Shown here: piece after piece, positions 1 through 64,000 of the stretch | How the letters are laid out: each line of letters starts with the position of its first letter | How positions within the stretch are numbered: the first letter of the stretch is position 1 | IMG/VR virus record: IMGVR_UViG_3300050503_000206 | DNA: 64,000 nucleotides | Origin: an uncultured virus (IMG/VR IMGVR_UViG_3300050503_000206) | Taxonomy: Duplodnaviria > Heunggongvirae > Uroviricota > Caudoviricetes | Strand: one strand, 5' to 3' | Made by a program: the position numbers and the translations under genes | The notes under the pieces: model-generated | Database searches by the model: none | What the model saw: the letters and a program-made list of their open reading frames with translations, nothing else | What the model was told of the DNA's origin: nothing

Positions 1-502
1 GCAACAGCGAACGGATGCACTCGATCTCTTCTCGAGGATTGCCGCCAGCGAGTGTGAGGACGCGGATCTGCGGATGATGCTGACGGGTCTCGCGTCGGAA
101 GTGCGCCTGCACCATCTTCCAGTGCTCGCCGCGCGCAAGCCGCTTCGCGTCGGTCGTGGTCGACGCTGTGAACTTCGCGCGCTTGCGTGAACCCGGCGCC
201 AAGATGGGAGCCAACTCGACGTCCAACATGCCGGATTCGGACCACGCGATGTCGCGAGAGACGTCGATGTCGTGGTTGCGACACGTCGCGCACTTCGGAT
301 CGCACGTGCCGTCGCATTCGGCGACATACGATCGTTCCATCTCCGCGCTCACGTGGTCCATGTGCTGCTGCGTGGGACGCTCTGCGGATGCGTGCGAACG
401 CTTCGCCTTGGAGGGTGGGTGATGCTGCCAGCACCATTCACCACGCGTTGCAGGGCGCTGGCATTGCCGACCGTATACGCGACCTTGGCACTGAACGCTC
501 AC
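1..502 (-). CDS. Partial hypothetical protein with N-terminal Cys/His zinc-finger (runs off the window edge)
   Basis: Manual translation from GTG 502, which overlaps the stop of the upstream gene: MSVQCQGRVYGRQCQRPATRGEWCWQHH..., open to position 1. Confidence 0.6.
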   Translation of the reverse strand, partial: MSVQCQGRVYGRQCQRPATRGEWCWQHHPPSKAKRSHASAERPTQQHMDHVSAEMERSYVAECDGTCDPKCATCRNHDIDVSRDIAWSESGMLDVELAPILAPGSRKRAKFTASTTTDAKRLARGEHWKMVQAHFRRETRQHHPQIRVLTLAGGNPREEIECIRSLL

Positions 503-903
503 GACGACTCCTCGTCGAACAACCGCAACGTCAAGTCGATGCGCTCGCGCAGACGTCGGAGTCCGTCGAGCGTGACATGATGAGCATCCGTCAGTACGAA
601 GCGGCACCCATGATGGTCCAGTTCCAGCGGATCGATCACTTCGATCGTCATCGGGATCTCGTGACCTTCAAACTCGTCGAATGGCGCGATCTCGCTGACG
701 TGGAATCGCCACACGTGCTCGACGATCTCCATCTCGAGGGAGTCACGTTCGACGAGCGCCAAGAGCCACTCGCGTGCATCTGCACAGCGACGCGGTGACC
801 CCGATCCGAGGACATCGATCGCGACATCGATCACCGTGCATCCGTCGTGCTCGCGCACGTACTGCACGATCTTGTCGACGGTCGACTTGTCATCAGTCGT
901 CAT
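499..903 (-). CDS. Hypothetical protein, possible winged-HTH N-terminus
   Basis: MTTDDKSTVDKIVQYVREHDGCTVIDVA...; ATGA overlap with the upstream gene. Confidence 0.55.
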   Translation of the reverse strand: MTTDDKSTVDKIVQYVREHDGCTVIDVAIDVLGSGSPRRCADAREWLLALVERDSLEMEIVEHVWRFHVSEIAPFDEFEGHEIPMTIEVIDPLELDHHGCRFVLTDAHHVTLDGLRRLRERIDLTLRLFDEESS

Positions 904-1379
904 CTGCGGTCTCCGCCGAGCATCGTTCGTGCAGCACGCAGTACCTCCCACGCCTCGTCGTCGTGGCAGGCGTGCGCCCACGCGACGAACACGTCGTGGG
1001 AGCGACGGGCGGCGATGGCCGCCTCGATCTCGGGCTCGAGCGCCGCGATGACCTTCGGATCCACATCGACGATGGCGTCGAGCCAGTCGAGCCGCAACGA
1101 AACGGGATCGTGGATGCAGCGGACGTGGGCGAGCGCGTCGTAGATGTCCTTGCGGGTGGCCGCGAGCCGCAGTGCGGCCCAGTAGATCGGCAGATCCGGC
1201 GCGGCAAGAGCAGCGAGCGGATCGACGCTGCGGATCCGCTCTGTCAGGGCGTTCTTGCGCGCGCAGATCATGTCCATCTCGTGGTAGTGGTGTTGTTCGG
1301 GATTGCTTTCGCTGAGCTGTACGAGAGCAGCGATGAGGTCTTCGACGGCGGGCACGGCAGGGATCGTGGTGTGGCTCAT
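900..1379 (-). CDS. Hypothetical helical protein
   Basis: MSHTTIPAVPAVEDLIAAL...; translationally coupled to both neighbours. Confidence 0.6.
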   Translation of the reverse strand: MSHTTIPAVPAVEDLIAALVQLSESNPEQHHYHEMDMICARKNALTERIRSVDPLAALAAPDLPIYWAALRLAATRKDIYDALAHVRCIHDPVSLRLDWLDAIVDVDPKVIAALEPEIEAAIAARRSHDVFVAWAHACHDDEAWEVLRAARTMLGGDRR

Positions 1380-1738
1380 CTGCGATCTCCATCGGCAGCG
1401 GAGGTTCGCGGCACAAGTCCCAACTTGGGCCGTTTCAAGTCCCGCACCGCCCGCAACGTCGCCTGCGTGCGGATCATGCAGTCGGCCTGCACGAGGTTGG
1501 CGACGATCTGCTCGTCGATCGAGCTCGGCAGCGACGACCCTTCTTCCGCCGCGACCTCGCGCGCGTCCTGGTAGGCCTTGAACGCCGCGTCGAGCATGTC
1601 GACGACGCGCTTGAGGGCCCCAGCCGCGCGCATGGACACCGCCGGCGTGGGTGTGTCGGCGGTGAAGACATGGTCGCCGCCGTGCCCTTCGGGCAACGAG
1701 CAGCGGCCTTTTTGCGAATGACCCCACGGGCAGTCCAT
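1376..1738 (-). CDS. Hypothetical protein with C-x9-C-x5-H-x3-H zinc-knuckle-like N-terminus
   Basis: MDCPWGHSQKGRCSLPEGHGGDH. Confidence 0.6.
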   Translation of the reverse strand: MDCPWGHSQKGRCSLPEGHGGDHVFTADTPTPAVSMRAAGALKRVVDMLDAAFKAYQDAREVAAEEGSSLPSSIDEQIVANLVQADCMIRTQATLRAVRDLKRPKLGLVPRTSAADGDRR

Positions 1739-1741
1739 GGC

Positions 1742-2779
1742 TCACTCCCACGGACTCGGCGTGCCCGGTGCGTAGCAGTAGTGGTTCAGCATCCAGTTGG
1801 GGCCCGTGCCCGGATACCCGAACGGGTAACCCGTCCACGGATGCCCGTTGATGTTGGCGGCTGCCAAGAACGCGGCGCCCTCGGGTCCCATCGCAGTCGA
1901 GTGACCCGCTTGGTGATCGCACAGAAACGCGAAGCGACCCGCGTTGGCGGTGTCGAGCGCGAGGGCCTCGCTCGGCTCGACGAAGTCGTGGCACGTGCCC
2001 TCGGGCATGCCGACGCCGCAGTAGTAGTCGTTCGGACCGCCGTGCAGGACCATCAGCGACGCGCCGGTGCCGGGCGTCGCCGGCTGGTAGCTCGGCGGCA
2101 ATCCGCCGGACCAACTCACGATCCCTGCGTAGACTCCCGACGTACGATCGAGCAGATGCGAGACCTGGACGCCTCCGGCCGACATGCCGCTCGTCGTGAG
2201 CCGTTCCGGACTCACGAGTTCTTGTTCGAGCACGCACGCAACGATCTCGTCGGCGAAGATGAAGTCGTCAGGACGGTTGCATTCGCTCGGATCGGTCTCG
2301 CCACACACGACCCACCACGGGAATGGGTTGTTCGGACGCGCGACGGCATCCGGATCGGCGCGGGGCAGGACCATCACGCCGTTCTCGTTGTCGGTCATGC
2401 TGCGGATCTGCTGCGCGGCCCAGTCCCACGACAGCAGGCCTTCGGGCGACTCGTAGGTCCCGTGCCAGTGCATCGCGAGCGGGCCGCTGCCGCTCGCGCC
2501 TGCGACGTTGACGAACACGGCAGTTCGACACTCGAGCAGCGGACCGGGACAGAACGTGACGTCTCCGTCGACGATCGTCGGGCACGGAGCGGTCGGCGTC
2601 GGCAGTCCACTCGGAGGCGGTTCACCGGTCGGGTCGGTCGTCGCACCTGTCGACTCGTCCCCGGCCGTGTCGTCATGTGCCGGGCACTCGTGGGTCCGAA
2701 ACACGACGGTGGAGTTGCTGGGTGATGGATCGCAGGCGATGGCGCACAGCAGGAGGAGCAGGACGTTTCTGTGTTGCAT
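1742..2779 (-). CDS. Lipoprotein alpha/beta-hydrolase (PHB depolymerase/esterase-like)
   Basis: Lipobox-like signal MQHRNVLLLLLCAIAC, acidic Ser/Thr linker, WHGT, nucleophile GMSAGG, LHGG, C-terminal His (GH); SD AAGGA. Confidence 0.75.
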   Translation of the reverse strand: MQHRNVLLLLLCAIACDPSPSNSTVVFRTHECPAHDDTAGDESTGATTDPTGEPPPSGLPTPTAPCPTIVDGDVTFCPGPLLECRTAVFVNVAGASGSGPLAMHWHGTYESPEGLLSWDWAAQQIRSMTDNENGVMVLPRADPDAVARPNNPFPWWVVCGETDPSECNRPDDFIFADEIVACVLEQELVSPERLTTSGMSAGGVQVSHLLDRTSGVYAGIVSWSGGLPPSYQPATPGTGASLMVLHGGPNDYYCGVGMPEGTCHDFVEPSEALALDTANAGRFAFLCDHQAGHSTAMGPEGAAFLAAANINGHPWTGYPFGYPGTGPNWMLNHYCYAPGTPSPWE

Positions 2780-2820
2780 GGAGGTTCCTTTCGTTGTGAT
2801 GGGTTGAGGATTCGAGGATC

Positions 2821-3060
2821 TCATCGCGCCGCGAGTCCCCCGCGGTGCTTGCGGCAGCCGGGTGCCGGGCACGAGCACGTGAGCGTCGTCGAGCGCGGCA
2901 GAAGGTCGTCGATCTGCGCGATCGCGGCGTGAACGAGTTCGCGAGCCTCGACGAGCAGCGACTCGACGCGCGCCGTCTCGACGATGGCGACCTGCACGCG
3001 TCCGCGCGCGGCAATGAGGGTCTGTTCGAGAACACGGAGTTGTTCGAGGTTCGGTTTCAT
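2821..3060 (-). CDS. Small coiled-coil hypothetical protein with C-terminal CxC-x4-C-x2-H
   Basis: MKPNLEQLRVLEQTL...CSCPAPGCRKH. Confidence 0.5.
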   Translation of the reverse strand: MKPNLEQLRVLEQTLIAARGRVQVAIVETARVESLLVEARELVHAAIAQIDDLLPRSTTLTCSCPAPGCRKHRGGLAAR

Positions 3061-3091
3061 CGTTGCTATCCAATCCACCACATGGCGGGGG

Positions 3092-3466
3092 TCATGGCGA
3101 AACTCCGAAGAGAGCGAACATCCGCGCGTAGAGCGAACGGCGCAGGTCGTCGTCCGCGTCGATCGCAGCGGACAGCACTTCTCGATCGATCGAGCTATGC
3201 TCGATGCTCTTCCAGATCGTGACGACGCATGCGTTGCAGCACTCGTTCTCCCACGCGTGCTCCGAGGCGCCGCCGTAGCACCACCCGACCTTGCGGCGGC
3301 ACGCGGCGCAGCGGAAGTAGTGGATGAGCGGCTGACATCCGCACGCGTACGCGGGCTTGTCGAGCTTGCCGTAGCGCGCGTTGCCGAGAGCGGGCTCGCC
3401 AGGTTCGAGATCGTGCAAGACCCCGAAGCGGTCGCGACCGAGGTCTTCAGGGATCGCGATGCTCAT
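3092..3466 (-). CDS. Cys-rich hypothetical protein
   Basis: CGC...CAAC...WC...CCNAC. Confidence 0.55.
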   Translation of the reverse strand: MSIAIPEDLGRDRFGVLHDLEPGEPALGNARYGKLDKPAYACGCQPLIHYFRCAACRRKVGWCYGGASEHAWENECCNACVVTIWKSIEHSSIDREVLSAAIDADDDLRRSLYARMFALFGVSP

Positions 3467-3713
3467 GGCACCCCTCGATCTCCATGGCGACGTCGCGGCC
3501 GATCGGCGTCCATTCCCAGCGATCGCCTCCCATCGGACAAGGCCCGCGGCTGTCGCAGAGGCCTCCGCAGTTGCAGCGAAACCGGATCAGGCTGATCCCG
3601 ACGCCCTCGCGCGTTCCGACCTTCGCGAACGCCTCGGGTCCTTCGAGGATGGCAGCGACGGCCTCGGGGTCGTCGCGCAGCGTGGTCATGATCTTGTTCA
3701 TGTCGACGCTCAT
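3447..3713 (-). CDS. Small hypothetical protein
   Basis: SD AAGGAG upstream; overlaps the downstream gene. Confidence 0.5.
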   Translation of the reverse strand: MSVDMNKIMTTLRDDPEAVAAILEGPEAFAKVGTREGVGISLIRFRCNCGGLCDSRGPCPMGGDRWEWTPIGRDVAMEIEGCHEHRDP

Positions 3714-3767
3714 GGCAACTCCTTCATCATCCGAGCGCGGATGGAACTGCTCACCGCGAAGATCGCG

Positions 3768-4070
3768 TCATGCATCGTTCACCTCAGCGATGGCGGCACC
3801 GACAACAGCGGTCAGCGCAGTCGGCTCCCACGACCACGGACTATCGACGAGTCCAAGATCATGCGCGCGACGACGGATGGCGTTGAGCGTGCGTTGTGCT
3901 GCCGATCCCTCGTAGCGACCGTCGACGTGTCGGATCACCGCGTTGCGACCCGCCGTGACGAACAGGACCACGCCGCGATCGGCCATCGTGCCGGAGGCAC
4001 GAAGCTCCGTAGCGATCTCTCGTGCGCGCTGACGCGCGTCTTCGGGCGTGAGGGGTTCGATCCCGGCCAT
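3768..4070 (-). CDS. Hypothetical protein
   Basis: MAGIEPLTPEDARQRAREIA...; starts directly after the 27-bp leader repeat. Confidence 0.5.
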   Translation of the reverse strand: MAGIEPLTPEDARQRAREIATELRASGTMADRGVVLFVTAGRNAVIRHVDGRYEGSAAQRTLNAIRRRAHDLGLVDSPWSWEPTALTAVVGAAIAEVNDA

Positions 4071-4072
4071 CT

Positions 4073-4249
4073 TCTGTCCGCAGCTCCTCGCCGCGTCCTT
4101 TCTGGGTCGACGAGCGAGCCCGTCGGTCCATTCCATTTCGGCTTGCCTTTTCGAGGAAGGCTTGCCGAATGGATCCCGAGCGTGCCATGCTCGATCCGGC
4201 TCGTCAAGGCGAGCACCAGAACAGGACGCGGCGAGGAGCTGCGGACAGA
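4073..4249. promoter_or_regulatory. Divergent control region bounded by a perfect 27-bp inverted repeat (4073-4099 / 4223-4249)
   Basis: TCTGTCCGCAGCTCCTCGCCGCGTCCT and its exact reverse complement AGGACGCGGCGAGGAGCTGCGGACAGA, each just upstream of a divergent start codon. Confidence 0.8.
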
Positions 4250-4261
4250 GGGAACGGGCCG

Positions 4262-4462
4262 ATGCAGCGCCGCGACATCCTGAAGGGTCTCCGTGACCAG
4301 TGGCTCGTGTTCGTCGACGGCGAGCCGTGGGTGAAGATGATGCAGTACCCGTTTCCGAACGGTCCCTTCGAGACGTTCGTGTTTCGGAAAACGGGCGTTC
4401 GGATGCGCCTCGTCGATGCGCCGCACCTGCCCGTCGTGCCCGTGGGAGAGATCCGTGGCTGA
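4262..4462 (+). CDS. Small hypothetical protein
   Basis: MQRRDILKGLRDQWLVFVDGEPW...; first gene of the rightward operon. Confidence 0.55.
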   Translation: MQRRDILKGLRDQWLVFVDGEPWVKMMQYPFPNGPFETFVFRKTGVRMRLVDAPHLPVVPVGEIRG

Positions 4463-4922
4463 ACGTTCGTACTCCAATGAAGCGCTCTGCCTCGCCGTGG
4501 CTACGGTGAGCGACGTCGGCCAGCTCGGCTACGTGCTCGAGGAACTCTCGCGGCGCGACGACGATCTGTTCGTGGTCGACCCGCGCATGACCACGTTCAT
4601 CTCGGCGCTGACCCGTCACGAGAACGCCCGCGTGCGCGAGGCCGCGCTTGAGGTGATCGCCAAGCGGCAACTCCACTGCTGCATCGAGGCGGCCTACGAC
4701 GCCCTGCTGCGTCCAGAGAGCCAGGAGATCTGGTCGACGGCTGCCTACGCGATCTCGCAGTGCCCCGACGATCTCGATCGGCACGACGCCGACGTGTTGA
4801 TCCGTCACACGGATGCCGTGACGTATCGGCTTCGCCACGGGCCCTGCAGCGGCTATGTCCGCGAGCGACTGCAGGACGCCCAGATGGCGCTCTTGCGTGC
4901 GGGTACGGGGACGAAGCGATGA
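4455..4922 (+). CDS. HEAT-repeat-like protein
   Basis: ALTRHENARVREAALEVIA and ESQEIWSTAAYAISQ resemble HEAT repeats. Confidence 0.55.
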   Translation: MAERSYSNEALCLAVATVSDVGQLGYVLEELSRRDDDLFVVDPRMTTFISALTRHENARVREAALEVIAKRQLHCCIEAAYDALLRPESQEIWSTAAYAISQCPDDLDRHDADVLIRHTDAVTYRLRHGPCSGYVRERLQDAQMALLRAGTGTKR

Positions 4923-5107
4923 GAGCGCGACGCCGCATCGTTCGCTCCGCGATCGCCGAGGCCATCGCGGAACTATCGTGGTCGAACGACGACCTCGACT
5001 CCGAGATCCCTGAGTCCGAATGGATCCGATGGGACGACTACCTGGACGGCTCCGTGCCTTCGGAGCACCTCGTCGTTGGCTTCGTCGAGGGGATCCGGCT
5101 GCGGTGA
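4919..5107 (+). CDS. Small hypothetical protein
   Basis: ATGA/GTGA overlaps on both sides. Confidence 0.45.
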   Translation: MRARRRIVRSAIAEAIAELSWSNDDLDSEIPESEWIRWDDYLDGSVPSEHLVVGFVEGIRLR

Positions 5108-5880
5108 AGTTCTACCTCGGCACGCATCATCCGAACTGGTTGTGGGCGGCTCCGCCCATGGCCGTGTCGCTGTTCGTGTCGCATCGCCGCCTGCGTCGGC
5201 AGAACCGGTACAAGCCGGCGACCGTGGACTGGGCGCTCGACTCGGGCGGCTTCACCGAGCTCAACCTGCACGGCCGTTGGCAGATCACGCCCACCGACTA
5301 CGTGGCCGCCGTGCGCCGCTACGTCGCCGAGATCGGGCGCATGCAGTGGGCAGCGCCGCAGGACTGGATGTGCGAGCCGGTCGTGCGGGGCCGAACCGGC
5401 CTCGACGTCGCCGAGCACCAGCGCCGCACGATCGTGTCCGTGCTCGAGCTGCGCGCGGCCGCGCCCGAGCTCCACTGGATCCCGGTGCTGCAGGGGCAGG
5501 ATGCGTCCGACTACCTCGAGCACGCGGCCCAGTACGAGCGCGCGGGCGTCGATCTGACGGCGGAGCCGTTGGTCGGCCTCGGATCGGTGTGCCGCCGCGC
5601 CAATGACGACCGCATCGTGCAACTCATCCGCGAGCTCGCGTCGCTCGGGATCCGCATGCATGGCTTCGGGGTGAAGCGAAGCGGCGTCGCACGTCTCTCC
5701 CACGTCCTCGAGTCCGCGGACTCGTTGGCGTGGAGCTACCACGCGCGCCGCGAGCCGCCGCTGCCCGGCTGCACGCACATGAACTGCGCGAACTGTCCGA
5801 TCTTCGCCGCGCAGTGGGTCGCCGAGACCTTGACGTCCATCGATCGCACCGTTGCGCAGCAAGAACTCTTTCCCGTCTAG
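5104..5880 (+). CDS. Queuine tRNA-ribosyltransferase-like protein, probable DpdA-type 7-deazaguanine DNA transglycosylase
   Basis: MKFYLG...WALDSGGF...PQDWMCEP...WIPVLQG...VGLGSVCRR...HGFGVK...SADSLAWS (TGT-fold motifs); queD is two genes downstream. Confidence 0.8.
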   Translation: MKFYLGTHHPNWLWAAPPMAVSLFVSHRRLRRQNRYKPATVDWALDSGGFTELNLHGRWQITPTDYVAAVRRYVAEIGRMQWAAPQDWMCEPVVRGRTGLDVAEHQRRTIVSVLELRAAAPELHWIPVLQGQDASDYLEHAAQYERAGVDLTAEPLVGLGSVCRRANDDRIVQLIRELASLGIRMHGFGVKRSGVARLSHVLESADSLAWSYHARREPPLPGCTHMNCANCPIFAAQWVAETLTSIDRTVAQQELFPV

Positions 5881-5888
5881 GAGGCAAT

Positions 5889-6164
5889 GTGAAGGCACCC
5901 GACATCTCACTCGATGACATCGAACGACACGAGCGCTCCACGCTTAGCACGCATGGCAAGAAATCGAGGAAGTCGATCTCGTTGCGACCGGAGCTGTTCG
6001 TCAGGTTCAAACGCGCAGCACAGACGCGGGGGATTCCCCTCGCGCGTCTGCTCGATATCGTGCTCACGAACTTTCTGAACGCCAACCGCTGTCCGCAGGT
6101 GACACGCGACGATGCTCTCGTTGATCTGAAGCTCGCCCTCCCGAAGAAAGGTAGACGTACATGA
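5889..6164 (+). CDS. Ribbon-helix-helix-like DNA-binding protein
   Basis: RKSISLRPELFVRFKRAAQTRGIPLARLLD; SD GGAGG. Confidence 0.6.
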   Translation: MKAPDISLDDIERHERSTLSTHGKKSRKSISLRPELFVRFKRAAQTRGIPLARLLDIVLTNFLNANRCPQVTRDDALVDLKLALPKKGRRT

Positions 6165-6538
6165 ACGCCTCGATCTGGGTCGATGTCTCGTTTTCCGCCG
6201 CGCACTTCCTGCCCTGCGTGCCCGCGGGCCACAAGTGCCGGCGCCCGCACGGCCACAACTACCGGTTGCGCGCGTGGGTCACCGGTCCTGTGAGTCGTTC
6301 CACGAAGGACGGGGCTCCAGAGGGGATGATCGTTGACTTCGACTGGGTGCGTGGCGCAGTCGAAGAGGCCGTGGCGTCGCTCGACCACCACGACCTGAAC
6401 ACCGTGCTCGACAACCCGACCGCCGAGCTGCTCGCGAAGTGGATCCTGCAGCGCTTGCCTGACGTTATCAGCAAGATCGAGCTGCGCGAGGTCGAGTGGG
6501 CAGGCGTCGTGCTGACGCGCGAGGATCTCCGTGGGTGA
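6161..6538 (+). CDS. queD: 6-carboxy-5,6,7,8-tetrahydropterin synthase
   Basis: FSAAHFLP...HKCRRPHGHNY...GMIVDF...LDHHDLN...NPTAELLAKWI. Confidence 0.93.
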   Translation: MNASIWVDVSFSAAHFLPCVPAGHKCRRPHGHNYRLRAWVTGPVSRSTKDGAPEGMIVDFDWVRGAVEEAVASLDHHDLNTVLDNPTAELLAKWILQRLPDVISKIELREVEWAGVVLTREDLRG

Positions 6539-7142
6539 GGCCGACGAAGTCGTCGACGACCCGCTCGCGTGGGCGCGCGCGCGTCTGCGACGGGCCGAGG
6601 ACGCGTCTAAACGACCGGGGCTCGCGGCCGAACACCGCGCGGTGGCGCAGGCGATGCGCGAGCTGCTCGCGGCCTTCACCACCCGCATGCCGCGGCGCGG
6701 CTGGGCATACCGGGTCACGTGGCAAGAGGATGGCTGCGAGTGTGACGAGGGCTGGACGTGGGACGAGAAGGATCCATGGACGCATGACGCGGCCGCAGCG
6801 CTGGGGATCGAGGTCGCCGAGCGCGACGTGCCTGCTGCCGGTAGCTACGTGGTGCACGTGGCGCTGGTCGAGCACGGCTGGCCGGATGACTTCTCCCCGT
6901 TCGTCGTGGACGAGTTGCTCGAGTACGCCGAGCAACTCGCGACCGACGAAGACGACCTCATAGTCGGTGAATCGGAGCGCGGCGCGTGGACGGAGATCGG
7001 CGACGAGGAGACGGGCGAGCTCGAGGTCGCGCTCGCGGTGACGTGGAACGCGTGGTGCCGCAAGCACTGTGCGAAGATCGGGATCAGCCGGATCACGGGT
7101 ACACCCGAGGTCGTCGGCAGCCGGGAGACGCAACCGGCATGA
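6531..7142 (+). CDS. Acidic hypothetical protein
   Basis: ORF coupled to both neighbours. Confidence 0.6.
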   Translation: MGEADEVVDDPLAWARARLRRAEDASKRPGLAAEHRAVAQAMRELLAAFTTRMPRRGWAYRVTWQEDGCECDEGWTWDEKDPWTHDAAAALGIEVAERDVPAAGSYVVHVALVEHGWPDDFSPFVVDELLEYAEQLATDEDDLIVGESERGAWTEIGDEETGELEVALAVTWNAWCRKHCAKIGISRITGTPEVVGSRETQPA

Positions 7143-7501
7143 GCCGCGCCTTCGCCCTTGAGCCCTGCGGATCATGCCCGTACCGCAAAGACGTCGTCGT
7201 CGGCACGTGGCACGCCGAGGAGTTCGAAAACCTGCTCGCACACGACGCGGATCCGATCCGAGGTGCCGTGTTCGGCTGTCACAGATTCCGCCTGCGTCCC
7301 GAGGACTCCGACGTCTGCGCGGGATGGTTTCTCGACCAGCAGCGCCGCGGCTTCCCGTCGATCCAACTTCGTCTGGCGCTCATGCGTGCTCCGACCGAGC
7401 CGACCGTCACCGATGGCGGCCATCCGCTCTACCCCAGCATGAAGGCCATGTGTGCCGCGAACGGCGTGCGGATCGCCAGGTTCCGAGGTGCCCGTGGATG
7501 A
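7139..7501 (+). CDS. Cys-rich protein (DUF6283-like)
   Basis: PCGSCPYRKD...GTW...FGCH...CAGW. Confidence 0.6.
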   Translation: MSRAFALEPCGSCPYRKDVVVGTWHAEEFENLLAHDADPIRGAVFGCHRFRLRPEDSDVCAGWFLDQQRRGFPSIQLRLALMRAPTEPTVTDGGHPLYPSMKAMCAANGVRIARFRGARG

Positions 7502-7709
7502 CGCGTGGCGCAAGGAGATCCACGCCCGACTCGACGCTGCGCTGTCCGAGTTCAGTCACGACGCGATCGCAGGAATCGTCGTCATGGTCGAGTACGTGAC
7601 CGTCACCGAGGGCTTCGAGCGTCGCGAGCTCGTCGTGCGGGCCTCGCTGGGGCCCGATCCGCGCCTGTCTCGCATGGCGCTCGCGGCCGTCCACCGCCTC
7701 GCACCTTGA
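7494..7709 (+). CDS. Small hypothetical protein
   Basis: VDDAWRKEIHARLDAALSEF... Confidence 0.45.
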   Translation: MDDAWRKEIHARLDAALSEFSHDAIAGIVVMVEYVTVTEGFERRELVVRASLGPDPRLSRMALAAVHRLAP

Positions 7710-7773
7710 GGGATTTCACGCCTTTGCGGCCTTAGACGGCCGATCCATACGCGCGCGCCGGATCGGCCCGACG

Positions 7774-7783
7774 CTGGTAGGGT
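7774..7783 (+). promoter_or_regulatory. Extended -10 promoter CTGGTAGGGT (leaderless)
   Basis: 8 nt upstream of ATG 7792; the motif recurs throughout the window. Confidence 0.75.
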
Positions 7784-7791
7784 TCGCCGCG

Positions 7792-8181
7792 ATGGCGATC
7801 TCGAACATCCAGACGACGGTGCGCAACAACATGTGTAACGCGTTCGTCGACGCGATCGACGTCGGCACCACGGACGCGACGGGCGATCTCGCGGGATTCA
7901 CCGCTGCGTTCGCCACCCTGCTCTTCGAGTGCAACTTCAGCAACCCGGCATTCGGCAATGCCGCCGCCGGTGTGGCGACCGCGAACGCGATCAGCGACGA
8001 CACGAGCGCCAATAACAGCGGTACCGCGGCCGTCGGGCGCTTGCGCGACCGCGACAACGCGACCGTCGCCGAGTTCACGATCGGCACCGCCGGCGCCGAT
8101 CTCATCCTCAACACGACCTCGATCACCGCGGGAGATCGCGTCGGGATCTCGAGCGCAACCGTCACCCAGCCCGCAGCGTGA
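7792..8181 (+). CDS. Putative virion structural protein
   Basis: Ala/Thr/Gly-rich beta-type protein (…GTAGADLILNTTSITAG…) heading the fibre operon. Confidence 0.6.
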   Translation: MAISNIQTTVRNNMCNAFVDAIDVGTTDATGDLAGFTAAFATLLFECNFSNPAFGNAAAGVATANAISDDTSANNSGTAAVGRLRDRDNATVAEFTIGTAGADLILNTTSITAGDRVGISSATVTQPAA

Positions 8182-8184
8182 TCC

Positions 8185-8550
8185 ATGGCCAACGAACTGC
8201 ACAAGACCCTCCCCCTCGGAATCAAGCTCCGCGAAGCGCTGCCGTTCATCGGCACCCTGGCCGTGAACGGCGGCAAGCCGGCGGCCGCCGAGGCCTGCCG
8301 CAAGCTCTTGGCCCGCCTCGACGAGACGGCAGAGATCACTGCGCACGTCGAGATCGTCCACGTCCTGTGCCAGGCCTGCGACGAGTTTCGCAGCCGCAAC
8401 GATCCGGCAACGGTCCAACTCTTCGAGGAGCTGATCAACGCGCTGAAGGAAGCGCCCCGCATCGTGCGCGGCTCCTTCACGTTCGCGCCCAAGGACCAAA
8501 ACGACATCGAGCGCGCCTTCCTCGCGATGAGCTCGATGATCAAGAAGTGA
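8185..8550 (+). CDS. Hypothetical protein
   Basis: Clean ORF within the operon. Confidence 0.6.
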   Translation: MANELHKTLPLGIKLREALPFIGTLAVNGGKPAAAEACRKLLARLDETAEITAHVEIVHVLCQACDEFRSRNDPATVQLFEELINALKEAPRIVRGSFTFAPKDQNDIERAFLAMSSMIKK

Positions 8551-8563
8551 ACCGCGCGGCGCC

Positions 8564-9877
8564 ATGATCAATCTCGCCAGTACGTCGGATCTGCTGCGTG
8601 TCATCACCGACAGTACGGCGACCGTCGACGTCAACGCGTCGTGGGTGGATCTGAACGGGACCACGGTCACGCCGGGCCGGACCAACACGCTCATCTCGAC
8701 CGCGACCACGACGACGGTCGTCGCTAGCCCTGCGGCGTCGACGGTGCGCAACGTCAAGTCGCTGTTCATCCGCAACCGTCACGCGACCTTGTCCTGCCTC
8801 GTCACCGTGATCCACAGCGACGGGACCAACATCCCGCAGCTGCACGCGCAGCTTTTGCTCGCCGGCGAGGAGCTGCAGTACGTCGACGGCAACGGCTTCA
8901 CCTACTACGGCGCCACGGGCCCCACGAACATCCAGATATTCACGACGCCGGGCGCGGGCACGTGGACCAAGCCCACCAACTTCACGCCGAGCTTCGTGCG
9001 TGTCGTGTGCATCGGCGCGGGCGGAGGTGGTGGCGGTGGTGCCTCGCAGACCGGCGCAGTCGTCCGCACGGGCGGATGCGGCGGCGGTGGAGGCTCGTAC
9101 GCAGAGAAGATCTTCAACGCGGCCGACCTCGGCAGCACCGAAGCGACGTCCGTCGGCACAGGCGGTACGGCCGGTGGCGGCGGTGCCTCGGGCGCGGACG
9201 GAACCGCAGGCGGAATCGGCGGCAACTCGACCTTCGGCGGCACGATCCTGATCGGCTACGGCGGCGGCGGCGGGCAGCTCGGCGACAACGCGGCCTCCGC
9301 TGGCGGCGGCGGTGGTGGAGGTGGTACAGGAGCCGCGGGCGCAACCGGAACGACGGCGGGCGGCGCGGGCGGTGGACCGGGCGCGAGCTCGCTGACGGCG
9401 GCCGGCGGCACAGGTGCGACCGGCGGGGCGAACGGCTCTCCGGGCGGCCACGCCGAACGAGGCGGCGCGGGTGGTGGCGGTCACACGAACGTGCCGGCGA
9501 ACGGCACCGGTGGTGGATCGCTCTACGGCGGTGGTGGTGGCGGATGCGGTGGCGGATCGACCGTCACGCCCGCGACCGTCAACGCAACCGCAGGTGGCGC
9601 TTCGGGCACGATCACCGCGGGCACAGGCGGCGCGGCCGGCACGAGCGGCGCGGCGCCGACGGCCGGAACTGCGGGTGCGTCGGGGGACTCGCGCCGAGCT
9701 GGCAACGGCGGTGGTGGTGGTGGCGGCACGATCACCGCGAACACCACCGGTGCTGTCGGTGGCGCTGGTGGAGCTCCGGGTGGAGGCGGTGGAGGTGGCG
9801 GCGTGGGATCGAACACGAACGCAGGTGGAGCCGGCGGCGTGGGTGGCGACGGAGCCATCTATGTCTTCACGTGGTAG
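8564..9877 (+). CDS. Glycine-rich fibre/appendage protein
   Basis: QIFTTPGAGTWTKP...VVCIGAGGGGGGG followed by long G-rich repeats ending GGDGAIYVFTW, typical of phage glycine-rich domains. Confidence 0.75.
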   Translation: MINLASTSDLLRVITDSTATVDVNASWVDLNGTTVTPGRTNTLISTATTTTVVASPAASTVRNVKSLFIRNRHATLSCLVTVIHSDGTNIPQLHAQLLLAGEELQYVDGNGFTYYGATGPTNIQIFTTPGAGTWTKPTNFTPSFVRVVCIGAGGGGGGGASQTGAVVRTGGCGGGGGSYAEKIFNAADLGSTEATSVGTGGTAGGGGASGADGTAGGIGGNSTFGGTILIGYGGGGGQLGDNAASAGGGGGGGGTGAAGATGTTAGGAGGGPGASSLTAAGGTGATGGANGSPGGHAERGGAGGGGHTNVPANGTGGGSLYGGGGGGCGGGSTVTPATVNATAGGASGTITAGTGGAAGTSGAAPTAGTAGASGDSRRAGNGGGGGGGTITANTTGAVGGAGGAPGGGGGGGGVGSNTNAGGAGGVGGDGAIYVFTW

Positions 9878-9892
9878 CGCGAGGCTCGACCC

Positions 9893-12800
9893 ATGGCGGC
9901 GGGCACATTCGACGAAACGCTCGTCCCCGTCGCGTGGTTCGACGAGACCGCGGAAGCACTCGGATGGTTCGATGACGACACTCTCGGCGCGACGGCGCCG
10001 ACGACGACTCCGATCCCGCACGAGTTCCGTGACGGAAACGCCGATGTCGTCACGGCATCGACGACGTTCGTCGACGCCGGATGCTCGACCGGCACGCTCG
10101 CGGCCGGCGACTGGTTTGTCGTAGGACTCGCGAACTACCGCCAAGAGGGCAACGACGCCGACGGCTTCGCGCCCGAGGTGGAAGCACGTCTGGGCACCAC
10201 CCGGATCGCGCTCGGTGGCTGGCGCGTGCTCTTCGGCGACTTCAACCTCGGTGATGCCAACGGCGCCTTCATGGCGATGGCCGCGGTCGTCACGTCGACC
10301 GGCAGCGAGACTCTCAACTTCCGCGTGCGTGCCGATGGCGGCAACGGAACGACCGAAGAAGTGCGTTTTGGCGGCGCGTCGTGGATGGTCTGGGGACTCT
10401 CGGTCTTCACGATCAATACCGACTACTGGGTTGCGCAGGCCTCCAACTCCGACACCGCGGAGGTCACGGCTTCGGGCACGTCGTGGGTCGAGGGATCGAC
10501 GTCGGGACAGCTGACGTTCACGCCTGCCGACTCGGGCGACTACCTGATCTGTGCGAGCGCGGAGGGCTTCTGCACCACCGACACACCCGCCGGCCAAGAG
10601 ACCGTTCGCTTCCGTCTGCGCATGACGACCGACGTCGGCGGCAGTCCGACGACGGCCACGATCGGCAACGAACAGGAGAGCCAGCAAGACCTGCCGATGA
10701 CGGACGCCACCCAGTTCCAGGTGCCGGCGACGCAGTGGGACGTCCGGACGCTGGTCGGTGGCACGACCTACGAGATCTTCTGGGAGTTCTCCAACGACGC
10801 CGCGGGCAGCAACGTCGGCTATCGCCGCTCGCGCGTGATCGTCTTTCGACTCGCGTCATTCGTGGACTACGAGTTCGTCACCTACTACGACGGATTCCAA
10901 GCCTCGAGCGGCACGACCGAAGCGACGACGGCTCTGACCTACGACTTCGGCACGGCTGACGTCGCGCACCTGGCGAGCTGCACCTACCAGAACGCGGGCA
11001 GCTTCGGAGAGGGCCTGTTCCGGCATGACGGCAGCCCCGACGTCGATTTCCCCGACATCGGGCGCATGTACGTGCCCAACAACCTCGGCACGGGAGCGAC
11101 CAACGACATCCCACTGCTCGCCTTCGATGCGCTCATCGACGGTCTGTCGGGATCGCAGACGTGGCGCTTCGCTGGCACTGCCGACACGGCGCCGATCCTG
11201 ACCTTCGGCCGCAACCAGGGCGACAGCGCCGACACGCGCAGCGTGATCGTGGCGTTGCAGATGGACGCCTTCAGCGAAGGCGGTGTCGACGGCACGTTCG
11301 CGACGACGCTGCCGGTACCCACGATGGCGGCCTCGGGCACCGCCGAGCATACGGGCACCTTCGCGACGGACCTGACTGTGCCCGTCCTCGCGGCCACGGG
11401 GCAGCGCGAAGAGACGGGCACGTTCGCGACGAGTCTGCCCGTGCCGACGATGGCGGCCTCGGGTACCGCCGAGCACACGGGCACCTTCGCGACGAACCTG
11501 ACCGTGCCCGTCCTCGCTGCGACGGGCGAAGTGCAGCACGACGGCGCCTTCGCAACGTCGCTGCCTGTGCCCGTGCTCGCGTCCACCGGCGAAGTGCAGC
11601 ACGAGGGAACCTTCGCAACGTCGTTGCCTGTGCCCGTTCTCGCTGCGGCCGGAGAAGTGCAGCACGACGGTGCCTTCGCGACGGATCTGCCTGTGCCCGT
11701 GCTCGCGGCCACTGGCGAGGCGCAGCACGATGGTACGTTCGCGACGTCTCTGCCCGTGCCGACGATGGCTGCCACGGGCGAGGTACAGCACGAGGGTGTC
11801 TTCGCGACGGATCTGCCTGTGCCCGTCCTCGCTGCGACGGGCGAAGTGCAGCACGAGGGCACGTTCGCGACGTCGCTGCCCGTGCCGACGATGGATGCCA
11901 CGGGCGAGGTGCAGCACGATGGCACCTTCGCGACCGACCTCACCGTGCCCGTGCTCGATGCGACGGGCGAGGTACAGCACGACGGCACGTTCGCGACCGA
12001 CCTGACGGTGCCGATCCTCGCCGCCACCGGCCAGCGCGAGGAGACCGGCACGTTCGCGACGGATCTTCCGATCCCCGTGCTCGACGCCACGGGCTCCGTC
12101 GAGATCACCGGTGACTTCGCAACGACGCTGCCGGTGCCTGTGCTCGCGGCCACGGGCGAAGTGCAACACGAGGGCACGTTCGCGACGGATCTTCCGATCC
12201 CCGTGCTCGATGCGACCGGCGACGTCGCGCTCGAGGGGACCTTCGCCACCGACCTGACCGTACCCGTGCTCGACGCCGCCGGCGAAGTACAGCACGAGGG
12301 CACGTTCGCGACGGATCTGCCGATCCCTGTGCTCGACGCCACGGGCCAAGTGCAGCTGAGCGGCGTGTTCGCGACGACCTTGCCTGTGCCGACCATGGAT
12401 GCCGCCGGGCAATCCGAACATCAGGGCACGTTCGCGACCGATCTGACGGTGCCGGTTCTCGACGCCATCGGGCAGCGCGAGGAGACTGGCGATTTCGCGA
12501 CCGATCTGACGGTGCCGACGATGGCCGCGACGGGTGACGTCGCGCATGAGGGCACGTTCGCGACGATCCTTCCGATCCCCGTGTTCGCGGCGAGCGGAGA
12601 AGCGCAGCACGATGGTACGTTCGCGACCGATCTGCCGATTCCGGTGTTCGTCGCATCCGGTGCTGTCGAGCACGTCGGTACGTTCGCAGCGTCGTTGCCG
12701 ATCCCCGTGCTGGCGATGCAAGGCCAGCTCGTGCACGACGGCGCTTTCGCGACGGATCTGCCGATTCCCGTGCTCGACGCGATCGGCGGGTCGGGCACGT

Positions 12801-13144
12801 TCGGCGTATTCGGTGGATCGCTGCCGGTGCCGACGATGGCGTCGATCGGCGTCGTCACGCCCCTCGTTCCACCCCCGCCGCCGCCTCCTCCGCCTCCGCC
12901 TCCGGCTCCCGGTCGTCGTGGTGGCGGTAGTGGCGGTGGTCCGCCGCCCTTCCAATACCCGATGCCGTCGCTGTTCTCGCCGCCCTCGACCGAGTACGAG
13001 GCGGAGATCCAAGCACTCGAGCAGGGCAACGACGCCGAGCTCGACATGGAGATCGCAGCCGAGCTCGCGGCCGTGCTCTCGCCCGATCCGGAAGCTCGAG
13101 CAGCTGCCCGACTCGCCATCGCGCTCCGGCGGCGCTCTACATGA
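9893..13144 (+). CDS. Large putative virion fibre protein with about 25 tandem 21-aa repeats
   Basis: Repeat GTFATDLPVPVLAATGEVQHE, then a poly-Pro linker and a helical C-terminus. Confidence 0.8.
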   Translation: MAAGTFDETLVPVAWFDETAEALGWFDDDTLGATAPTTTPIPHEFRDGNADVVTASTTFVDAGCSTGTLAAGDWFVVGLANYRQEGNDADGFAPEVEARLGTTRIALGGWRVLFGDFNLGDANGAFMAMAAVVTSTGSETLNFRVRADGGNGTTEEVRFGGASWMVWGLSVFTINTDYWVAQASNSDTAEVTASGTSWVEGSTSGQLTFTPADSGDYLICASAEGFCTTDTPAGQETVRFRLRMTTDVGGSPTTATIGNEQESQQDLPMTDATQFQVPATQWDVRTLVGGTTYEIFWEFSNDAAGSNVGYRRSRVIVFRLASFVDYEFVTYYDGFQASSGTTEATTALTYDFGTADVAHLASCTYQNAGSFGEGLFRHDGSPDVDFPDIGRMYVPNNLGTGATNDIPLLAFDALIDGLSGSQTWRFAGTADTAPILTFGRNQGDSADTRSVIVALQMDAFSEGGVDGTFATTLPVPTMAASGTAEHTGTFATDLTVPVLAATGQREETGTFATSLPVPTMAASGTAEHTGTFATNLTVPVLAATGEVQHDGAFATSLPVPVLASTGEVQHEGTFATSLPVPVLAAAGEVQHDGAFATDLPVPVLAATGEAQHDGTFATSLPVPTMAATGEVQHEGVFATDLPVPVLAATGEVQHEGTFATSLPVPTMDATGEVQHDGTFATDLTVPVLDATGEVQHDGTFATDLTVPILAATGQREETGTFATDLPIPVLDATGSVEITGDFATTLPVPVLAATGEVQHEGTFATDLPIPVLDATGDVALEGTFATDLTVPVLDAAGEVQHEGTFATDLPIPVLDATGQVQLSGVFATTLPVPTMDAAGQSEHQGTFATDLTVPVLDAIGQREETGDFATDLTVPTMAATGDVAHEGTFATILPIPVFAASGEAQHDGTFATDLPIPVFVASGAVEHVGTFAASLPIPVLAMQGQLVHDGAFATDLPIPVLDAIGGSGTFGVFGGSLPVPTMASIGVVTPLVPPPPPPPPPPPPAPGRRGGGSGGGPPPFQYPMPSLFSPPSTEYEAEIQALEQGNDAELDMEIAAELAAVLSPDPEARAAARLAIALRRRST
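11285..12860 (+). repeat. Degenerate 63-bp coding tandem repeat
   Basis: GGCACGTTCGCGACG... recurs at 63-bp spacing with synonymous variation. Confidence 0.85.
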
Positions 13145-13571
13145 CGACGCGCAGGCCGGGTCGATCGGTCGGAGTGGGGCGCGGCTCGAGCAACTCGGCC
13201 GTGCGCGCGACCATTTCCTGCCACTGCCAGCGATCGGGCGCGCCCGGCCGCGGAGGCCAGGTCTGATCGGGAAGGATCGAGGAGAAGACGTCGACCAGGA
13301 TCGACTCGGCGTCCCGGTTGCCTCGGCGCATCGCTGCACGGATCGCGCGCGGCAGCACCTCGAACCACGCATTGTAGTCGTCGATGACGAGCACACCGTT
13401 CTCGCGGTGCACCATGGGCGGCGCGATCGGCTTCGACGACGGATCGGGATTGGCGCGCCGATCGAGTCGTGCAAGCCAGTGGGTGACGATGAGAAACGCG
13501 ATGACCGCCAGCGTGATGAGCGCAACGACGCTCGCGCTGCGTCGCACCAACCGCTTGGATCGAGCTTTCAC
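13137..13571 (-). CDS. Membrane-anchored protein with PDxTWPP motif
   Basis: Basic N-terminus, TM segment VVALITLAVIAFLIV, RRANP, LPDQTWPP. Confidence 0.65.
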   Translation of the reverse strand: MKARSKRLVRRSASVVALITLAVIAFLIVTHWLARLDRRANPDPSSKPIAPPMVHRENGVLVIDDYNAWFEVLPRAIRAAMRRGNRDAESILVDVFSSILPDQTWPPRPGAPDRWQWQEMVARTAELLEPRPTPTDRPGLRVVM

Positions 13572-13603
13572 GAGACGATCCCAGCACAGATCTCGGCAGT
13601 TTT

Positions 13604-15307
13604 CTAGCTCGCGAACAGACCGATCCCGTTGACGCGCAAACCGAGCGCAGCGAAGGGCCAGTTGCCCGGGTTCAATCCGCCAGCCGGCACCGTCGCTTCC
13701 CAGGGCACCGCAGGATCGGGGTTCATGCCCGGCGTCGGATCGAAGATCTCGAACTCGGACGTCGCGGCCCAGTCCTGCGGATTCTCGGGCGGATCGGAGA
13801 CCTCGGGGTTGGCCATGAACGCGAAGCGCACGAACGCGTCGACCGCGTCGTTCTTGATCCCCCACCACAGTGGATCGGTGACGTTGATTGCGATCGCAGT
13901 GGGACCCGGGAGCGGCGCCATGATGCGAGCATAACCGTTGATGACGGCACCGCTGGTCTGTCCGAAGTCGTACTCGATCGGCGTTCCCGTCGGGTCGAAG
14001 AGCACGCCGCCTTGCCACGATCCCGCCCGAAACTGTCCGACGTGCACCGTTCCGTACGGCGTGTCGTGGTAGTCCAGTTCCATCCCGAGGACCTGCGGTG
14101 GCGTCGCCCCCATGTAGAGCTGACTGTTGATCGCGACCTCGTTGCCCACTGCGATGTTGGTCAGATGCGATCCGAAGCGACGCATCCACGACGCGTCGGC
14201 AGCAAACGGCTCGGTGTCGTAGATCACGCGCAGGCACAGGATCACGTTGAAGCCCGAGAACCCACCGCCGGCCGGCACCACGGCCGGGTACGGAACGGTG
14301 GCGTCCGGATCCATCGTGGTGATCCAGAAGTCCTGATCGCTCAGGTTGCCGTTCCACCCCGCTCCGACCTGCACGTTGCGCACGAGCGTCACGCCGCCAG
14401 CGCTCTTGAGCCCGAACCACAGGTTCGTGGCGTTGCCCACCGTCGCGACGTCTCCGATGTCGACCCACGTCCGGATCCATCCGTTCACGGCAGTGCCAGA
14501 GATCTGTCCGAAGTCGTAGACGAGGGTCGCTCCGACCGGCGACACCGCAGTGCCGCCTTCGAAGAGCACGAGTCGAGGCTGATCGGCGCCGTTGTGGATC
14601 GAGCCGATGAAGATGTCCATCGCCTTGATCCGGTTCACGGGATTCGGAGGCGACGTGCCATGCACGAGATACGCGTCGACCGCCACGCCCTCGAACGTGC
14701 CGAACGCGAGCGTGTTCACCTGCGCGACGCGGATCCCCCACAGCCCGGCATCACCGCGCGAAGCGAAATCACCACCCGTGAACGCAGCCATGGTGTCGAT
14801 GCTGGTGCCCGAGATCCGCATCTCCCACGAGGCCGTCGGTACCGCTCCGATCTGAACGACCGTGTACTCGGGGAACGGAAGCATGGCGGTCTCGAGCGCG
14901 GTCGCGACGTCTTGCGCGGAGACGAGGCCGGGACCGAGCGGAACCTGCACCGCCACGAACCCGACGAGTTGCGGATACCAGTCGGTCGGATCGATCCCAC
15001 GCTGCGTGGATCCATCGCTCTGCGTGAACCAGAACACGCGGTCCGGCACCGAACCGAGTCCGGGGATCGCGATGAAGCTGCTCGCGGCCGTGCCACCGAT
15101 CGCACCGTCGTAGGCAGATCGTGTGTCGCCGACAAACGACGACGGAGGCAGCACCACATCGAGGCTGTGGATCGTCGGCGCCGGTGGAGTCGGCGGGATC
15201 GGCGGAGTCGGAGAGGGAAGCGGGACGCTCGCTACGCCTCCGCCTCCGCCACTGCTCCACCAAGGTAGACCCGGTGGCCAATACCAAGGCCGTCGTCGCT
15301 TTCCCAT
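13604..15307 (-). CDS. Putative structural protein with internally duplicated beta-rich domain
   Basis: YDFGQISGTAVNGW and YDFGQTSGAVINGY; LWFGLK and LWWGIK; DPDATVPYPAVVPAGG and NPDPAVPWEATVPAGG. Confidence 0.7.
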   Translation of the reverse strand: MGKRRRPWYWPPGLPWWSSGGGGGVASVPLPSPTPPIPPTPPAPTIHSLDVVLPPSSFVGDTRSAYDGAIGGTAASSFIAIPGLGSVPDRVFWFTQSDGSTQRGIDPTDWYPQLVGFVAVQVPLGPGLVSAQDVATALETAMLPFPEYTVVQIGAVPTASWEMRISGTSIDTMAAFTGGDFASRGDAGLWGIRVAQVNTLAFGTFEGVAVDAYLVHGTSPPNPVNRIKAMDIFIGSIHNGADQPRLVLFEGGTAVSPVGATLVYDFGQISGTAVNGWIRTWVDIGDVATVGNATNLWFGLKSAGGVTLVRNVQVGAGWNGNLSDQDFWITTMDPDATVPYPAVVPAGGGFSGFNVILCLRVIYDTEPFAADASWMRRFGSHLTNIAVGNEVAINSQLYMGATPPQVLGMELDYHDTPYGTVHVGQFRAGSWQGGVLFDPTGTPIEYDFGQTSGAVINGYARIMAPLPGPTAIAINVTDPLWWGIKNDAVDAFVRFAFMANPEVSDPPENPQDWAATSEFEIFDPTPGMNPDPAVPWEATVPAGGLNPGNWPFAALGLRVNGIGLFAS

Positions 15308-15405
15308 GGTTTCGGCTCCGATACTCAACCACAGCTACGGTCGTTTTCGGGCACCGCAGCTTGCGCATGCCCATTCCAGCCGAGATCGGCCATCCGGTGC
15401 AGAGG

Positions 15406-15415
15406 CTGGTAGGGT
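15406..15415 (+). promoter_or_regulatory. Extended -10 promoter CTGGTAGGGT
   Basis: 6 nt before GTG 15422. Confidence 0.75.
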
Positions 15416-15421
15416 CCCGCG

Positions 15422-18160
15422 GTGTCGATCCGGGTCGTCCAAGGTGAGGCGTGTCTCGGCTTCAGCTGCCCTGGCATCGACCCGTCGAGCTCGACGAGCT
15501 CGGGTGCGTCGTGCACGGTGTGCCCGCCTGGGGCACCGGGCGCACCGGGCCCCCAAGGTCCTCCAGGCGCGCCGGGCTCGCTGTGGATCAGCGTCGACGA
15601 CTACGGCGCGTCGCGCAATCCCGCGGTCGACAGCACCGCGGCATTCCAAGCCGCGCTCAATGCCGCGGCATCCGGATCGGTGGGTACTACCTGGGTGCTC
15701 GTGCCCAACGTCGACGTCGCGGGCGGCGAAGGCTACGGGATCTACGGGACGGTCACGATCCCAGCGGGCGTCGTACTGTTCGGCCCCGACGGAGCCGATG
15801 GCACTGCGTCGCTCATCTACACGTTCGTCGGTGCGAACGTGGCGGTCTTCCAGTTCGCTGCGGGCCTGAACCGATCGGGGATCGAAGGTCTGCAGATCCT
15901 CGGGCCCTCGGGCGCGCCCTCGGGACGCGCCGTGTCGTTTGTCGGCAGCCAGTTCAACTACGCCAAGAACCTGCAGATCTGGTACCACGCGATCGGCATC
16001 GACCTGTCCGACGGAGTCACGCCGTTCTCGGCGTACAACGTCATCGAGCAGTGCGAGATCAACGTCTGCACGTCCTTCGGGATCCGGGCGTTTCAGCAGG
16101 CCAACGCCAACGCGATCATCGGCGGCCGGATCTTCTTCACCCGCAACGCCGGCAACACGGCGGTCGCCCTCGGTGTGAGTAACGCGCGGGCCTTGTCGAT
16201 CACCGGAGGCCTCGCGCTCGAGGACTACAACATCGGTCTGCAGATCGGCGGCGCGCCGTCGTTCTCGATGACGGGGTGCTGGTTCGAGAAGGGCGCGACG
16301 TTGCCCTTGGGCTCCGACTTTCAGGTGCTGTCGACCTTCGAGGAGTCGCCGCTGTTCGAAGGTGGGATCCTCTTCGCGGGCAACCACCACGCCGATCCCT
16401 GGCCGCTCGCGAACGGGTTCATCGACGCTGCGCTCTACGGCGTGCTGCCCGACGGCAACGACCACAGCGCCGAGCTCCAGCATGCGCTCGACGATGCGGC
16501 GACGGGCAACATCAGGCTCGTCCTGTTGCCCGCCGGCACGATCGTGCTCGGCTCGACGGTGCAGTACCACGACAACATCGCGCTGAAGGGACAGGGTGCG
16601 CAGGCCACCGTCCTCGACTTCACGGGCGCTGGCTGGGCGCTCGAGCAGTCGACGCCAGGCGTCCGGATCTTCAACTGCTGCTTCATCGGGTTCCAGATCA
16701 ACTTCGACGCGATCGCCGACGGTGCGCTCCACCTCGACGACGTCTCGCTCGCTCATCTCGAGGACGTCGTCACCATCGGTCCGGGAATCGGGGTCGGCAA
16801 CGGCTCCGGATTCCGCATGTCGTCGGTGATCAACGGAGGCGCGGTCTACAACGCCTTCTACCACTGCCGCGCGCTGTCCTGCGAGAACGGGTTCGACGTC
16901 CTTCCCCAGGGCAGCAACGACACCCACCTGATCGACTGCCGTGCGACGGCATGCACGCGTGGCGTCTATGTCCTCGATTCCAATCACGTCGTGATCGACG
17001 ACTGCGCCATCGAAAGCGGCACGCGCGGAGTGGTCATCGACGCCTCGATCTCGGCGGTGTCCGACTCGCTGACCGTTTCGAATACGAGGTTCGAGGGCAA
17101 CACGGTCGCGAACATCCAGTTCGGCGAGGTGTTCGCCGCTGCCAACGTCCGCTACCCGAACATCCACAACAACCATCACGTCACGGGCACGCCGATCGTC
17201 GGCTCTCCAAGTTTCCCGACCTTCGTCGGAGACACAGGCGGCACGTCTGCGTCGATCCGGATCGTCACGCCGTTCCTCGACGTACCGTTCTACTTCGAAC
17301 GCACGGTGGGCGCGCCCGGTGGCGAAGTGATGGCGCACTTCGTCGACAGCAACGCGGCTCTGGGTACGCCCGTCTCGGTCCAGATCACGACCGAACGTGT
17401 GGCGCCACAGCTTCGAGGCGTGCGCGCTTCGGTGACGCGTTGGGAGATGTCGTCCGACGGCAGTGCGTCGTTCACCGGCACGGTTTCGGTGACCGGTGCA
17501 GGCGGCGTCCAGACCACTGCGCTCGCGGCCACCGGGAACGTTTCGTTCATCACCGCAGGGCAGAGCATCTTCCACGGCGACGGCGTATCGGCCGGCAACG
17601 TCACCGAAGAGATCCGCAAAGCAGCCGCGAACAACTTCGTCCATCAGGTGTTCCGCAACGGCACCGCGGCCGCAGGATTGCGGTGGCTCAAGATCTTCCT
17701 GTCCAACACCAACGTTCGCACCGACCGGTACGACGTGAACGGCGCCAACCCGGTCACGTTCGAGCTCGACGACTGGACGAGCATCATCAAGCGCCTGCGG
17801 CGGATCGCGGCCGATCAGGGAACCGCGGTGACCAGCGCTGCGTTCGCCCCGACCGGCTTCGGTGGTGCCGGCGCAGCGATCGCCGTGTCCACGGGCAGCA
17901 CGGATCAACGTGGCGAAGTGACGTTCACGGTCGGCGCGGCGCCTGCGGCCAACCCGAGCTTCGTGTTCACGTTCGTCGATGGTGCATGGCCGACTGCGAA
18001 TCCCTACGGATCGGTGCAGTTCTCCGGCGGAACAGGGTTCGTCGCGGGGACGGTGACGCGTTTCACGCGGACGCGCAACCAGACGACGCTGACGGTGACG
18101 TTCGTGGGCACACCCATCGCCGGTGAGACCTACTCGATCGAGTGGAATCTCATGGGCTAG
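15422..18160 (+). CDS. Spike/depolymerase-like protein with two pectate-lyase-3-type beta-helix domains
   Basis: SVDDYGA...DSTAAFQAALNAA and AALYGVLPDGNDHSAELQHALD...LLPAGT; short collagen-like GAPGAPGPQGPPG at the N-terminus. Confidence 0.75.
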   Translation: MSIRVVQGEACLGFSCPGIDPSSSTSSGASCTVCPPGAPGAPGPQGPPGAPGSLWISVDDYGASRNPAVDSTAAFQAALNAAASGSVGTTWVLVPNVDVAGGEGYGIYGTVTIPAGVVLFGPDGADGTASLIYTFVGANVAVFQFAAGLNRSGIEGLQILGPSGAPSGRAVSFVGSQFNYAKNLQIWYHAIGIDLSDGVTPFSAYNVIEQCEINVCTSFGIRAFQQANANAIIGGRIFFTRNAGNTAVALGVSNARALSITGGLALEDYNIGLQIGGAPSFSMTGCWFEKGATLPLGSDFQVLSTFEESPLFEGGILFAGNHHADPWPLANGFIDAALYGVLPDGNDHSAELQHALDDAATGNIRLVLLPAGTIVLGSTVQYHDNIALKGQGAQATVLDFTGAGWALEQSTPGVRIFNCCFIGFQINFDAIADGALHLDDVSLAHLEDVVTIGPGIGVGNGSGFRMSSVINGGAVYNAFYHCRALSCENGFDVLPQGSNDTHLIDCRATACTRGVYVLDSNHVVIDDCAIESGTRGVVIDASISAVSDSLTVSNTRFEGNTVANIQFGEVFAAANVRYPNIHNNHHVTGTPIVGSPSFPTFVGDTGGTSASIRIVTPFLDVPFYFERTVGAPGGEVMAHFVDSNAALGTPVSVQITTERVAPQLRGVRASVTRWEMSSDGSASFTGTVSVTGAGGVQTTALAATGNVSFITAGQSIFHGDGVSAGNVTEEIRKAAANNFVHQVFRNGTAAAGLRWLKIFLSNTNVRTDRYDVNGANPVTFELDDWTSIIKRLRRIAADQGTAVTSAAFAPTGFGGAGAAIAVSTGSTDQRGEVTFTVGAAPAANPSFVFTFVDGAWPTANPYGSVQFSGGTGFVAGTVTRFTRTRNQTTLTVTFVGTPIAGETYSIEWNLMG

Positions 18161-18576
18161 CGCGGTGGCTTCTGGACGTGGGACGGCGGACCTTGGTCGA
18201 TCTCGTCGAGCACCCGGTTCGCCGCCGCCACCTTCGTCGCCGGCTCGTTGTACGCCTCGGCGACGCCGGCGAGGTGGCGCACCACGCTTCGAGCTCGGCG
18301 CGACCAGTGCAGCAGCCACACGATGTGATAGCGGGTGGGCATCACCCACGGCAGCTTGAGCTGGTCGAGCATCTCGTCCACCCATCCGCCGCCAGGACGC
18401 GACTCGTCCGACGGCGTCGACAGGGCCCACGACGCGCGCGACTCGAGCTCGTACGCAGCCTCGACGATCTCCTTGGCGAGATCTTCGAGGCCGGCTTCGT
18501 GGATGATGTGGGCCTTCTCGCGCAACCACGTCGAGCGCCGTTGACAGAGCTCGATGAGTTCGTCGATCCCACTCAC
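18157..18576 (-). CDS. Hypothetical protein
   Basis: GTG start 6 nt after a TAAGAT -10-like hexamer (18583-18588). Confidence 0.55.
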   Translation of the reverse strand: MSGIDELIELCQRRSTWLREKAHIIHEAGLEDLAKEIVEAAYELESRASWALSTPSDESRPGGGWVDEMLDQLKLPWVMPTRYHIVWLLHWSRRARSVVRHLAGVAEAYNEPATKVAAANRVLDEIDQGPPSHVQKPPR

Positions 18577-18824
18577 CTTATGATCTTACCGCGTTGCTGC
18601 TCCGCTTCGAATGCGACCGCCGCGGCGAGGGTACCGGCCAAAAGGCCACCGATCGCGACCGACGGCTTCTTCCATTTCACGGCGGCAGCGCCGGCGAGCG
18701 CCATCACGCCGAGTCCGATGAGTGCCGCCACGCTCGCGCCGTGCGTCTCCGCTCGCGCGTTGCGGCGGTTGGGAGCGCGCTTCGGAGCGCCGAGGTTGGC
18801 TGCGGGATAGGTCACGACGGCCAT
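18573..18824 (-). CDS. Small two-TM membrane protein
   Basis: Basic N-terminus (PNRRN), two hydrophobic segments. Confidence 0.6.
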   Translation of the reverse strand: MAVVTYPAANLGAPKRAPNRRNARAETHGASVAALIGLGVMALAGAAAVKWKKPSVAIGGLLAGTLAAAVAFEAEQQRGKIIR

Positions 18825-18830
18825 GCGAAA

Positions 18831-19718
18831 TCACCCCTTCGACTCGTAGAAGACCCTCTGTGCGCGCACCAGATAGCGCGTGGGATCGAGCACCTTCGCG
18901 GGCGGTTCGTCGCCGGCGATCCAGCGCATCTTGCCTTGGCGGATCTCGTCGGTGGTTGTATCGGGACGATACGTCTCGACGTGCAGCATGTGGCTGCCGT
19001 CGTCGCTCTTGCCCACCTTGGCCACGGCGTCACCTGCGTGCACGACGGTGTTGCCTACCCCGCTCGGGATCCCGAACTGCGTCCACGATCCTTCGGCCAC
19101 CTCGCCGAGGTTGACGATGAGCCCGGAGTCGGTGAGCAGGTAGACGGCGCCCGTGCCCTTGTAGAAGGGCAGCGCCGCGATCACCTCTCCGTCCTCGGGC
19201 ACCACCACGACGTCTCCGGGATCAGCGAACAGATCGACGCCGACATGGATCCGCTGGTAGGTCTCTCCGGTTTTCTCGTTCGTGCTCGTCCGCTTCGCAC
19301 CGAAGTGTCTCCCCCATTTTCCGTGCCACTTCTCGCGCACGTCCTCGTACGAGACGCGCAACTTGTCGTCGTCATGCGTGCGCAGCGGCCACACCGGACG
19401 ATCGCCGCCGACAGCGAACGGACGGTCGGTCTTCGCCAGGGGCTCGAGGTCAGCCGGCGGCAGGCAGAACTCTCCACCTTGCATCGACTGCGGCGCCGGA
19501 CGGCACGGAGGCTCGTCGTCGTACTCGAGTCCCGGAGGCTCCTCGTCGGCTTCGCCCTCGTCGAACCCGAGCAGGTTGAAGGTGAGATTGGGCGCCGTGA
19601 TCCAGCGGCGCAGCGCTCTCGTGTCACGCGACGTGCAGGCGAGCCCCACGATGGCCAACGGGAACGCAACGACGCCGATGCGTTCGCCCGGACTGAGGTC
19701 GCGCCAGCGCCAGCGCAT
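18831..19718 (-). CDS. M23-family peptidase (possible peptidoglycan hydrolase)
   Basis: HVGVDL (HxxxD) and HMLHVE (HxH); N-terminal hydrophobic segment. Confidence 0.8.
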   Translation of the reverse strand: MRWRWRDLSPGERIGVVAFPLAIVGLACTSRDTRALRRWITAPNLTFNLLGFDEGEADEEPPGLEYDDEPPCRPAPQSMQGGEFCLPPADLEPLAKTDRPFAVGGDRPVWPLRTHDDDKLRVSYEDVREKWHGKWGRHFGAKRTSTNEKTGETYQRIHVGVDLFADPGDVVVVPEDGEVIAALPFYKGTGAVYLLTDSGLIVNLGEVAEGSWTQFGIPSGVGNTVVHAGDAVAKVGKSDDGSHMLHVETYRPDTTTDEIRQGKMRWIAGDEPPAKVLDPTRYLVRAQRVFYESKG

Positions 19719-19722
19719 GGGT

Positions 19723-19848
19723 CTACTTCTTCTTCCCGCTCGGCAGCTTCGGCGCCCACGCGCGCTCGCGAGCGGCCGCATACGTCCAGCCGAGGTAGCC
19801 CATCACGCCGACCTCGAGCAGCACTCCAGCCCAGAACAGCTTCTTCAT
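19723..19848 (-). CDS. 41-aa single-TM protein (not in the ORF track)
   Basis: MKKLFWAGVLLEVGVMGYLGWTYAAARERAWAPKLPSGKKK; SD GAGG; fills the gap between two genes. Confidence 0.55.
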   Translation of the reverse strand: MKKLFWAGVLLEVGVMGYLGWTYAAARERAWAPKLPSGKKK

Positions 19849-19855
19849 GGCGTCC

Positions 19856-20908
19856 TCATGGGATCGGGGTGGCGATCTCGAGCTCGACGATGACGTTCGA
19901 GACGGCGTTGATGCTGACGGTGAACCCCGCCCGCAGCCGCGTCCCCTCGACGAACGGGAACTGCGTGATCGGTACGACGACGTTCGTGTTCGCAGCGATG
20001 ACCACGTTGGGCGCGGAGATGTCGGTACGGACGAACGGTCCGCCGCCGACGGCGGCCTCCATGAAGAACGTGGCGATGATGGGTGCGGTTGTGCGGATCG
20101 TCAGGCGCGTCACCGCGGCCGTGCGCAGTGTCAGTCGCTCGGCGCCAGGGAAGCCCGCGAGGTCCTCCTCCTGCGTGACGGCGATGACAGCGAGCGCGCT
20201 GTCGGTCGGACCGCCTTCGTCGAACGATCCGCTCCACGTGTAGTAGTTGCCGAAGTCGGTGGCTGTCATCGGCAGCGCCAGCGACGAGAAGTCGTAGTGC
20301 TGCAGAGACACGCTCGACACAGGTTCGTCGTCTTCGCCGGTCGCGCCTGTGCAGCACATGGCACGGTGCAGAGCGGCATCCTCGAGCGCCGTCGATCCTG
20401 CCTGCACCGAGAACTTGACGCGATTGACCTCGCCCGGATCGGGCGCGGGCAGATCGACGATCATGAGCGCTGCGCCCTGGGGAATGTGGAAGATGTCGCC
20501 GAGGTAGAAGAAGCTGTTGCCGGCGAACACGAAGCCGTCGGTGATCTCCTGCAGGACGATGTACTCGCCGTTCGGCGGCACGGTCGCTTCGAAGTAGACG
20601 ATGAAGACCTGGAAGCCGGCCGGGATGCCAGCGGCGCTGCCCGGTTCGACGCGGATCCACTGCAGGTAGCGCTCGCCGAGGCATGCGTTCTTGCCGAGCG
20701 CGTCGAGATCGAAGATCGAGACCTGTCCGGATTGCGAGATCCGAAACACGCCCTCTTCGTCCTGCTGGCCCTTGTCGATGGTACCGCCCGTGGTTGCGAG
20801 ACTGTCGGCAATCGCGGCGTCGATGAAATCGCCGTCGATCGCACCGTCCACGTCCCACTGGACCGTGAACGTGTGTAGGACGCCTTCGAGTTGTACGTCG
20901 TTGATCAT
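19856..20908 (-). CDS. Putative structural protein (beta-rich)
   Basis: Clean ORF with internal motif RAMCCTG. Confidence 0.65.
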   Translation of the reverse strand: MINDVQLEGVLHTFTVQWDVDGAIDGDFIDAAIADSLATTGGTIDKGQQDEEGVFRISQSGQVSIFDLDALGKNACLGERYLQWIRVEPGSAAGIPAGFQVFIVYFEATVPPNGEYIVLQEITDGFVFAGNSFFYLGDIFHIPQGAALMIVDLPAPDPGEVNRVKFSVQAGSTALEDAALHRAMCCTGATGEDDEPVSSVSLQHYDFSSLALPMTATDFGNYYTWSGSFDEGGPTDSALAVIAVTQEEDLAGFPGAERLTLRTAAVTRLTIRTTAPIIATFFMEAAVGGGPFVRTDISAPNVVIAANTNVVVPITQFPFVEGTRLRAGFTVSINAVSNVIVELEIATPIP

Positions 20909-20911
20909 GCG

Positions 20912-21469
20912 TCACACCGCCAGCGGAAGGTCGACCTCGAAGATGGGATCACCGGCGTCGTCGACGGCCGTGTCGGTGCAGCAGCAAGCCTGCAGCATGG
21001 CTGCGAGCTCGAGCTTGGTCTGCGGCATCCACACGCCCATGCGAACGACGACCGGCTGCGCGGGCGTGGCCGCCATGCCGTCGAGCAGCAGCGAAGCGGT
21101 TTGCGGCACGCGAATGCAGCGGCGCGAATACACGCCGAACGAAGCCAGGGCGATCGAGATCTCGGTGGGACCGCCTTGGCCGTCGAAGTCGATGGCGACG
21201 TTGCGGAAGTTGAACGGGTTCAGAGGCCCGTGGATGATGATCCACTTCACGATCCGGTCGGCGAGCTGGCCGGATCCGCCCGCGAGGCCGGTCAGGTCGA
21301 CGAGACCCAGGTTCTCGACCGTGAACGAGAGGATCTGCGACGAGGGGTCGTACGGGCCTGGCGTCGGCGGCACCCCGAACGCCGGCGCGGCGGTCGTGCC
21401 GTCGAGGGTGCCCGTGACGATGTACTCGAGGCCGAGCGGCCGCATCGGGAACGGCGGGGGTCGTAGCAC
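20912..21469 (-). CDS. Putative structural protein, related to the downstream gene
   Basis: LQACCCTD motif; CTGGTAGGGT 6 nt upstream. Confidence 0.65.
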   Translation of the reverse strand: MLRPPPFPMRPLGLEYIVTGTLDGTTAAPAFGVPPTPGPYDPSSQILSFTVENLGLVDLTGLAGGSGQLADRIVKWIIIHGPLNPFNFRNVAIDFDGQGGPTEISIALASFGVYSRRCIRVPQTASLLLDGMAATPAQPVVVRMGVWMPQTKLELAAMLQACCCTDTAVDDAGDPIFEVDLPLAV

Positions 21470-21475
21470 CGCCGG

Positions 21476-21508
21476 ACCCTACCAGCGTCGGCGCGGGCGG
21501 TGTACGCT
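21476..21508. promoter_or_regulatory. Divergent leaderless promoters (CTGGTAGGGT on - at 21476-21485; TACGCT on + at 21503-21508)
   Basis: Each lies exactly 6 nt before a GTG start (21469 and 21515). Confidence 0.7.
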
Positions 21509-21514
21509 CGTACA

Positions 21515-21742
21515 GTGAGCGACGAAACGGCTCCGCAAGCGCCGCCTGCACCGATTTCAGAGGATCCGCCAGAACGTACGGTCGGCGATCTCGTCGCGGG
21601 CGCCGTCGAGTCGGTGGCGAAGCCGATCGCTCGACTGCTCGGCCGCCACGGACCCTGTGCCGACTGCGCGCGCCGGAAACAGAAGATCAAGGCCACGGTG
21701 GATCGCATGGGCCGGATCAGAATCGGAAAGAGGCCCCGATGA
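21515..21742 (+). CDS. Small protein with CxxC
   Basis: GDLVAGAVESVAKP...PCADCARRKQKI. Confidence 0.55.
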   Translation: MSDETAPQAPPAPISEDPPERTVGDLVAGAVESVAKPIARLLGRHGPCADCARRKQKIKATVDRMGRIRIGKRPR

Positions 21743-22203
21743 AACTCGATCCTGTGGCGGCGGATGCTTGTGTCGGCGCGGTGGTCGAGCGCTATCGGGC
21801 AGTGTTCACGCGACACTGCACGTGCGGCGATCCGGAGTGTGCCGAGCCGCAACTCGCCTCGCCCACGGACTACCGCGTGGTGAGCTGTTCGATCTTCGCG
21901 GCCTCGACGACTGCGCTCGGTCTCATCCGCTCCGGAGATCTGTGTGCCGCGATCGAGCTGCTCGAGGCCAGCCGCCGCTTCGCGGAGCCCGCACTGACGA
22001 CAGCGCTCGAGGCCGACTTCGACGTCGACGCGGTCAAGGAACGCTTGGATGCGGTGGCGACACCGGATGAGCGCGAAATCATGGCCATGATCCAAGCCGA
22101 GCTCGTCGAGACGACGCCCGATACGCCCGCGATCACGCTCGACCCCGAAGAAGTCGACGAGCTGTGGGCCGCGACGCCGTCACGCGGCGAGCGGGACGCG
22201 TAG
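21739..22203 (+). CDS. Hypothetical protein
   Basis: ATGA-coupled; CTCGDPEC. Confidence 0.55.
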   Translation: MKLDPVAADACVGAVVERYRAVFTRHCTCGDPECAEPQLASPTDYRVVSCSIFAASTTALGLIRSGDLCAAIELLEASRRFAEPALTTALEADFDVDAVKERLDAVATPDEREIMAMIQAELVETTPDTPAITLDPEEVDELWAATPSRGERDA

Positions 22204-22530
22204 CAGCAGCGGCAGCGATGCCACCATGCGTATGGTATCGGGCGTGCCGGGGAACGCGATCGCGGTCTTGCTGTTGCCGAAGTCCGGTTCATAGAACGCC
22301 TCGACCGGCAGCCGAACGATCGCATCGAGGGCGTCCTGCAGCTCGTTGAGCGCGGACTCGTCCGGCACCGACAGAAGCACGAGGTTGTGGTTGTTCTCGT
22401 GCCACGTCCGCAGCGGCTGATACTGTGCGTGCTCGAGACAGAGCCGGATTGCGGCGTGGGTTCCCTGAGTCGCCTGCGCACCCGGTGGGAGATCGGCACG
22501 CACGACCACGTAGAACTTCTCCATCGTCAT
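22180..22530 (-). CDS. Peptidyl-tRNA hydrolase type 2 (Pth2)-like protein
   Basis: KFYVVVRADLPPGAQATQGTHAA...W...LVLLSVPDE..L..L...FYEPDFGNSKTAIA...LPLL match PTH2-fold hallmarks; SD GGAGG. Confidence 0.8.
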   Translation of the reverse strand: MTMEKFYVVVRADLPPGAQATQGTHAAIRLCLEHAQYQPLRTWHENNHNLVLLSVPDESALNELQDALDAIVRLPVEAFYEPDFGNSKTAIAFPGTPDTIRMVASLPLLLRVPLAA

Positions 22531-22540
22531 CGAGATCCTC

Positions 22541-22566
22541 CGTTGCTCTCTACCGTTGCTCTCTAC
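22541..22566. repeat. 13-bp tandem duplication CGTTGCTCTCTAC x2
   Basis: Seen directly, just upstream of the pth2 SD. Confidence 0.8.
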
Positions 22567-22594
22567 ACGCCGATCGTCGGCAGACCTGACATCT

Positions 22595-22670
22595 TGGAGC
22601 GCCTGGCAGGATTCGAACCTGCGTCCGCCGGGTGATTACTCCGGCTGCTCGGCCGCTGAGCTACAAGCGC
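22595..22670 (-). tRNA. tRNA-like RNA 1 (Gly-type acceptor end, 9-nt anticodon loop AGUAAUCAC, encoded CCA)
   Basis: GCGCTTG-TA-GCTC AGCGGCC GAGC-A-GCCGG AGTAATCAC CCGGC-GGAC-GCAGG TTCGAAT CCTGC-CAGGCGC-T-CCA. Confidence 0.85.
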
Positions 22671-22671
22671 G

Positions 22672-22750
22672 TGGGCGCACGGGGCGGGGATCGAACCCGC
22701 AGCCATCCGGATGATTAGCCCGGCCGCTCTACCATCTGAGCTTCCCATGC
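22672..22750 (-). tRNA. tRNA-like RNA 2 (9-nt anticodon loop GCUAAUCAU)
   Basis: GCATGGG-AA-GCTC AGATGGTA GAGC-G-GCCGG GCTAATCAT CCGGA-TGGCT-GCGGG TTCGATC CCCGC-CCCGTGC-G-CCCA. Confidence 0.8.
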
Positions 22751-22753
22751 AGT

Positions 22754-22834
22754 TGGAGACGGGGGATGGACTTGCACCACCGACCTCCGCAGATCCCTTG
22801 CGGGCCCGCGGCGCTCTCGCTGAGCTACCCCGTC
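22754..22834 (-). tRNA. tRNA-like RNA 3 with no anticodon loop (extended arm capped by a GCAA tetraloop), encoded CCA
   Basis: GACGGGG-TA-GCTC AGCGA GAGC-G-CCGCGGGCCC GCAA GGGATCTGCGG-AGGTC-GGTGG TGCAAGT CCATC-CCCCGTC-T-CCA. Confidence 0.8.
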
Positions 22835-22848
22835 GTGCGAAATGACGA

Positions 22849-22883
22849 AACCCAGCGCCCGGCGCGGTGCCGGAGGCTGGGTT
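22849..22883 (-). promoter_or_regulatory. GC-rich leader hairpin ahead of the tRNA-like array
   Basis: AACCCAGC..CCGG...CCGG..GCTGGGTT stem followed by a short T-rich tract on the - strand. Confidence 0.5.
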
Positions 22884-22942
22884 CTGCATGCTGGCCGGGC
22901 CCTTGGGCTGACGGTCAATCCGATGTGTTCGTCACGAGCAAC

Positions 22943-22971
22943 AGCCTACGGCCGCTCCGGCGCGTCGTCAA
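22943..22971 (-). promoter_or_regulatory. sigma70-type promoter for the tRNA-like/pth2 operon
   Basis: TTGACG (22971-22966), 17-nt spacer, TAGGCT (22948-22943). Confidence 0.75.
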
Positions 22972-23225
22972 GGGGGTCGCTCCGGTCGCTCCCCACCCGA
23001 GACGCAGTCCTCGGCAACAGAGAGCTGCAGCATGGATGTCGCGATGAGGATCGCGTCACGGCGCGCTCCCACACTGATCGCCTCGTACGCCGCGACGAGC
23101 TTGGTGGCCTCGTCGTGCAGAGCGGCATAGGACTCGGGAGAGAGACGCTGCCGCGAGTCCTCGATCATCCAATCGAGCATCGCGCGCGCACACTGGATCT
23201 CCTCGGGCTCTTCTCCGTCGATCAT
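22968..23225 (-). CDS. Hypothetical protein
   Basis: ATGA-coupled ORF. Confidence 0.5.
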   Translation of the reverse strand: MIDGEEPEEIQCARAMLDWMIEDSRQRLSPESYAALHDEATKLVAAYEAISVGARRDAILIATSMLQLSVAEDCVSGGERPERPP

Positions 23226-23560
23226 GGTGCGTCAAAGTCGAACTGCGAAGATCCCGACATGAAGTCCAGGTACTGGTCGAGGTTCATCGACCAGAGCGCG
23301 TACCTGCGTCGGTCGTCGAGGGCTTCCCGCACTGCGTCGGCCTCCGATTCCGCTTCGCGGCGTACGAGTTGTTCGCGTCGCCGACGGTGCGTCGCAACGC
23401 GCTCACGCGGTGAGCAGTGCCAGCACGTGCAGCGGGCCACGGGATCGATCGTACACGAAGTGGCCCCGCACCGGAAACGCCACCGGCCGGGGCCTTGCGC
23501 GCCCGGGAGAAAGGAGCCCGTCGCACACCGCCGCTGTTGTTCTGGATGACGCACGGACAC
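23222..23560 (-). CDS. Hypothetical Cys-containing protein
   Basis: RCTCWHC; start position uncertain. Confidence 0.4.
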   Translation of the reverse strand: MSVRHPEQQRRCATGSFLPGAQGPGRWRFRCGATSCTIDPVARCTCWHCSPRERVATHRRRREQLVRREAESEADAVREALDDRRRYALWSMNLDQYLDFMSGSSQFDFDAP

Positions 23561-23615
23561 CTGCGGCTGGTCCGGCCGGCGCGTTCACTACGCGCGCCGG
23601 CATGGCGATCGTACC

Positions 23616-24554
23616 TCAGAGCGCGGCGAGCCGGCGGCCGAGTTCTCGGGCGCGCGGGTTCGGCTTGGGCTGGGGCGGCGCGCGCTTGTATTCGCTCGTC
23701 GCGTCCTCCCACAGGAGCACGAGCGCGTCGTCGAGAGTGTCGCGCTCGCCGTGGCCGACGGGCTCGTCGGCGAGAAACTGTGTCACACGATACGGAGATG
23801 TGGTGCCACGGGTGAGCGCGAGCGTGTATCTTCCGTCGAATCCCGGCACGACCACGATGCCGTCGCGCTCGAAGATCTTCCGGTGCTCCTCGATGAACTC
23901 GATCTTGCGCCGCTTGAGCGCGCGGATCCACTCGCTGAAGGCCCGGTAGCTCGCGGGCGCATCGGAGAGATCTTCGTCGTCGAAGTCGTCATCGTCGGGA
24001 TTGGCGATCCGCGACCCGATACTTCTCGGCGCGAGGTCGGTGCGCTGGCCGTTCTGCTCCATCCACTCGAGCGCGCGTCGCTCGTGCCAATGCCGGTTCG
24101 CAGCGCGGATCTTGTCGTGCTTCCAGCGGCGCCATGACTCAGCCGCTTCGGCGTCCGTCTCGAAGCTGCCGGCGTACGTCTCGCTCACGTCTCCGACCCT
24201 CACCACGTACTGGCCGATGCGGCCGCGCTCGAGCACGGGCTCGGGCGGCACGAGACGCTCCGTCGCCTGCAGCGCCTTGGAGAACTCGTCGTGGAACTGC
24301 GCTTTCGAGCGCGCGCGGGCGTGCTCGATGAGGTCGTTCGACTGCGAGACGGTCGGCTTCTTGCCACACGACCCGCGCAGCAGGTGGCCGGCGCAGGTGG
24401 TCCCGTAGGGAGCAGGGTCGCTGATCTCGTTGCCGTCCTCGTCGAGTTCGACGAGCCACACGTAGCGCTTGAGATTGGTGCGCCCGCAGCAGTGGCACGC
24501 GTCACCCTCGTCGGACGTTGCGAGGTAGCGCCAGCGCGGTGGGTTCTTGCGCAT
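23616..24554 (-). CDS. NP-motif protein with N-terminal zinc-finger
   Basis: MRKNP...CHCCGRTNLKR...YGTTC; internal IANPDDD; C-terminal NPRARELGRRLAAL. Confidence 0.7.
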   Translation of the reverse strand: MRKNPPRWRYLATSDEGDACHCCGRTNLKRYVWLVELDEDGNEISDPAPYGTTCAGHLLRGSCGKKPTVSQSNDLIEHARARSKAQFHDEFSKALQATERLVPPEPVLERGRIGQYVVRVGDVSETYAGSFETDAEAAESWRRWKHDKIRAANRHWHERRALEWMEQNGQRTDLAPRSIGSRIANPDDDDFDDEDLSDAPASYRAFSEWIRALKRRKIEFIEEHRKIFERDGIVVVPGFDGRYTLALTRGTTSPYRVTQFLADEPVGHGERDTLDDALVLLWEDATSEYKRAPPQPKPNPRARELGRRLAAL

Positions 24555-25642
24555 CACGAGCCCGTGATCCGCCGATGCAGCGCCGATGCACGGCGGCTCG
24601 GGTTGAACATCGCTATCTGACCCTTCGGACCGGGCGCTGGCGGTGGAGCCGGCGGAGGCTCGGGTGGAGGTGCAGGACGACGCTCGACACCGACGATCTC
24701 CTCGAACGCGGCGCGATGCGGCTCGGCGAGCTCGCCCATGCAGAACAGCGCGAAGGCCTCGCAGAAGTGCTCCTCGGGATCGGTCGACGCGTAGATAGTC
24801 GGGTAGGCCTTCTGCGCCATTACCCGCGCGTAGCCAGACCATGGGATGTATGCGCCGCTTTCGAGAACGATGGTGATGTTTCCGTGACGATCGGATCCGA
24901 TCTCTCGGACTACTTGCTCCCCCTTGGCGGTCGGCAAAACGTCACCAGGTTTCGGAAGAGGAATATCTCCTGCACGTCCGACCATCCGATGATGCGCACT
25001 CCACTGTGCGCGCGCCGGTCCGTTCTTGCAGATCCGCTGGTAGTAGCGGTGGCCGAACTCGTGGATGATCGAGTGCAGGATCCCGGCCTCGAAGCGCTTC
25101 ACCACGATGATGTGCACTGCGTCGCTGTCGGGGTAGTACCGCGCCATCGTCGTGCGCTTCTTGGCGATGTCGCCGACGAAGTACACGTCGCCGTAGACCG
25201 CGTCGTCGATCCTCGGGATCCCGCTGTCGCGCATGAGCGTCTCGGCGGTCTCGAGCAGCTTGATGTTCGCCGAGACGTCGCGGCCGGTCTGGTTGTGGAC
25301 GAGAAACGAACCAACGCGCGACTCGTCTCCGGTGCCCTTGTCCGGCCAGTTCACGCTGCGCGCGAGCGCGAGCAGACCTTCGCGGTTCTTGAGCAGCCAC
25401 GCGCCGACGTCCTTCGGGTAGCGACGTCGATCGGCATCGCGGACGACCTTCTCGAAGGCCTTCACTTCGGAGGCTGGCACCTGCTTGTCGTGCACGACAA
25501 CCGGTGCGAGATGAAACGTCGCGAGGAACACTCCGCGCGCTGCCGCCAGGGACCGCTGCGCCTCGAACCTTTCGAGGGCGTCGCGAAAGACCCGGTGCTG
25601 GACGGCGAACGCCTCCGTGTTCTTCTGGCGCAGCACGTTCAC
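24554..25642 (-). CDS. Zincin metallopeptidase (lethal-factor/MPTase-like)
   Basis: IIHEFGH plus YASTDPEEHFCEAF; C-terminal NPSRRASALHRRI. Confidence 0.75.
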   Translation of the reverse strand: MNVLRQKNTEAFAVQHRVFRDALERFEAQRSLAAARGVFLATFHLAPVVVHDKQVPASEVKAFEKVVRDADRRRYPKDVGAWLLKNREGLLALARSVNWPDKGTGDESRVGSFLVHNQTGRDVSANIKLLETAETLMRDSGIPRIDDAVYGDVYFVGDIAKKRTTMARYYPDSDAVHIIVVKRFEAGILHSIIHEFGHRYYQRICKNGPARAQWSAHHRMVGRAGDIPLPKPGDVLPTAKGEQVVREIGSDRHGNITIVLESGAYIPWSGYARVMAQKAYPTIYASTDPEEHFCEAFALFCMGELAEPHRAAFEEIVGVERRPAPPPEPPPAPPPAPGPKGQIAMFNPSRRASALHRRITGS

Positions 25643-25782
25643 ATCTTCGTCATGCGGTAGAACACGACGCCGGCGACCACGAGTCCCGCGAGCGCGGCCG
25701 CTCCGGCCGCTGCACCCACGCCAATGCCGACCCATCCGAGCGGACTGGGGTTCGGTCGTCGCTTCAGGGCTTTGCGTGGCAT
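25639..25782 (-). CDS. 47-aa RRxNP membrane peptide
   Basis: MPRKALKRRPNPSPLGWVGIGVGAAAGAAALAGLVVAGVVFYRMTKM. Confidence 0.6.
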   Translation of the reverse strand: MPRKALKRRPNPSPLGWVGIGVGAAAGAAALAGLVVAGVVFYRMTKM

Positions 25783-27293
25783 CACAGCTGCTCCAATCGA
25801 TGGCGCAACGTCGTCGCGCGCGGACTCGGGTTGCGCTGCTTGACGATCTGCGACAGCGACACGGTCCTGCCGTTGTCGAGCGTGAGGATCGGAAGTGGTT
25901 GCCCTCTTCGGATGGCGGTCACCCGATAGAGATCGCGTTGCCCCGGAGCCCACCACGATGGTGTCCACTTGCTCACCCCGGACTGTGTTGTGATGATCCT
26001 GATCTCGTCTCCGACGCGGACGGGTCGTCCTCCTGCGCGACTTCGCTTCTTCCGAATGGGGTTCTCCCACGGCATGAAGTCGTCGGGGGCATGGCGCTCG
26101 GGCTCGCCGTACTCGTCGTCGGGGCACGGCTCCGGCGGCAAGCCGCTCGTGTCGTAGCCCTGCGCGCACAGTCGCGTGTGCTCGCGCTCGGGCCAGTTCG
26201 GGTCGTACGGCACGTCGCACGCCGCGAACAGGCGCTCGATCTCGGCCTCGAGCCCCGGATAGCCGCACACCGGCACGGCGGTCGACTCGGTCTCGCGCGT
26301 CGCGACGCACGCCCACGACGGCACCTCGTCCGGGTACGCGGCCCACTCGCGGATCTCGCGGACGCGCCTGCGCACGGCTTTGCGATCCTCGTTGGACAGG
26401 CACTTGCGCGCGCGCCGGGCTGCCTTGCCCGCGCTCGCCTTCGGCGGCTTGTCGATCGCCTCGAGCCGGTCCGCCAGCTCGAAGAGCGTCTGGCTGTTCA
26501 GCCACGCCGCGAGCTTGCGGGCCTTCGCCTCGCCGAGCTCGTCGATCGCGAGGCTCACCACTTCATCGGGGCTGTAGACCCCGGACGACAGCGGATACCA
26601 CTCGATGGCGACCGGTGCCGATCGTCCCTGCCGCTTGCCCTCCTCGACCATCGCGCGGAGGATCTCGGCGACGTAGCCGTCGACGAGGCCCCACGGCACG
26701 TCACGCCAGCGCCTCGAGCGGCCCGCCTGCCCGAACAGGTACGTCAGCATCTCGCGCGCGACGCTGACGTGGCCACCACCGGCGCCGCTCAGGATCTCGT
26801 CGCCGCGCGGCGTCTTCGACAAGCGCACGAACCGGTTGCCGCTGCGCACCTCGATCCGATCCATGAAGTCGCGGGTCGGATCGATGAGGTCGACCTCCTC
26901 GAACAGCGGACTGTCGAAGATCGCGGGGTTGTTGCGCATGAACGCGTCGGCGGCGGCCCGGCCCGACGCGAACGTGGTCGTCGCGCCCGCGCGCCCGAGG
27001 TCGAGCTCGGCGTCGCGGTGCATCGGCTTGGTGGCGCGGACGCTGGCCTGCGCCTTGGCGCGAGCTCGAAGCGCCGCGGTCGAGCTCGAATCGACCCCGA
27101 ACGTGTCGCGGCTCGGGTCGAGATCCTCGGGGTCGACGACGACCACCTCGAAGGGAGCGTCCGACCGCGGCCGGACGCGGGCGATCATGCGGCCACTGCG
27201 GCGCGACCCTGGCGCAGCCGTGCGCGTCCGCGCGCCCGTCACGCTGTCCACGTACTCGCGGCGGGCCTGGGGGTTCGCTCGTCGGCCTGTCAC
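25782..27293 (-). CDS. NP-motif hypothetical protein
   Basis: MTGRRANP...WENP...RNPSPRATTLRHRLEQL; promoter motif 6 nt upstream. Confidence 0.7.
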   Translation of the reverse strand: MTGRRANPQARREYVDSVTGARTRTAAPGSRRSGRMIARVRPRSDAPFEVVVVDPEDLDPSRDTFGVDSSSTAALRARAKAQASVRATKPMHRDAELDLGRAGATTTFASGRAAADAFMRNNPAIFDSPLFEEVDLIDPTRDFMDRIEVRSGNRFVRLSKTPRGDEILSGAGGGHVSVAREMLTYLFGQAGRSRRWRDVPWGLVDGYVAEILRAMVEEGKRQGRSAPVAIEWYPLSSGVYSPDEVVSLAIDELGEAKARKLAAWLNSQTLFELADRLEAIDKPPKASAGKAARRARKCLSNEDRKAVRRRVREIREWAAYPDEVPSWACVATRETESTAVPVCGYPGLEAEIERLFAACDVPYDPNWPEREHTRLCAQGYDTSGLPPEPCPDDEYGEPERHAPDDFMPWENPIRKKRSRAGGRPVRVGDEIRIITTQSGVSKWTPSWWAPGQRDLYRVTAIRRGQPLPILTLDNGRTVSLSQIVKQRNPSPRATTLRHRLEQL

Positions 27294-27299
27294 GGGCTG

Positions 27300-27330
27300 A
27301 CCCTACCATCGCTCCGGGCGCTGGTAGGGT
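27300..27330. promoter_or_regulatory. Back-to-back extended -10 promoters (ATGGTAGGGT on -, CTGGTAGGGT on +)
   Basis: 27300-27309 and 27321-27330, each 6 nt before a start codon (27293, 27337). Confidence 0.8.
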
Positions 27331-27336
27331 TTGCCC

Positions 27337-27969
27337 ATGGGCGTCAGCGTCATTCGCGGATCGGCGTGCATCGGCTTCAGCTGTCCCGTCTCACAGGCGT
27401 CGGTCGAGTCGGGCACGGGTGCCGCGGGGCCACCAGGGCCGCCGGGCCCCGCGGCGAACACACCGACGTACGGGCTGCGCTTGGTCGGCACCGTCGCGGG
27501 TACAGGCCGGGGCGCGGTCAGCACGTCGGTGTTGCTCTTCTCGACGGCGCCTGCTGCCGGGGACTTCGCCGTTCCGACGGCCTCCTGGTTGGCCCAGACC
27601 AACGACGCCAACCTCGGCAGCTCGTTTCGCGTGACGGTCGAAGGCACGTACGTCGCCGATCTCGTCGTGCCCTCGCAGAGCGCGGCGCCGGGCGACTCGC
27701 CGGTGATCGGAGTGAGCTTGGATGCGTCGGGTGCGGTCCTCACCTCTGCTCCGATCATGGCGGTCTTCTCATCGATCCAAGCGTCGTCGGCAGAGCAAGA
27801 CGCGTCGTTGCCGAGCACGCTGTTCTGCTCGGCGCCGATCTACGTGCCGCAGGAGGAGATCACGGCCGGGCGTGGCGTGATCCGCTTCCACGTGACGCCG
27901 ACGAGCCCCATCATCGAGGCGCTCGTGTGCATCGTGATCCGACGCATCGCGTCGTGCACGATCCCGTGA
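27337..27969 (+). CDS. Putative virion appendage protein sharing its N-terminal module with the 15422 spike
   Basis: MGVSVIRGSACIGFSCP...GPPGPPGP. Confidence 0.65.
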   Translation: MGVSVIRGSACIGFSCPVSQASVESGTGAAGPPGPPGPAANTPTYGLRLVGTVAGTGRGAVSTSVLLFSTAPAAGDFAVPTASWLAQTNDANLGSSFRVTVEGTYVADLVVPSQSAAPGDSPVIGVSLDASGAVLTSAPIMAVFSSIQASSAEQDASLPSTLFCSAPIYVPQEEITAGRGVIRFHVTPTSPIIEALVCIVIRRIASCTIP

Positions 27970-28485
27970 TCACTGCGTCGGCAGCGACGGTATTCGGCCG
28001 AGCGGATTCGGGGTGCCTTCGGGCATGGCCTTGGCGTGCACGATCATGTTGATCGTGATCGGGAAGGCTGCGGAAGGCAGTGCCTTGATCACGATGACGA
28101 CGGGATGTTCCGGATCGGCGAGCCCCCAATCGAACGGACAGCCGCAGATCTCGTCGGTGTTGAAGAACGCCATGTCGAAGCCTTGGTCACTGACGCGATC
28201 CGTAGTGCCGCGCCATGCTGGATCGTCGAGCGTCTGCTTGATCGAGACGATCTCGGCCTGCTTCGGATCCATGAAGGACTTCGCTCCGAGCAGCATGGAA
28301 CGCGTACGAGGACGGAGTTCGAACGTCTTGGGCTCGGAATCCTCGATGGTGAAGAGTACGGGGATCAGCTCCGTGTTCTGGAACAGGTCGTCGAGCATTG
28401 CCGAGGGACGGAGGTGGATGACGGCCTCGACGGCCAGATCCTTGGCCGCGTCGAAGAACTTGGTGATCTTGTCGAGAAGTGACAT
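27970..28485 (-). CDS. Hypothetical protein
   Basis: MSLLDKITKFF...; TTGGTAGGAT 8 nt upstream. Confidence 0.65.
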   Translation of the reverse strand: MSLLDKITKFFDAAKDLAVEAVIHLRPSAMLDDLFQNTELIPVLFTIEDSEPKTFELRPRTRSMLLGAKSFMDPKQAEIVSIKQTLDDPAWRGTTDRVSDQGFDMAFFNTDEICGCPFDWGLADPEHPVVIVIKALPSAAFPITINMIVHAKAMPEGTPNPLGRIPSLPTQ

Positions 28486-28677
28486 CGCACCGGATCCTAC
28501 CAAGTTCTGCGTACGTCACGCCGGTCGGCGCCCCTGGGCCAAATCGGGCCATTTCGCGCTTCGAATGATCCGCGAGGCTCGCGCGTCAGTCTGCCGGGAC
28601 ACGGGAGCCAACCCCGGCGACCATGGCCTCTTGACCCACCCACATTCGCGCGGCGAGGAGCTGCGCCCGAGGACACG

Positions 28678-29604
28678 ATGACGACACGACACTGCTCGAT
28701 GGCTCTGGCCCTTCTCTCGCTGTGCGCCTGCCACATGGTCACCGAAGGCACCGGTGACGGCGGAGGATCCAGCTCGGAAAGCTCGAGCGGGGAGGACGAC
28801 GACGCCGACGACGAATCGATCACCACGAGCGACACCGCCGACAGCGATCCCGGGAGTTCCAGCGGGGGCGGATCCAGCGACGGGACGACCGAGTCCTCCG
28901 GCGGCGAAGAGGAGTCGTCCACCGGCGCTCCGGTCGAGCCGATCACCCCGTTCGCGCTGCACTTCGACGGCAGCTCGTACGCCCGCAAGTCCGCGCTCGA
29001 TGGCGCGTACGGCTGGACCGAGGCCGAATGGACGGTCGAAGCGTGGATCGAGATCCTCGACGAGACTGCGACCGGCGTGATCTTCGACGCGCAGAACGGT
29101 GGCGCGACTGGTTGGGCGCTGTACATCCAGCCCGACTGGACGTCGCTCGTGTTCTCGTTCTACGACTCGGGCAACGTCAACCAGGTCGTCGAGGGCCCCG
29201 AGGTCGACGACATCGGCATCGGCTGGCACCACGTCGCGGCGACGAAGATGGGCGACACGGTCTACCTGCACGTCGACGGCGTCGCGGTGAAAGCCCAGGA
29301 AGTCTCCGCCGAGCCGGCCTACGGCCCGGTGACTCTGAGCGTGGGCACGGTGTCCACCAACGAGTCGTTCTGGGATCTGCAAGGCGTCAACATCGACGAG
29401 ATCCGCATCACGGACACGGCTCTGTACGATGCGAACTTCGACCCGCCGATCGCGATGGACGCCGACAGCGTAGGCGCGCTCTTCCTGCTCAAGCTCGACG
29501 AGGGCGCGGGCGTCGTCGCCGAGGAGTCGGTCAACGATCCCGGCTTGAACTTCACGATCTTCAATCCGTCGTGGGTCGAGGGCCGTTTCGAAGACGACGT
29601 CTGA
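28678..29604 (+). CDS. Lipoprotein with LamG/concanavalin-like domain
   Basis: Lipobox LSLCAC, Ser/Asp/Gly linker, WTVEAWI, WHHVAA, LHVDG, IDEIRI, LDEGAG. Confidence 0.8.
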   Translation: MTTRHCSMALALLSLCACHMVTEGTGDGGGSSSESSSGEDDDADDESITTSDTADSDPGSSSGGGSSDGTTESSGGEEESSTGAPVEPITPFALHFDGSSYARKSALDGAYGWTEAEWTVEAWIEILDETATGVIFDAQNGGATGWALYIQPDWTSLVFSFYDSGNVNQVVEGPEVDDIGIGWHHVAATKMGDTVYLHVDGVAVKAQEVSAEPAYGPVTLSVGTVSTNESFWDLQGVNIDEIRITDTALYDANFDPPIAMDADSVGALFLLKLDEGAGVVAEESVNDPGLNFTIFNPSWVEGRFEDDV

Positions 29605-29635
29605 CGATCCGCGGTTCCGTGCGATAGTGGGCGCG

Positions 29636-30286
29636 ATGGCGCGCTCCTTCTGGTGGCCTCTGGCCGCGCTCATGACCGCCGCAGCGACGGCGTTGGGCTG
29701 GCGCGCACTTCGGCATCGGCGGATCGCGGCCGCGCGACCACTGGTCGTGTTCTTCCATGGCAAGGGTGGGCGCGATGCGACGTACAAGCCGATCCTCGAC
29801 AGCCTCGGCGTCGACTCCGTGCTTCCTCATGGTGATCCGATCGGCGCCGGCGATCGCCACCAGTGGTGGTCGTTGCCGTCGCAGGCCGAGGATCAGGAGC
29901 AGTACGCGCGTGATGTCGACGCCGCTGCGGACTCCGTGATGCCCCTGCTCGACGACCTGCTCGCGCGCGGACGACCCATCGTTCTCGCCGGCCACAGCCA
30001 GGGTGGGCAGCTCGCGGCGACGCTCGCGATGCGCGGCGTGGCGCCGGCCGTGGTCGCCTCGGGCTGGGTGCCTCCCTCGCTCGTGACGGACTCTCCGTCT
30101 CCGATCGTGTTCGTGCACGGCACCCAGGATCCGTTCGCACCATGGGCGCGCACGCGCTCGCTCGTGCAGGATCTGCAGGACGCAGGGGCCCCTGTCCGCT
30201 TGGTGACGGTGCAGGGGGCCGGCCACACGTTCGAGGGGCCGCTGCTCGACGCGTGGAAGCGCGAGATGCAGCGCGCGACGACATGA
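29636..30286 (+). CDS. Phospholipase/carboxylesterase-family hydrolase with N-terminal membrane anchor
   Basis: FFHGKGG, GHSQGG, HGTQD, GAGH. Confidence 0.85.
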   Translation: MARSFWWPLAALMTAAATALGWRALRHRRIAAARPLVVFFHGKGGRDATYKPILDSLGVDSVLPHGDPIGAGDRHQWWSLPSQAEDQEQYARDVDAAADSVMPLLDDLLARGRPIVLAGHSQGGQLAATLAMRGVAPAVVASGWVPPSLVTDSPSPIVFVHGTQDPFAPWARTRSLVQDLQDAGAPVRLVTVQGAGHTFEGPLLDAWKREMQRATT

Positions 30287-30356
30287 CTTCTGGGGGACCT
30301 CTTCTGGGGAACCTCTTCTGGGGAACCTCTTTTGGGGGACCTCTTCTGGGGGACCT
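30287..30356. repeat. Five tandem 14-bp repeats CTTYTGGGGRACCT
   Basis: Fills the entire gap between two convergent genes. Confidence 0.9.
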
Positions 30357-31350
30357 AGCCTCGGCGCTGCCGACGGACGCGAGTCCGCTGCGCTCGCGTG
30401 CCCCGGTGCTCGCCGAGTCCGCGCGTGCGCGCGCTCATCACCATGGATCCGGCCGTCGCTTCGCCGGCGATGATCCGGTGCACCGCATTGGCAAGCTCCG
30501 CTGGCGAGCGCGTCTGGCAGAGCGCATGGCGGTCACCCGGCTTGCGGTAGCCGATCGCGGGCAAGCACATGGCGGGGTCGCAGTTCTCGACGACGCGAGA
30601 CTCGCATCCGATGGCCGCCGCAAGCACGCTCAGGCCCGAGCCGCAACCGACGAAGCAGGTGGAGTCGGCGATGATCGACTTGGCCTGCCGCAGCGACGTC
30701 GCGCGGGCATCGATGGTGCCCGGCAGCGCGGGCGCGTCGGCATGCGCGAGCGCGACGACGGGCAGCCGCAGCTGGCGCACGAAGGCGGCGTACCAGGCCA
30801 CGGGCAGCGGATCGTGGCTGAAACTCCGGTACTCGAGCGCGACGTAGCGCTCGATGCCATGCGCCCGCAGAAAGGCTCGAGCGCTCTCGACGTCCTCGAC
30901 ACGGATCGGCAGGCAGGGACGCCGCGGCACGGCGAGCTCGCTGATCCCGCCGTTGCGCAGGACGCTGTCGACGATGCTGCCGGCGCCCGAGCCCCATGGA
31001 TGCACGCCGCAGCCGAAGGCTCGCACGACGCCCGGAAGCTCGCGCGCGCGCACGACCCACGCGATCCGGTGATGGGCGTCATGGGGATACGCGGGCAGCC
31101 GGGGCAGAAGCGCATAGGCGTGCGGGCCCAGGGCGCCAGCGTCGAAGCCGGACAGCGTCTCGCCGTACTGCTCGCAGATCGCGAACACGAAGCTGTGCTC
31201 GGGAAGAGCGGATCGCAGATGCCGCACGACAATGGTCGCGTGTAGAATGTCCCCGAACTGCCGATGCATCTCCACGACGACCACCGGGGGCTGCAGTGAT
31301 TCGACTGCGGCAGCGATCGCGTCGTGTCCGGCTTGCAGTGCAGGATCCAC
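30355..31350 (-). CDS. GT9/heptosyltransferase-like glycosyltransferase
   Basis: RQFGDILHAT...SLRQAKSIIADSTCFVGCGSGLSVLAAA; TGATAGGCT 8 nt upstream. Confidence 0.65.
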   Translation of the reverse strand: MDPALQAGHDAIAAAVESLQPPVVVVEMHRQFGDILHATIVVRHLRSALPEHSFVFAICEQYGETLSGFDAGALGPHAYALLPRLPAYPHDAHHRIAWVVRARELPGVVRAFGCGVHPWGSGAGSIVDSVLRNGGISELAVPRRPCLPIRVEDVESARAFLRAHGIERYVALEYRSFSHDPLPVAWYAAFVRQLRLPVVALAHADAPALPGTIDARATSLRQAKSIIADSTCFVGCGSGLSVLAAAIGCESRVVENCDPAMCLPAIGYRKPGDRHALCQTRSPAELANAVHRIIAGEATAGSMVMSARTRGLGEHRGTRAQRTRVRRQRRG

Positions 31351-31355
31351 CGCCC

Positions 31356-32093
31356 ATGAGCCTATCACCGCCGGTGGTCTCGACGTGCCCGTTTTGCAAC
31401 GCGCAGAGCGATGAAGTATTCCGCGCGACGGTGATGTACCGGCACCAGGCGATCTACGCCGAGTGCACCGTCTGTCGCTCGCTGCATGTCGTCGATCCGA
31501 CCTGGCTCGACGAGGCGTACGCCAACCCCGACTTCTCCGACGAGCTCGACTCGGGAGCGCCGTGGCGCAATGCGACCCTCGCGGGCCTGCTCGTGCGGCT
31601 CGGAACCGTCGCACCCGTAGGGCCGTGGCTCGACTACGGGTCAGGGCGCGGGCTGCTCGTCGAGCGTCTTGCCGGCCGCGGATTCCAGATCCAGGGCCAC
31701 GATCCGCACCGTGGCATCGTCGCCTCGATGCGGACCGCGTTCGCGATGATCTCGGCCTTCGAGGTCCTCGAGCACTCGCCCACGCCGCTCACGATGATGC
31801 GGGAGCTCCGGGACATGCTGGAGCCGTCGGGAATCGTCGTGCTCAGCACGTGGCTTCGCGAGCCCGTCCACGGCAGCGGCTGGCGGTACTTGGCGACGGC
31901 CGCGGGTCAGCACGTCTCGTTTCCGAGTCTCCAGGGACTGCAGCGTGTGTTCCACGCCGCCGGGCTGTCGTGGTGGTGCAGCGGTGCGAACCGCGAGCAC
32001 GCCGAGCTGCAGGTGCACCTCGGCGGCACGGGAGAAACCCGCGGCGTCGAGCAGCTCGAGCGCTCGGGATTCACCGTGTTCGCGCGCGCGTAG
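31356..32093 (+). CDS. Class I SAM-dependent methyltransferase with N-terminal zinc ribbon
   Basis: CPFC...CTVC, WLDYGSGRG, FEVLEH, GQHVSF. Confidence 0.8.
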   Translation: MSLSPPVVSTCPFCNAQSDEVFRATVMYRHQAIYAECTVCRSLHVVDPTWLDEAYANPDFSDELDSGAPWRNATLAGLLVRLGTVAPVGPWLDYGSGRGLLVERLAGRGFQIQGHDPHRGIVASMRTAFAMISAFEVLEHSPTPLTMMRELRDMLEPSGIVVLSTWLREPVHGSGWRYLATAAGQHVSFPSLQGLQRVFHAAGLSWWCSGANREHAELQVHLGGTGETRGVEQLERSGFTVFARA

Positions 32094-32097
32094 AACT

Positions 32098-32475
32098 TCA
32101 TGTCTCGCTTCTATACGACGTGCGTCCGCCGACTCCACGCCATGGTTCTGTGTCGAGGACACGGCCGCTACGATCGAACACCTGCCACGGCACTCGGCGT
32201 CGCCCGTGCACCAAGATCGTCCAGACCGGACCCTTGGGCAGTTCGACGCGGTGAGCCTCGCCCGCACGGATGCGATTCCACCATCGTCGTGTGCGCGGTG
32301 CTTCGTCGAGCCGTTCTTCGACGTACGACCCGAAGATGAGGCTGAACCATCCCCACGGGTGGCTGTGAAACGTGTCGGTGTCTTCGCTGTGATGGATCCG
32401 GTGGACGAACAGTCCGAATCCAAACGCCTGCAGCAGGTAGTACCGATCCAGGTTGTCGCGGCGTGAGACCTTCAC
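32098..32475 (-). CDS. Cupin-like protein
   Basis: LFVHRIHHSED...HSHPW...GSYVEE...HRVEL...WTILV. Confidence 0.65.
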   Translation of the reverse strand: MKVSRRDNLDRYYLLQAFGFGLFVHRIHHSEDTDTFHSHPWGWFSLIFGSYVEERLDEAPRTRRWWNRIRAGEAHRVELPKGPVWTILVHGRRRVPWQVFDRSGRVLDTEPWRGVGGRTSYRSET

Positions 32476-32482
32476 GTGTGCC

Positions 32483-32992
32483 TCATGCGGTCAGATCCAG
32501 GAGGGCGACGTGCTGCCCGTCCTCGGGATCGGGGCGGAACTGGTAGCCCATCGAACGGTAGAGACCGATCGCGACCTCGTTGTCTGGATGCACGCGCAGC
32601 CGTACCGCCGTCGCGCCGCGCAGGCGCGCGCAGACGTGCAGGTGCTGCATCATGAGCCGCGCGATGCCGGTGCCTCGGGCCGCGCGGCAGACGGCGATCC
32701 CCAGGCTCGGGATGTCGTAGCCCTCGTCCCACCCGCGCAGGATGCCGTAGGCGAACGCTCGGTCTGTGATGTCGATGGCGAGCACGTAGACGTCGCTGTC
32801 CCACGACATCTCATAGGCATGCTGCCGATCCAACGAGTGGGGACGAAACATCGTCGCACTGTGGTCGTGACTGATCTCGTAGAACAGTTCGGCCGCTTCG
32901 CGACGGTAGTCGTGCAACGACACGATCCGTACCGGCGGCGGTGATCCGTGAGGACCCTTCACGCTGATCTGGACGTCGGGAAGAATGCTCAT
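32483..32992 (-). CDS. GNAT N-acetyltransferase
   Basis: LGIAVCRAARGTGIA...NEVAIGLYRSMGY. Confidence 0.85.
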   Translation of the reverse strand: MSILPDVQISVKGPHGSPPPVRIVSLHDYRREAAELFYEISHDHSATMFRPHSLDRQHAYEMSWDSDVYVLAIDITDRAFAYGILRGWDEGYDIPSLGIAVCRAARGTGIARLMMQHLHVCARLRGATAVRLRVHPDNEVAIGLYRSMGYQFRPDPEDGQHVALLDLTA

Positions 32993-33906
32993 GGGTTGCG
33001 CTCCCGGTACTCGGCGACGGTGCGACGGATCCCCGTGCGCAGGTCGATTTTCGGCGCCCAACCCAGGTCGCGGATGACGCTCGAGTCGAGGAGCTTGCGG
33101 GGCGTGCCGTCGGGCATCGAGTCGTCCCACTCGATGGCCCCTTCGTAGCCCGTGGCGTCGGCGACCATCTCGGCCAAGGCCGCGATCGTGATCTCTTCGC
33201 CGGAGCCGACGTTGATCGGCGCGTCCTCGTCGTAGCGCTCGAGCACGAGCGCCACGGCATCGGCGAGGTCCTCGACGTGCAGGAACTCGCGGAGCACCGA
33301 GCCCGTGCCCCACAGCCGCACCGGTCCGCCCTCGCGTCGAGCTCGCTCGAACTTCATGATGAGCGCGGGCAGGGCGTGGCTGGTCTGCTCGTCGTAGCGA
33401 TCACCGGTGCCGTAGAGGTTGGTGGGCATGACGCTCACGTAGCTGCGGCCGTACTGGCGCCGGTAGTACTGCGCCAAGCGGAGCACCGCGATCTTCGCGA
33501 GGGCGTAGCCCTCGTTGGTCGGCTCGAGCGGTCCGGTGAGCAGGTGCTCGGGCCGCATGGGCTGGGGGCAGTCGCGCGGGTAGATGCACGAGCTGCCGAG
33601 GTTGACGAGCCGCTTCACGCCGGCCTCGTGGGCGGCGGCGAGCACGTTCACCCCCACCATCACGTTGTCGGCGAGGAACTCCACCGGACGCGCCCAGTTC
33701 GCTCCGATGCCGCCGACGAGTCCGGCAGCGTGCACAATGGCGTCGACTGTGTGGAGCTCCAGTCCGAAGATCCGTCGGAACGATGGCATCCGCAGATCCG
33801 GACCGCGGTCGTGTTCCATGAAGGCGGGAACGAACGTGTCGGCGCCGAGTCGACGCACGACCGCCGATCCCACCATGCCGCGGTGACCGGTCACGTAGAT
33901 CTTCAT
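32989..33906 (-). CDS. fcl: GDP-L-fucose synthase
   Basis: GHRGMVG, VGGIGAN, LGSSCIYP, LEPTNEGYALAK, PTNLYG, REFLHVED, DGTPRK. Confidence 0.93.
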   Translation of the reverse strand: MKIYVTGHRGMVGSAVVRRLGADTFVPAFMEHDRGPDLRMPSFRRIFGLELHTVDAIVHAAGLVGGIGANWARPVEFLADNVMVGVNVLAAAHEAGVKRLVNLGSSCIYPRDCPQPMRPEHLLTGPLEPTNEGYALAKIAVLRLAQYYRRQYGRSYVSVMPTNLYGTGDRYDEQTSHALPALIMKFERARREGGPVRLWGTGSVLREFLHVEDLADAVALVLERYDEDAPINVGSGEEITIAALAEMVADATGYEGAIEWDDSMPDGTPRKLLDSSVIRDLGWAPKIDLRTGIRRTVAEYRERNP

Positions 33907-34907
33907 CGGTGATCCCGTGCGCGTTGATCGCGGGCAACACGATCGATGTCGGCGTCGACCATCATGTCAACGATCCGATCGAACTTGGTCTCGGCGCGCC
34001 AACCGAGCATCCTGTGTGCCTTGTCGGCATCCCCGAGGAGCAGGTCGACCTCGGTTGGTCGCTTGAAGCGGTCGTCGACGACGACGTACTTCTTCCAGTC
34101 GAGTCCGACCCGCGCGAAGGCCCGCTCGCACAGCTCGCGCACCGAGTGCGCTTCTCCGGTGGCGAGCACATAGTCGTCGGGCGAGTCGGCCTGCATCATC
34201 ATCCAGATCCCGGTCGCGTACTCGGGGGCCCAGCCCCAATCGCGCCGCGCCTCGAGATTTCCTAGTCGAAGCTGCTGCTGCACGCCGGCCTTGATCCGCG
34301 CTGCCGAGAGCGTCACCTTGCGCGTCACGAAGTGCTGACCGCGACGCGGTGACTCTGTATTGAACAGGATTCCGCTGAGCGCGAACATCCCGTACGCCTC
34401 GCGGTAGTTCCTCGCGACGTAGAACGAGAAGGCCTTTGCCGCTGCATACGGTGACCGCGGGTAGAACGGAGTGGTCTCGCGCTGCGGCGTCTCCTGCACC
34501 TTTCCGAAGAGCTCCGACGAGCCAGCGTTGTAGAACCGGCACTGCGACAGACCGACTGTCCGGATCGCTTCGAGGATCCGCATGGTCCCCGTACCAGTCA
34601 CGTCCGAGGTGTACTCGGGCATGTCGAACGAGACCTTCACGTGACTCTGCGCGCCAAGGTGGTAGACCTCGTGCGGATCCGCGGTCTCGAGCGCATGAAT
34701 CAAACTTCGCGAGTCGCAGAGATCGCCATGCAGCATGGTGATCTGCATGATGGGGTCGATGAGGTGATGGATGTTCTCGGTGCGCGGCGTCGATCCAGGA
34801 CGCACGAGACCGAAGACCTCGTAGCCCTTCGAGATGAGCAAGTCGGCAAGCCAAGAACCCACTTGACCCGTGATTCCAGAAATCAGCGCTCTCTTGCGGT
34901 CGGTCAT
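33903..34907 (-). CDS. gmd: GDP-mannose 4,6-dehydratase
   Basis: GITGQ, AQSHVKVSF, SSELFG, PFYPRSPYAAAK, ESPRRG, FVTRK, GNLEARRDWG. Confidence 0.95.
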   Translation of the reverse strand: MTDRKRALISGITGQVGSWLADLLISKGYEVFGLVRPGSTPRTENIHHLIDPIMQITMLHGDLCDSRSLIHALETADPHEVYHLGAQSHVKVSFDMPEYTSDVTGTGTMRILEAIRTVGLSQCRFYNAGSSELFGKVQETPQRETTPFYPRSPYAAAKAFSFYVARNYREAYGMFALSGILFNTESPRRGQHFVTRKVTLSAARIKAGVQQQLRLGNLEARRDWGWAPEYATGIWMMMQADSPDDYVLATGEAHSVRELCERAFARVGLDWKKYVVVDDRFKRPTEVDLLLGDADKAHRMLGWRAETKFDRIVDMMVDADIDRVARDQRARDHR

Positions 34908-35998
34908 GGCGTGCTCGTGATGATGTGGCAGATCTCGTCGATCTGTTCGTCGGTGAGACCGACGTAGGTGGGCAGGCAGAACCCGCTTTGCGCGATACTC
35001 CGACTCACGTCGAACGGACCGCCACGCGCGTCGTGGTACGGCGGCAGCAACGTGAGGGGCACGAATACCGGACGGGTCTCGATGCTGGCGGCCTCGAGCC
35101 GATGCACGACCGACTCACGGTGGCCCGGGTACGGGGCGCAGAACGTCGCGAGCCATGGGGCCTCTACGGCGTGCGGTGGTGGGACCGGATGGAAGTACCC
35201 GTGCGGCACGAGCTGGTCGCGGTAGCGCTGCACGATGGCTCGACGTCGCGCCACCATGGCGTCGGCGCGCTCGAGCTGAGCACAGAGGATCGCGCACGCG
35301 AGGTTCGTGAGCCGGAAGTTGTAGCCGATGACGGGATGGAAGTAGCGACGTCTCGGATCGACGCCCTGTCCACGCAGTGTTCGGAGGCGGATGTGAAGCG
35401 CCTCCTCGTTGACGACGACTGCACCGCCCTCGCCCGAGGTCAGGATCTTGTTGCCGTAGAAGGAGAAGATGCCGATCTTGCCGATCGCCCCCACGCGCAT
35501 GCCGTGGTACTCGGCCCCGTGCGCTTCGGCCGCGTCCTCGACGACCCATAGGCCGTGGATCGCGGCGATCCGCATGAGTTCGTCCATGTCCGCAGGGACG
35601 CCGTAGAGGTGCACGGGAATGATGCCGCGCGTGCGGTCGGTGATGGCGAGTTCGACCATCTCCGGGTCGATGCACCACGTCGTCGGATCGACGTCGACGA
35701 ACACGGGCGTCGCGCCGACGTAGCGCACCGCGTTGGCGGTCGCGATGTACGTGAGGCTCGGGACGAGGACTTCGTCGCCGGGGCGAAGGCCCATCGCGAG
35801 CATGGCGAGGTGCAGGGCGGCGGTCCCGTTGCAGACGCCGAGCGCGAAGCGGGCGTCGCAGGCGGTCGCGAAGTCGCGCTCGAATGCGTCGACGAACTTG
35901 CCGCTCGAGGAGATCCACGACGAGCGCAGCGCCTCGACGAGGTAGCTCTCTTCGTTGCCCGACAGATCGGGCGCCGACACTGGGATCCGGTACGCCAT
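34904..35998 (-). CDS. DegT/DnrJ aminotransferase, perosamine-synthase-like
   Basis: WISSSG, NGTAALHLA, VEDAAEAHG, SFYGNKILTSGEGG, GYNFRLTN, IETRPVF. Confidence 0.9.
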   Translation of the reverse strand: MAYRIPVSAPDLSGNEESYLVEALRSSWISSSGKFVDAFERDFATACDARFALGVCNGTAALHLAMLAMGLRPGDEVLVPSLTYIATANAVRYVGATPVFVDVDPTTWCIDPEMVELAITDRTRGIIPVHLYGVPADMDELMRIAAIHGLWVVEDAAEAHGAEYHGMRVGAIGKIGIFSFYGNKILTSGEGGAVVVNEEALHIRLRTLRGQGVDPRRRYFHPVIGYNFRLTNLACAILCAQLERADAMVARRRAIVQRYRDQLVPHGYFHPVPPPHAVEAPWLATFCAPYPGHRESVVHRLEAASIETRPVFVPLTLLPPYHDARGGPFDVSRSIAQSGFCLPTYVGLTDEQIDEICHIITSTP

Positions 35999-36417
35999 CA
36001 GTACGTCTTGTGGGCTTCGGCGGTGACGACGGCGTCGTGTCCGGCGATCACGGCCGCGAACTTCGCATCGATGGCGTCGACAAGCCGCGAACGCTGCACG
36101 TTCAGATCGCAGCAGCGCTTGACGATCTGGTGGAGTTCGGACATCGAGGGGCCGTAGCGCGCCTTGAACTCGTCGTCCGTCATCTTGCGGATCGCGTAGA
36201 GCTGCTCCTGGTTGTGCCACATCTTGAGATCGACGGTGATGAGCTTGTCGATGAGCGATCCGAGCGTATCCATCGGTTTCGGTTCGTCCTTCTCGGAGAT
36301 GTCCCGTGCGTCTCCGTAGCTAAGCTGATCCACGACCTCGATTGCTTCGGAAACGCTCGGAGGAAATCTCCGCGTCGACTGCTCCAGCCAACTCCGGATC
36401 CCGTTGACGTCGATCAT
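35998..36417 (-). CDS. Hypothetical helical protein of the kind found in glycan clusters (DUF4254-like)
   Basis: TLGSLIDKLITVDLKMWHNQE...LNVQRSRLVDAID. Confidence 0.6.
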   Translation of the reverse strand: MIDVNGIRSWLEQSTRRFPPSVSEAIEVVDQLSYGDARDISEKDEPKPMDTLGSLIDKLITVDLKMWHNQEQLYAIRKMTDDEFKARYGPSMSELHQIVKRCCDLNVQRSRLVDAIDAKFAAVIAGHDAVVTAEAHKTY

Positions 36418-37316
36418 GAGAGCACCTTCCGGAGGGCCATCTCCACCTGGTCGTAGGTCGAGAAGTAGATGACGTCGCGCTCGTCGAAAATGTCGCATCC
36501 GATCGGGTTGCCGTACACCAGACGAGGCAGACGCCCGACGTTGGCGCTCGTCAGCGTCGCCACGAACGGACCCGACAGACGGGCCAGCATGGCAACGCAG
36601 ATCTCGGAGAGTCTCGAGATCTCGATGAGGTTCATCGCGCTGCAGTCGATGAGGTTCGGTGGCCCCGGAGGCGGCTTCGCGCAGCAGTAGAACTTCATGT
36701 GCGGGAAGGCGGTGGCGAAGAAGACGAGAAACGGATTGAGGTCGACCGTCTGCTGCCCGGAGAGCACGGGGCCGTTCTCCACGAGCACGCCGGGATCGGC
36801 CATCGGTGGCGTGCCCGGTCCCCAGTCGATGGGCGGCACCTCGCCGTCGACATCGATGGTCGGTAGGTCGTACTTCTTCGCTTGGCGGTTGTACGACGTG
36901 ACGTGCGTGCGATGGCTGAGACCCGATTCGCCGAGTAGGCGCGGCCACTCGGCGTCGTCACCTGCCCCGAACCACAGGTCGATCCGACGCACGTCGGCAT
37001 CGCCATCGTCGGTCCGCATCGGCAGACCCAGGTCCTCCCAGAGATACCGGTAGCGCGGCTGGCAGCGCAGCTCGAGCGCGACACGGTCGATGAGCAGCGG
37101 CCGGACGCGGCGGATGAGCGGGCGGCAGAGGATCACGTCGCCGGCGTGGTACATGTTCTCGAGCGCGACTCTCATGACTCCCATGGCGATGTCTCCTCTG
37201 CGCACCATCTTGGCGTGTACCCGCGTCTTCGGCGTATCGGCCATCGCGACGACGTCCTGACCGTTGTGCCGGCGGGGGATGTTCCGGCGTGACCGTGCCG
37301 CTCGGATCTCACGCAT
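36414..37316 (-). CDS. Putative glycosyltransferase (GT9-like); start uncertain (37316/37244/37175)
   Basis: HAGDVILCRP...NLIEISRLSEIC...SGP. Confidence 0.55.
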   Translation of the reverse strand: MREIRAARSRRNIPRRHNGQDVVAMADTPKTRVHAKMVRRGDIAMGVMRVALENMYHAGDVILCRPLIRRVRPLLIDRVALELRCQPRYRYLWEDLGLPMRTDDGDADVRRIDLWFGAGDDAEWPRLLGESGLSHRTHVTSYNRQAKKYDLPTIDVDGEVPPIDWGPGTPPMADPGVLVENGPVLSGQQTVDLNPFLVFFATAFPHMKFYCCAKPPPGPPNLIDCSAMNLIEISRLSEICVAMLARLSGPFVATLTSANVGRLPRLVYGNPIGCDIFDERDVIYFSTYDQVEMALRKVLS

Positions 37317-38091
37317 GCACCACCTTGGGCAGCGGGCAGGCCTGCCATAGTCGCTCCGCGACACGGTCGCACGCGAACGATCGCGATGCGTCGATGGCCC
37401 ACTGCTCGCTCACCGACGAGCAGAGAAACGCCACCGGCGGTTCGGTGTCGAGCGACGCGAAGAAGTCGTTGAACTTGAAGCCGTCGCCAACGAGCTTGTC
37501 CGAGAACGACGCCCACACGACCGGCTTGCCGTACGCGATGGCGGCCACGAGCCCGTGCAAGGTGTTCGTGACGACGACCTCCCACGAGCAGATCGTGTCG
37601 ACGATGGACTCGACGGTGCCCAGCGACGAGACGACGGGGAAGCGATCTCCGAATCGCGCGCGCACGTCGTCGACGTCGATCCACGAGCTCAAGATCCCCA
37701 CACGCGCGCGTAGCTCGACCTTCGGCGTGTAGAAACGCGGCAAGAGCAGGCCCGGATCGCCAAACGCTACCGGGGCATGACCTGCCTCGCGTACCTTCGC
37801 CATCGACAGAGGACCTCGCGTGGCGACGATCCGGAAGACGTCGCTCGGCGGCGCCATCCGGGACGGGTCGAGATCCGATGCGAACGCCGATCCAGCTCCC
37901 CAGACGACGCCGCGGCGGATGCTCCATCCCAGGATGCTGCCCGTCACGAGAAACGGCACCGCCGGAGCTACCGGATCGGCGAAGCTCGGCGACTGTCCCG
38001 TGATCTTCTCGACGAGCCACGGCGCCATCCGATCCCCGAAGTTCTCGGAGACGTGCCAGTAGAGCGAAAGTGGCGGGACAGGGCTCGTCAT
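37309..38091 (-). CDS. Polysaccharide pyruvyl transferase family protein
   Basis: NFGD, GSIL, WGAG, RGPLS, GDPGLL, LHGLVAAIAYG, FKFNDF. Confidence 0.85.
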   Translation of the reverse strand: MTSPVPPLSLYWHVSENFGDRMAPWLVEKITGQSPSFADPVAPAVPFLVTGSILGWSIRRGVVWGAGSAFASDLDPSRMAPPSDVFRIVATRGPLSMAKVREAGHAPVAFGDPGLLLPRFYTPKVELRARVGILSSWIDVDDVRARFGDRFPVVSSLGTVESIVDTICSWEVVVTNTLHGLVAAIAYGKPVVWASFSDKLVGDGFKFNDFFASLDTEPPVAFLCSSVSEQWAIDASRSFACDRVAERLWQACPLPKVVHA

Positions 38092-38174
38092 CGGTCTTTC
38101 TGGAGGACGCGGACGGATCCGTGTCGCTCTCGTACGCGGTCGTGTCGTCACGCCACGACTCGACCGCAATCGCA

Positions 38175-40265
38175 TCATCGGCCGCTCCGCAGCGCGGCCA
38201 CGATCGCCGCGAGCTCCTCCATGCGCGCGGTCCATGTGTGCCGGGTGCGGGCGAGCTCGGCGGCGGCCTTGCCCATGGCGCGGATCTCGTCGGGCCGCGC
38301 GCGCCAGTGCCGGATCTGCTCGAGCATGTCAGGCACGGTGGTCCAGCCGATGCAGTTCTCGCCCTCGACGAGGCCGAGGCCGGCCATGTCGTCGAAGCGA
38401 CGCACGAGCGGCGTGCACCCGCACGCCATGGCCCGGATGAGGCGATCCGAGGTGTAGCGCGCGAGCCGACTCGTGAGCGAGATCGACAGCGCCATCTTGC
38501 TCTCGCGGTATGCATCGCCCGCTTGGATCTGCGGCATGCCCTGCGTGCCCCAGCCGCTGCCGTAGATCCCGGCACGCGGGATCGACTTGAGGGCCATCAC
38601 GGCATCACGGCGCAGCTGCGCTTCGGAGTCGGGCAGGACGTCGTACTGACGGTTGTAGTCCTGTCCCATCCACACGACGTCGTGGCGACGACCCCACTGC
38701 TCGTCGGATCCGGGCTTGTAGCGGTCCTCGTCGTAGCCGATCTGCAGATACGCCGCGTTCTGCATGCCGCGGCTGCGGTGCAGTTGGACCTGACCCGTGC
38801 CCGTGAACAGCATCACGTCGACCTCGCGTGCGACGAGGTACGACCACTGATCGGACAGGCCGGCCCATGGACCGTTGGTCGGTCCGACGTCGCCCGACCA
38901 CACGCAGACGACGAGCGACGGGTCGTGTACGCCTTGCCGAATGGCGCGGATCGCTTCGGTCGTGATGACGCGGTCGGCCTGCAGCTGCAGGAACACGAGC
39001 GTCGGCTGCAAGTCGCGCGCGGCCTCGACGAGCGCGCGATCGCGGCTGGCGGTGTCGGGGATCTTGGTCCAGTCGATCCGGTGGTGGCCCGCCGTGCCGA
39101 GTCGCTCGAAGGCCTGCGCCATCGAGCGCTGCGGATCGTCTGCGGTCCACAAGTGCAGCTGCAGCACGCGCTCGGGGCTCGGGCGCGTGCGCGGAGGGAG
39201 CTCGCCCAAGGCCGGATCCACGCTCTCGAGCCGGTGCCAGCGCTGGCGCGGCGTCTCTCCGACCTCGAGACTGCGCAAGGTCGCGATCTCGTTGGGTGTC
39301 ACCGAGGGAAGAGGCCCTCTGAACGCGAGCCGGTCGGCCGACGGCCAGCGCTTGAAGAACTGACCCCGCTGCTTGTCGCGGCGAAGGTTGGCCTTGCGCA
39401 GGTCGTCTTGGACCTCGTCGTGGCGCACGCGGGCATCCTTCGCTTCGGCGATCCGATAGCCGAGCCGGTACACCCAGCACGACAGCTCGTTGTCGCCGCC
39501 GTAGGTCGAGTAGCACGTGGCCCACATGCCGCCGCAGATCCCGGTGACGGCGCGCAGGATGTTCGCTCGGGTCACGGCGAAGTTGGCGTAGATCCGGTCG
39601 AGTGCCTTCTCGATCTTCCAGCGGCCCTTCTCGAGGAAGGACATCGCGACCTGGCCGACCATCGGATCCTCGAAGTACTTGAGCGCCCGCTCGACGGTGT
39701 CCTCGAAGAGCTCGGCATCGTCGTTGAGCGCCATGACGAAGCGCCCGCGGCTGCGCTGCCACGCCGCGTTGAACGCTGCCACCGCACCGTCGGTACCGCC
39801 ATCGACGACGATGCAGTCGGCCTGCTCGGCCAGCCAGCGACCACTCTCGTCGTCCGTGTCGCCGACGCCGACGACGATCTCGTAGCTCGTGCGCGCACAG
39901 GCGCGACGGATCGAGCGAACACAACGCTGCAGCAACTGCAGGCGCTTGTGCGATCCGAACACGATGCTGAGATCGACGGCGTAATCGTCGCGATCGGGCA
40001 GAAGCGGATGGATGAGGCCGTGGTCGAAGACCTTCACGCCCGACTCGCGAGATCGCAGCGCCGCGCGTCCGACGAGGGCGTCGGCGCGGGTGCGGCTGGG
40101 CACGGGTGTCGTGGCCATGGCGACGGGTCCGCGCCGGCGACCGCGGGTGAGCAGGATCGGCGTGTCGCCGACGGCCTTGGGCACGTTGACGTCGACGACC
40201 TTGGCCGACGCAGCGGGTCCTCGCTCGGTGATGGTGATCCCGGACGTCTTGAACTTGGCGCTCAT
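38175..40265 (-). CDS. Bifunctional glycosyltransferase (GT2 plus CgeB/GT-B-like)
   Basis: LNDDAE, YGGDNELS; C-terminal YTSDRLIRAMACG...HTWTARMEE. Confidence 0.8.
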   Translation of the reverse strand: MSAKFKTSGITITERGPAASAKVVDVNVPKAVGDTPILLTRGRRRGPVAMATTPVPSRTRADALVGRAALRSRESGVKVFDHGLIHPLLPDRDDYAVDLSIVFGSHKRLQLLQRCVRSIRRACARTSYEIVVGVGDTDDESGRWLAEQADCIVVDGGTDGAVAAFNAAWQRSRGRFVMALNDDAELFEDTVERALKYFEDPMVGQVAMSFLEKGRWKIEKALDRIYANFAVTRANILRAVTGICGGMWATCYSTYGGDNELSCWVYRLGYRIAEAKDARVRHDEVQDDLRKANLRRDKQRGQFFKRWPSADRLAFRGPLPSVTPNEIATLRSLEVGETPRQRWHRLESVDPALGELPPRTRPSPERVLQLHLWTADDPQRSMAQAFERLGTAGHHRIDWTKIPDTASRDRALVEAARDLQPTLVFLQLQADRVITTEAIRAIRQGVHDPSLVVCVWSGDVGPTNGPWAGLSDQWSYLVAREVDVMLFTGTGQVQLHRSRGMQNAAYLQIGYDEDRYKPGSDEQWGRRHDVVWMGQDYNRQYDVLPDSEAQLRRDAVMALKSIPRAGIYGSGWGTQGMPQIQAGDAYRESKMALSISLTSRLARYTSDRLIRAMACGCTPLVRRFDDMAGLGLVEGENCIGWTTVPDMLEQIRHWRARPDEIRAMGKAAAELARTRHTWTARMEELAAIVAALRSGR

Positions 40266-41089
40266 GGTCGTTTTCCGATCTTGGTGGCGCGACCCAAGGG
40301 CTCAGCGCGCACGCGTCCGCGTTCCTGCACGTGGGCACGCGGGGCTTCGGCGCGGATCGGATCCTTGGGTGGCGGCGGAACGTGGGGACGGATGGTGCGG
40401 TTGCGAACGTCGACCTGCGGCGGCCTCGGCGTGTTCGACTCGGGCTTCGGGCCACTCCACGCGCAGTGGTGGTCGGCCATGCTGTCGTGGAAATGCCGCG
40501 ACATCCGACCGTGGTGGACGTCGAGCGCCGATCCGACGTCGAGCATGAAGCGGCGCTTCTCGATCGAGATCTTCTGCCAATACTTCAGGGCGATGATGTT
40601 GCTGCACGGGCCGGCGGCGAGCAGGACGTCGCGATCGGCCTTCATGATCTCTGCGACACAGCTGTCCACGTCCCACTGCTTACTGACGCCGTCCTCGGGG
40701 ACACGGATGTCCCCGAACCATGAGCCCACCACGATGGCGCTCGCGAACCGCTCGAGCACTTCTTGGACGCGGTAGAGGTTGGCGTGAAGGAACAAGGTCG
40801 CGAACGTGCGCTGCGGCGTCGGCACGCGGACCGCAGGATGGATCCGAACGCCGGTGCGCAGGCAGCAGGGCGGCGGCAGCCCGACGCACCAGCGGTCGCC
40901 GTTGTGGCGCAGGCTGTCGACGAGGTTGCCGCGTAGCCACGTCGGGCCGGAGACCTTCCATGCGTCGGCGCTCTGGTGCGCGTTGCCGTCGATGAGGGCG
41001 ATCTCGCCGTCCCCGAAGCGCACGAGGCACAGCGGCTCGGTCTGCCCGAGCAGCGCATCGAAGTCGCGGCCGTGGTCTTGCGTGAACAT
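40262..41089 (-). CDS. GT-D-fold (DUF1792-like) glycosyltransferase
   Basis: LVRFGDGE...LAAGP...LDVGSALD. Confidence 0.75.
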   Translation of the reverse strand: MFTQDHGRDFDALLGQTEPLCLVRFGDGEIALIDGNAHQSADAWKVSGPTWLRGNLVDSLRHNGDRWCVGLPPPCCLRTGVRIHPAVRVPTPQRTFATLFLHANLYRVQEVLERFASAIVVGSWFGDIRVPEDGVSKQWDVDSCVAEIMKADRDVLLAAGPCSNIIALKYWQKISIEKRRFMLDVGSALDVHHGRMSRHFHDSMADHHCAWSGPKPESNTPRPPQVDVRNRTIRPHVPPPPKDPIRAEAPRAHVQERGRVRAEPLGRATKIGKRP

Positions 41090-41466
41090 CAGTTCTGCTC
41101 GACGATCGGTTGCGGGTAGAACATGATGGAGATCTGTACGCCCTTCCCCTCCGTGTAGAACTCTGGGGCGACAGAGATGACGCTACAGAAGATCTTCCGC
41201 TGCCCCGATCGTCGTAGGCGAGTTGCAATCTTCTCGAAGATCTCGTCGAGCACACGCTCAGGGTCGTCTCCAGAGACGCGCTCGATCTTGAATCCGGCGT
41301 CGATCAACTCGTCCTTGACCGCGTCGAGGAACTTCTCGGTGGTATCGGTCGGCAGCGATCCTTCGCCTCTCCGGTCCATCATCGTGACTTGGAATCCGAG
41401 AGCAGGAAACGAGTGCACGAAACGTTGGAGTGCAATGCCCCAGTCGGTTTCCCGCAGCTCCTTCAT
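41089..41466 (-). CDS. Hypothetical protein
   Basis: SD GGAGG; MKELRETDWG... Confidence 0.55.
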   Translation of the reverse strand: MKELRETDWGIALQRFVHSFPALGFQVTMMDRRGEGSLPTDTTEKFLDAVKDELIDAGFKIERVSGDDPERVLDEIFEKIATRLRRSGQRKIFCSVISVAPEFYTEGKGVQISIMFYPQPIVEQN

Positions 41467-41729
41467 CGTATCCTCCGTAGCAGCCGACGCACGCGCCGGA
41501 TCTCGTCGTGGGTGAGCGGCGGCTCGGGCTCGACCGCCGGATACGAGGGCATCTGTGGGATCGGTTGCGGCTGAGGATCCGGCACGGACGGCACGAACGG
41601 CGCGGTCGAGCACACGCATGGCCTGAAGTGGCAGCGTCCGCAGAACCCGTCGAACGACGGCGATCCGGTCGAGCACACGCACGGACGCCGGTGGCAGAGG
41701 CCGCAGGACTCGGAGTGGTTGATCAGCAT
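41463..41729 (-). CDS. Small protein with duplicated CxxCHxRPCVC motif
   Basis: CGLCHRRPCVCST and CGRCHFRPCVCST. Confidence 0.55.
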   Translation of the reverse strand: MLINHSESCGLCHRRPCVCSTGSPSFDGFCGRCHFRPCVCSTAPFVPSVPDPQPQPIPQMPSYPAVEPEPPLTHDEIRRVRRLLRRIR

Positions 41730-41901
41730 CGTTCTCACATCCCCCGCGGACCGCGGGGTTTGGCGCGAGCTCAACAGCCGCCGTGGACCCACACCTCGGC
41801 CGACACGGACGAGCCCGGGTTCGGCTTGGGTCGTCGCATCGCGACCGATCGCATCGCCGCGACATGGCGCGTGATGGGGCTCGGCCTGCTACGGCCGGTC
41901 G

Positions 41902-42096
41902 TCAGTCGCTCTCGGATGGTGTCTCGGTGGAGAAAACGGAGCATGGGTCGATCTTGCCGGGTTTCTCGATGTAGCGGGGGTTCTTCGACCACTTGTGGAC
42001 GCCGCAGACGAAGCGACCGTCTCGTTGGATCCATCCGGCGTTGTCGCACCGGACGTTCACGCCGACTCGGATCGCTTCGCAGCGGCGCCCGCTCAT
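41902..42096 (-). CDS. Small zinc-finger-like protein
   Basis: RCEA...RC...VCGVH. Confidence 0.45.
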   Translation of the reverse strand: MSGRRCEAIRVGVNVRCDNAGWIQRDGRFVCGVHKWSKNPRYIEKPGKIDPCSVFSTETPSESD

Positions 42097-42244
42097 TTGC
42101 GGACCTGCGCCGCCGTCTGCCGGATCGACCAGCAGCACGTCGTGCGCTCGTAGACGACGTGGCCGTGCTTGGCCGGCCGCAGGCCGATGCGGATCCGCAC
42201 CGACTTGCGGTGAGCCGCCGTCTTGCCGACGCGGATCGTCGTCT

Positions 42245-43633
42245 TCACGGCGTCGCGTCCTTCGGCGTGTCCTTCGGACCCTTCGCCAAGGGAGCGACCG
42301 CCGGCGGCGGCGGAGCGGGCGTCGGCGACGGATGCGAGAACTCCTCCTGGCTCATCTGCGTCGTCGAGGCCGCGGCCATCACCGGGATCGGCTCCCAGCC
42401 CGCGGCGCGGTACTGGTTGTAGATGTCCTGGCGGTACCACAGCGACGGGTAGTCGTTGTTGCGCTTGTGCTCGATGTCGATCATCTCCGACGTCGAGCCC
42501 GCGACGATCGGCGGATCACGCATGCCCCAGCTCGCCTTGTCGGCCGGACTGTTGGACAGCGCGACGATCTGGTAGCCCTGCTCCTGCAGCGCTGCGCTCA
42601 CGTGGATCGGCACGCCGAGTCGCTGCGACGCCGGCATCGATCCCAGCCGCGGGTAGCTGAGGATCGCATCGAGCAGCTCGCGGGGCATCATCCACCCGCC
42701 GCGCGCGACGTCGACGACGGACTCGTGGACGCTCGGTGCTTCGGGACCGACCGGGTAGAAGTCGTCGTAGTTGTCGCTCTGGTAGCAGTAGCCGCCCGCG
42801 CCCACGATGATCTTCTCGCCCCGCTGCTCGGCGAGCTCGAGCCGCTCGTACGCGAGACGGATCCAGTTGATCCCCGGGATGCAGTCGTCGTCGAGGATGA
42901 GAACGTACTTCGTCGCCGTCTCCTGGGCGAAGCGCCAACGCATCCACGGCCCCATGTCGGCGCCGGCGGTGAGCTTCGCGAGCCCGTTGAGCGCGCGATC
43001 GTTGAGCTGCACGCCGACGGGGTTGATGAAGCACGCGAGCGCAGCGGGACGCACGGTCGAAGTGTCGATCGCGCGACGCTGATGCTCGATCAGGTTCGGT
43101 CGAGCTCGCTGGCTCAGCATGATGGTCAGGTCGATGACGGGCGCGGCCGCTGCCGTCGGAGCCGTGGCCGGCACGGCCGGCGCGCCGGCCCATGCGCGGT
43201 TCGGCGCGGGGCTCGGCGTCGCGATCTGCCGCGTCGGCTGCGGGCCGATCCCCGCGTGCACCGGCTGTCCGTGCTCGACCATCTTCGCGCCTCGAGCTCC
43301 GGTCGGCCGCCCGGCGCCGTGCATCGTCACCGTGGCGCCCATCTGCGGGCCGGCCACCGGTGCGGCTCCGCGCACGCGGACGTTCTGGGCTTCCTGGGCG
43401 CCGCCTTCGGTCATCACCACGTTGGTGCCTTGGGGGCCGAAGCCCTTGACCGTCCCGGGCGGCAGGTGGGCGCCACGCTTGCTCGCTTGGACCTTCGCGT
43501 CGTCACTGTCGGGTGAGGGGATCACCTCGTAGCCGCGACCGGTCGGCTGTGCGCCGGGGATCTGCGGCGTAAGGGAAGGCGGCGGCACCGACTGCGCGCG
43601 TGCGAGGAGTTCATTGCGTCTCTTGGCATCCAT
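42245..43633 (-). CDS. GT-A (GT2-like) glycosyltransferase with disordered N-terminus
   Basis: YVLILDDDCIPG. Confidence 0.7.
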   Translation of the reverse strand: MDAKRRNELLARAQSVPPPSLTPQIPGAQPTGRGYEVIPSPDSDDAKVQASKRGAHLPPGTVKGFGPQGTNVVMTEGGAQEAQNVRVRGAAPVAGPQMGATVTMHGAGRPTGARGAKMVEHGQPVHAGIGPQPTRQIATPSPAPNRAWAGAPAVPATAPTAAAAPVIDLTIMLSQRARPNLIEHQRRAIDTSTVRPAALACFINPVGVQLNDRALNGLAKLTAGADMGPWMRWRFAQETATKYVLILDDDCIPGINWIRLAYERLELAEQRGEKIIVGAGGYCYQSDNYDDFYPVGPEAPSVHESVVDVARGGWMMPRELLDAILSYPRLGSMPASQRLGVPIHVSAALQEQGYQIVALSNSPADKASWGMRDPPIVAGSTSEMIDIEHKRNNDYPSLWYRQDIYNQYRAAGWEPIPVMAAASTTQMSQEEFSHPSPTPAPPPPAVAPLAKGPKDTPKDATP

Positions 43634-44585
43634 GGTCTGGTTCCTGGGGTAGTCGCGCGTGGTAGCGCGTCGTTGACGTCTTGCCCGTCCTGCGGACGGC
43701 CTTGTTCTGCACGAGGCGCGCGAGCGCTCGCTGGAGATCTTTCTCGCTCGCGTCGGGCATGGCCGCGGCGAGCATGGAGAGGTTCACACCCACACCGTTG
43801 CTCGAGCGCACGAAGTCGAGCACGGTCTTATCGAGCTGGTAGCGGACGCGCTTGGCGTGACCCTTGGTGGTCGTCGCGATCAGATCGGCTTGCAGCGGGC
43901 GGTTGTCGAACAGCGGCGACGAGAGATTGCCGAGGCCGAGCGCGTGGTAGCGCTGGTCCTTCTCGGCCCCCCAGAACCGACGGCCCGAACCGATCGCCGC
44001 GACGCCGGTAGTCGCGACGCCAGCGAAGGGATCCGCGATGAGCTCGCCGGGATCGGTGAAGTCCTCGATGAGCTGCCGCAGCAGCATGAGCGGCTTCTGC
44101 GTCGGGTGCAGGCGCTGCTCTTCGGGCACGACGGTCGCGCTCCACTCCGCTCGCTTGCCGCCGCCGTTCCAGTACTGCTCGAGGTAGGCGCCGTGGCAGA
44201 TCACGATCGCCTCGTTGCCCTGGCTCGGACCTTTGCCCTTGAACAGCGGCGCGGGGTTGATCTTGCGGTAGTGGCCGGTGCACCAGAACACCATGCCGGC
44301 CTGCACGAGCGCGTTCTTCCACGCGGGCACGCCCTCTTCGTAGTCGGTGATCACGATCGCCCAGCGACGTGTCACCGACGCGATCGTGCGAGCACTGCGG
44401 TCGAGCAGCTCCGGCGTCATGGGCTCGAAGTCGAAGTTGCCGCGGTCGCGCACGGTCTCGGCGGCGTGGTTGTCGTCGACGCGCTTCGAGAAGGGGCTGT
44501 CGGTCAGCGTGACGTCGACGGGTCCGATGCCGAGCATCCCGTTGGGGCCGTCGCCGCACTCGAAGCGCCACGCAGAGTCGGACAC
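43611..44585 (-). CDS. N6-A/N4-C DNA methyltransferase (beta class) with C-terminal winged-HTH
   Basis: TDSPF (motif IV variant), HPTQKP, DPFAGVATTG; C-terminal LQRALARLVQNKAVRRTGKTSTTRY. Confidence 0.85.
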   Translation of the reverse strand: MSDSAWRFECGDGPNGMLGIGPVDVTLTDSPFSKRVDDNHAAETVRDRGNFDFEPMTPELLDRSARTIASVTRRWAIVITDYEEGVPAWKNALVQAGMVFWCTGHYRKINPAPLFKGKGPSQGNEAIVICHGAYLEQYWNGGGKRAEWSATVVPEEQRLHPTQKPLMLLRQLIEDFTDPGELIADPFAGVATTGVAAIGSGRRFWGAEKDQRYHALGLGNLSSPLFDNRPLQADLIATTTKGHAKRVRYQLDKTVLDFVRSSNGVGVNLSMLAAAMPDASEKDLQRALARLVQNKAVRRTGKTSTTRYHARLPQEPDHGCQETQ

Positions 44586-44631
44586 GGATCGGTTCTACCG
44601 TTCTGTCCGAACTCCCGCAATACCGTTCGGC

Positions 44632-44660
44632 CAGTTTGGGAGAACGGTTCCCCCAAACTG
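44632..44660. promoter_or_regulatory. Near-perfect palindrome upstream of the methyltransferase
   Basis: CAGTTTGGGAGAAC-G-GTTCCCCCAAACTG. Confidence 0.6.
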
Positions 44661-44988
44661 TCACGAGCACGCGCGGTCACGTTCACCGTTTTTGTCCGAA
44701 CACCACGACCAACGTAACGTCGCGTGACGACGGGCAGATCGGTGTGGACGGTGGACGCGTTCGCGCGTGCGTTCCGACTACCATCGTGAGACATGTTTGT
44801 TAGACCACGGTTCGTGGTGGACAGCGCGGATGATCTCGTGTCCGAAGCACTGCGGGCAGATCCGCCGTTGCAGCTTGGCGAGCGCGCCGAGATTCGGCGA
44901 CGCGACCGCGTGGTCACGCTCGAGCTGCAGCAGCTCGCGCCGCACGCCGAATGGGTCGAGGTCACGCCGTAGCCCTTGGGAGGGTCTC

Positions 44989-45228
44989 GTGAAACAACAA
45001 CCGGATGGATTTGCGATCAGCTTCAACCGCTACGACCGCAACAAGCGGTGGGGATGGAAGCAGACCAAGGATCTCGAGGCGTCGCAGCTCGCGGGCCACG
45101 TGTTGCAGCGCAACGGACTTCGAAGCCGACGCGCCGCGCTCAACGATCTGCTCGCCGAGCTCGAACGGCGGGCGCTGAAGCCCGCGTCCGCAGCAGAGCA
45201 GACTCAGGCGATCGCGACGACCGGGTAG
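44989..45228 (+). CDS. Small hypothetical protein
   Basis: SD GGAGG; MKQQPDGFAISFNRY... Confidence 0.45.
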   Translation: MKQQPDGFAISFNRYDRNKRWGWKQTKDLEASQLAGHVLQRNGLRSRRAALNDLLAELERRALKPASAAEQTQAIATTG

Positions 45229-45593
45229 CGCGGCTGATACGCGTACGGACCGGGCCAGTACTGCGTCGGCCACTCGGGCCAGTACCACGGCGAGCTGAAG
45301 CCGTAGCCCATCGGCCAACCCCATGCGCCCGGGTAGCCGCCCCACCAGCCGTAGTAGTTCCACCAAGGGCTGTAGCCCCAGTAGTACGGCGAGTAGTTGT
45401 TGAAGAAGAAGCGTTGCGAGCTGACGTTGCTCGGCGACGACGAAATCCCGGCACCGGTGCCACCGCTGCCGACCGTCGCGCCACCGCCGACGACGCTGAC
45501 CGGGTTCTGCATGGCGGGGCTCATCGCGCCGCACGGATTCTGACGGGCGATCGCACTGCGGTTGATGGGGCGCTTGATCCGGGCGAGCTCCAT
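45204..45593 (-). CDS. NP-motif protein with Tyr/Trp/Gly/Pro-rich low-complexity tail
   Basis: RQNP, MQNP, YSPYYWGYSPWWNYYGWWGGYPG... Confidence 0.65.
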   Translation of the reverse strand: MELARIKRPINRSAIARQNPCGAMSPAMQNPVSVVGGGATVGSGGTGAGISSSPSNVSSQRFFFNNYSPYYWGYSPWWNYYGWWGGYPGAWGWPMGYGFSSPWYWPEWPTQYWPGPYAYQPRYPVVAIA

Positions 45594-45610
45594 GGGTCGA
45601 CCTCTGGCAA

Positions 45611-45638
45611 ACCCTACCAGAGCCGAGGCTGGTAGGCT
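45611..45638. promoter_or_regulatory. Back-to-back extended -10 promoters (CTGGTAGGGT on -, CTGGTAGGCT on +)
   Basis: 45611-45620 and 45629-45638; the + copy is 6 nt before GTG 45645. Confidence 0.75.
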
Positions 45639-45644
45639 GGGGGC

Positions 45645-46310
45645 GTGTACGCGGTCGTCCCGGCCTACAACGAGGCCCCGAGCGTGGCGGCGGTCGTCGA
45701 GGCCCTGCGGGCGTCCGGGGCCTTTGAGGACGTGGTGGTGGTGGACGACGGGTCGACCGACGACACTGCCGCTCGCGCCGAGGCGGCTGGCGCGGTGGCC
45801 ATCCGCACGCCGCGCAACCTCGGCAAAGGCGGTGCCATGCTCTACGGCACCGAGGCCATCGGCGAGACGAGCACGGACGACCGCGTGGCGTTCTTCGACG
45901 CCGACCTCGTCGGCCTCGAGCCGCGTCACATCCGTCGCATGGTCGACGCGTCCGATCTCGGCTACGACCAGGTCGCCGGCCTGCAGGATCGCGGCGACGT
46001 CGTGAATCTGTTGCAGCTGTGCGGTCCGCTCGTGACCGGGCAACGCGTGCTACGTCGATGGATCCTCGAGGCGCTGCCGCGGACGTGTTGGAGCGGATAC
46101 TGCATCGAGACCGCGATCAACGACGTCGTCGAGCGCGAGCAGGGCACGACGATGCTCGTGCTGCTCGATGGGATCGACACGCGCACGAAGCTCGACAAGG
46201 TCGGTGTGCTCGACGGGATCGCCGGGCAATGGAAGATGATCCGCCAGATCGCCAAGACGCGCGAGGCACTTCGTCTCACCGGAGGCACGTCGTGCACGCT
46301 CGGTTGGTGA
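45645..46310 (+). CDS. GT2 glycosyltransferase (DPM/glucosyl-3-phosphoglycerate synthase-like)
   Basis: VPAYNEA, VVDDGSTD, NLGKGGA, FFDADL, TGQRV. Confidence 0.85.
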   Translation: MYAVVPAYNEAPSVAAVVEALRASGAFEDVVVVDDGSTDDTAARAEAAGAVAIRTPRNLGKGGAMLYGTEAIGETSTDDRVAFFDADLVGLEPRHIRRMVDASDLGYDQVAGLQDRGDVVNLLQLCGPLVTGQRVLRRWILEALPRTCWSGYCIETAINDVVEREQGTTMLVLLDGIDTRTKLDKVGVLDGIAGQWKMIRQIAKTREALRLTGGTSCTLGW

Positions 46311-46534
46311 TCCCCCGAACGACGGGATCGATCCACGACGGCGAAGGTCCGGCGTGGAAGCCCTCGCGCGAGGAGGAAGGAGCCGTGCTCGTGCTGGTGC
46401 GCTGCGCCAACGGACACGTCTGCTATCTGAACCACGAGATCGACGACGCCGGCATCGTCACGCCGTCCATCGTGTGTCCGAAAGAGGACTGCGACTGGCA
46501 CGTCGTCGCCGAACTCGGAGGTTGGCCGCCATGA
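46307..46534 (+). CDS. Small Cys/His protein
   Basis: CANGH...VTPSIVCPKEDCDWH. Confidence 0.55.
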   Translation: MIPRTTGSIHDGEGPAWKPSREEEGAVLVLVRCANGHVCYLNHEIDDAGIVTPSIVCPKEDCDWHVVAELGGWPP

Positions 46535-46719
46535 GTGCTCGCGTTCCACCGGGTGGAGTCGTGTTGTGGGCGAACCCCAGCGAGCGCGCGCGGTTCAGGG
46601 CGGGCGCCGTGCTCGTCGTGCTCGGCGCGGCGACGGTGGGAGGGATCGCCGGATACATGGTCGGCAAACGCCGAGCGAAGCGACGCAATCCGAAGCGTCG
46701 ACGGAGACGGAAGCGATGA
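46531..46719 (+). CDS. Small NP-motif membrane protein with Arg-rich tail
   Basis: WANP, TM segment, KRRAKRRNPKRRRRRKR. Confidence 0.65.
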   Translation: MSARVPPGGVVLWANPSERARFRAGAVLVVLGAATVGGIAGYMVGKRRAKRRNPKRRRRRKR

Positions 46720-46901
46720 GCGACGATCCGATGCAGGGATGGTACGTGCGAGACGACCGCACCGTGTCGTTCCGTCGCTTCATCGCGGCTGCGGACGGAC
46801 GCGTCGAGCAAGTCGATCGACAGGACGAAGAGCGCGGCGCGATCCCGATCTTGGAGATCGAGTACTTGATCCGGACGCAGACGTTCGAGCTCGGCCACTA
46901 G
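46716..46901 (+). CDS. Small hypothetical protein
   Basis: ATGA-coupled. Confidence 0.45.
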   Translation: MSDDPMQGWYVRDDRTVSFRRFIAAADGRVEQVDRQDEERGAIPILEIEYLIRTQTFELGH

Positions 46902-47206
46902 GCCGCCGCGACGCCGCGCCCCTGCGGATCGATGGCGTTCAGCCGCTCGGCGCGGATCTCCGCGAGCGCAGCCACGGAGTCGGCGATCGCGGTCCATTCC
47001 TCGTTGGTCCACGTCTTCGGAAGCGGTACGGGCTCCGTCTGGTAGACGAGCTCGACGTCCTGCGCTTGGACGAACAGGCAGAGCCACCCTTGCACCCACC
47101 ATCGTCGCGGACCGTATCGGTAGACGCGACCGACGAGGTGGCGTTCGCCGGCAATGTCGATGCCGGTGACGCACGGGCTATAGCCCGGTGGATACGGTCC
47201 GTCCAT
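46898..47206 (-). CDS. Hypothetical protein
   Basis: TGATG-coupled; MDGPYPPGYSPC... Confidence 0.5.
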   Translation of the reverse strand: MDGPYPPGYSPCVTGIDIAGERHLVGRVYRYGPRRWWVQGWLCLFVQAQDVELVYQTEPVPLPKTWTNEEWTAIADSVAALAEIRAERLNAIDPQGRGVAAA

Positions 47207-47421
47207 CAGCCGCGCACGCGTTCTTCGATCTCGCCCAGCAGCACGAAGCCGAGTCCGACCGCGGCGCCGACGAGCGCACCGGTGGACGCGCTCTTCTTCG
47301 CGACTGCGTATCCGGCCGCGCCACCCACGGCACCGATGCTGGCGAGGATCGCTGCGAGCTGCGCTGTTGTGGACGCGTCCTGGTTGCGGCGACGCGCCAT
47401 GGCGTTGCGTTTGCGTTTCAT
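47206..47421 (-). CDS. Small two-TM protein with basic RRRN N-terminus
   Basis: MKRKRNAMARRRNQ followed by Gly/Ala-rich TMs. Confidence 0.6.
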   Translation of the reverse strand: MKRKRNAMARRRNQDASTTAQLAAILASIGAVGGAAGYAVAKKSASTGALVGAAVGLGFVLLGEIEERVRG

Positions 47422-47879
47422 GCTTCGAAGGCTCCTGCGACGGCGTTGCGCTGGGACACGGGTGCTCCGACTCGCTGCCGCTGCCCACGAGGTCCGAAGA
47501 CTGGGCTCGACATGGGCGCGACGACGACCGCCGCGCGCGGCTTGGGGTTGCGGCGACGCCTCGACTTCGGGCGGTACGGGTTCGTCGCCGGCCCGGTCGA
47601 GTTGTACTTCTGACCGAGCCACCAGCCGCCCAGGAACAGCGCGGTGTCGGACAGCACGTTGCCCCACGACTCGGGGCCCGAGGTGCGGAAGAACTTCTGG
47701 CCGGCCTCGGATCGCTCGAGCATCTGCTCGAGGATGTCCCACGCGATGGCGGTCGCGAGCGTCGCCCAGAACCCGATGCCGGTCAGTCCGAACGCGAGGC
47801 CGGTCGCACCGTGCACGACGCTCCACGGGTCGAGCCACGCTTCGTTCTGGTCCCGCTTATTGATCGCGACGAGCTTCAC
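47418..47879 (-). CDS. Membrane protein with NP motifs
   Basis: DPWSVVH...WDILE...ESWGNVLSD; TNP, RRRRNP; promoter motif at 47890-47899. Confidence 0.65.
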   Translation of the reverse strand: MKLVAINKRDQNEAWLDPWSVVHGATGLAFGLTGIGFWATLATAIAWDILEQMLERSEAGQKFFRTSGPESWGNVLSDTALFLGGWWLGQKYNSTGPATNPYRPKSRRRRNPKPRAAVVVAPMSSPVFGPRGQRQRVGAPVSQRNAVAGAFEA

Positions 47880-47900
47880 GGCGGTTCCGACCCTACCAGC

Positions 47901-48527
47901 TCAGAGCTTCGGGATCCCCGCCGCCAGCCGGTGTGCACGAATGCACGGGCGAGCCGGGTTCTCGACACGGACGGCCGGGTTCTCGGCGTGGATCGTCGCG
48001 AGCTTGCCGTAGTACTCCGGGTCCTCGTCGAGATGGTCCATCGCGATCTCGAGTGCGGTCAGCGGATCGGTGGTGTGTTCGAGTTCGACCATCGCTCCGC
48101 GGATGAGCGCCTGCCGACCGAAGCTCGCAGGCGCGCGCTTCGTGCCGCCTGGGATCCGCTGTCTCCACCGCTTGTCCTTGGTATGACGTCGCACGGTGTC
48201 TCTGGCCGCACGTTCTTTGGCGGGGTTGTTCTTGCGACCGTAGAGCGGATCGCCACCGAGACGGATCGCAGTGACCTTCAGGATCTCGTGGGCTGCCGCG
48301 GCGTCTTCTTCGTCGTCGAAGTAGACGTCGCTCATCTCCCAGACGTCATCGGCCCACTTCGCCATGTACTCGCCGGCCGGCGTCTGCTGCAGCCACGTCG
48401 CGTCGTCGCCGACGGTGTACTCGTCGATCACGTTCACCACGACATCCAGGCCCCGAGCACTCGCACTCGCGCGCGCGTCGGCGAGGATCTGCGATTCGGA
48501 TCCGGACAGGTTCTTGCGCCGTGACAT
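47901..48527 (-). CDS. NP-motif protein with DUF5661-like domain
   Basis: GAMVELEHTTDPLTALEIAMDHLDEDPEYYGKL. Confidence 0.7.
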   Translation of the reverse strand: MSRRKNLSGSESQILADARASASARGLDVVVNVIDEYTVGDDATWLQQTPAGEYMAKWADDVWEMSDVYFDDEEDAAAAHEILKVTAIRLGGDPLYGRKNNPAKERAARDTVRRHTKDKRWRQRIPGGTKRAPASFGRQALIRGAMVELEHTTDPLTALEIAMDHLDEDPEYYGKLATIHAENPAVRVENPARPCIRAHRLAAGIPKL

Positions 48528-48712
48528 CACCACTCCTTCCGACGCCACATCGCGACGGTCAGCACGGTGCTCACGACCAAACCCGCGAGCGCGATCTCCG
48601 GACGCTTGGTGACTTGCGACACCGCGAATCCGACGCCTGCGATGCCGAGTCCGAGGCCGACCGCGTTGGCGGTCTTCTGCCACTCGTGCTCGGCGGACGT
48701 GTGATCGGGCAT
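48527..48712 (-). CDS. Small two-TM protein
   Basis: Two hydrophobic segments and a basic C-terminus. Confidence 0.55.
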   Translation of the reverse strand: MPDHTSAEHEWQKTANAVGLGLGIAGVGFAVSQVTKRPEIALAGLVVSTVLTVAMWRRKEW

Positions 48713-48715
48713 GGT

Positions 48716-49354
48716 TCACCCCACCGGTTGCGCAGCGCAGCCGCAGGGGTTCTTGCGCCGCATGAACACGGGCGCGACGCCCATGAAGTGGTGGTACCAC
48801 TTCGCGCGCGGACGCCTCGCGTTGGGCTTGGGCAACGCGCATCCGCACGGGTTCTTCTGGCAGCCGCACGACCCGTTGCGCGCGCGCACCGTCGACGGCA
48901 GCAGGATGGAGATGTTCTTGGTCCGTCCTTCGCCCATGCGCGCGTCGTATCGCTTCGCGAGCGAGTACTGCCGTGCCCTCGGCAGGACTCGATCGGCGTG
49001 CGGGAACACGGTGGCCTCCTCGTAGCGGATGTGGGCGCCCAGGAGCGCCGCCATCTGCCAGAAGGCCATCATGAACTGCGGAGATCCGTACGGGGTACGA
49101 CCGAGGTTGTCGAGCGCGGTCCCGATCTGGCGGTGCCCCATCTCGAGCGTGGCGACCACGCGCGCGTCAGGTGCTGAAACGCCGGCCAACGCTTGGTAGA
49201 ACGTCGCTTCCTCGGCGGCGCTGTGCCGACGGATCGCATCGGCGATCCCGGGGTACATGCGGGTCGCCTGTCGTGGATCAGCGCGCACCGCTGCGATCTC
49301 GCGCATCACAGCGTTGTGGTCACGCGTCAGAGCTTGGGTGATCGTCTGTGGCAT
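48716..49354 (-). CDS. Hemerythrin-like protein with NPCGC tail
   Basis: DH, HSAAEEATFY, H, HIRYEEATVFP; CGCQKNPCGC...RRKNPCGC. Confidence 0.8.
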   Translation of the reverse strand: MPQTITQALTRDHNAVMREIAAVRADPRQATRMYPGIADAIRRHSAAEEATFYQALAGVSAPDARVVATLEMGHRQIGTALDNLGRTPYGSPQFMMAFWQMAALLGAHIRYEEATVFPHADRVLPRARQYSLAKRYDARMGEGRTKNISILLPSTVRARNGSCGCQKNPCGCALPKPNARRPRAKWYHHFMGVAPVFMRRKNPCGCAAQPVG

Positions 49355-49366
49355 TCGCTCTCCCTT

Positions 49367-50935
49367 TCAACTGATGCCGAGCGCCCACACCTTGTATGCG
49401 GCTTCGAAGCTGGTCTTCTGAGCCGTCGAGGAAACGAGGTGACCGTCTTGCTCGGTCGGTGCATCGATCCCGCCCCACTGCGGATCGGCGCCGACCATGA
49501 GGAACCGCGGCATGCCGACGTAGTGCAGTCGCGCGTAGACCTTGCGACCTGACGTCACGATGCTCACCCGAGGACGCGGCTCCCAGATCGTCTCGCGGAA
49601 CCGCGGCTCGGCGCCCCAGTCCGCGGTCACCAGGAAGTGGTTCACCGATGGCGTCGGCCAGATCAGCTCGTCGTTGCTGCACGGATCCACGCCAGGGTCG
49701 TTGATCGGATGCGGCTGATCTGCGACTGCCTTGCCCGTGGTGTTCGCGAGTCCGATGACGGCGGAATACTGCCGCTTCCACAACGGCTTCGAGGTGAACT
49801 GCGCCCAGACCAGGCCCGCACCATCCTCGTTGCGCAAGTGCAGCGGGTTGTCGGGAAGGGGATTGTTGGGGTTGAGCAGGCCGTAGATCGCACCGCCGGT
49901 CGGCTGCAAGCACAGACCGAAGCGGATGTTCCACGCCTTGCACTCGCTGAAGTCGGAGATGTCGAAGTCGAAGATGAGGAAGTCGTGCGTCGTCTTGGGT
50001 AGCGGATCTCCGCCGACGAACTGCTGCGCCCAGAAGGCATCGTCGACGTCGATGCCGCTCTGCGATTTCGTGTACGGCACTTCCTGGCAGTGCTTGAGCA
50101 CCGGAGGTGCCGGGGGAACGAAGTGGTACTCGGGAAACGGGAAATCACCGGGCATGACCGGACCGCCGGGCGGCAGGTCGATCGTGCCTTGCGTCGGGCC
50201 GGGCTCGTTGATGTCGGGACCGGGACCTGGCGGCTGCGCGATGCCGGGCTCGCCTTCGTTCTGGTAGTCGGGCAGCAGGATCTCGGGGACGACGCGCTGG
50301 TCGTACGGCGGCATGCCGAGCTGGGCGAGTCGCGTGGCGATCCGTTCGTCGATCTCGTCGACGTTGCCGGTGCCGAGCACGCGTCCTCCGCGATGCTGGA
50401 CTTCACGACCGATCAGAAACGACAGGGCGACGAACAGCTGCTGCAATCGCGGCGTGCCACCGACGGGCGGCCACGTGCAGTCCGGCCAGTACTTCGACAG
50501 GAACTGGGTGACGTTGTAGGTGGGATCCGCGGATCGGTTCTTGGGATCCTTGGTGATGGCTGCGAGCGAAGCGATCGTCTTGGCGAGGTCCTGCGACTGC
50601 GCGCCAGGGCCAGGCACGAAGACGAAGTCCGTGCAGTTGACGTCGACGTAGTAGCCCGGCGGCGTCGCGTCCGTCGGGACGCACGCACCGCTCGAGTCCT
50701 GCTCGAATCCCGGATACCGCGGGCCGAGCTCGCATGCGATGGGCACCGGTTCCCCGGTGCCCTGGGGTGGCTGAGGCAGCTCGTATTTCGGGCCACGGCG
50801 CGATCGGTTGAACCGATACGCGCCGTAACCGACGAGGCCCGCCGCGATCGCGGCGCCTGCCCACGTCGCGACCTGGCGCGACGTGGGGTTTCGGCGGTGA
50901 CGCGAACGACGGCGTTGTTTCCTGCCTCGTGCCAT
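49367..50935 (-). CDS. RRNP membrane-anchored putative virion protein
   Basis: MARGRKQRRRSRHRRNP, TM segment, WPDCTWPP motif. Confidence 0.7.
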   Translation of the reverse strand: MARGRKQRRRSRHRRNPTSRQVATWAGAAIAAGLVGYGAYRFNRSRRGPKYELPQPPQGTGEPVPIACELGPRYPGFEQDSSGACVPTDATPPGYYVDVNCTDFVFVPGPGAQSQDLAKTIASLAAITKDPKNRSADPTYNVTQFLSKYWPDCTWPPVGGTPRLQQLFVALSFLIGREVQHRGGRVLGTGNVDEIDERIATRLAQLGMPPYDQRVVPEILLPDYQNEGEPGIAQPPGPGPDINEPGPTQGTIDLPPGGPVMPGDFPFPEYHFVPPAPPVLKHCQEVPYTKSQSGIDVDDAFWAQQFVGGDPLPKTTHDFLIFDFDISDFSECKAWNIRFGLCLQPTGGAIYGLLNPNNPLPDNPLHLRNEDGAGLVWAQFTSKPLWKRQYSAVIGLANTTGKAVADQPHPINDPGVDPCSNDELIWPTPSVNHFLVTADWGAEPRFRETIWEPRPRVSIVTSGRKVYARLHYVGMPRFLMVGADPQWGGIDAPTEQDGHLVSSTAQKTSFEAAYKVWALGIS

Positions 50936-50939
50936 GGCG

Positions 50940-52421
50940 TCAGAGGTTGACGATCTTCGCCGCGGCGCGCTTCTGCGCCTCGGGGTTCTTCCGCAGGTGC
51001 TCGAGCCGCAGGCGCTCGGCCGGATCCTCGACGCCTGGGTTCATCCAGCGATCGGAGTAGTCCGTCTCCGGCTTGGAGCGCGGCTGGTACTCGCGAGTGA
51101 CGCGCGGTGCCGGGGCATCGTCGTCGGGGTTGCGGCGACGCCGACGGCGACGCGGGTTCTCGATCTTCGGTGCGATGGTCTCGACCTCGTCGGGGTTGCG
51201 GCGACGACGACGACGACGCGGATTCGCTTCGGCGACCTTCGTCTTGGTCTTCGTCTCGACCTCGTCGGGGTTGCGGCGACGCCGACGGCGACGCGGGTTC
51301 TCGGCCTTCGGTGCGACGGTCTCGACGTCGTCCGGATTCCGGCGACGGCGACGACGCTTGCGACGCGGGTTCGTCTCGGCGGCGACCTTCGTCTCGACCT
51401 CGTCGGGATTGCGACGCCGACGCCGACGCTTGCGACGCGGGTTCGTCTCGGCAGCGACCTTCGTCTCCACCTCGTCCGGGTTGCGGCGGCGACGACGACG
51501 CTTGCGGCGCGGGTTCGTCTCGGCGGCGACCTTCGTCTCGACCTCGTCGGGATTGCGACGCCGACGACGACGCTTCCGGCGCGGGTTCGCCTCGGCGACC
51601 TTCGTCTCGACCTCGTCGGGATTGCGACGCCGACGGCGACGCTTGCGACGCGGGTTCGTCTCGGCAGCGACCTTCGTCTCCACCTCGTCCGGGTTGCGGC
51701 GGCGACGACGACGCTTGCGGCGCGGGTTCGTCTCGGCGGCGACCTTCGTCTCGACCTCGTCCGGGTTGCGGCGGCGACGACGACGCTTGCGGCGCGGGTT
51801 CGTCTCGGCGGCGACCTTCGTCTCGACCTCGTCGGGATTGCGACGACGACGCCGACGACGCGGATTCGCGGCCTTCGGCGCGACGGTCTCGATCTCGTCG
51901 GGGTTGCGACGACGACGACGACGCTTGCGGCGCGGGTTCTCGACCGCGGTCTTCGTCTTCGCCTTCACGGGCGCTTCCTCGGCGTTGCGACGACGACGGC
52001 GACGACGGGGGTTCTCCACCTTCGGCTCGACCTCGTCGGGGTTGCGACGGCGACGTCGCTTGCGACGCGGATTCGTCTCGGCGACCTTCGTCTTCGTCTT
52101 CGTCTCGACCTCGTCGGGATTCCGTCGACGACGCCGACGACGACGCGGGTTCTCGACCGGCGCAGCGACCTCATCCGGGTTGCGACGGCGACGACGCTTG
52201 CGACGCGGGTTCTCGACCGCGGTGGTCTTCGCTTTGGCCTTCACCGGTGCATCCTCGGCGTTGCGCCGACGTCGTCGACGACGCGGGTTGTCTTCCGGAT
52301 CCGGGTTCTCCTCGGCGTTGCGACGGCGACGGCGACGCGGATTCGCGACCGGGGCGGCCTCTTCTGCGTTGCGGCGACGCTTGCGACGGCGCCTCGGGTT
52401 CTCTTCTGACGCGCGTGCCAT
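50940..52421 (-). CDS. Protamine-like Arg-rich repeat protein (about 19 NP-R(6-9)-N[PA] blocks)
   Basis: Repeat NPRRKRRRRRRNPDEVETKVAAET; SD AAGGAG; promoter motif at 52483-52492. Confidence 0.8.
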   Translation of the reverse strand: MARASEENPRRRRKRRRNAEEAAPVANPRRRRRRNAEENPDPEDNPRRRRRRRNAEDAPVKAKAKTTAVENPRRKRRRRRNPDEVAAPVENPRRRRRRRRNPDEVETKTKTKVAETNPRRKRRRRRNPDEVEPKVENPRRRRRRRNAEEAPVKAKTKTAVENPRRKRRRRRRNPDEIETVAPKAANPRRRRRRRNPDEVETKVAAETNPRRKRRRRRRNPDEVETKVAAETNPRRKRRRRRRNPDEVETKVAAETNPRRKRRRRRRNPDEVETKVAEANPRRKRRRRRRNPDEVETKVAAETNPRRKRRRRRRNPDEVETKVAAETNPRRKRRRRRRNPDEVETKVAAETNPRRKRRRRRRNPDDVETVAPKAENPRRRRRRRNPDEVETKTKTKVAEANPRRRRRRRNPDEVETIAPKIENPRRRRRRRNPDDDAPAPRVTREYQPRSKPETDYSDRWMNPGVEDPAERLRLEHLRKNPEAQKRAAAKIVNL

Positions 52422-52527
52422 TGTTGGCGTGCTCCTTGGTTCGTGTCGGCGCCGCGCGGCGCCACTTGGCAGGTTCGGCCGGACCCTACCAGCGTCGGGA
52501 CGATCCGGAAACCGGCTGTCAACGTGG

Positions 52528-53535
52528 TCAGGATCCGGCGCCGGAGATCCGGCGCGACAAGGCCCGGGCGCGCACAGAAGTGGCGTCAGCGCGCAGATCC
52601 GGGTTGCGCACCTTGGCCACGCCATGGCCCTGTTTCGGGTTCCGTTGCGCGCCCAACCGCTGCTCGGCGCGGCGGATCGACTGCGCGGCACGGTTGGCGC
52701 TGGCGCGGCCGTAGAACGGGTCGGCGCCTTCGCCCTCTTCGCCAGTGTGCCCGAAGTTGTACCAGACGTCCTCGTGCAGCGACGTCAGGAACTGGCGCGG
52801 CGTGTCCGTGACAGGACCTGCGTCCGCCATCTTCAGGTAGTCGCGCACGCCGTCTGTGATCCCCCAGTCGTCTTCCGATTCCTCGGCTTCGTCGCGCAGC
52901 TGCTCGAGCACCTTGCGCTCGCGCGCCGTGAGATCATGCCCCTTCGGGTTACGACGTCCGCTCAGCGAGTTTCCGTACTCGTCGTAGCCATGCTCCGCCA
53001 GAAGGATTGCAACGTCGTCGTCACCTCTTGCGCCCGCCCAGTCGGTTTCGAGGAGTTCTCGATCCACGTAGTACTCGAGCTGCGCTTCTTCGCCACCGCT
53101 CGCCTTGCCCGTGTACAGGACCATGATGTGGCCCCACATCGGCGGATCGTTCTGATCCTCGACATACCGGAGGCGATAGTTGCCGGTGCGCTTCGTCGCG
53201 CCGTGCTTCGGCGCGTTCGGGTTCGCTGCGGTCGACTCGTGCTGGCGGAACTTCTTGATCGCGTCGGTCTTGCGCTCGCCGGGCGTCTTGCCGTAGCCCG
53301 TGATCACCTTCATGTTGCTGTAGCCCTCGTCGGCGTACCGCACGTAGAACTCCGTGACGGTGCTGCCGCCGTAGCGGCGCCGCTCCTCGGCGGTCGCTTT
53401 GTAGCGATCCTTCGAGGTCGCGATCACCTTGCGCTCGGCCGGGTTGCTCTCGCCCATGAACCGCGGCGCGCCCGGCCGCGACGGGTTCACGACGCGCACG
53501 CGGTAGGTCTTCGGGGTCTTGGAGCGCTTGGACAT
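52528..53535 (-). CDS. NP-punctuated multidomain protein
   Basis: Six NP sites; C-terminal RARALSRRI. Confidence 0.7.
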   Translation of the reverse strand: MSKRSKTPKTYRVRVVNPSRPGAPRFMGESNPAERKVIATSKDRYKATAEERRRYGGSTVTEFYVRYADEGYSNMKVITGYGKTPGERKTDAIKKFRQHESTAANPNAPKHGATKRTGNYRLRYVEDQNDPPMWGHIMVLYTGKASGGEEAQLEYYVDRELLETDWAGARGDDDVAILLAEHGYDEYGNSLSGRRNPKGHDLTARERKVLEQLRDEAEESEDDWGITDGVRDYLKMADAGPVTDTPRQFLTSLHEDVWYNFGHTGEEGEGADPFYGRASANRAAQSIRRAEQRLGAQRNPKQGHGVAKVRNPDLRADATSVRARALSRRISGAGS

Positions 53536-54677
53536 CACCGGCTCCGTGAACGACGCTTGGGCGCGCGCCGCATGTTGGTGTCGTTGTGCCACTTCCGGTG
53601 GCCGGCGTGATCGTCGAGCTTGTAGCGACGGAAGCCGCCGTAGTCGTCGTACTCGCCGACGAGCGCGACTTCGTAGAGCCGGCCGTCGTCGATGACACGG
53701 TCGCCAACCTTGAACTTCGGTGGAGGCTCCTTCGCGTTGACCTTCTTCGGTGGTGCGCCGCGCATCGGCAGCTTCGCCGGCGCGTGCTGGTTCTTCGTCC
53801 GCGGGTTCGCGGCGATCCCCATCTCGTCGCGCATGTACGCCACGGTCGTCTTGGACCAGTACCGGATGCCTGCGCCGAGGTTGTTGTACTCCGCTTCAGC
53901 GTGTGGATCGATCCGGTCGGCACCCATCTTCGCGTAGTGGAGCTCTGCGCCCGCGCGACCGACCCACGATGCCGCGCTGATGATGTGCCGCAGCAGCCGC
54001 TCGACGTCGCCACGCTCGCCTGCGTTCGCGGACTCGACGAGTTCTTCGTTCGCGCGGTCGACCGCGGTCCGGAACGCGCGCGCCGACCGGTTGGGGTCGT
54101 GCGTGTTCTTCACCCGCGGGTTCGTGAGGAACGGAAGCCCCTGCTCGTTGTACTGGGCCTTGAGGTGTCGTCCTTCCGCAACCTCGTTCAGTAGATCGAT
54201 GAGCGTACCCAGTTCGCGCTTCTCAGCGCGCTTACGTGTCTTGCGTCTGTAGCGCTCGAGGTCTGTAATAGCTCCTTCGACGACGGACTGCGGCACTCGG
54301 TTGCCCGCGATCGAGGACGAGCCGAGGGCGTACAGATCCGTGCCTTGGCCGCCGTGCCAGTCCATCACGCGGTAGCCGATCTCCGGATCGACGTAGAGCA
54401 TCGGATCCGCGTCATCCTCGTCGGGGTTGTAGCCACGACGGTTGTACAGGTCGTTCGGTGCCGCCTCGCGTGCGACCGCACGCTGCACGAGTTGCCCGGA
54501 GCGAGAGCCCGTGTCGGGCAGGTGGATCTTGCCGTCCTTCCAGTACGCGGTGCTCGAGCCGCCGAGACCGACGATGTTGAGCCGCGTGCCGTCGGTGTCG
54601 AGCTTGTGGCCGTCCATGGCGCGGCGCTCGGTGAACGCCCGGATCACGGCCTTGTCCTTCTTACCCAGTCGTTCCAT
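53535..54677 (-). CDS. NP-punctuated multidomain protein
   Basis: GYNP, LTNP, AANP between distinct segments; promoter motif at 54701-54710; SD AGGAG. Confidence 0.7.
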   Translation of the reverse strand: MERLGKKDKAVIRAFTERRAMDGHKLDTDGTRLNIVGLGGSSTAYWKDGKIHLPDTGSRSGQLVQRAVAREAAPNDLYNRRGYNPDEDDADPMLYVDPEIGYRVMDWHGGQGTDLYALGSSSIAGNRVPQSVVEGAITDLERYRRKTRKRAEKRELGTLIDLLNEVAEGRHLKAQYNEQGLPFLTNPRVKNTHDPNRSARAFRTAVDRANEELVESANAGERGDVERLLRHIISAASWVGRAGAELHYAKMGADRIDPHAEAEYNNLGAGIRYWSKTTVAYMRDEMGIAANPRTKNQHAPAKLPMRGAPPKKVNAKEPPPKFKVGDRVIDDGRLYEVALVGEYDDYGGFRRYKLDDHAGHRKWHNDTNMRRAPKRRSRSR

Positions 54678-54711
54678 TGTCGTGCTCCTGGCTCGTGCGG
54701 ACCCTACCAGC

Positions 54712-57675
54712 TCACAGCGCGGCGATCCGCTTGGCCGCCATGGCCGCTCGCGGGGCGGGATTCGACCACCGCTGCGGCGCGCGTGAGGGGTTGGTCACGC
54801 TGGTAATCCTTCCGTTCTCGCTCTGGAACATCTTGTTCTCGAGCCACAGTTCTCCCGCCCGCTTCGCGTCCTCGAGCACCAAGGGCGACGCGCTGAGTCG
54901 CTTCACGTTCGAGCCCCAGGTCCAATAGCCGGGTGCACGCGGGATCTCGTTCGGATCGGCGATCTCGTAGAAGGCGACCGTGTACGCCGGCTTCTTTCCG
55001 AACTTCACCAAGCGATACGCGCCGCGTCGGTGCTCGCTCTTCGGATCGAGTCGGATCACTCCGTGACCCCAACCGGTCTCGACGACGTTGCTCTCGTAGA
55101 TCGGATGGTCGGCATGCTCGCCGACCTTCGTCCACGTCAGCGGGTTGCGCTTGCGAGTGACTCCACGCGGGTTGCGCAGCGGATCTGCGATCGCCGTGAG
55201 CGCTTCATCGAGCGAGTCGTACTGGCGACCGAACGGGCGCAGGCGTTCGCCTTCCCAGATCTTGCGAGCCGTATACTTCCCACTGGAGTTCTCTTCGGCG
55301 TCGACGACTCCAGCGACGGCGCCGCTCTTCCAGTAGACGACGAGCGTGTCGGCGTCGCGCTTCTTCTTCACCGGCTTGTAGCTGACTGTTTCTTGGCTGC
55401 CCTGGTACGACGTGCGTGTCTCGACGGGAACGGTGGCGAGTTCGAAGTGCCCATGCTTGGTGAACCTCGTCCCGCGTGGTAGAGCCGGAAACTTGCCCAC
55501 GTTCGCCTTGCGCGGGTTCATCAGCTTCGGGAACTTCCCGAGCAGGTAGTCGTAGTCGTCATTCGCCTCGGCCGCGCTGTCGTAGCCGATCACGTAGACG
55601 AAGCCGTCGGTGTCGACGTGGAAGATCTCCGTGCCGATGAGCGCCATGTATGCGCCCGTGCCCGCGTCCGCGACAGATGCACTCGGCACGAGTGATCCGG
55701 CGCGCAGGGCAGCGTGGCGGCTGCGTGCGATCGGGCCGTCGTACTTCAGCTCGCGGTGCTGCAGGTTGCGGCGACGCGGGTTCGCAGTGTGGCGTGGATG
55801 AGCCATCGCCTCCGCAATGACGATCATTCCCAGTCCGACCCATCGTCCGTTGTCGAGAAGATACGGTTCACGCGCACGCGGACGCACGTCGACGATGCGG
55901 TACTGGATCGGATCTCCTTGGCGCCACCACTTCGGAGTCCCGACGAGTCTGACGATGTCGCCCTTCTGCAGCGGATTCTTCGCTCTCGGATTGCCGAACA
56001 GGTCGGCCTGCTGCACGCCGCGGCGGGTCAGCTTCATGCGTACCGGCACGACCTCCTCGCTCGCAGCGATCTCGTCGTACTTCGCCGACAGCTTGCGACG
56101 GTCGGCGACGGTGGCCACGCAGTTGCCGATGTCTTCGCGGATCTCCTCGACCTCGGCGGGCGTGAACGGCGGACCCTTGGGATTCTCGTCGAAGCCTTCG
56201 AAGTAGTCCTCGATGTCGTATCGAACTTCACGGCGTGCGGCATCCTCGTCGTCCCACGCTGCCCCCTGGTGCTGCAACTCGGCCTCGGCCTCCTCGAGAT
56301 CGCGTTTCAGCGCCGCCGATCCTCCGTGCTTGTCGAAACGACTGCGAGCGTCCGCGAGGAATCCAGCGGCAGCGCGCAGGGCGTCCCATCGCGTCTGCCC
56401 AGCGTCGGGACGCGACAGCAGCGCGTTCGCTCTGCCGATGTCGCGCTTGATGATCGCGACAGGCGTCTCGCGATACGCACCTCGGGGGTTGGTACGCGGC
56501 GTTGCACCGAACGTCTCCGCGTAGTCGTCCAAGTCCTTCAGCAGGTCTCGCTTGGTCCGGTAGTGAGGTCCGACATCGTTGTCCGTGTCCAAGGCGACGA
56601 TCCGCCATAGTCCCGGCTTCCGTTGGCGATAGCCCAGTTCCATGTATCGCGTCGCGTGCGTTTCGTCCGAGGGATTCATGCGTGTCTTGGACATCGGAAA
56701 CTCCTGTCCTGTGGCGAGCTCGTAGGTGAGGCCGACGGACATCGGCACGATGTTCCCACGCTGGTCGCGCGGCGGGTCGGGGTGGTCGGTGAGCCACGAC
56801 ACCCACGCGCGCACGGGCAGCCCCATGGAGTCCGCTGCGGCGGCGCGCCGGTGGCCGTCGGTGATCCTCAACGTGCCGCGCTCGGTCTCGACCACCTGGA
56901 TCGGCGGGTAGCTGTGACCGTCGGCCATCCACTGCGCGTAGCGCTCCATGTCCTCGAGCTTGCCGGACTGGCGCAGCATCTTGGTCGGATCGGACCAGTC
57001 GAACTCGCCGGGCTCGAGGACGCGTGGATCGTCGACGAGTACGAGCTCGTCGATCTCGTGGCCGTACATGCCCCGGAACTCGTCGTCGATCCGCCACGTG
57101 CCCAGCTCGAAGCGCGGGTACTCGGCCTTCTTCGTGCGGCTCGACGCGATGACCGTGTCGCCCTGCACGTACTGCGCGCGGTAGGCCGCGTCGAGATCGG
57201 AGTGGCGGACGTACGCTCGAGGGTCGGTCGGAGGCGTGCCCTGCTTGGGCCAGCCGCGCTTGTTCGGTCGTGGGTTCGCGATCCGCTTCACGCCTCCCTG
57301 CATGCGGCAGTCGACCTGCAGTCCCTTGCCTGGCCAGGCCTGGTCGTAGCAGATCGACACGCCCAGCACGCGCTCGGCGGCCTCGTCGGCATCGTCCTCG
57401 CCGTGGTCTCCGCGCTCGCGCCACGCGATGCAGTGGCCGACCTCGTGGGCGATCAGGGCGGAGCGATGCGCGTCGTCGAGGACCAGCGTCGCAGTGGCGA
57501 ACTCGAAGACGAGCTCGTCGGGGATGCACTGCGCGTAACGCCGCCGGTTCTTCGCGTGCTCGCGCTCGAGCGGCTTGTGCAAGACGATCGAGGCATGGCG
57601 CGGATCGATGCCAGCGGCCGCGAGCGTCTGGCGAACCTCGCCATCGAGTCGCCCGAGCGTGATCGTCTCCGGCAC
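54712..57675 (-). CDS. NP-punctuated polyprotein: N-terminal HExxH zincin, ParB/Srx-like domain, further small domains
   Basis: LIAHEVGH; YPPIQVV...ITDGHRRAAAA; about 12 NP sites; C-terminal NPAPRAAMAAKRIAAL. Confidence 0.75.
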   Translation of the reverse strand: MPETITLGRLDGEVRQTLAAAGIDPRHASIVLHKPLEREHAKNRRRYAQCIPDELVFEFATATLVLDDAHRSALIAHEVGHCIAWRERGDHGEDDADEAAERVLGVSICYDQAWPGKGLQVDCRMQGGVKRIANPRPNKRGWPKQGTPPTDPRAYVRHSDLDAAYRAQYVQGDTVIASSRTKKAEYPRFELGTWRIDDEFRGMYGHEIDELVLVDDPRVLEPGEFDWSDPTKMLRQSGKLEDMERYAQWMADGHSYPPIQVVETERGTLRITDGHRRAAAADSMGLPVRAWVSWLTDHPDPPRDQRGNIVPMSVGLTYELATGQEFPMSKTRMNPSDETHATRYMELGYRQRKPGLWRIVALDTDNDVGPHYRTKRDLLKDLDDYAETFGATPRTNPRGAYRETPVAIIKRDIGRANALLSRPDAGQTRWDALRAAAGFLADARSRFDKHGGSAALKRDLEEAEAELQHQGAAWDDEDAARREVRYDIEDYFEGFDENPKGPPFTPAEVEEIREDIGNCVATVADRRKLSAKYDEIAASEEVVPVRMKLTRRGVQQADLFGNPRAKNPLQKGDIVRLVGTPKWWRQGDPIQYRIVDVRPRAREPYLLDNGRWVGLGMIVIAEAMAHPRHTANPRRRNLQHRELKYDGPIARSRHAALRAGSLVPSASVADAGTGAYMALIGTEIFHVDTDGFVYVIGYDSAAEANDDYDYLLGKFPKLMNPRKANVGKFPALPRGTRFTKHGHFELATVPVETRTSYQGSQETVSYKPVKKKRDADTLVVYWKSGAVAGVVDAEENSSGKYTARKIWEGERLRPFGRQYDSLDEALTAIADPLRNPRGVTRKRNPLTWTKVGEHADHPIYESNVVETGWGHGVIRLDPKSEHRRGAYRLVKFGKKPAYTVAFYEIADPNEIPRAPGYWTWGSNVKRLSASPLVLEDAKRAGELWLENKMFQSENGRITSVTNPSRAPQRWSNPAPRAAMAAKRIAAL

Positions 57676-57676
57676 G

Positions 57677-58003
57677 TCACACCGGCTTCCCTTCGCGCGG
57701 GATCCCGCCGCGTCGAACGATCTCCGCTTCGGCATCCGACAGCGCTAGCATCTCCGTGAGCCGGCCCGAGAGCGTCACGTGCTCCGTGCCGTCCTCGCGC
57801 TGCAGGTGCGGCACGTAGCCCGGGTAGCGGTCCTGGTACGCGGTCGGCATCAGCTCGGTCCAGTAGAGGTAGATCGGAGCGTCCGCAGCCGGTCCACCGA
57901 TCGCGCGGCGCACCTGACCCACGACGATGGCCGCCGCAACGATCCCGAGGGGCACCGCCCACAGCCACGTCGGGATCGAGTCATTGTTGCGGCGTCGCGT
58001 CAT
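57677..58003 (-). CDS. Single-TM protein with RRRN N-terminus
   Basis: MTRRRNNDSIPTWLWAVPLGIVAAAIVVG. Confidence 0.6.
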   Translation of the reverse strand: MTRRRNNDSIPTWLWAVPLGIVAAAIVVGQVRRAIGGPAADAPIYLYWTELMPTAYQDRYPGYVPHLQREDGTEHVTLSGRLTEMLALSDAEAEIVRRGGIPREGKPV

Positions 58004-60381
58004 GCGCAGAGGTTGCGTGCGAGCTTGGTCGCGCGGCTGTGCTTGCACCCGCATGTGGTCGCGCGCGCGGGGTTGCGACGCTTGTCGGGCTTGCGACCGC
58101 CGAGGTAGCCACCGAGCGCGGCCCCGAGCGGTCCGAGGGTGCCGCCGAGGCCACCGCCGATCGCACCGCGCTTCTTCCGATCACGCGGAGCGCCGACGTG
58201 GCCGCCGATCGCACCGCCGGCCATCGAGAGCAGCAGCGACAGCGGCGCAATGACGGCTCCGCCCGCGGTCGCCACGGGGATCGCCCCGAGTGCGACGAAC
58301 AGCGTGCCGACCGTTGCGCCCACCACGCTGCCGAGGAACGCCCCGAGGCCGGCGCCGTTGCGTCGTCGACCGCCGGGGCCGTTGGCGACCCGCGCCGCGT
58401 CGGCGAGCTCGATGGGACGCTCAGCGAAGAACAGACCCACGGGCTTGCCGTCCTCGAGCACGACCCATGCGCCCTGCGGCGGCGTCGGGTTGTTCGCCCG
58501 AGCGCCGCCGAGCGCGACGCGTGCGTCGTTCATGCCGGCCGCCGCGAACGGTCCCATGCGCCCGGTCCACTGGATGCTCTGGCCGGCGACGCCGGCCTCG
58601 AGTCCCTTGCCGTAGGCGCGCAGCGCTGCGACCTGGTCCTTGGGGGACAGCGCGTCGAAGCGTGCGGTCGGGTTCTTGCCCTTCGGGTTCTGCTTCGCGC
58701 CCGGCGGTGCGTACTCGATCTCGTCACGCTGGTTGTTCTCGAAGCTCTTGGCGTACTCGTTGGCGACGTAGCGGCGCGTGACGGAGTCGAACATCTCGTT
58801 CCACTTGCCGCCGAACTCCTTGGTGTAGTCCTTGGCACCGGCATCGACGAGATACATGAATCCGTCGACAGCACGCTCGTGGTTGTACCGACCCTTCGCG
58901 CGGTGCTTCCACAGGTTCTTCACGATCGCGCTCCACTGATTGTGGAGCGATCGGGTGTTGTCGATCCAGAGCTCGAGTTCGGTCGCTGCGTGCTCGTCGA
59001 GCTCGCCCTTGACGCCCTTGGCAGGGTTCTTCATGCCGCGTCTCCTCATCATCTCGTCCACGAGTTCCGTGAGTCGTTCGAAGTCGGCATCGGAGTAGCG
59101 ATCTCCGTCGGGACCGATCGGTTGATTTTCCAGAGCGTCGATGAGCGCATAGATCTCGTCGTCGCTGAGCTCGCTGGTGCTGACATCCGGATTGCGCAGT
59201 GATCCCCATGCCGACTGGGCCGCGCGCTTGTCGGACAGACCGCGCTTCTTCTGCGACTCGTAGACGTGCTGGAGCTGCCGGCACTGCTTCGCCGTGATCT
59301 CCGTGCCGCACGCGATGTGCTTGCCCCGCGGGTTCGTGGCCTTGTCGGACTTGCCGACGCCCACGGTTTCGTGGGTCGCTTCCCATTGCCAGATCGCCGC
59401 TTCGACAGTGCGACGGTCGTCGTCGTTCTCGAGCCACATGCTGCCCGTGTCGAAGTCGAGGTAGCGATCGGGCTTCGTCGCAACGTGCCCGCACCAACGT
59501 CCGATCGTCTTGCCGCCTTGCGCGATCTCGTAGCACTTGTACCAAACGACCCGGCCACGGCCGGCTCCGTGCCCGCGGCTTGTCGCCCATGCGTTCGAGA
59601 TCCGCATCTCGCGGTTGGGATTGCGGTCTGCGGTCGGGTCGAACGACGCCAGACGCAGCGTGCTGAACGGCGCCGCGCCGCCGCCGAAGTACGACTCGCC
59701 GGTCGCGACCAGATCGATGATGATCTCGTTGTCGTCGAGATCTTCGTTGTCGTCGAGGAACGTGTCGAGCGAGCCCGACCACTGCACCCGGCCGTCCTCG
59801 TCGGAGAGCACGACGCGCTGCTTGCGGTACGCCTTCGATCCGCCCTTGTGCAGCGACACGAGCTTCGCCGCGTCGGCGCGAGAGATCGGCTTGCGAGGAT
59901 TCTTCATGGGGCTCCTGGGATTCACCTCGCGCAGCAGCGAGCTGCGGAAGTCGACGAAGCCGCGCTTGGCGAGCCGCTCGATCACGTCCTCGCGCGGCAT
60001 CCGGATCTTGCCGGTCGCGAGGACCTCGTCGAGCGTGCCGGCGGCCTCGACGTCCCCGGACTCGGCGTCGATGAGCTCGACCTCCGTCTCGGTGTCGTAG
60101 ATGAACCCACGTTCGGTCGTGACCTCGCGGTTTTTCCGCCTGTGGACGCGTTGTGGACGGTGTTCGGGGGCCGGATTCGCAGCAATGCGCTGTTCCGCCC
60201 ATTGGCGCGCTTCCGACCAAGATTTGAAATCGGGCGTCGTCTGTGGAGCGCTTGTGAGTCGCGCGCGCCAGCGTCCGGCGGCGTCCTGCCATGCTTCGAC
60301 CGTCCGGCCGCGGGCGCGCGTACGCAGGCCGTGCCCCTTCGGGCTACGGTGCGTCTCGAAGCGGCTCCACGACAGCTCCAT
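58000..60381 (-). CDS. NP-punctuated polyprotein with C-terminal glycine-zipper membrane segment
   Basis: About 11 NP sites; GAGLGAFLGSVVGATVG...GGAIGG; C-terminal RATKLARNL. Confidence 0.75.
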   Translation of the reverse strand: MELSWSRFETHRSPKGHGLRTRARGRTVEAWQDAAGRWRARLTSAPQTTPDFKSWSEARQWAEQRIAANPAPEHRPQRVHRRKNREVTTERGFIYDTETEVELIDAESGDVEAAGTLDEVLATGKIRMPREDVIERLAKRGFVDFRSSLLREVNPRSPMKNPRKPISRADAAKLVSLHKGGSKAYRKQRVVLSDEDGRVQWSGSLDTFLDDNEDLDDNEIIIDLVATGESYFGGGAAPFSTLRLASFDPTADRNPNREMRISNAWATSRGHGAGRGRVVWYKCYEIAQGGKTIGRWCGHVATKPDRYLDFDTGSMWLENDDDRRTVEAAIWQWEATHETVGVGKSDKATNPRGKHIACGTEITAKQCRQLQHVYESQKKRGLSDKRAAQSAWGSLRNPDVSTSELSDDEIYALIDALENQPIGPDGDRYSDADFERLTELVDEMMRRRGMKNPAKGVKGELDEHAATELELWIDNTRSLHNQWSAIVKNLWKHRAKGRYNHERAVDGFMYLVDAGAKDYTKEFGGKWNEMFDSVTRRYVANEYAKSFENNQRDEIEYAPPGAKQNPKGKNPTARFDALSPKDQVAALRAYGKGLEAGVAGQSIQWTGRMGPFAAAGMNDARVALGGARANNPTPPQGAWVVLEDGKPVGLFFAERPIELADAARVANGPGGRRRNGAGLGAFLGSVVGATVGTLFVALGAIPVATAGGAVIAPLSLLLSMAGGAIGGHVGAPRDRKKRGAIGGGLGGTLGPLGAALGGYLGGRKPDKRRNPARATTCGCKHSRATKLARNLCA

Positions 60382-60385
60382 GGGG

Positions 60386-60775
60386 TCAGCCGGCCTCGGC
60401 CGCCTCGGGTTCGGATCCGGCGGGGGATTTCCCGCTGACCTCATCTACAACCTCGACGTCGGGCGCGCGCAGGCCCTTGATCCGGGTCGTCGACTCCGCG
60501 AGCGCGAGCGGCACGACCTTGCGGCCGTTCACCACCCGGATCTCGCGGACCTCGATCGCGGGCGTCGGACGCAGCTTCGCGACCGCCTCGCGCAACGCGA
60601 GCGCGGGGGTTCGGCCCCGGCCGACGACTCCCGCGTGCTCGGTGTGCTCCACGCCGTCTTCGGACTCGAGGTCTCGGAAGGCGGACAGGCGCACCTCGTA
60701 CTCGTCGCGAAAGCGCATGATGTTCACGTGCATCGCGCCGGCCGCGAAGGCCTGATCGAGCAGATCGTCGTCCAT
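60386..60775 (-). CDS. Hypothetical protein
   Basis: TGATG-coupled ORF. Confidence 0.5.
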   Translation of the reverse strand: MDDDLLDQAFAAGAMHVNIMRFRDEYEVRLSAFRDLESEDGVEHTEHAGVVGRGRTPALALREAVAKLRPTPAIEVREIRVVNGRKVVPLALAESTTRIKGLRAPDVEVVDEVSGKSPAGSEPEAAEAG

Positions 60776-61623
60776 CAGCCGACCGTCAGGGCCTTGTTCA
60801 TGAGGGACTGATTCGCGACGGCACCCAGCAGCTGCGCCGTGTTCCAGGCGATCGACGGCGCGTCACCTGCGGTGTACGGCTCGAGTCCGCGGCTGTAGTC
60901 GACCTGCGGCGTGACGATCCCGAGCACGTGCTTGATCGCAGCATCGTGAGCGTCGGGGTCGTCCCAGTTGACGTCCTTGTTCGCGATCTCGTTGAGCATG
61001 CGCTCGTAGACGTCTCGCGCGAACGTCCCCTTGACGTCGGTGACCAGGCGCGCAATCGCTGGCTCGGATCCGCCGCCGGGCAGATCGTTGCGTTGGTCGA
61101 AGGTCGTGCCGTCGGGCATGCGGCCCGACAGCGCGACGGGATCGATGACGCCTCCGCTGGTCGCCCCGAGACTCACGTTCTTGACCGCGCGCGCGGTGTA
61201 CGTGCCGTCATCGTTCTCGAGCAGCACGCGCAAGGTCGGCGCGGCGGTGTAGCCAGCCGGGATCTCGGTGCCGCTCACCGCGAGCTGGACCGGACCGCGC
61301 ACGTCGGCCACGACCTGGGGTGCGTCGGCGAGCGTCGCCCCGGGCACCAGAATGCTCGCGAGCACGGGCCCGGGCGGCATCTTCTTCTGGCCCTTCATGC
61401 GCTGCCAGCCCTTGAAGCCGAGGTAGCCGACGCCGATCGCTGCTGCACTGAGGCCGATGGCGGCCATGGTGCCGAGCATCGTCGGGTTGCGTCGAGCTCG
61501 GCGACGGCCACGGCCGCGACGACGACCGCGACGACGACGCGGGTTCGCTTCGGGGATCGCTGGCTCGGGATTGGAACGGGCGCCCTCGAGGGCGATGCGG
61601 CGGCGGGTCGGTGTCGTGGTCAT
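60775..61623 (-). CDS. RRNP membrane-anchored protein
   Basis: ANPRRRRGRRRGRGRRRARRNP followed by a TM segment; SD AAGGAG. Confidence 0.7.
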   Translation of the reverse strand: MTTTPTRRRIALEGARSNPEPAIPEANPRRRRGRRRGRGRRRARRNPTMLGTMAAIGLSAAAIGVGYLGFKGWQRMKGQKKMPPGPVLASILVPGATLADAPQVVADVRGPVQLAVSGTEIPAGYTAAPTLRVLLENDDGTYTARAVKNVSLGATSGGVIDPVALSGRMPDGTTFDQRNDLPGGGSEPAIARLVTDVKGTFARDVYERMLNEIANKDVNWDDPDAHDAAIKHVLGIVTPQVDYSRGLEPYTAGDAPSIAWNTAQLLGAVANQSLMNKALTVG

Positions 61624-61643
61624 GTTGGGGCTCCTTCGTTGCC

Positions 61644-62360
61644 TCAGTCGAGATCGGAGTGGTCGGCGACCCAGTCGAGCGCGAGCGTGAGTGCTTCGCC
61701 GCGGCTGGGTGCGAGTGCTCTGTCGCCGCTGGTCGTGGACCATTGCCACGCAAGCGGTCCGTTGCCGCCCGAGACTTCGGCGATCTGGATCTGGAACTGC
61801 TCGGGGAAGAAGTCGAGGGTGATCCCGTCGGTCGGCTGCATGTTGCCGATGACGATCTCCGAGTACGCGTTGACGATCGCATCGTGCCGCGTGTCGCCGG
61901 CGCCGGCCATGTCGAGGCTCGGCGCGCGCCATGCCCACGTCGGACCGTTGCGGTAGACGTCGACGACGTGCTGCCCCATCTTCGCGTGCACCGTCGGCGC
62001 TGCGCTGCGGTGTGCGGCCTTCGGCAACGTCACCTTCGCCGCGACGGCCACAGGCACGAGCGCGAGCACGGCCCCCGCTGCGATCGCGCTCGCGGTCCCG
62101 ATCGGGTTCTGCAAGGGGTTGGCCGAGCGGCCCTTGGGCAGGATCGCCCCGAGCACGCCGCCCGTCACGCCGCCGGTCACGCCTGCGACCAGAGCTCGGC
62201 TCCACACGCGATCGGTCGATGCCGCGGCGAAGCTCGAGGCGATGCCGATCGCGCTGCCGACGAGGCCGAGGCCGATCGCGGCCTGCTTGTCGAGTCCCCA
62301 CGGGTTGCGAGGATTGCGACGGCGCCGCCGGCGACGCGGGTTCTGCTGACGTCGTTTCAT
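61644..62360 (-). CDS. RRNP multi-TM protein
   Basis: MKRRQQNPRRRRRRRNPRNP followed by three Gly/Ala-rich TMs. Confidence 0.7.
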   Translation of the reverse strand: MKRRQQNPRRRRRRRNPRNPWGLDKQAAIGLGLVGSAIGIASSFAAASTDRVWSRALVAGVTGGVTGGVLGAILPKGRSANPLQNPIGTASAIAAGAVLALVPVAVAAKVTLPKAAHRSAAPTVHAKMGQHVVDVYRNGPTWAWRAPSLDMAGAGDTRHDAIVNAYSEIVIGNMQPTDGITLDFFPEQFQIQIAEVSGGNGPLAWQWSTTSGDRALAPSRGEALTLALDWVADHSDLD

Positions 62361-62701
62361 CCCTGCACTCCCAGCGCGAGCAGTGTGTCGCGGACTGCCT
62401 GCTTTGCGCCGAGTTCGCTCGCCGTGGCGCCGCCGGCCACAGACACGCCGTTGTGGTCCACGCCCCAGATCCACGACGATCCCTCTTGGCTGATCGTCCA
62501 CGAGTACTCGTTGAGCGTCCCCGAGGTGCCCATGTTCTCGGGGCGCAGGATCTCGTCGATGGCCTTCTTCGCGACGCGATGCAGCGCATACACGCCGGCG
62601 GCGGCGAGCGTCACCGGCACGAGCACGACGCCAGCGACCACGATCGCCACGATCGCGCCGGTGCTGAGGTTCTTCTGGCGTCGTCGTTTCATCGATCTCA
62701 T
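62357..62701 (-). CDS. Single-TM protein with basic N-terminus
   Basis: KRRRQKNLSTGAIVAIVVAGVVLV. Confidence 0.65.
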   Translation of the reverse strand: MRSMKRRRQKNLSTGAIVAIVVAGVVLVPVTLAAAGVYALHRVAKKAIDEILRPENMGTSGTLNEYSWTISQEGSSWIWGVDHNGVSVAGGATASELGAKQAVRDTLLALGVQG

Positions 62702-63171
62702 CTCGCCGGAGTCACCGGTGATCCCGCGGTCGTCACCACGCTCGAGCCGCGAGAGAACGGCGCGAGCACTTCACCGAATCTTCCGGTCTGCGACGGCCAC
62801 CAGACGGGGTACACGGTGGGATAGCCCGTGACGCCGTACCAGTCGAGAGCGACCTGCCGATTCAGATCGATCGCGATCCGCTGCAGCGTGCGGGCCGACA
62901 ACGGCCTGCCGCTGTTGACCTCGGCGAGGGTCACCGCATCGAGGTTCGCCGGCAATCGCCGGCCCATGTTCACGCCGGGCGTCGTGAACGGAATCGGCAC
63001 GCACGCGCCACCGGGACAGCAGATGCACCAGACCAGTGCCGCGCCTTGGCTCGGGCACGCCTGATACCAGCACGGCGAAGCGCCGTACGGACGAAATCCG
63101 TACGCCGGCACGGGCACCGGCACGAGCATCGAGCGGAGGATCGGACGTCTGCGGCGGAATCGTCGGGGCAT
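62698..63171 (-). CDS. Arg/Cys-rich hypothetical protein
   Basis: MPRRFRRRRP...CWYQACP...WCICCPGGAC; SD AGGAG. Confidence 0.6.
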   Translation of the reverse strand: MPRRFRRRRPILRSMLVPVPVPAYGFRPYGASPCWYQACPSQGAALVWCICCPGGACVPIPFTTPGVNMGRRLPANLDAVTLAEVNSGRPLSARTLQRIAIDLNRQVALDWYGVTGYPTVYPVWWPSQTGRFGEVLAPFSRGSSVVTTAGSPVTPAR

Positions 63172-63188
63172 GGTGGTCTCCTGTTGGC

Positions 63189-64000: not shown

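Follow-up and report, generated by a model that had tools for sequence, protein, structure and literature searches.

Introduction

Protein-based charge neutralisation, or shielding of the genome, is known from adenoviruses, baculoviruses and sperm. Sperm protamines are disordered chains in which blocks of some 4-9 arginines alternate with short spacers, neutralise phosphate and condense DNA, and the arginine-rich adenovirus core proteins pVII and pre-mu (pX) are matured by the viral protease, a cut in the precursor freeing a short arginine peptide. Cultured tailed phages are understood to package a genome whose charge is countered by hardly any protein, if any. Nona-arginine is cell-penetrating, and cationic lysis peptides exist in phages. 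Self-cleavage at Asn-Pro is established chemistry in FlhB (at NPTH) and RsgI, where it requires a folded turn. Iyer et al. (2017, PMC5512222) predict that polyvalent proteins enter the particle and the host together with the DNA, and propose that zincin-like peptidases process them.

The locus described below lies in a 64,000-nucleotide stretch of IMG/VR record IMGVR_UViG_3300050503_000206 (the window), which comes from a virus of bacteria known from rhizosphere metagenomes and not cultured, with a genome of roughly 172 kb and 67% GC. It encodes a poly-arginine repeat protein, here called polyR, and the reading I favour, with a probability of roughly 0.45, is that polyR is a multivalent nucleic-acid-binding core polycation that is co-packaged with the genome.

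PolyR resembles protamines in its arginine blocks and short spacers, its extreme positive charge and its disorder, and multivalent phosphate neutralisation is presumed for it as well. It is nevertheless about 10 times longer (493 aa) and is not the small, arginine-majority protein that a protamine is, with 150 arginines among 493 residues (30%; 38% Arg plus Lys) and 16% acidic residues; its spacers of 7-15 aa are mildly acidic, every block carries an Asn-Pro bracket, the chain ends in a C-terminal hairpin, it originates from a bacterial virus, and no sequence relationship to protamines was detected (0 Pfam families). The likeness to adenovirus pVII and pre-mu lies in the arginine richness, the proposed place on the packaged genome and the analogy of a precursor cut, whereas no homology was found in Pfam or PHROGs, the putative joints are Asn-Pro rather than adenain sites, and polyR has 19 cassettes in tandem, not a single one. 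The only peptidase nearby belongs to the mini-zincins rather than the cysteine proteases, and a scan of 61 window proteins brought up no gene resembling adenain. With polyvalent proteins polyR shares the gene block, the C-terminal tail and the Asn-Pro punctuation, yet it carries no enzymatic or known DNA-binding domain and is hence not polyvalent itself. The Asn-Pro self-cleavers FlhB/YscU (NPTH), RsgI and reovirus mu1 likewise hold an Asn-Pro pair as a potential scissile bond; their sites lie in catalysing folded turns, while the 38 NP/NA joints of polyR fall in modelled coil.

A conserved gene on the minus strand

The open reading frame comprises 493 codons plus a stop, and its 493-aa product was found as an ESM Atlas entry that was identical over the entire length. 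Features of the locus are collected in Table 1. The strong Shine-Dalgarno sequence named in the original prediction was confirmed, and the promoter motif that the gene was said to possess could not be upheld: the TTGACA hexamer stands alone, the closest TANNNT-like hexamer being TAGGGT at 52488-52483, 28 nt off, and a sigma-70 promoter scan of 50300-53000 returned 0 sites. The gene is tightly spaced amid co-oriented genes, between the upstream stop at 52528 and a downstream ATG that follows 4 nt after its own stop.

Table 1. Positions of the polyR gene, its parts and its neighbours in the window
Feature	Position	Strand	Evidence and remarks
Poly-arginine repeat protein gene (polyR)	50940..52421	minus (ATG 52421 to stop 50940)	ORF list and translation, ESM Atlas, orthologues
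Repeat array, residues 8-432	51126..52400	minus	19 blocks NP-[RK]6-9-N[P/A] and 18 spacers of 7-15 aa; regular expression, unit table, Tandem Repeats Finder, repeat families D1-D8
Most regular core, residues 186-374	51300..51866	minus	eight units of 22-24 aa
Shine-Dalgarno AAGGAG	52432..52437	minus	10 nt 5' of ATG; direct reading of the sequence
Lone TTGACA hexamer	52517..52522	minus	perfect match, immediately past the upstream stop; not confirmed as promoter
Unique C-terminal domain, residues 433-493	50943..51125	minus	conserved in L106, L109 and L111; alignment A1
Predicted helix-NP-helix hairpin, residues 467-478 and 480-491	50949..51023	minus	AF2 on A1; terminal tail ...KNPEAQKRAAAKIVNL
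Downstream gene, 522 aa	49367..50935	minus	4 nt past the polyR stop; arginine arm, RRNP and Ala/Gly-rich hydrophobic segment at start
Upstream gene, 354 aa	52528..53592	minus	NP-punctuated multi-module protein
Polyvalent-type protein, 1007 aa	54712..57735	minus	N-terminal mini-zincin, ParB-like segment, NP-delimited modules; three genes upstream of polyR

An open frame was rejected as proof of coding, since all six frames are largely open at the locus and in its relatives. Poly-arginine can be read on both strands, and because one of these plus-strand frames is in the same wobble phase, synonymous variation within the array leaves the strand unsettled. The minus strand is instead fixed by the Shine-Dalgarno sequence, the tight co-oriented packing, a start of the form MA(R/L)A that the window shares with four relatives, and a synonymous excess in the C-terminal 42 codons, where the window and the orthologue at metagenome locus L106 show 10 synonymous and 3 non-synonymous codon differences. 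Going by these codon comparisons, the C-terminal domain is under purifying selection, and the ORF is, on the sequence evidence, a genuine and conserved gene.

The repeat array

A regular expression for NP[RK]{6-9}N[PA] returned exactly 19 blocks, where about 19 had been counted before; the basic run measures 9 residues in eight of them, 8 in four, 7 in six and 6 in one, and RRKRRRRR(R) is the run sequence in 10/19. The residue at position -3 of the joints is A, P, K or R, which does not agree with a junction signal of the form hydrophobic-x-x-Asn. Tandem Repeats Finder reported a period of 72 with super-periods of 138, 213, 276 and 285. Within the regular core, the spacer DEVETKVAAET recurs in six of the eight units and an identical 24-aa unit, NPRRKRRRRRRNPDEVETKVAAET, in five. 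A degenerate NP-R7-NP-DE pattern had 4 matches against 0.00 expected. Across seven 24-codon units, all variable sites of the NP-R9-NP part (9/9) fall on third codon positions, so that the 72-bp core unit with synonymous variation was found much as described at the outset.

Repeat number could be compared across relatives, as had been suggested, and complete orthologues have 16-17 blocks against 19 in the window. Short-read contigs break inside the regular core: contigs from 4 runs were compared with 50300-53000, none of them spanned the array, and the breaks lie between ~51150 and 51816. Among the 10 runs listed for the locus there was none from RNA. The 19-versus-16 difference in copy number may be an assembly artefact. 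The relative L110 is shorter by 213 nt in the same region with its reading frame kept.

The openness of all six frames, here and in the relatives, and the poly-arginine on either strand would also suit an array that is a DNA element, such as iterons or a packaging or recombination site, with the ORF a by-product of GC-rich low complexity. This is extremely unlikely, given a unique C-terminal domain conserved with synonymous excess, a conserved start, Shine-Dalgarno sequence and N-terminus, a length difference to L110 that preserves the frame, and an NP-basic idiom that stands in codon frame in unrelated neighbouring proteins.

Relatives and database searches

Six metagenome loci were returned, five of which carry polyR orthologues (L106, L107, L109, L110 and L111); the sixth, L108, was spurious and was rejected. 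At 72-78% nucleotide identity, every run in the family is still preceded by NP and followed by N[P/A], and a run length of 6-9, an E or ET ahead of NP, and the C-terminal hairpin are likewise kept, while the spacers vary in both sequence and charge. Gene order is shared as well: L106 has the downstream 522-aa gene, whose product is 73% identical to that in the window, together with a hemerythrin gene, and L111 has the upstream gene, of whose 354-aa product the C-terminal part is conserved.

The view that such a protein is unusual for a prokaryotic virus was supported by the searches. Megablast of 49000-55000 against 50,697 GenBank phage records gave no match, and tblastn of both large neighbours and the C-terminal 63 aa of polyR against phages gave a single match at 5% coverage. 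Pfam and PHROGs returned 0 families for polyR, and no named family was matched. Neither full-length polyR nor its residues 430-493 had a homologue among 5.8 billion clustered proteins, restricted to 271-863 aa, and a profile of A1 had one match among 1.84 billion representatives, P0015, an L106-like fragment. In the ESM Atlas there was no usable feature match and all structure rows had a TM below 0.3. Viral contigs searched with the downstream gene yielded no related locus, and literature searches on protamine-like, polyarginine or arginine-rich phage proteins and on polyvalent proteins brought up no description of a protein of this kind.

The pattern NPRRxRRRR was found in 104 stretches of viral contigs, at no fewer than 81 loci, nearly all of them short out-of-frame ORFs by inspection. 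The only real arginine-arm proteins among the loci listed are L051, L078 and L061, the last being the same protein as L001. These share with polyR the idiom of NP and an arginine run, and no sequence similarity was detected beyond it; they have a hydrophobic core or membrane helix of their own and irregular arginine stretches, whereas polyR is soluble, strictly periodic and hairpin-ended, and its hydropathy gives no sign of their module of arginine arm, NP and glycine-rich membrane helix. One further locus, L005, encodes 587 aa with one run.

Charge and disorder

PolyR (60.3 kDa) contains 150 Arg, 38 Lys, 57 Glu and 24 Asp, which gives a net charge of +107, a pI of 11.9, a charged fraction of 0.55 and a net charge per residue of 0.22. 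The acidic cassettes of the original prediction hold in a mild form in the window, where 11 of the 18 spacers have a net charge of -3; the range of 0 to -5 and the balance of 81 acidic to 188 basic residues, by which 43% of the positive charge is offset, fall short of cassettes that are acidic throughout. In the relatives L109 and L111 the spacers are less acidic still, running from +3 to -3 with three of them basic, and charge masking is therefore not a conserved property. Spacer acidity was accordingly rejected as a family trait, and the idea of a charge-masked precursor is weakened.

AF2 modelled the repeats as coil with a pLDDT of 50-65, and the ESM Atlas model of the protein has a mean pLDDT of 0.41. 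Neither a signal peptide nor a membrane segment was found in polyR; by one script, it has 0 windows of 19 residues at a mean hydropathy of 1.5, against 7 of 8 neighbouring proteins that have such a window. As modelled, the product is an intrinsically disordered multivalent polycation.

Runs of 7-9 basic residues, as long as cell-penetrating nona-arginine, could also act on the envelope during lysis or entry, disrupting the cell wall or the outer membrane in the manner of the cationic lysis peptides of phages. The translationally coupled downstream gene for a membrane-anchored protein and an M23 peptidase elsewhere in the window would be in keeping with such activity. It is very unlikely all the same, as polyR itself has neither of the two, signal peptide or membrane segment, is not adjacent to the M23 and esterase genes, and has a C-terminal tail in common with ParB/zincin proteins that a role in lysis would leave unexplained.

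The C-terminal hairpin and shared tail

The hairpin is the only part of polyR that is modelled with confidence (AF2 on A1, pLDDT 79-87 for the helices), and NP stands exactly between its two helices as a helix cap. The tail, NP-x(5-12)-[AS][RK][RK][IL][AG][NA][LP]-COOH, terminates polyR in the window and its orthologues in L106 and L109. The same pattern also terminates the products of window genes 54712, 25782 and 23616, and is found at the end of the external homologues P0002, P0003, P0005, P0006, P0007 and P0008 as a polyvalent-type tail. Searched as a regular expression that was composed after the tails had been seen, it occurs in 4 of 449 six-frame ORFs of the window against 0.27 expected. 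PolyR is thus associated with polyvalent genes in two ways, by its place in the co-oriented block and by a terminal element that recurs in three window and six external proteins.

Neighbouring genes and Asn-Pro punctuation

The 1007-aa product of 54712-57735 begins with a mini-zincin domain with an invariant HEVGH (residues about 23-140, 57316-57669; invariant columns of A2). Its AF2 model (pLDDT 84, pTM 0.78) was matched by VIA-align to abylysin with a Z of 9.2 (rmsd 3.1, 99/105 residues aligned) and to selecase with a Z of 9.0, and 50/50 of the entries listed are zinc metallopeptidases. A ParB-like segment follows from a PHROG ParB match (E 0.0017), and homologues bear ART-PolyVal, GNAT, RelA_SpoT or GGACT domains. 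The protein therefore combines at least two disparate domains in the way of polyvalent proteins, an architecture of the type that PMC5512222 assigns to packaged and injected proteins; in polyR no domain was detected. Going by its model, the 54712-57735 product is a candidate processing peptidase. Pfam searches of nine neighbours up to E 5 gave nothing above noise, and PDB sequence searches with the zincin domain and three other ORFs gave nothing useful. A complex prediction for the zincin domain with polyR residues 375-493 gave no answer (score 0.00). M23 peptidase and esterase genes lie in the window at 18.8-30.3 kb.

NP is the most over-represented dipeptide of the neighbouring proteins (50 observed, 9.7 expected, 5.2-fold; the next dipeptide reaches 2.2-fold), and the external homologues show it 95 times where 20.2 were expected. 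Since 48 of 57 occurrences stand in the codon frame, NP is a signal at the protein level. It is found at module junctions: '...LFGNP' is followed by different modules in the window protein, P0002, P0003 and P0004, and one module of the upstream 354-aa protein sits fused within P0002. In at least five neighbouring proteins NP joins an arginine arm to a hydrophobic, membrane-like helix.

These observations bear on the proposal that polyR is a polyprotein precursor cut at NP, either by itself or by the neighbouring mini-zincin, so that, as with adenovirus pre-mu, about 19 P-R8-9-N peptides would stay on the DNA and the spacers would be discarded. The conserved Asn-Pro at the candidate bond, a feature of asparagine peptide lyases, has its counterpart in the NP or NA that flanks 19/19 runs on both sides and is invariant in relatives. 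Such cleavage would also fit the in-frame excess of NP, its location where modules swap between homologues, and a zincin domain encoded three genes upstream; according to PMC5512222, such peptidases are proposed to mature polyvalent proteins, and P1 DdrB undergoes processing ahead of packaging. Against it, a folded turn is required for self-cleavage, whereas AF2 gives coil for the repeats, although these may fold on a partner or on DNA; NP caps a helix in the modelled hairpin, and a cut at NP in the neighbours with arm and membrane helix would detach the arm from its anchor and defeat the tether. The logic of a pro-region is weak as well, the spacers not being reliably acidic. I consider cleavage of polyR at NP unlikely. 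Less likely still is its wider form, in which NP would be a processing code of the virus group, read by the mini-zincin to cut polyvalent proteins into modules and polyR into ~19 nona-arginine genome-bound peptides that are possibly removed after entry. If true, bacterial viruses would have in NP-cut polyR their own equivalent of adenovirus mu or protamine, synthesised as a polyprotein of tandem units. Most simply, the NP pairs would act as hinges or as helix caps, setting off modules, helices and arginine runs from one another across the virus group.

A possible role on the genome

The polyvalent-type surroundings fit a role on the genome. From the charge pattern, the gene block and the shared tail I infer that polyR binds nucleic acid, that it is located in the virion and that the tail has a part in bringing it there. 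As a core polycation, polyR would bind the phosphate backbone with each Arg/Lys run, as the arginine blocks of protamines do, and its 7-15-residue spacers would let consecutive runs reach along or between duplexes, so that one molecule could cross-link and neutralise DNA. The C-terminal hairpin and tail, common to the polyvalent neighbours, would be a joint address by which they all reach the particle along with the genome; alternatively, the shared tail could serve any partner they have in common, for instance a protease or chaperone, or secretion. The neighbours that combine an arginine arm, NP and a membrane helix may, by the same idiom, face nucleic acid too. Arginine runs bind not only DNA but also RNA, and either may be the target of polyR.

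Simple charge accounting sets bounds to packaging. For 172 kb of DNA (112 MDa), some 320 copies of polyR (19 MDa) were computed to offset 10% of the charge, and 30% neutralisation would take ~970 copies or 58 MDa, half the mass of the DNA. As ~970 uncut copies are implausible, a packaged role would have to be partial or processing would be needed; cleavage at NP would lift this problem of mass.

PolyR could instead be an intracellular effector that condenses the host nucleoid or the viral replication pool, or that ties up ribosomes or RNA, perhaps by coacervation with nucleic acid, in the service of host takeover or DNA shielding. I regard this as possible though doubtful. Its extreme, blocky charge pattern and modelled disorder, with no membrane segment, would suit such a function, a scan of 61 window proteins (Pfam and PHROGs included) recognised no gene for a capsid, portal or terminase, and polyvalent-type neighbours are conflict proteins (PMC5512222). 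Conserved co-linearity and the shared tail, however, tie polyR to proteins that are predicted to travel with DNA, which speaks for the core polycation.

A conserved protamine-like polycation gene among such proteins suggests that some large soil bacterial viruses use protein-based charge neutralisation or genome shielding. The strict NP punctuation, common to polyvalent and arginine-armed membrane proteins, offers a sequence handle on polyprotein processing and cargo addressing, and polyR, as a natural blocky polyampholyte, could serve work on nucleic-acid condensation.

The arginine-arm protein L001 belongs to an 82-kb virus, for which a PHROG scan of 76 proteins recognised no capsid, portal or terminase and gave matches to replication, sugar, integrase, ParB, M23 and 'virion structural protein' entries. 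This virus also encodes a relative of the mini-zincin (E 7.4e-6).

Coding status and architecture

The poly-arginine repeat (polyR) protein has a mass of 60.3 kDa and a highly basic composition (R150, K38, E57, D24; net charge +107; pI 11.9), and an ESM Atlas entry is identical to it over all 493 aa. Counting in the translated ORF gave 19 blocks of the form NP-[RK]6-9-N[P/A] (eight runs of nine residues, four of eight, six of seven and one of six), in line with the approximate number predicted, with 18 intervening spacers that are 7-15 residues long (DEVETKVAAET is one). A 72-bp core unit with synonymous variation was likewise borne out: Tandem Repeats Finder returned a period of 72 bp, and in a comparison of seven 24-codon units, 9/9 variable sites within their NP-R9-NP part are third codon positions. 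Arginine codons alternate between CGT (71/150) and CGC (60/150), with ten other genes being CGC-dominated, and the back-translated block pattern had four matches versus 0.00 expected. The anticipated Shine-Dalgarno sequence is present (AAGGAG, 10 nt before the ATG), but the gene's supposed promoter motif did not hold up, as a lone TTGACA at 52522-52517 has no -10 element at 16-18 nt and a promoter scan found 0 sites at the gene.

All six frames across the region are mostly open, so frame openness is worthless as coding evidence, and one plus-strand frame likewise reads poly-Arg in the same wobble phase as the minus frame. The minus strand is supported as the coding strand by five lines drawn from the sequence: the Shine-Dalgarno sequence with its ATG at 52421; co-oriented neighbours close by (upstream stop at 52528, downstream ATG 4 nt past the polyR stop); 10 synonymous against 3 non-synonymous codon differences in the unique C-terminal domain relative to the 78%-identical metagenome locus L106; an MA(R/L)A start kept in four relatives; and AAYCC in frame 0 at 48/57 occurrences, an NP-plus-basic idiom common to unrelated neighbour genes. 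That the array is non-coding is hardly credible.

Relatives and repeat number

No relatives were found in GenBank phages, Pfam or PHROGs, in a clustered protein database (271-863 aa range), or in IMG/VR searched with the full motif. A pattern scan of metagenome contigs returned six loci, five of which carry orthologues; the match at the sixth, L108, was spurious. L110, a 172,068-bp contig, is 98.9% identical to window 58211-45121 with an array 213 nt (71 codons) shorter and 16 blocks. The gene is complete in L109 (397 aa, 16 blocks); in L111, where 17 blocks are present, it extends past the contig edge and has an upstream gene related to window 52528-53592; and L107 covers the N-terminal part with 5-6 blocks. 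L106 covers the C-terminal part and the downstream gene (73% aa identity) and reaches into the first part of the hemerythrin gene, whose position downstream of the polyR operon is thus conserved. A profile of the last repeats and C-terminus, run against 1.84 billion representatives, recovered a single cluster, an L106-like fragment. The family is genuine, though rare.

The proposed comparison of repeat number gave 16-17 blocks in L109, L110 and L111 versus 19 in the window, a difference that may be an assembly artefact because short-read contigs of four public runs all break inside the array, in its most regular part (window 51150-51816). Repeat numbers from assemblies are unreliable, since contigs end in the array and the near-identical L110 is 213 nt shorter.

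Conserved features and modelled structure

Across members, NP precedes and N[P/A] follows each uninterrupted run of 6-9 basic residues, a Glu lies 1-2 residues ahead of NP, and the C-terminal domain is conserved. Spacers vary in length (4-16 residues in full-length members), sequence and charge. The acidic spacers described in the original prediction are found in the window, where 11/18 have a net charge of -3, but acidity is not kept in L109 and L111 (+3 to -3). Because spacer charge varies among relatives, acidic masking is not the selected property; in the window protein, acidic residues offset just 81/188 positive charges.

Using a 4-sequence alignment as input, AF2 modelled the repeats as coil (pLDDT 50-65) and placed two helices (467-478 and 480-491; pLDDT 79-87) in the final 27 residues. 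Asn479-Pro480 falls exactly at the helix-helix junction and Asp466-Pro467 opens the first helix; NP is thus predicted to be a helix cap in the sole confidently modelled part of the protein.

Polyvalent-type neighbours and a shared tail

Every gene at 47-64 kb lies on the minus strand, and all are ORFans; they are linked to the polyR gene by their NP enrichment, by a polyvalent-type architecture and by arginine-armed membrane-like proteins. NP is the most over-represented dipeptide among these neighbours (50 vs 9.7 expected, 5.2x; the next reaches 2.2x), with 12 vs 1.9 expected in gene 54712-57735 and 13 vs 1.9 in 58000-60444, mostly in basic context. The N-terminal 130-residue domain of 54712-57735 carries an invariant HEVGH...E..AD and was modelled with pLDDT 84 and pTM 0.78. 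Structurally it comes closest to the mini-zincins abylysin (Z 9.2, rmsd 3.1, 99 residues aligned) and selecase (Z 9.0), followed by SPRTN and M48/M1 peptidases, with Foldseek E-values of just ~0.01, making it a candidate mini-zincin peptidase. Next in the chain is a ParB-like segment (PHROG E 0.0017). The 13 non-self homologues are mosaics, single members bearing ART-PolyVal, GNAT, RelA_SpoT or GGACT, and are enriched in NP overall (95 vs 20.2 expected). They swap modules exactly at NP; in homologue P0002, '...LFGNP' continues into the module that in the window belongs to a separate gene, 52528-53592. The architecture matches the 'polyvalent proteins' of Iyer et al. 2017 (PMC5512222), who predict such proteins to be packaged and injected with DNA and processed by their own zincin-like peptidases. 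The mosaic group also includes a small 'GD.VR...LDNGR' module, which is found in three genes.

Three polyR proteins, from the window, L106 and L109, end in the tail NP-x(5-12)-[AS][RK][RK][IL][AG][NA][LP]. It also closes window genes 54712, 25782 and 23616, and looser versions close 47901, 58000 and 52528. The regex matched 4/449 six-frame window ORFs (0.27 expected) and was composed after the tails had been seen, so independent support comes from the external homologues, of which P0002, P0003, P0005, P0006, P0007 and P0008 end in this tail. That otherwise unrelated proteins end alike suggests that they share a partner, and a co-packaging address is the simplest guess given the polyvalent context.

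Feature coordinates in the window and in other uncultured viruses
Feature	Coordinates	Strand	Remarks
polyR ORF	ATG 52421 to stop 50940	-	493 codons
DpdA	5020-5880	+	Pfam E 4e-80
QueD-like gene	6161-6538	+	
PTH2-like peptidyl-tRNA hydrolase gene	22180-22530		adjoins tRNA-Ile pair
Two adjacent tRNA-Ile genes	22595-22751	-	both called anticodon AAT
Sugar-nucleotide block	32989-41089; 45645-46310	-; +	
Hemerythrin-domain protein	48716-49354	-	E 1e-10; two 'KNPCGC' motifs
NP-delimited mosaic polyvalent-type proteins	54712-57735, 52528-53592, 53535-54677, 25782-27293, 23616-24842	- (54712-57735)	
Arm-NP-helix genes	60775-61623, 61644-62360, 63413-63604, 49367-50935, C-terminus of 58000-60444	-	
Arginine-arm array	60775-61623, 61644-62360, 62357-62701, 63413-63604, 57677-58003, 49367-50935	- (all)	
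Arginine-arm proteins elsewhere	L115:1466-2881 (= L001 2905-4320); L051 2295-3392; L078 2479-4200	-; -; +	

Proposed role

The best-supported reading, to which I assign a probability of about 0.45, is that the polyR protein is a multivalent nucleic-acid-binding polycation accompanying the viral genome. Its arginine runs would bind nucleic-acid phosphates, the spacers would set the reach between runs, and the hairpin/tail would recruit the protein along with polyvalent proteins. An intracellular effector that condenses the nucleoid or RNA is an unlikely alternative, if one to be taken seriously. The protein appears to lack established family membership among the databases searched, it resembles protamines and adenovirus pVII/mu by functional analogy only, and no phage protein of this kind was found described in the literature searched.

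Cancelling 10% of the charge of ~172 kb DNA takes ~320 uncut copies (19 MDa), and 30% takes ~970 copies (58 MDa, versus 112 MDa of DNA), which limits the role of the uncut protein. This arithmetic keeps alive the polyprotein originally proposed, cut at its NP joints, for which a candidate peptidase is encoded next door (54712-57735) and Asn-Pro precedents exist in FlhB and RsgI. The FlhB and RsgI sites, however, sit in folded turns, and cutting the arm-NP-helix proteins would be counter-productive; cleavage is improbable. A 'hydrophobic-x-x-Asn' junction signal does not match the polyR joints, where position -3 is A, P, K or R.

Arginine-arm proteins and other features

In the products of at least five neighbour genes, an arginine arm leads via NP into a membrane-like helix. 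The region has an array of small to medium proteins with an initial arginine-rich arm, usually NP, and a Gly/Ala-rich membrane-like helix, where the long ORF 60775-62589 is an apparent over-call spanning two arm genes in different frames. Arginine-arm proteins with NP also occur in three other uncultured IMG/VR viruses (L001, L051 and L078), as long arms studded with RNP/NP, glycine-zipper hydrophobic helices and an acidic or Cys-rich tail. The polyR protein, in contrast, is soluble, strictly periodic and hairpin-tailed; that it is an envelope-active polycation is very improbable. The L001 virus (82 kb, terminal repeats) encodes a mini-zincin relative (L112, E 7.4e-6) and a ParB-like protein. 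Neither 76 of its proteins nor the 61 window proteins scanned included a recognisable capsid, portal or terminase.

The window has a GC content of 65-71% and encodes proteins of beta-helix and lectin type whose PHROG matches are tail-fibre-like, an M23 peptidase and a DNA methylase. The best matches of DpdA are in Mycobacterium phages (~52% identity; 399/408 matching records), and together with the QueD-like gene it suggests that the viral DNA is modified with 7-deazaguanine. The sugar-nucleotide block (GDP-mannose 4,6-dehydratase, epimerase, DegT-type aminotransferase, pyruvyl transferase-like and several glycosyltransferase genes) could serve modification of the virion or host surface.
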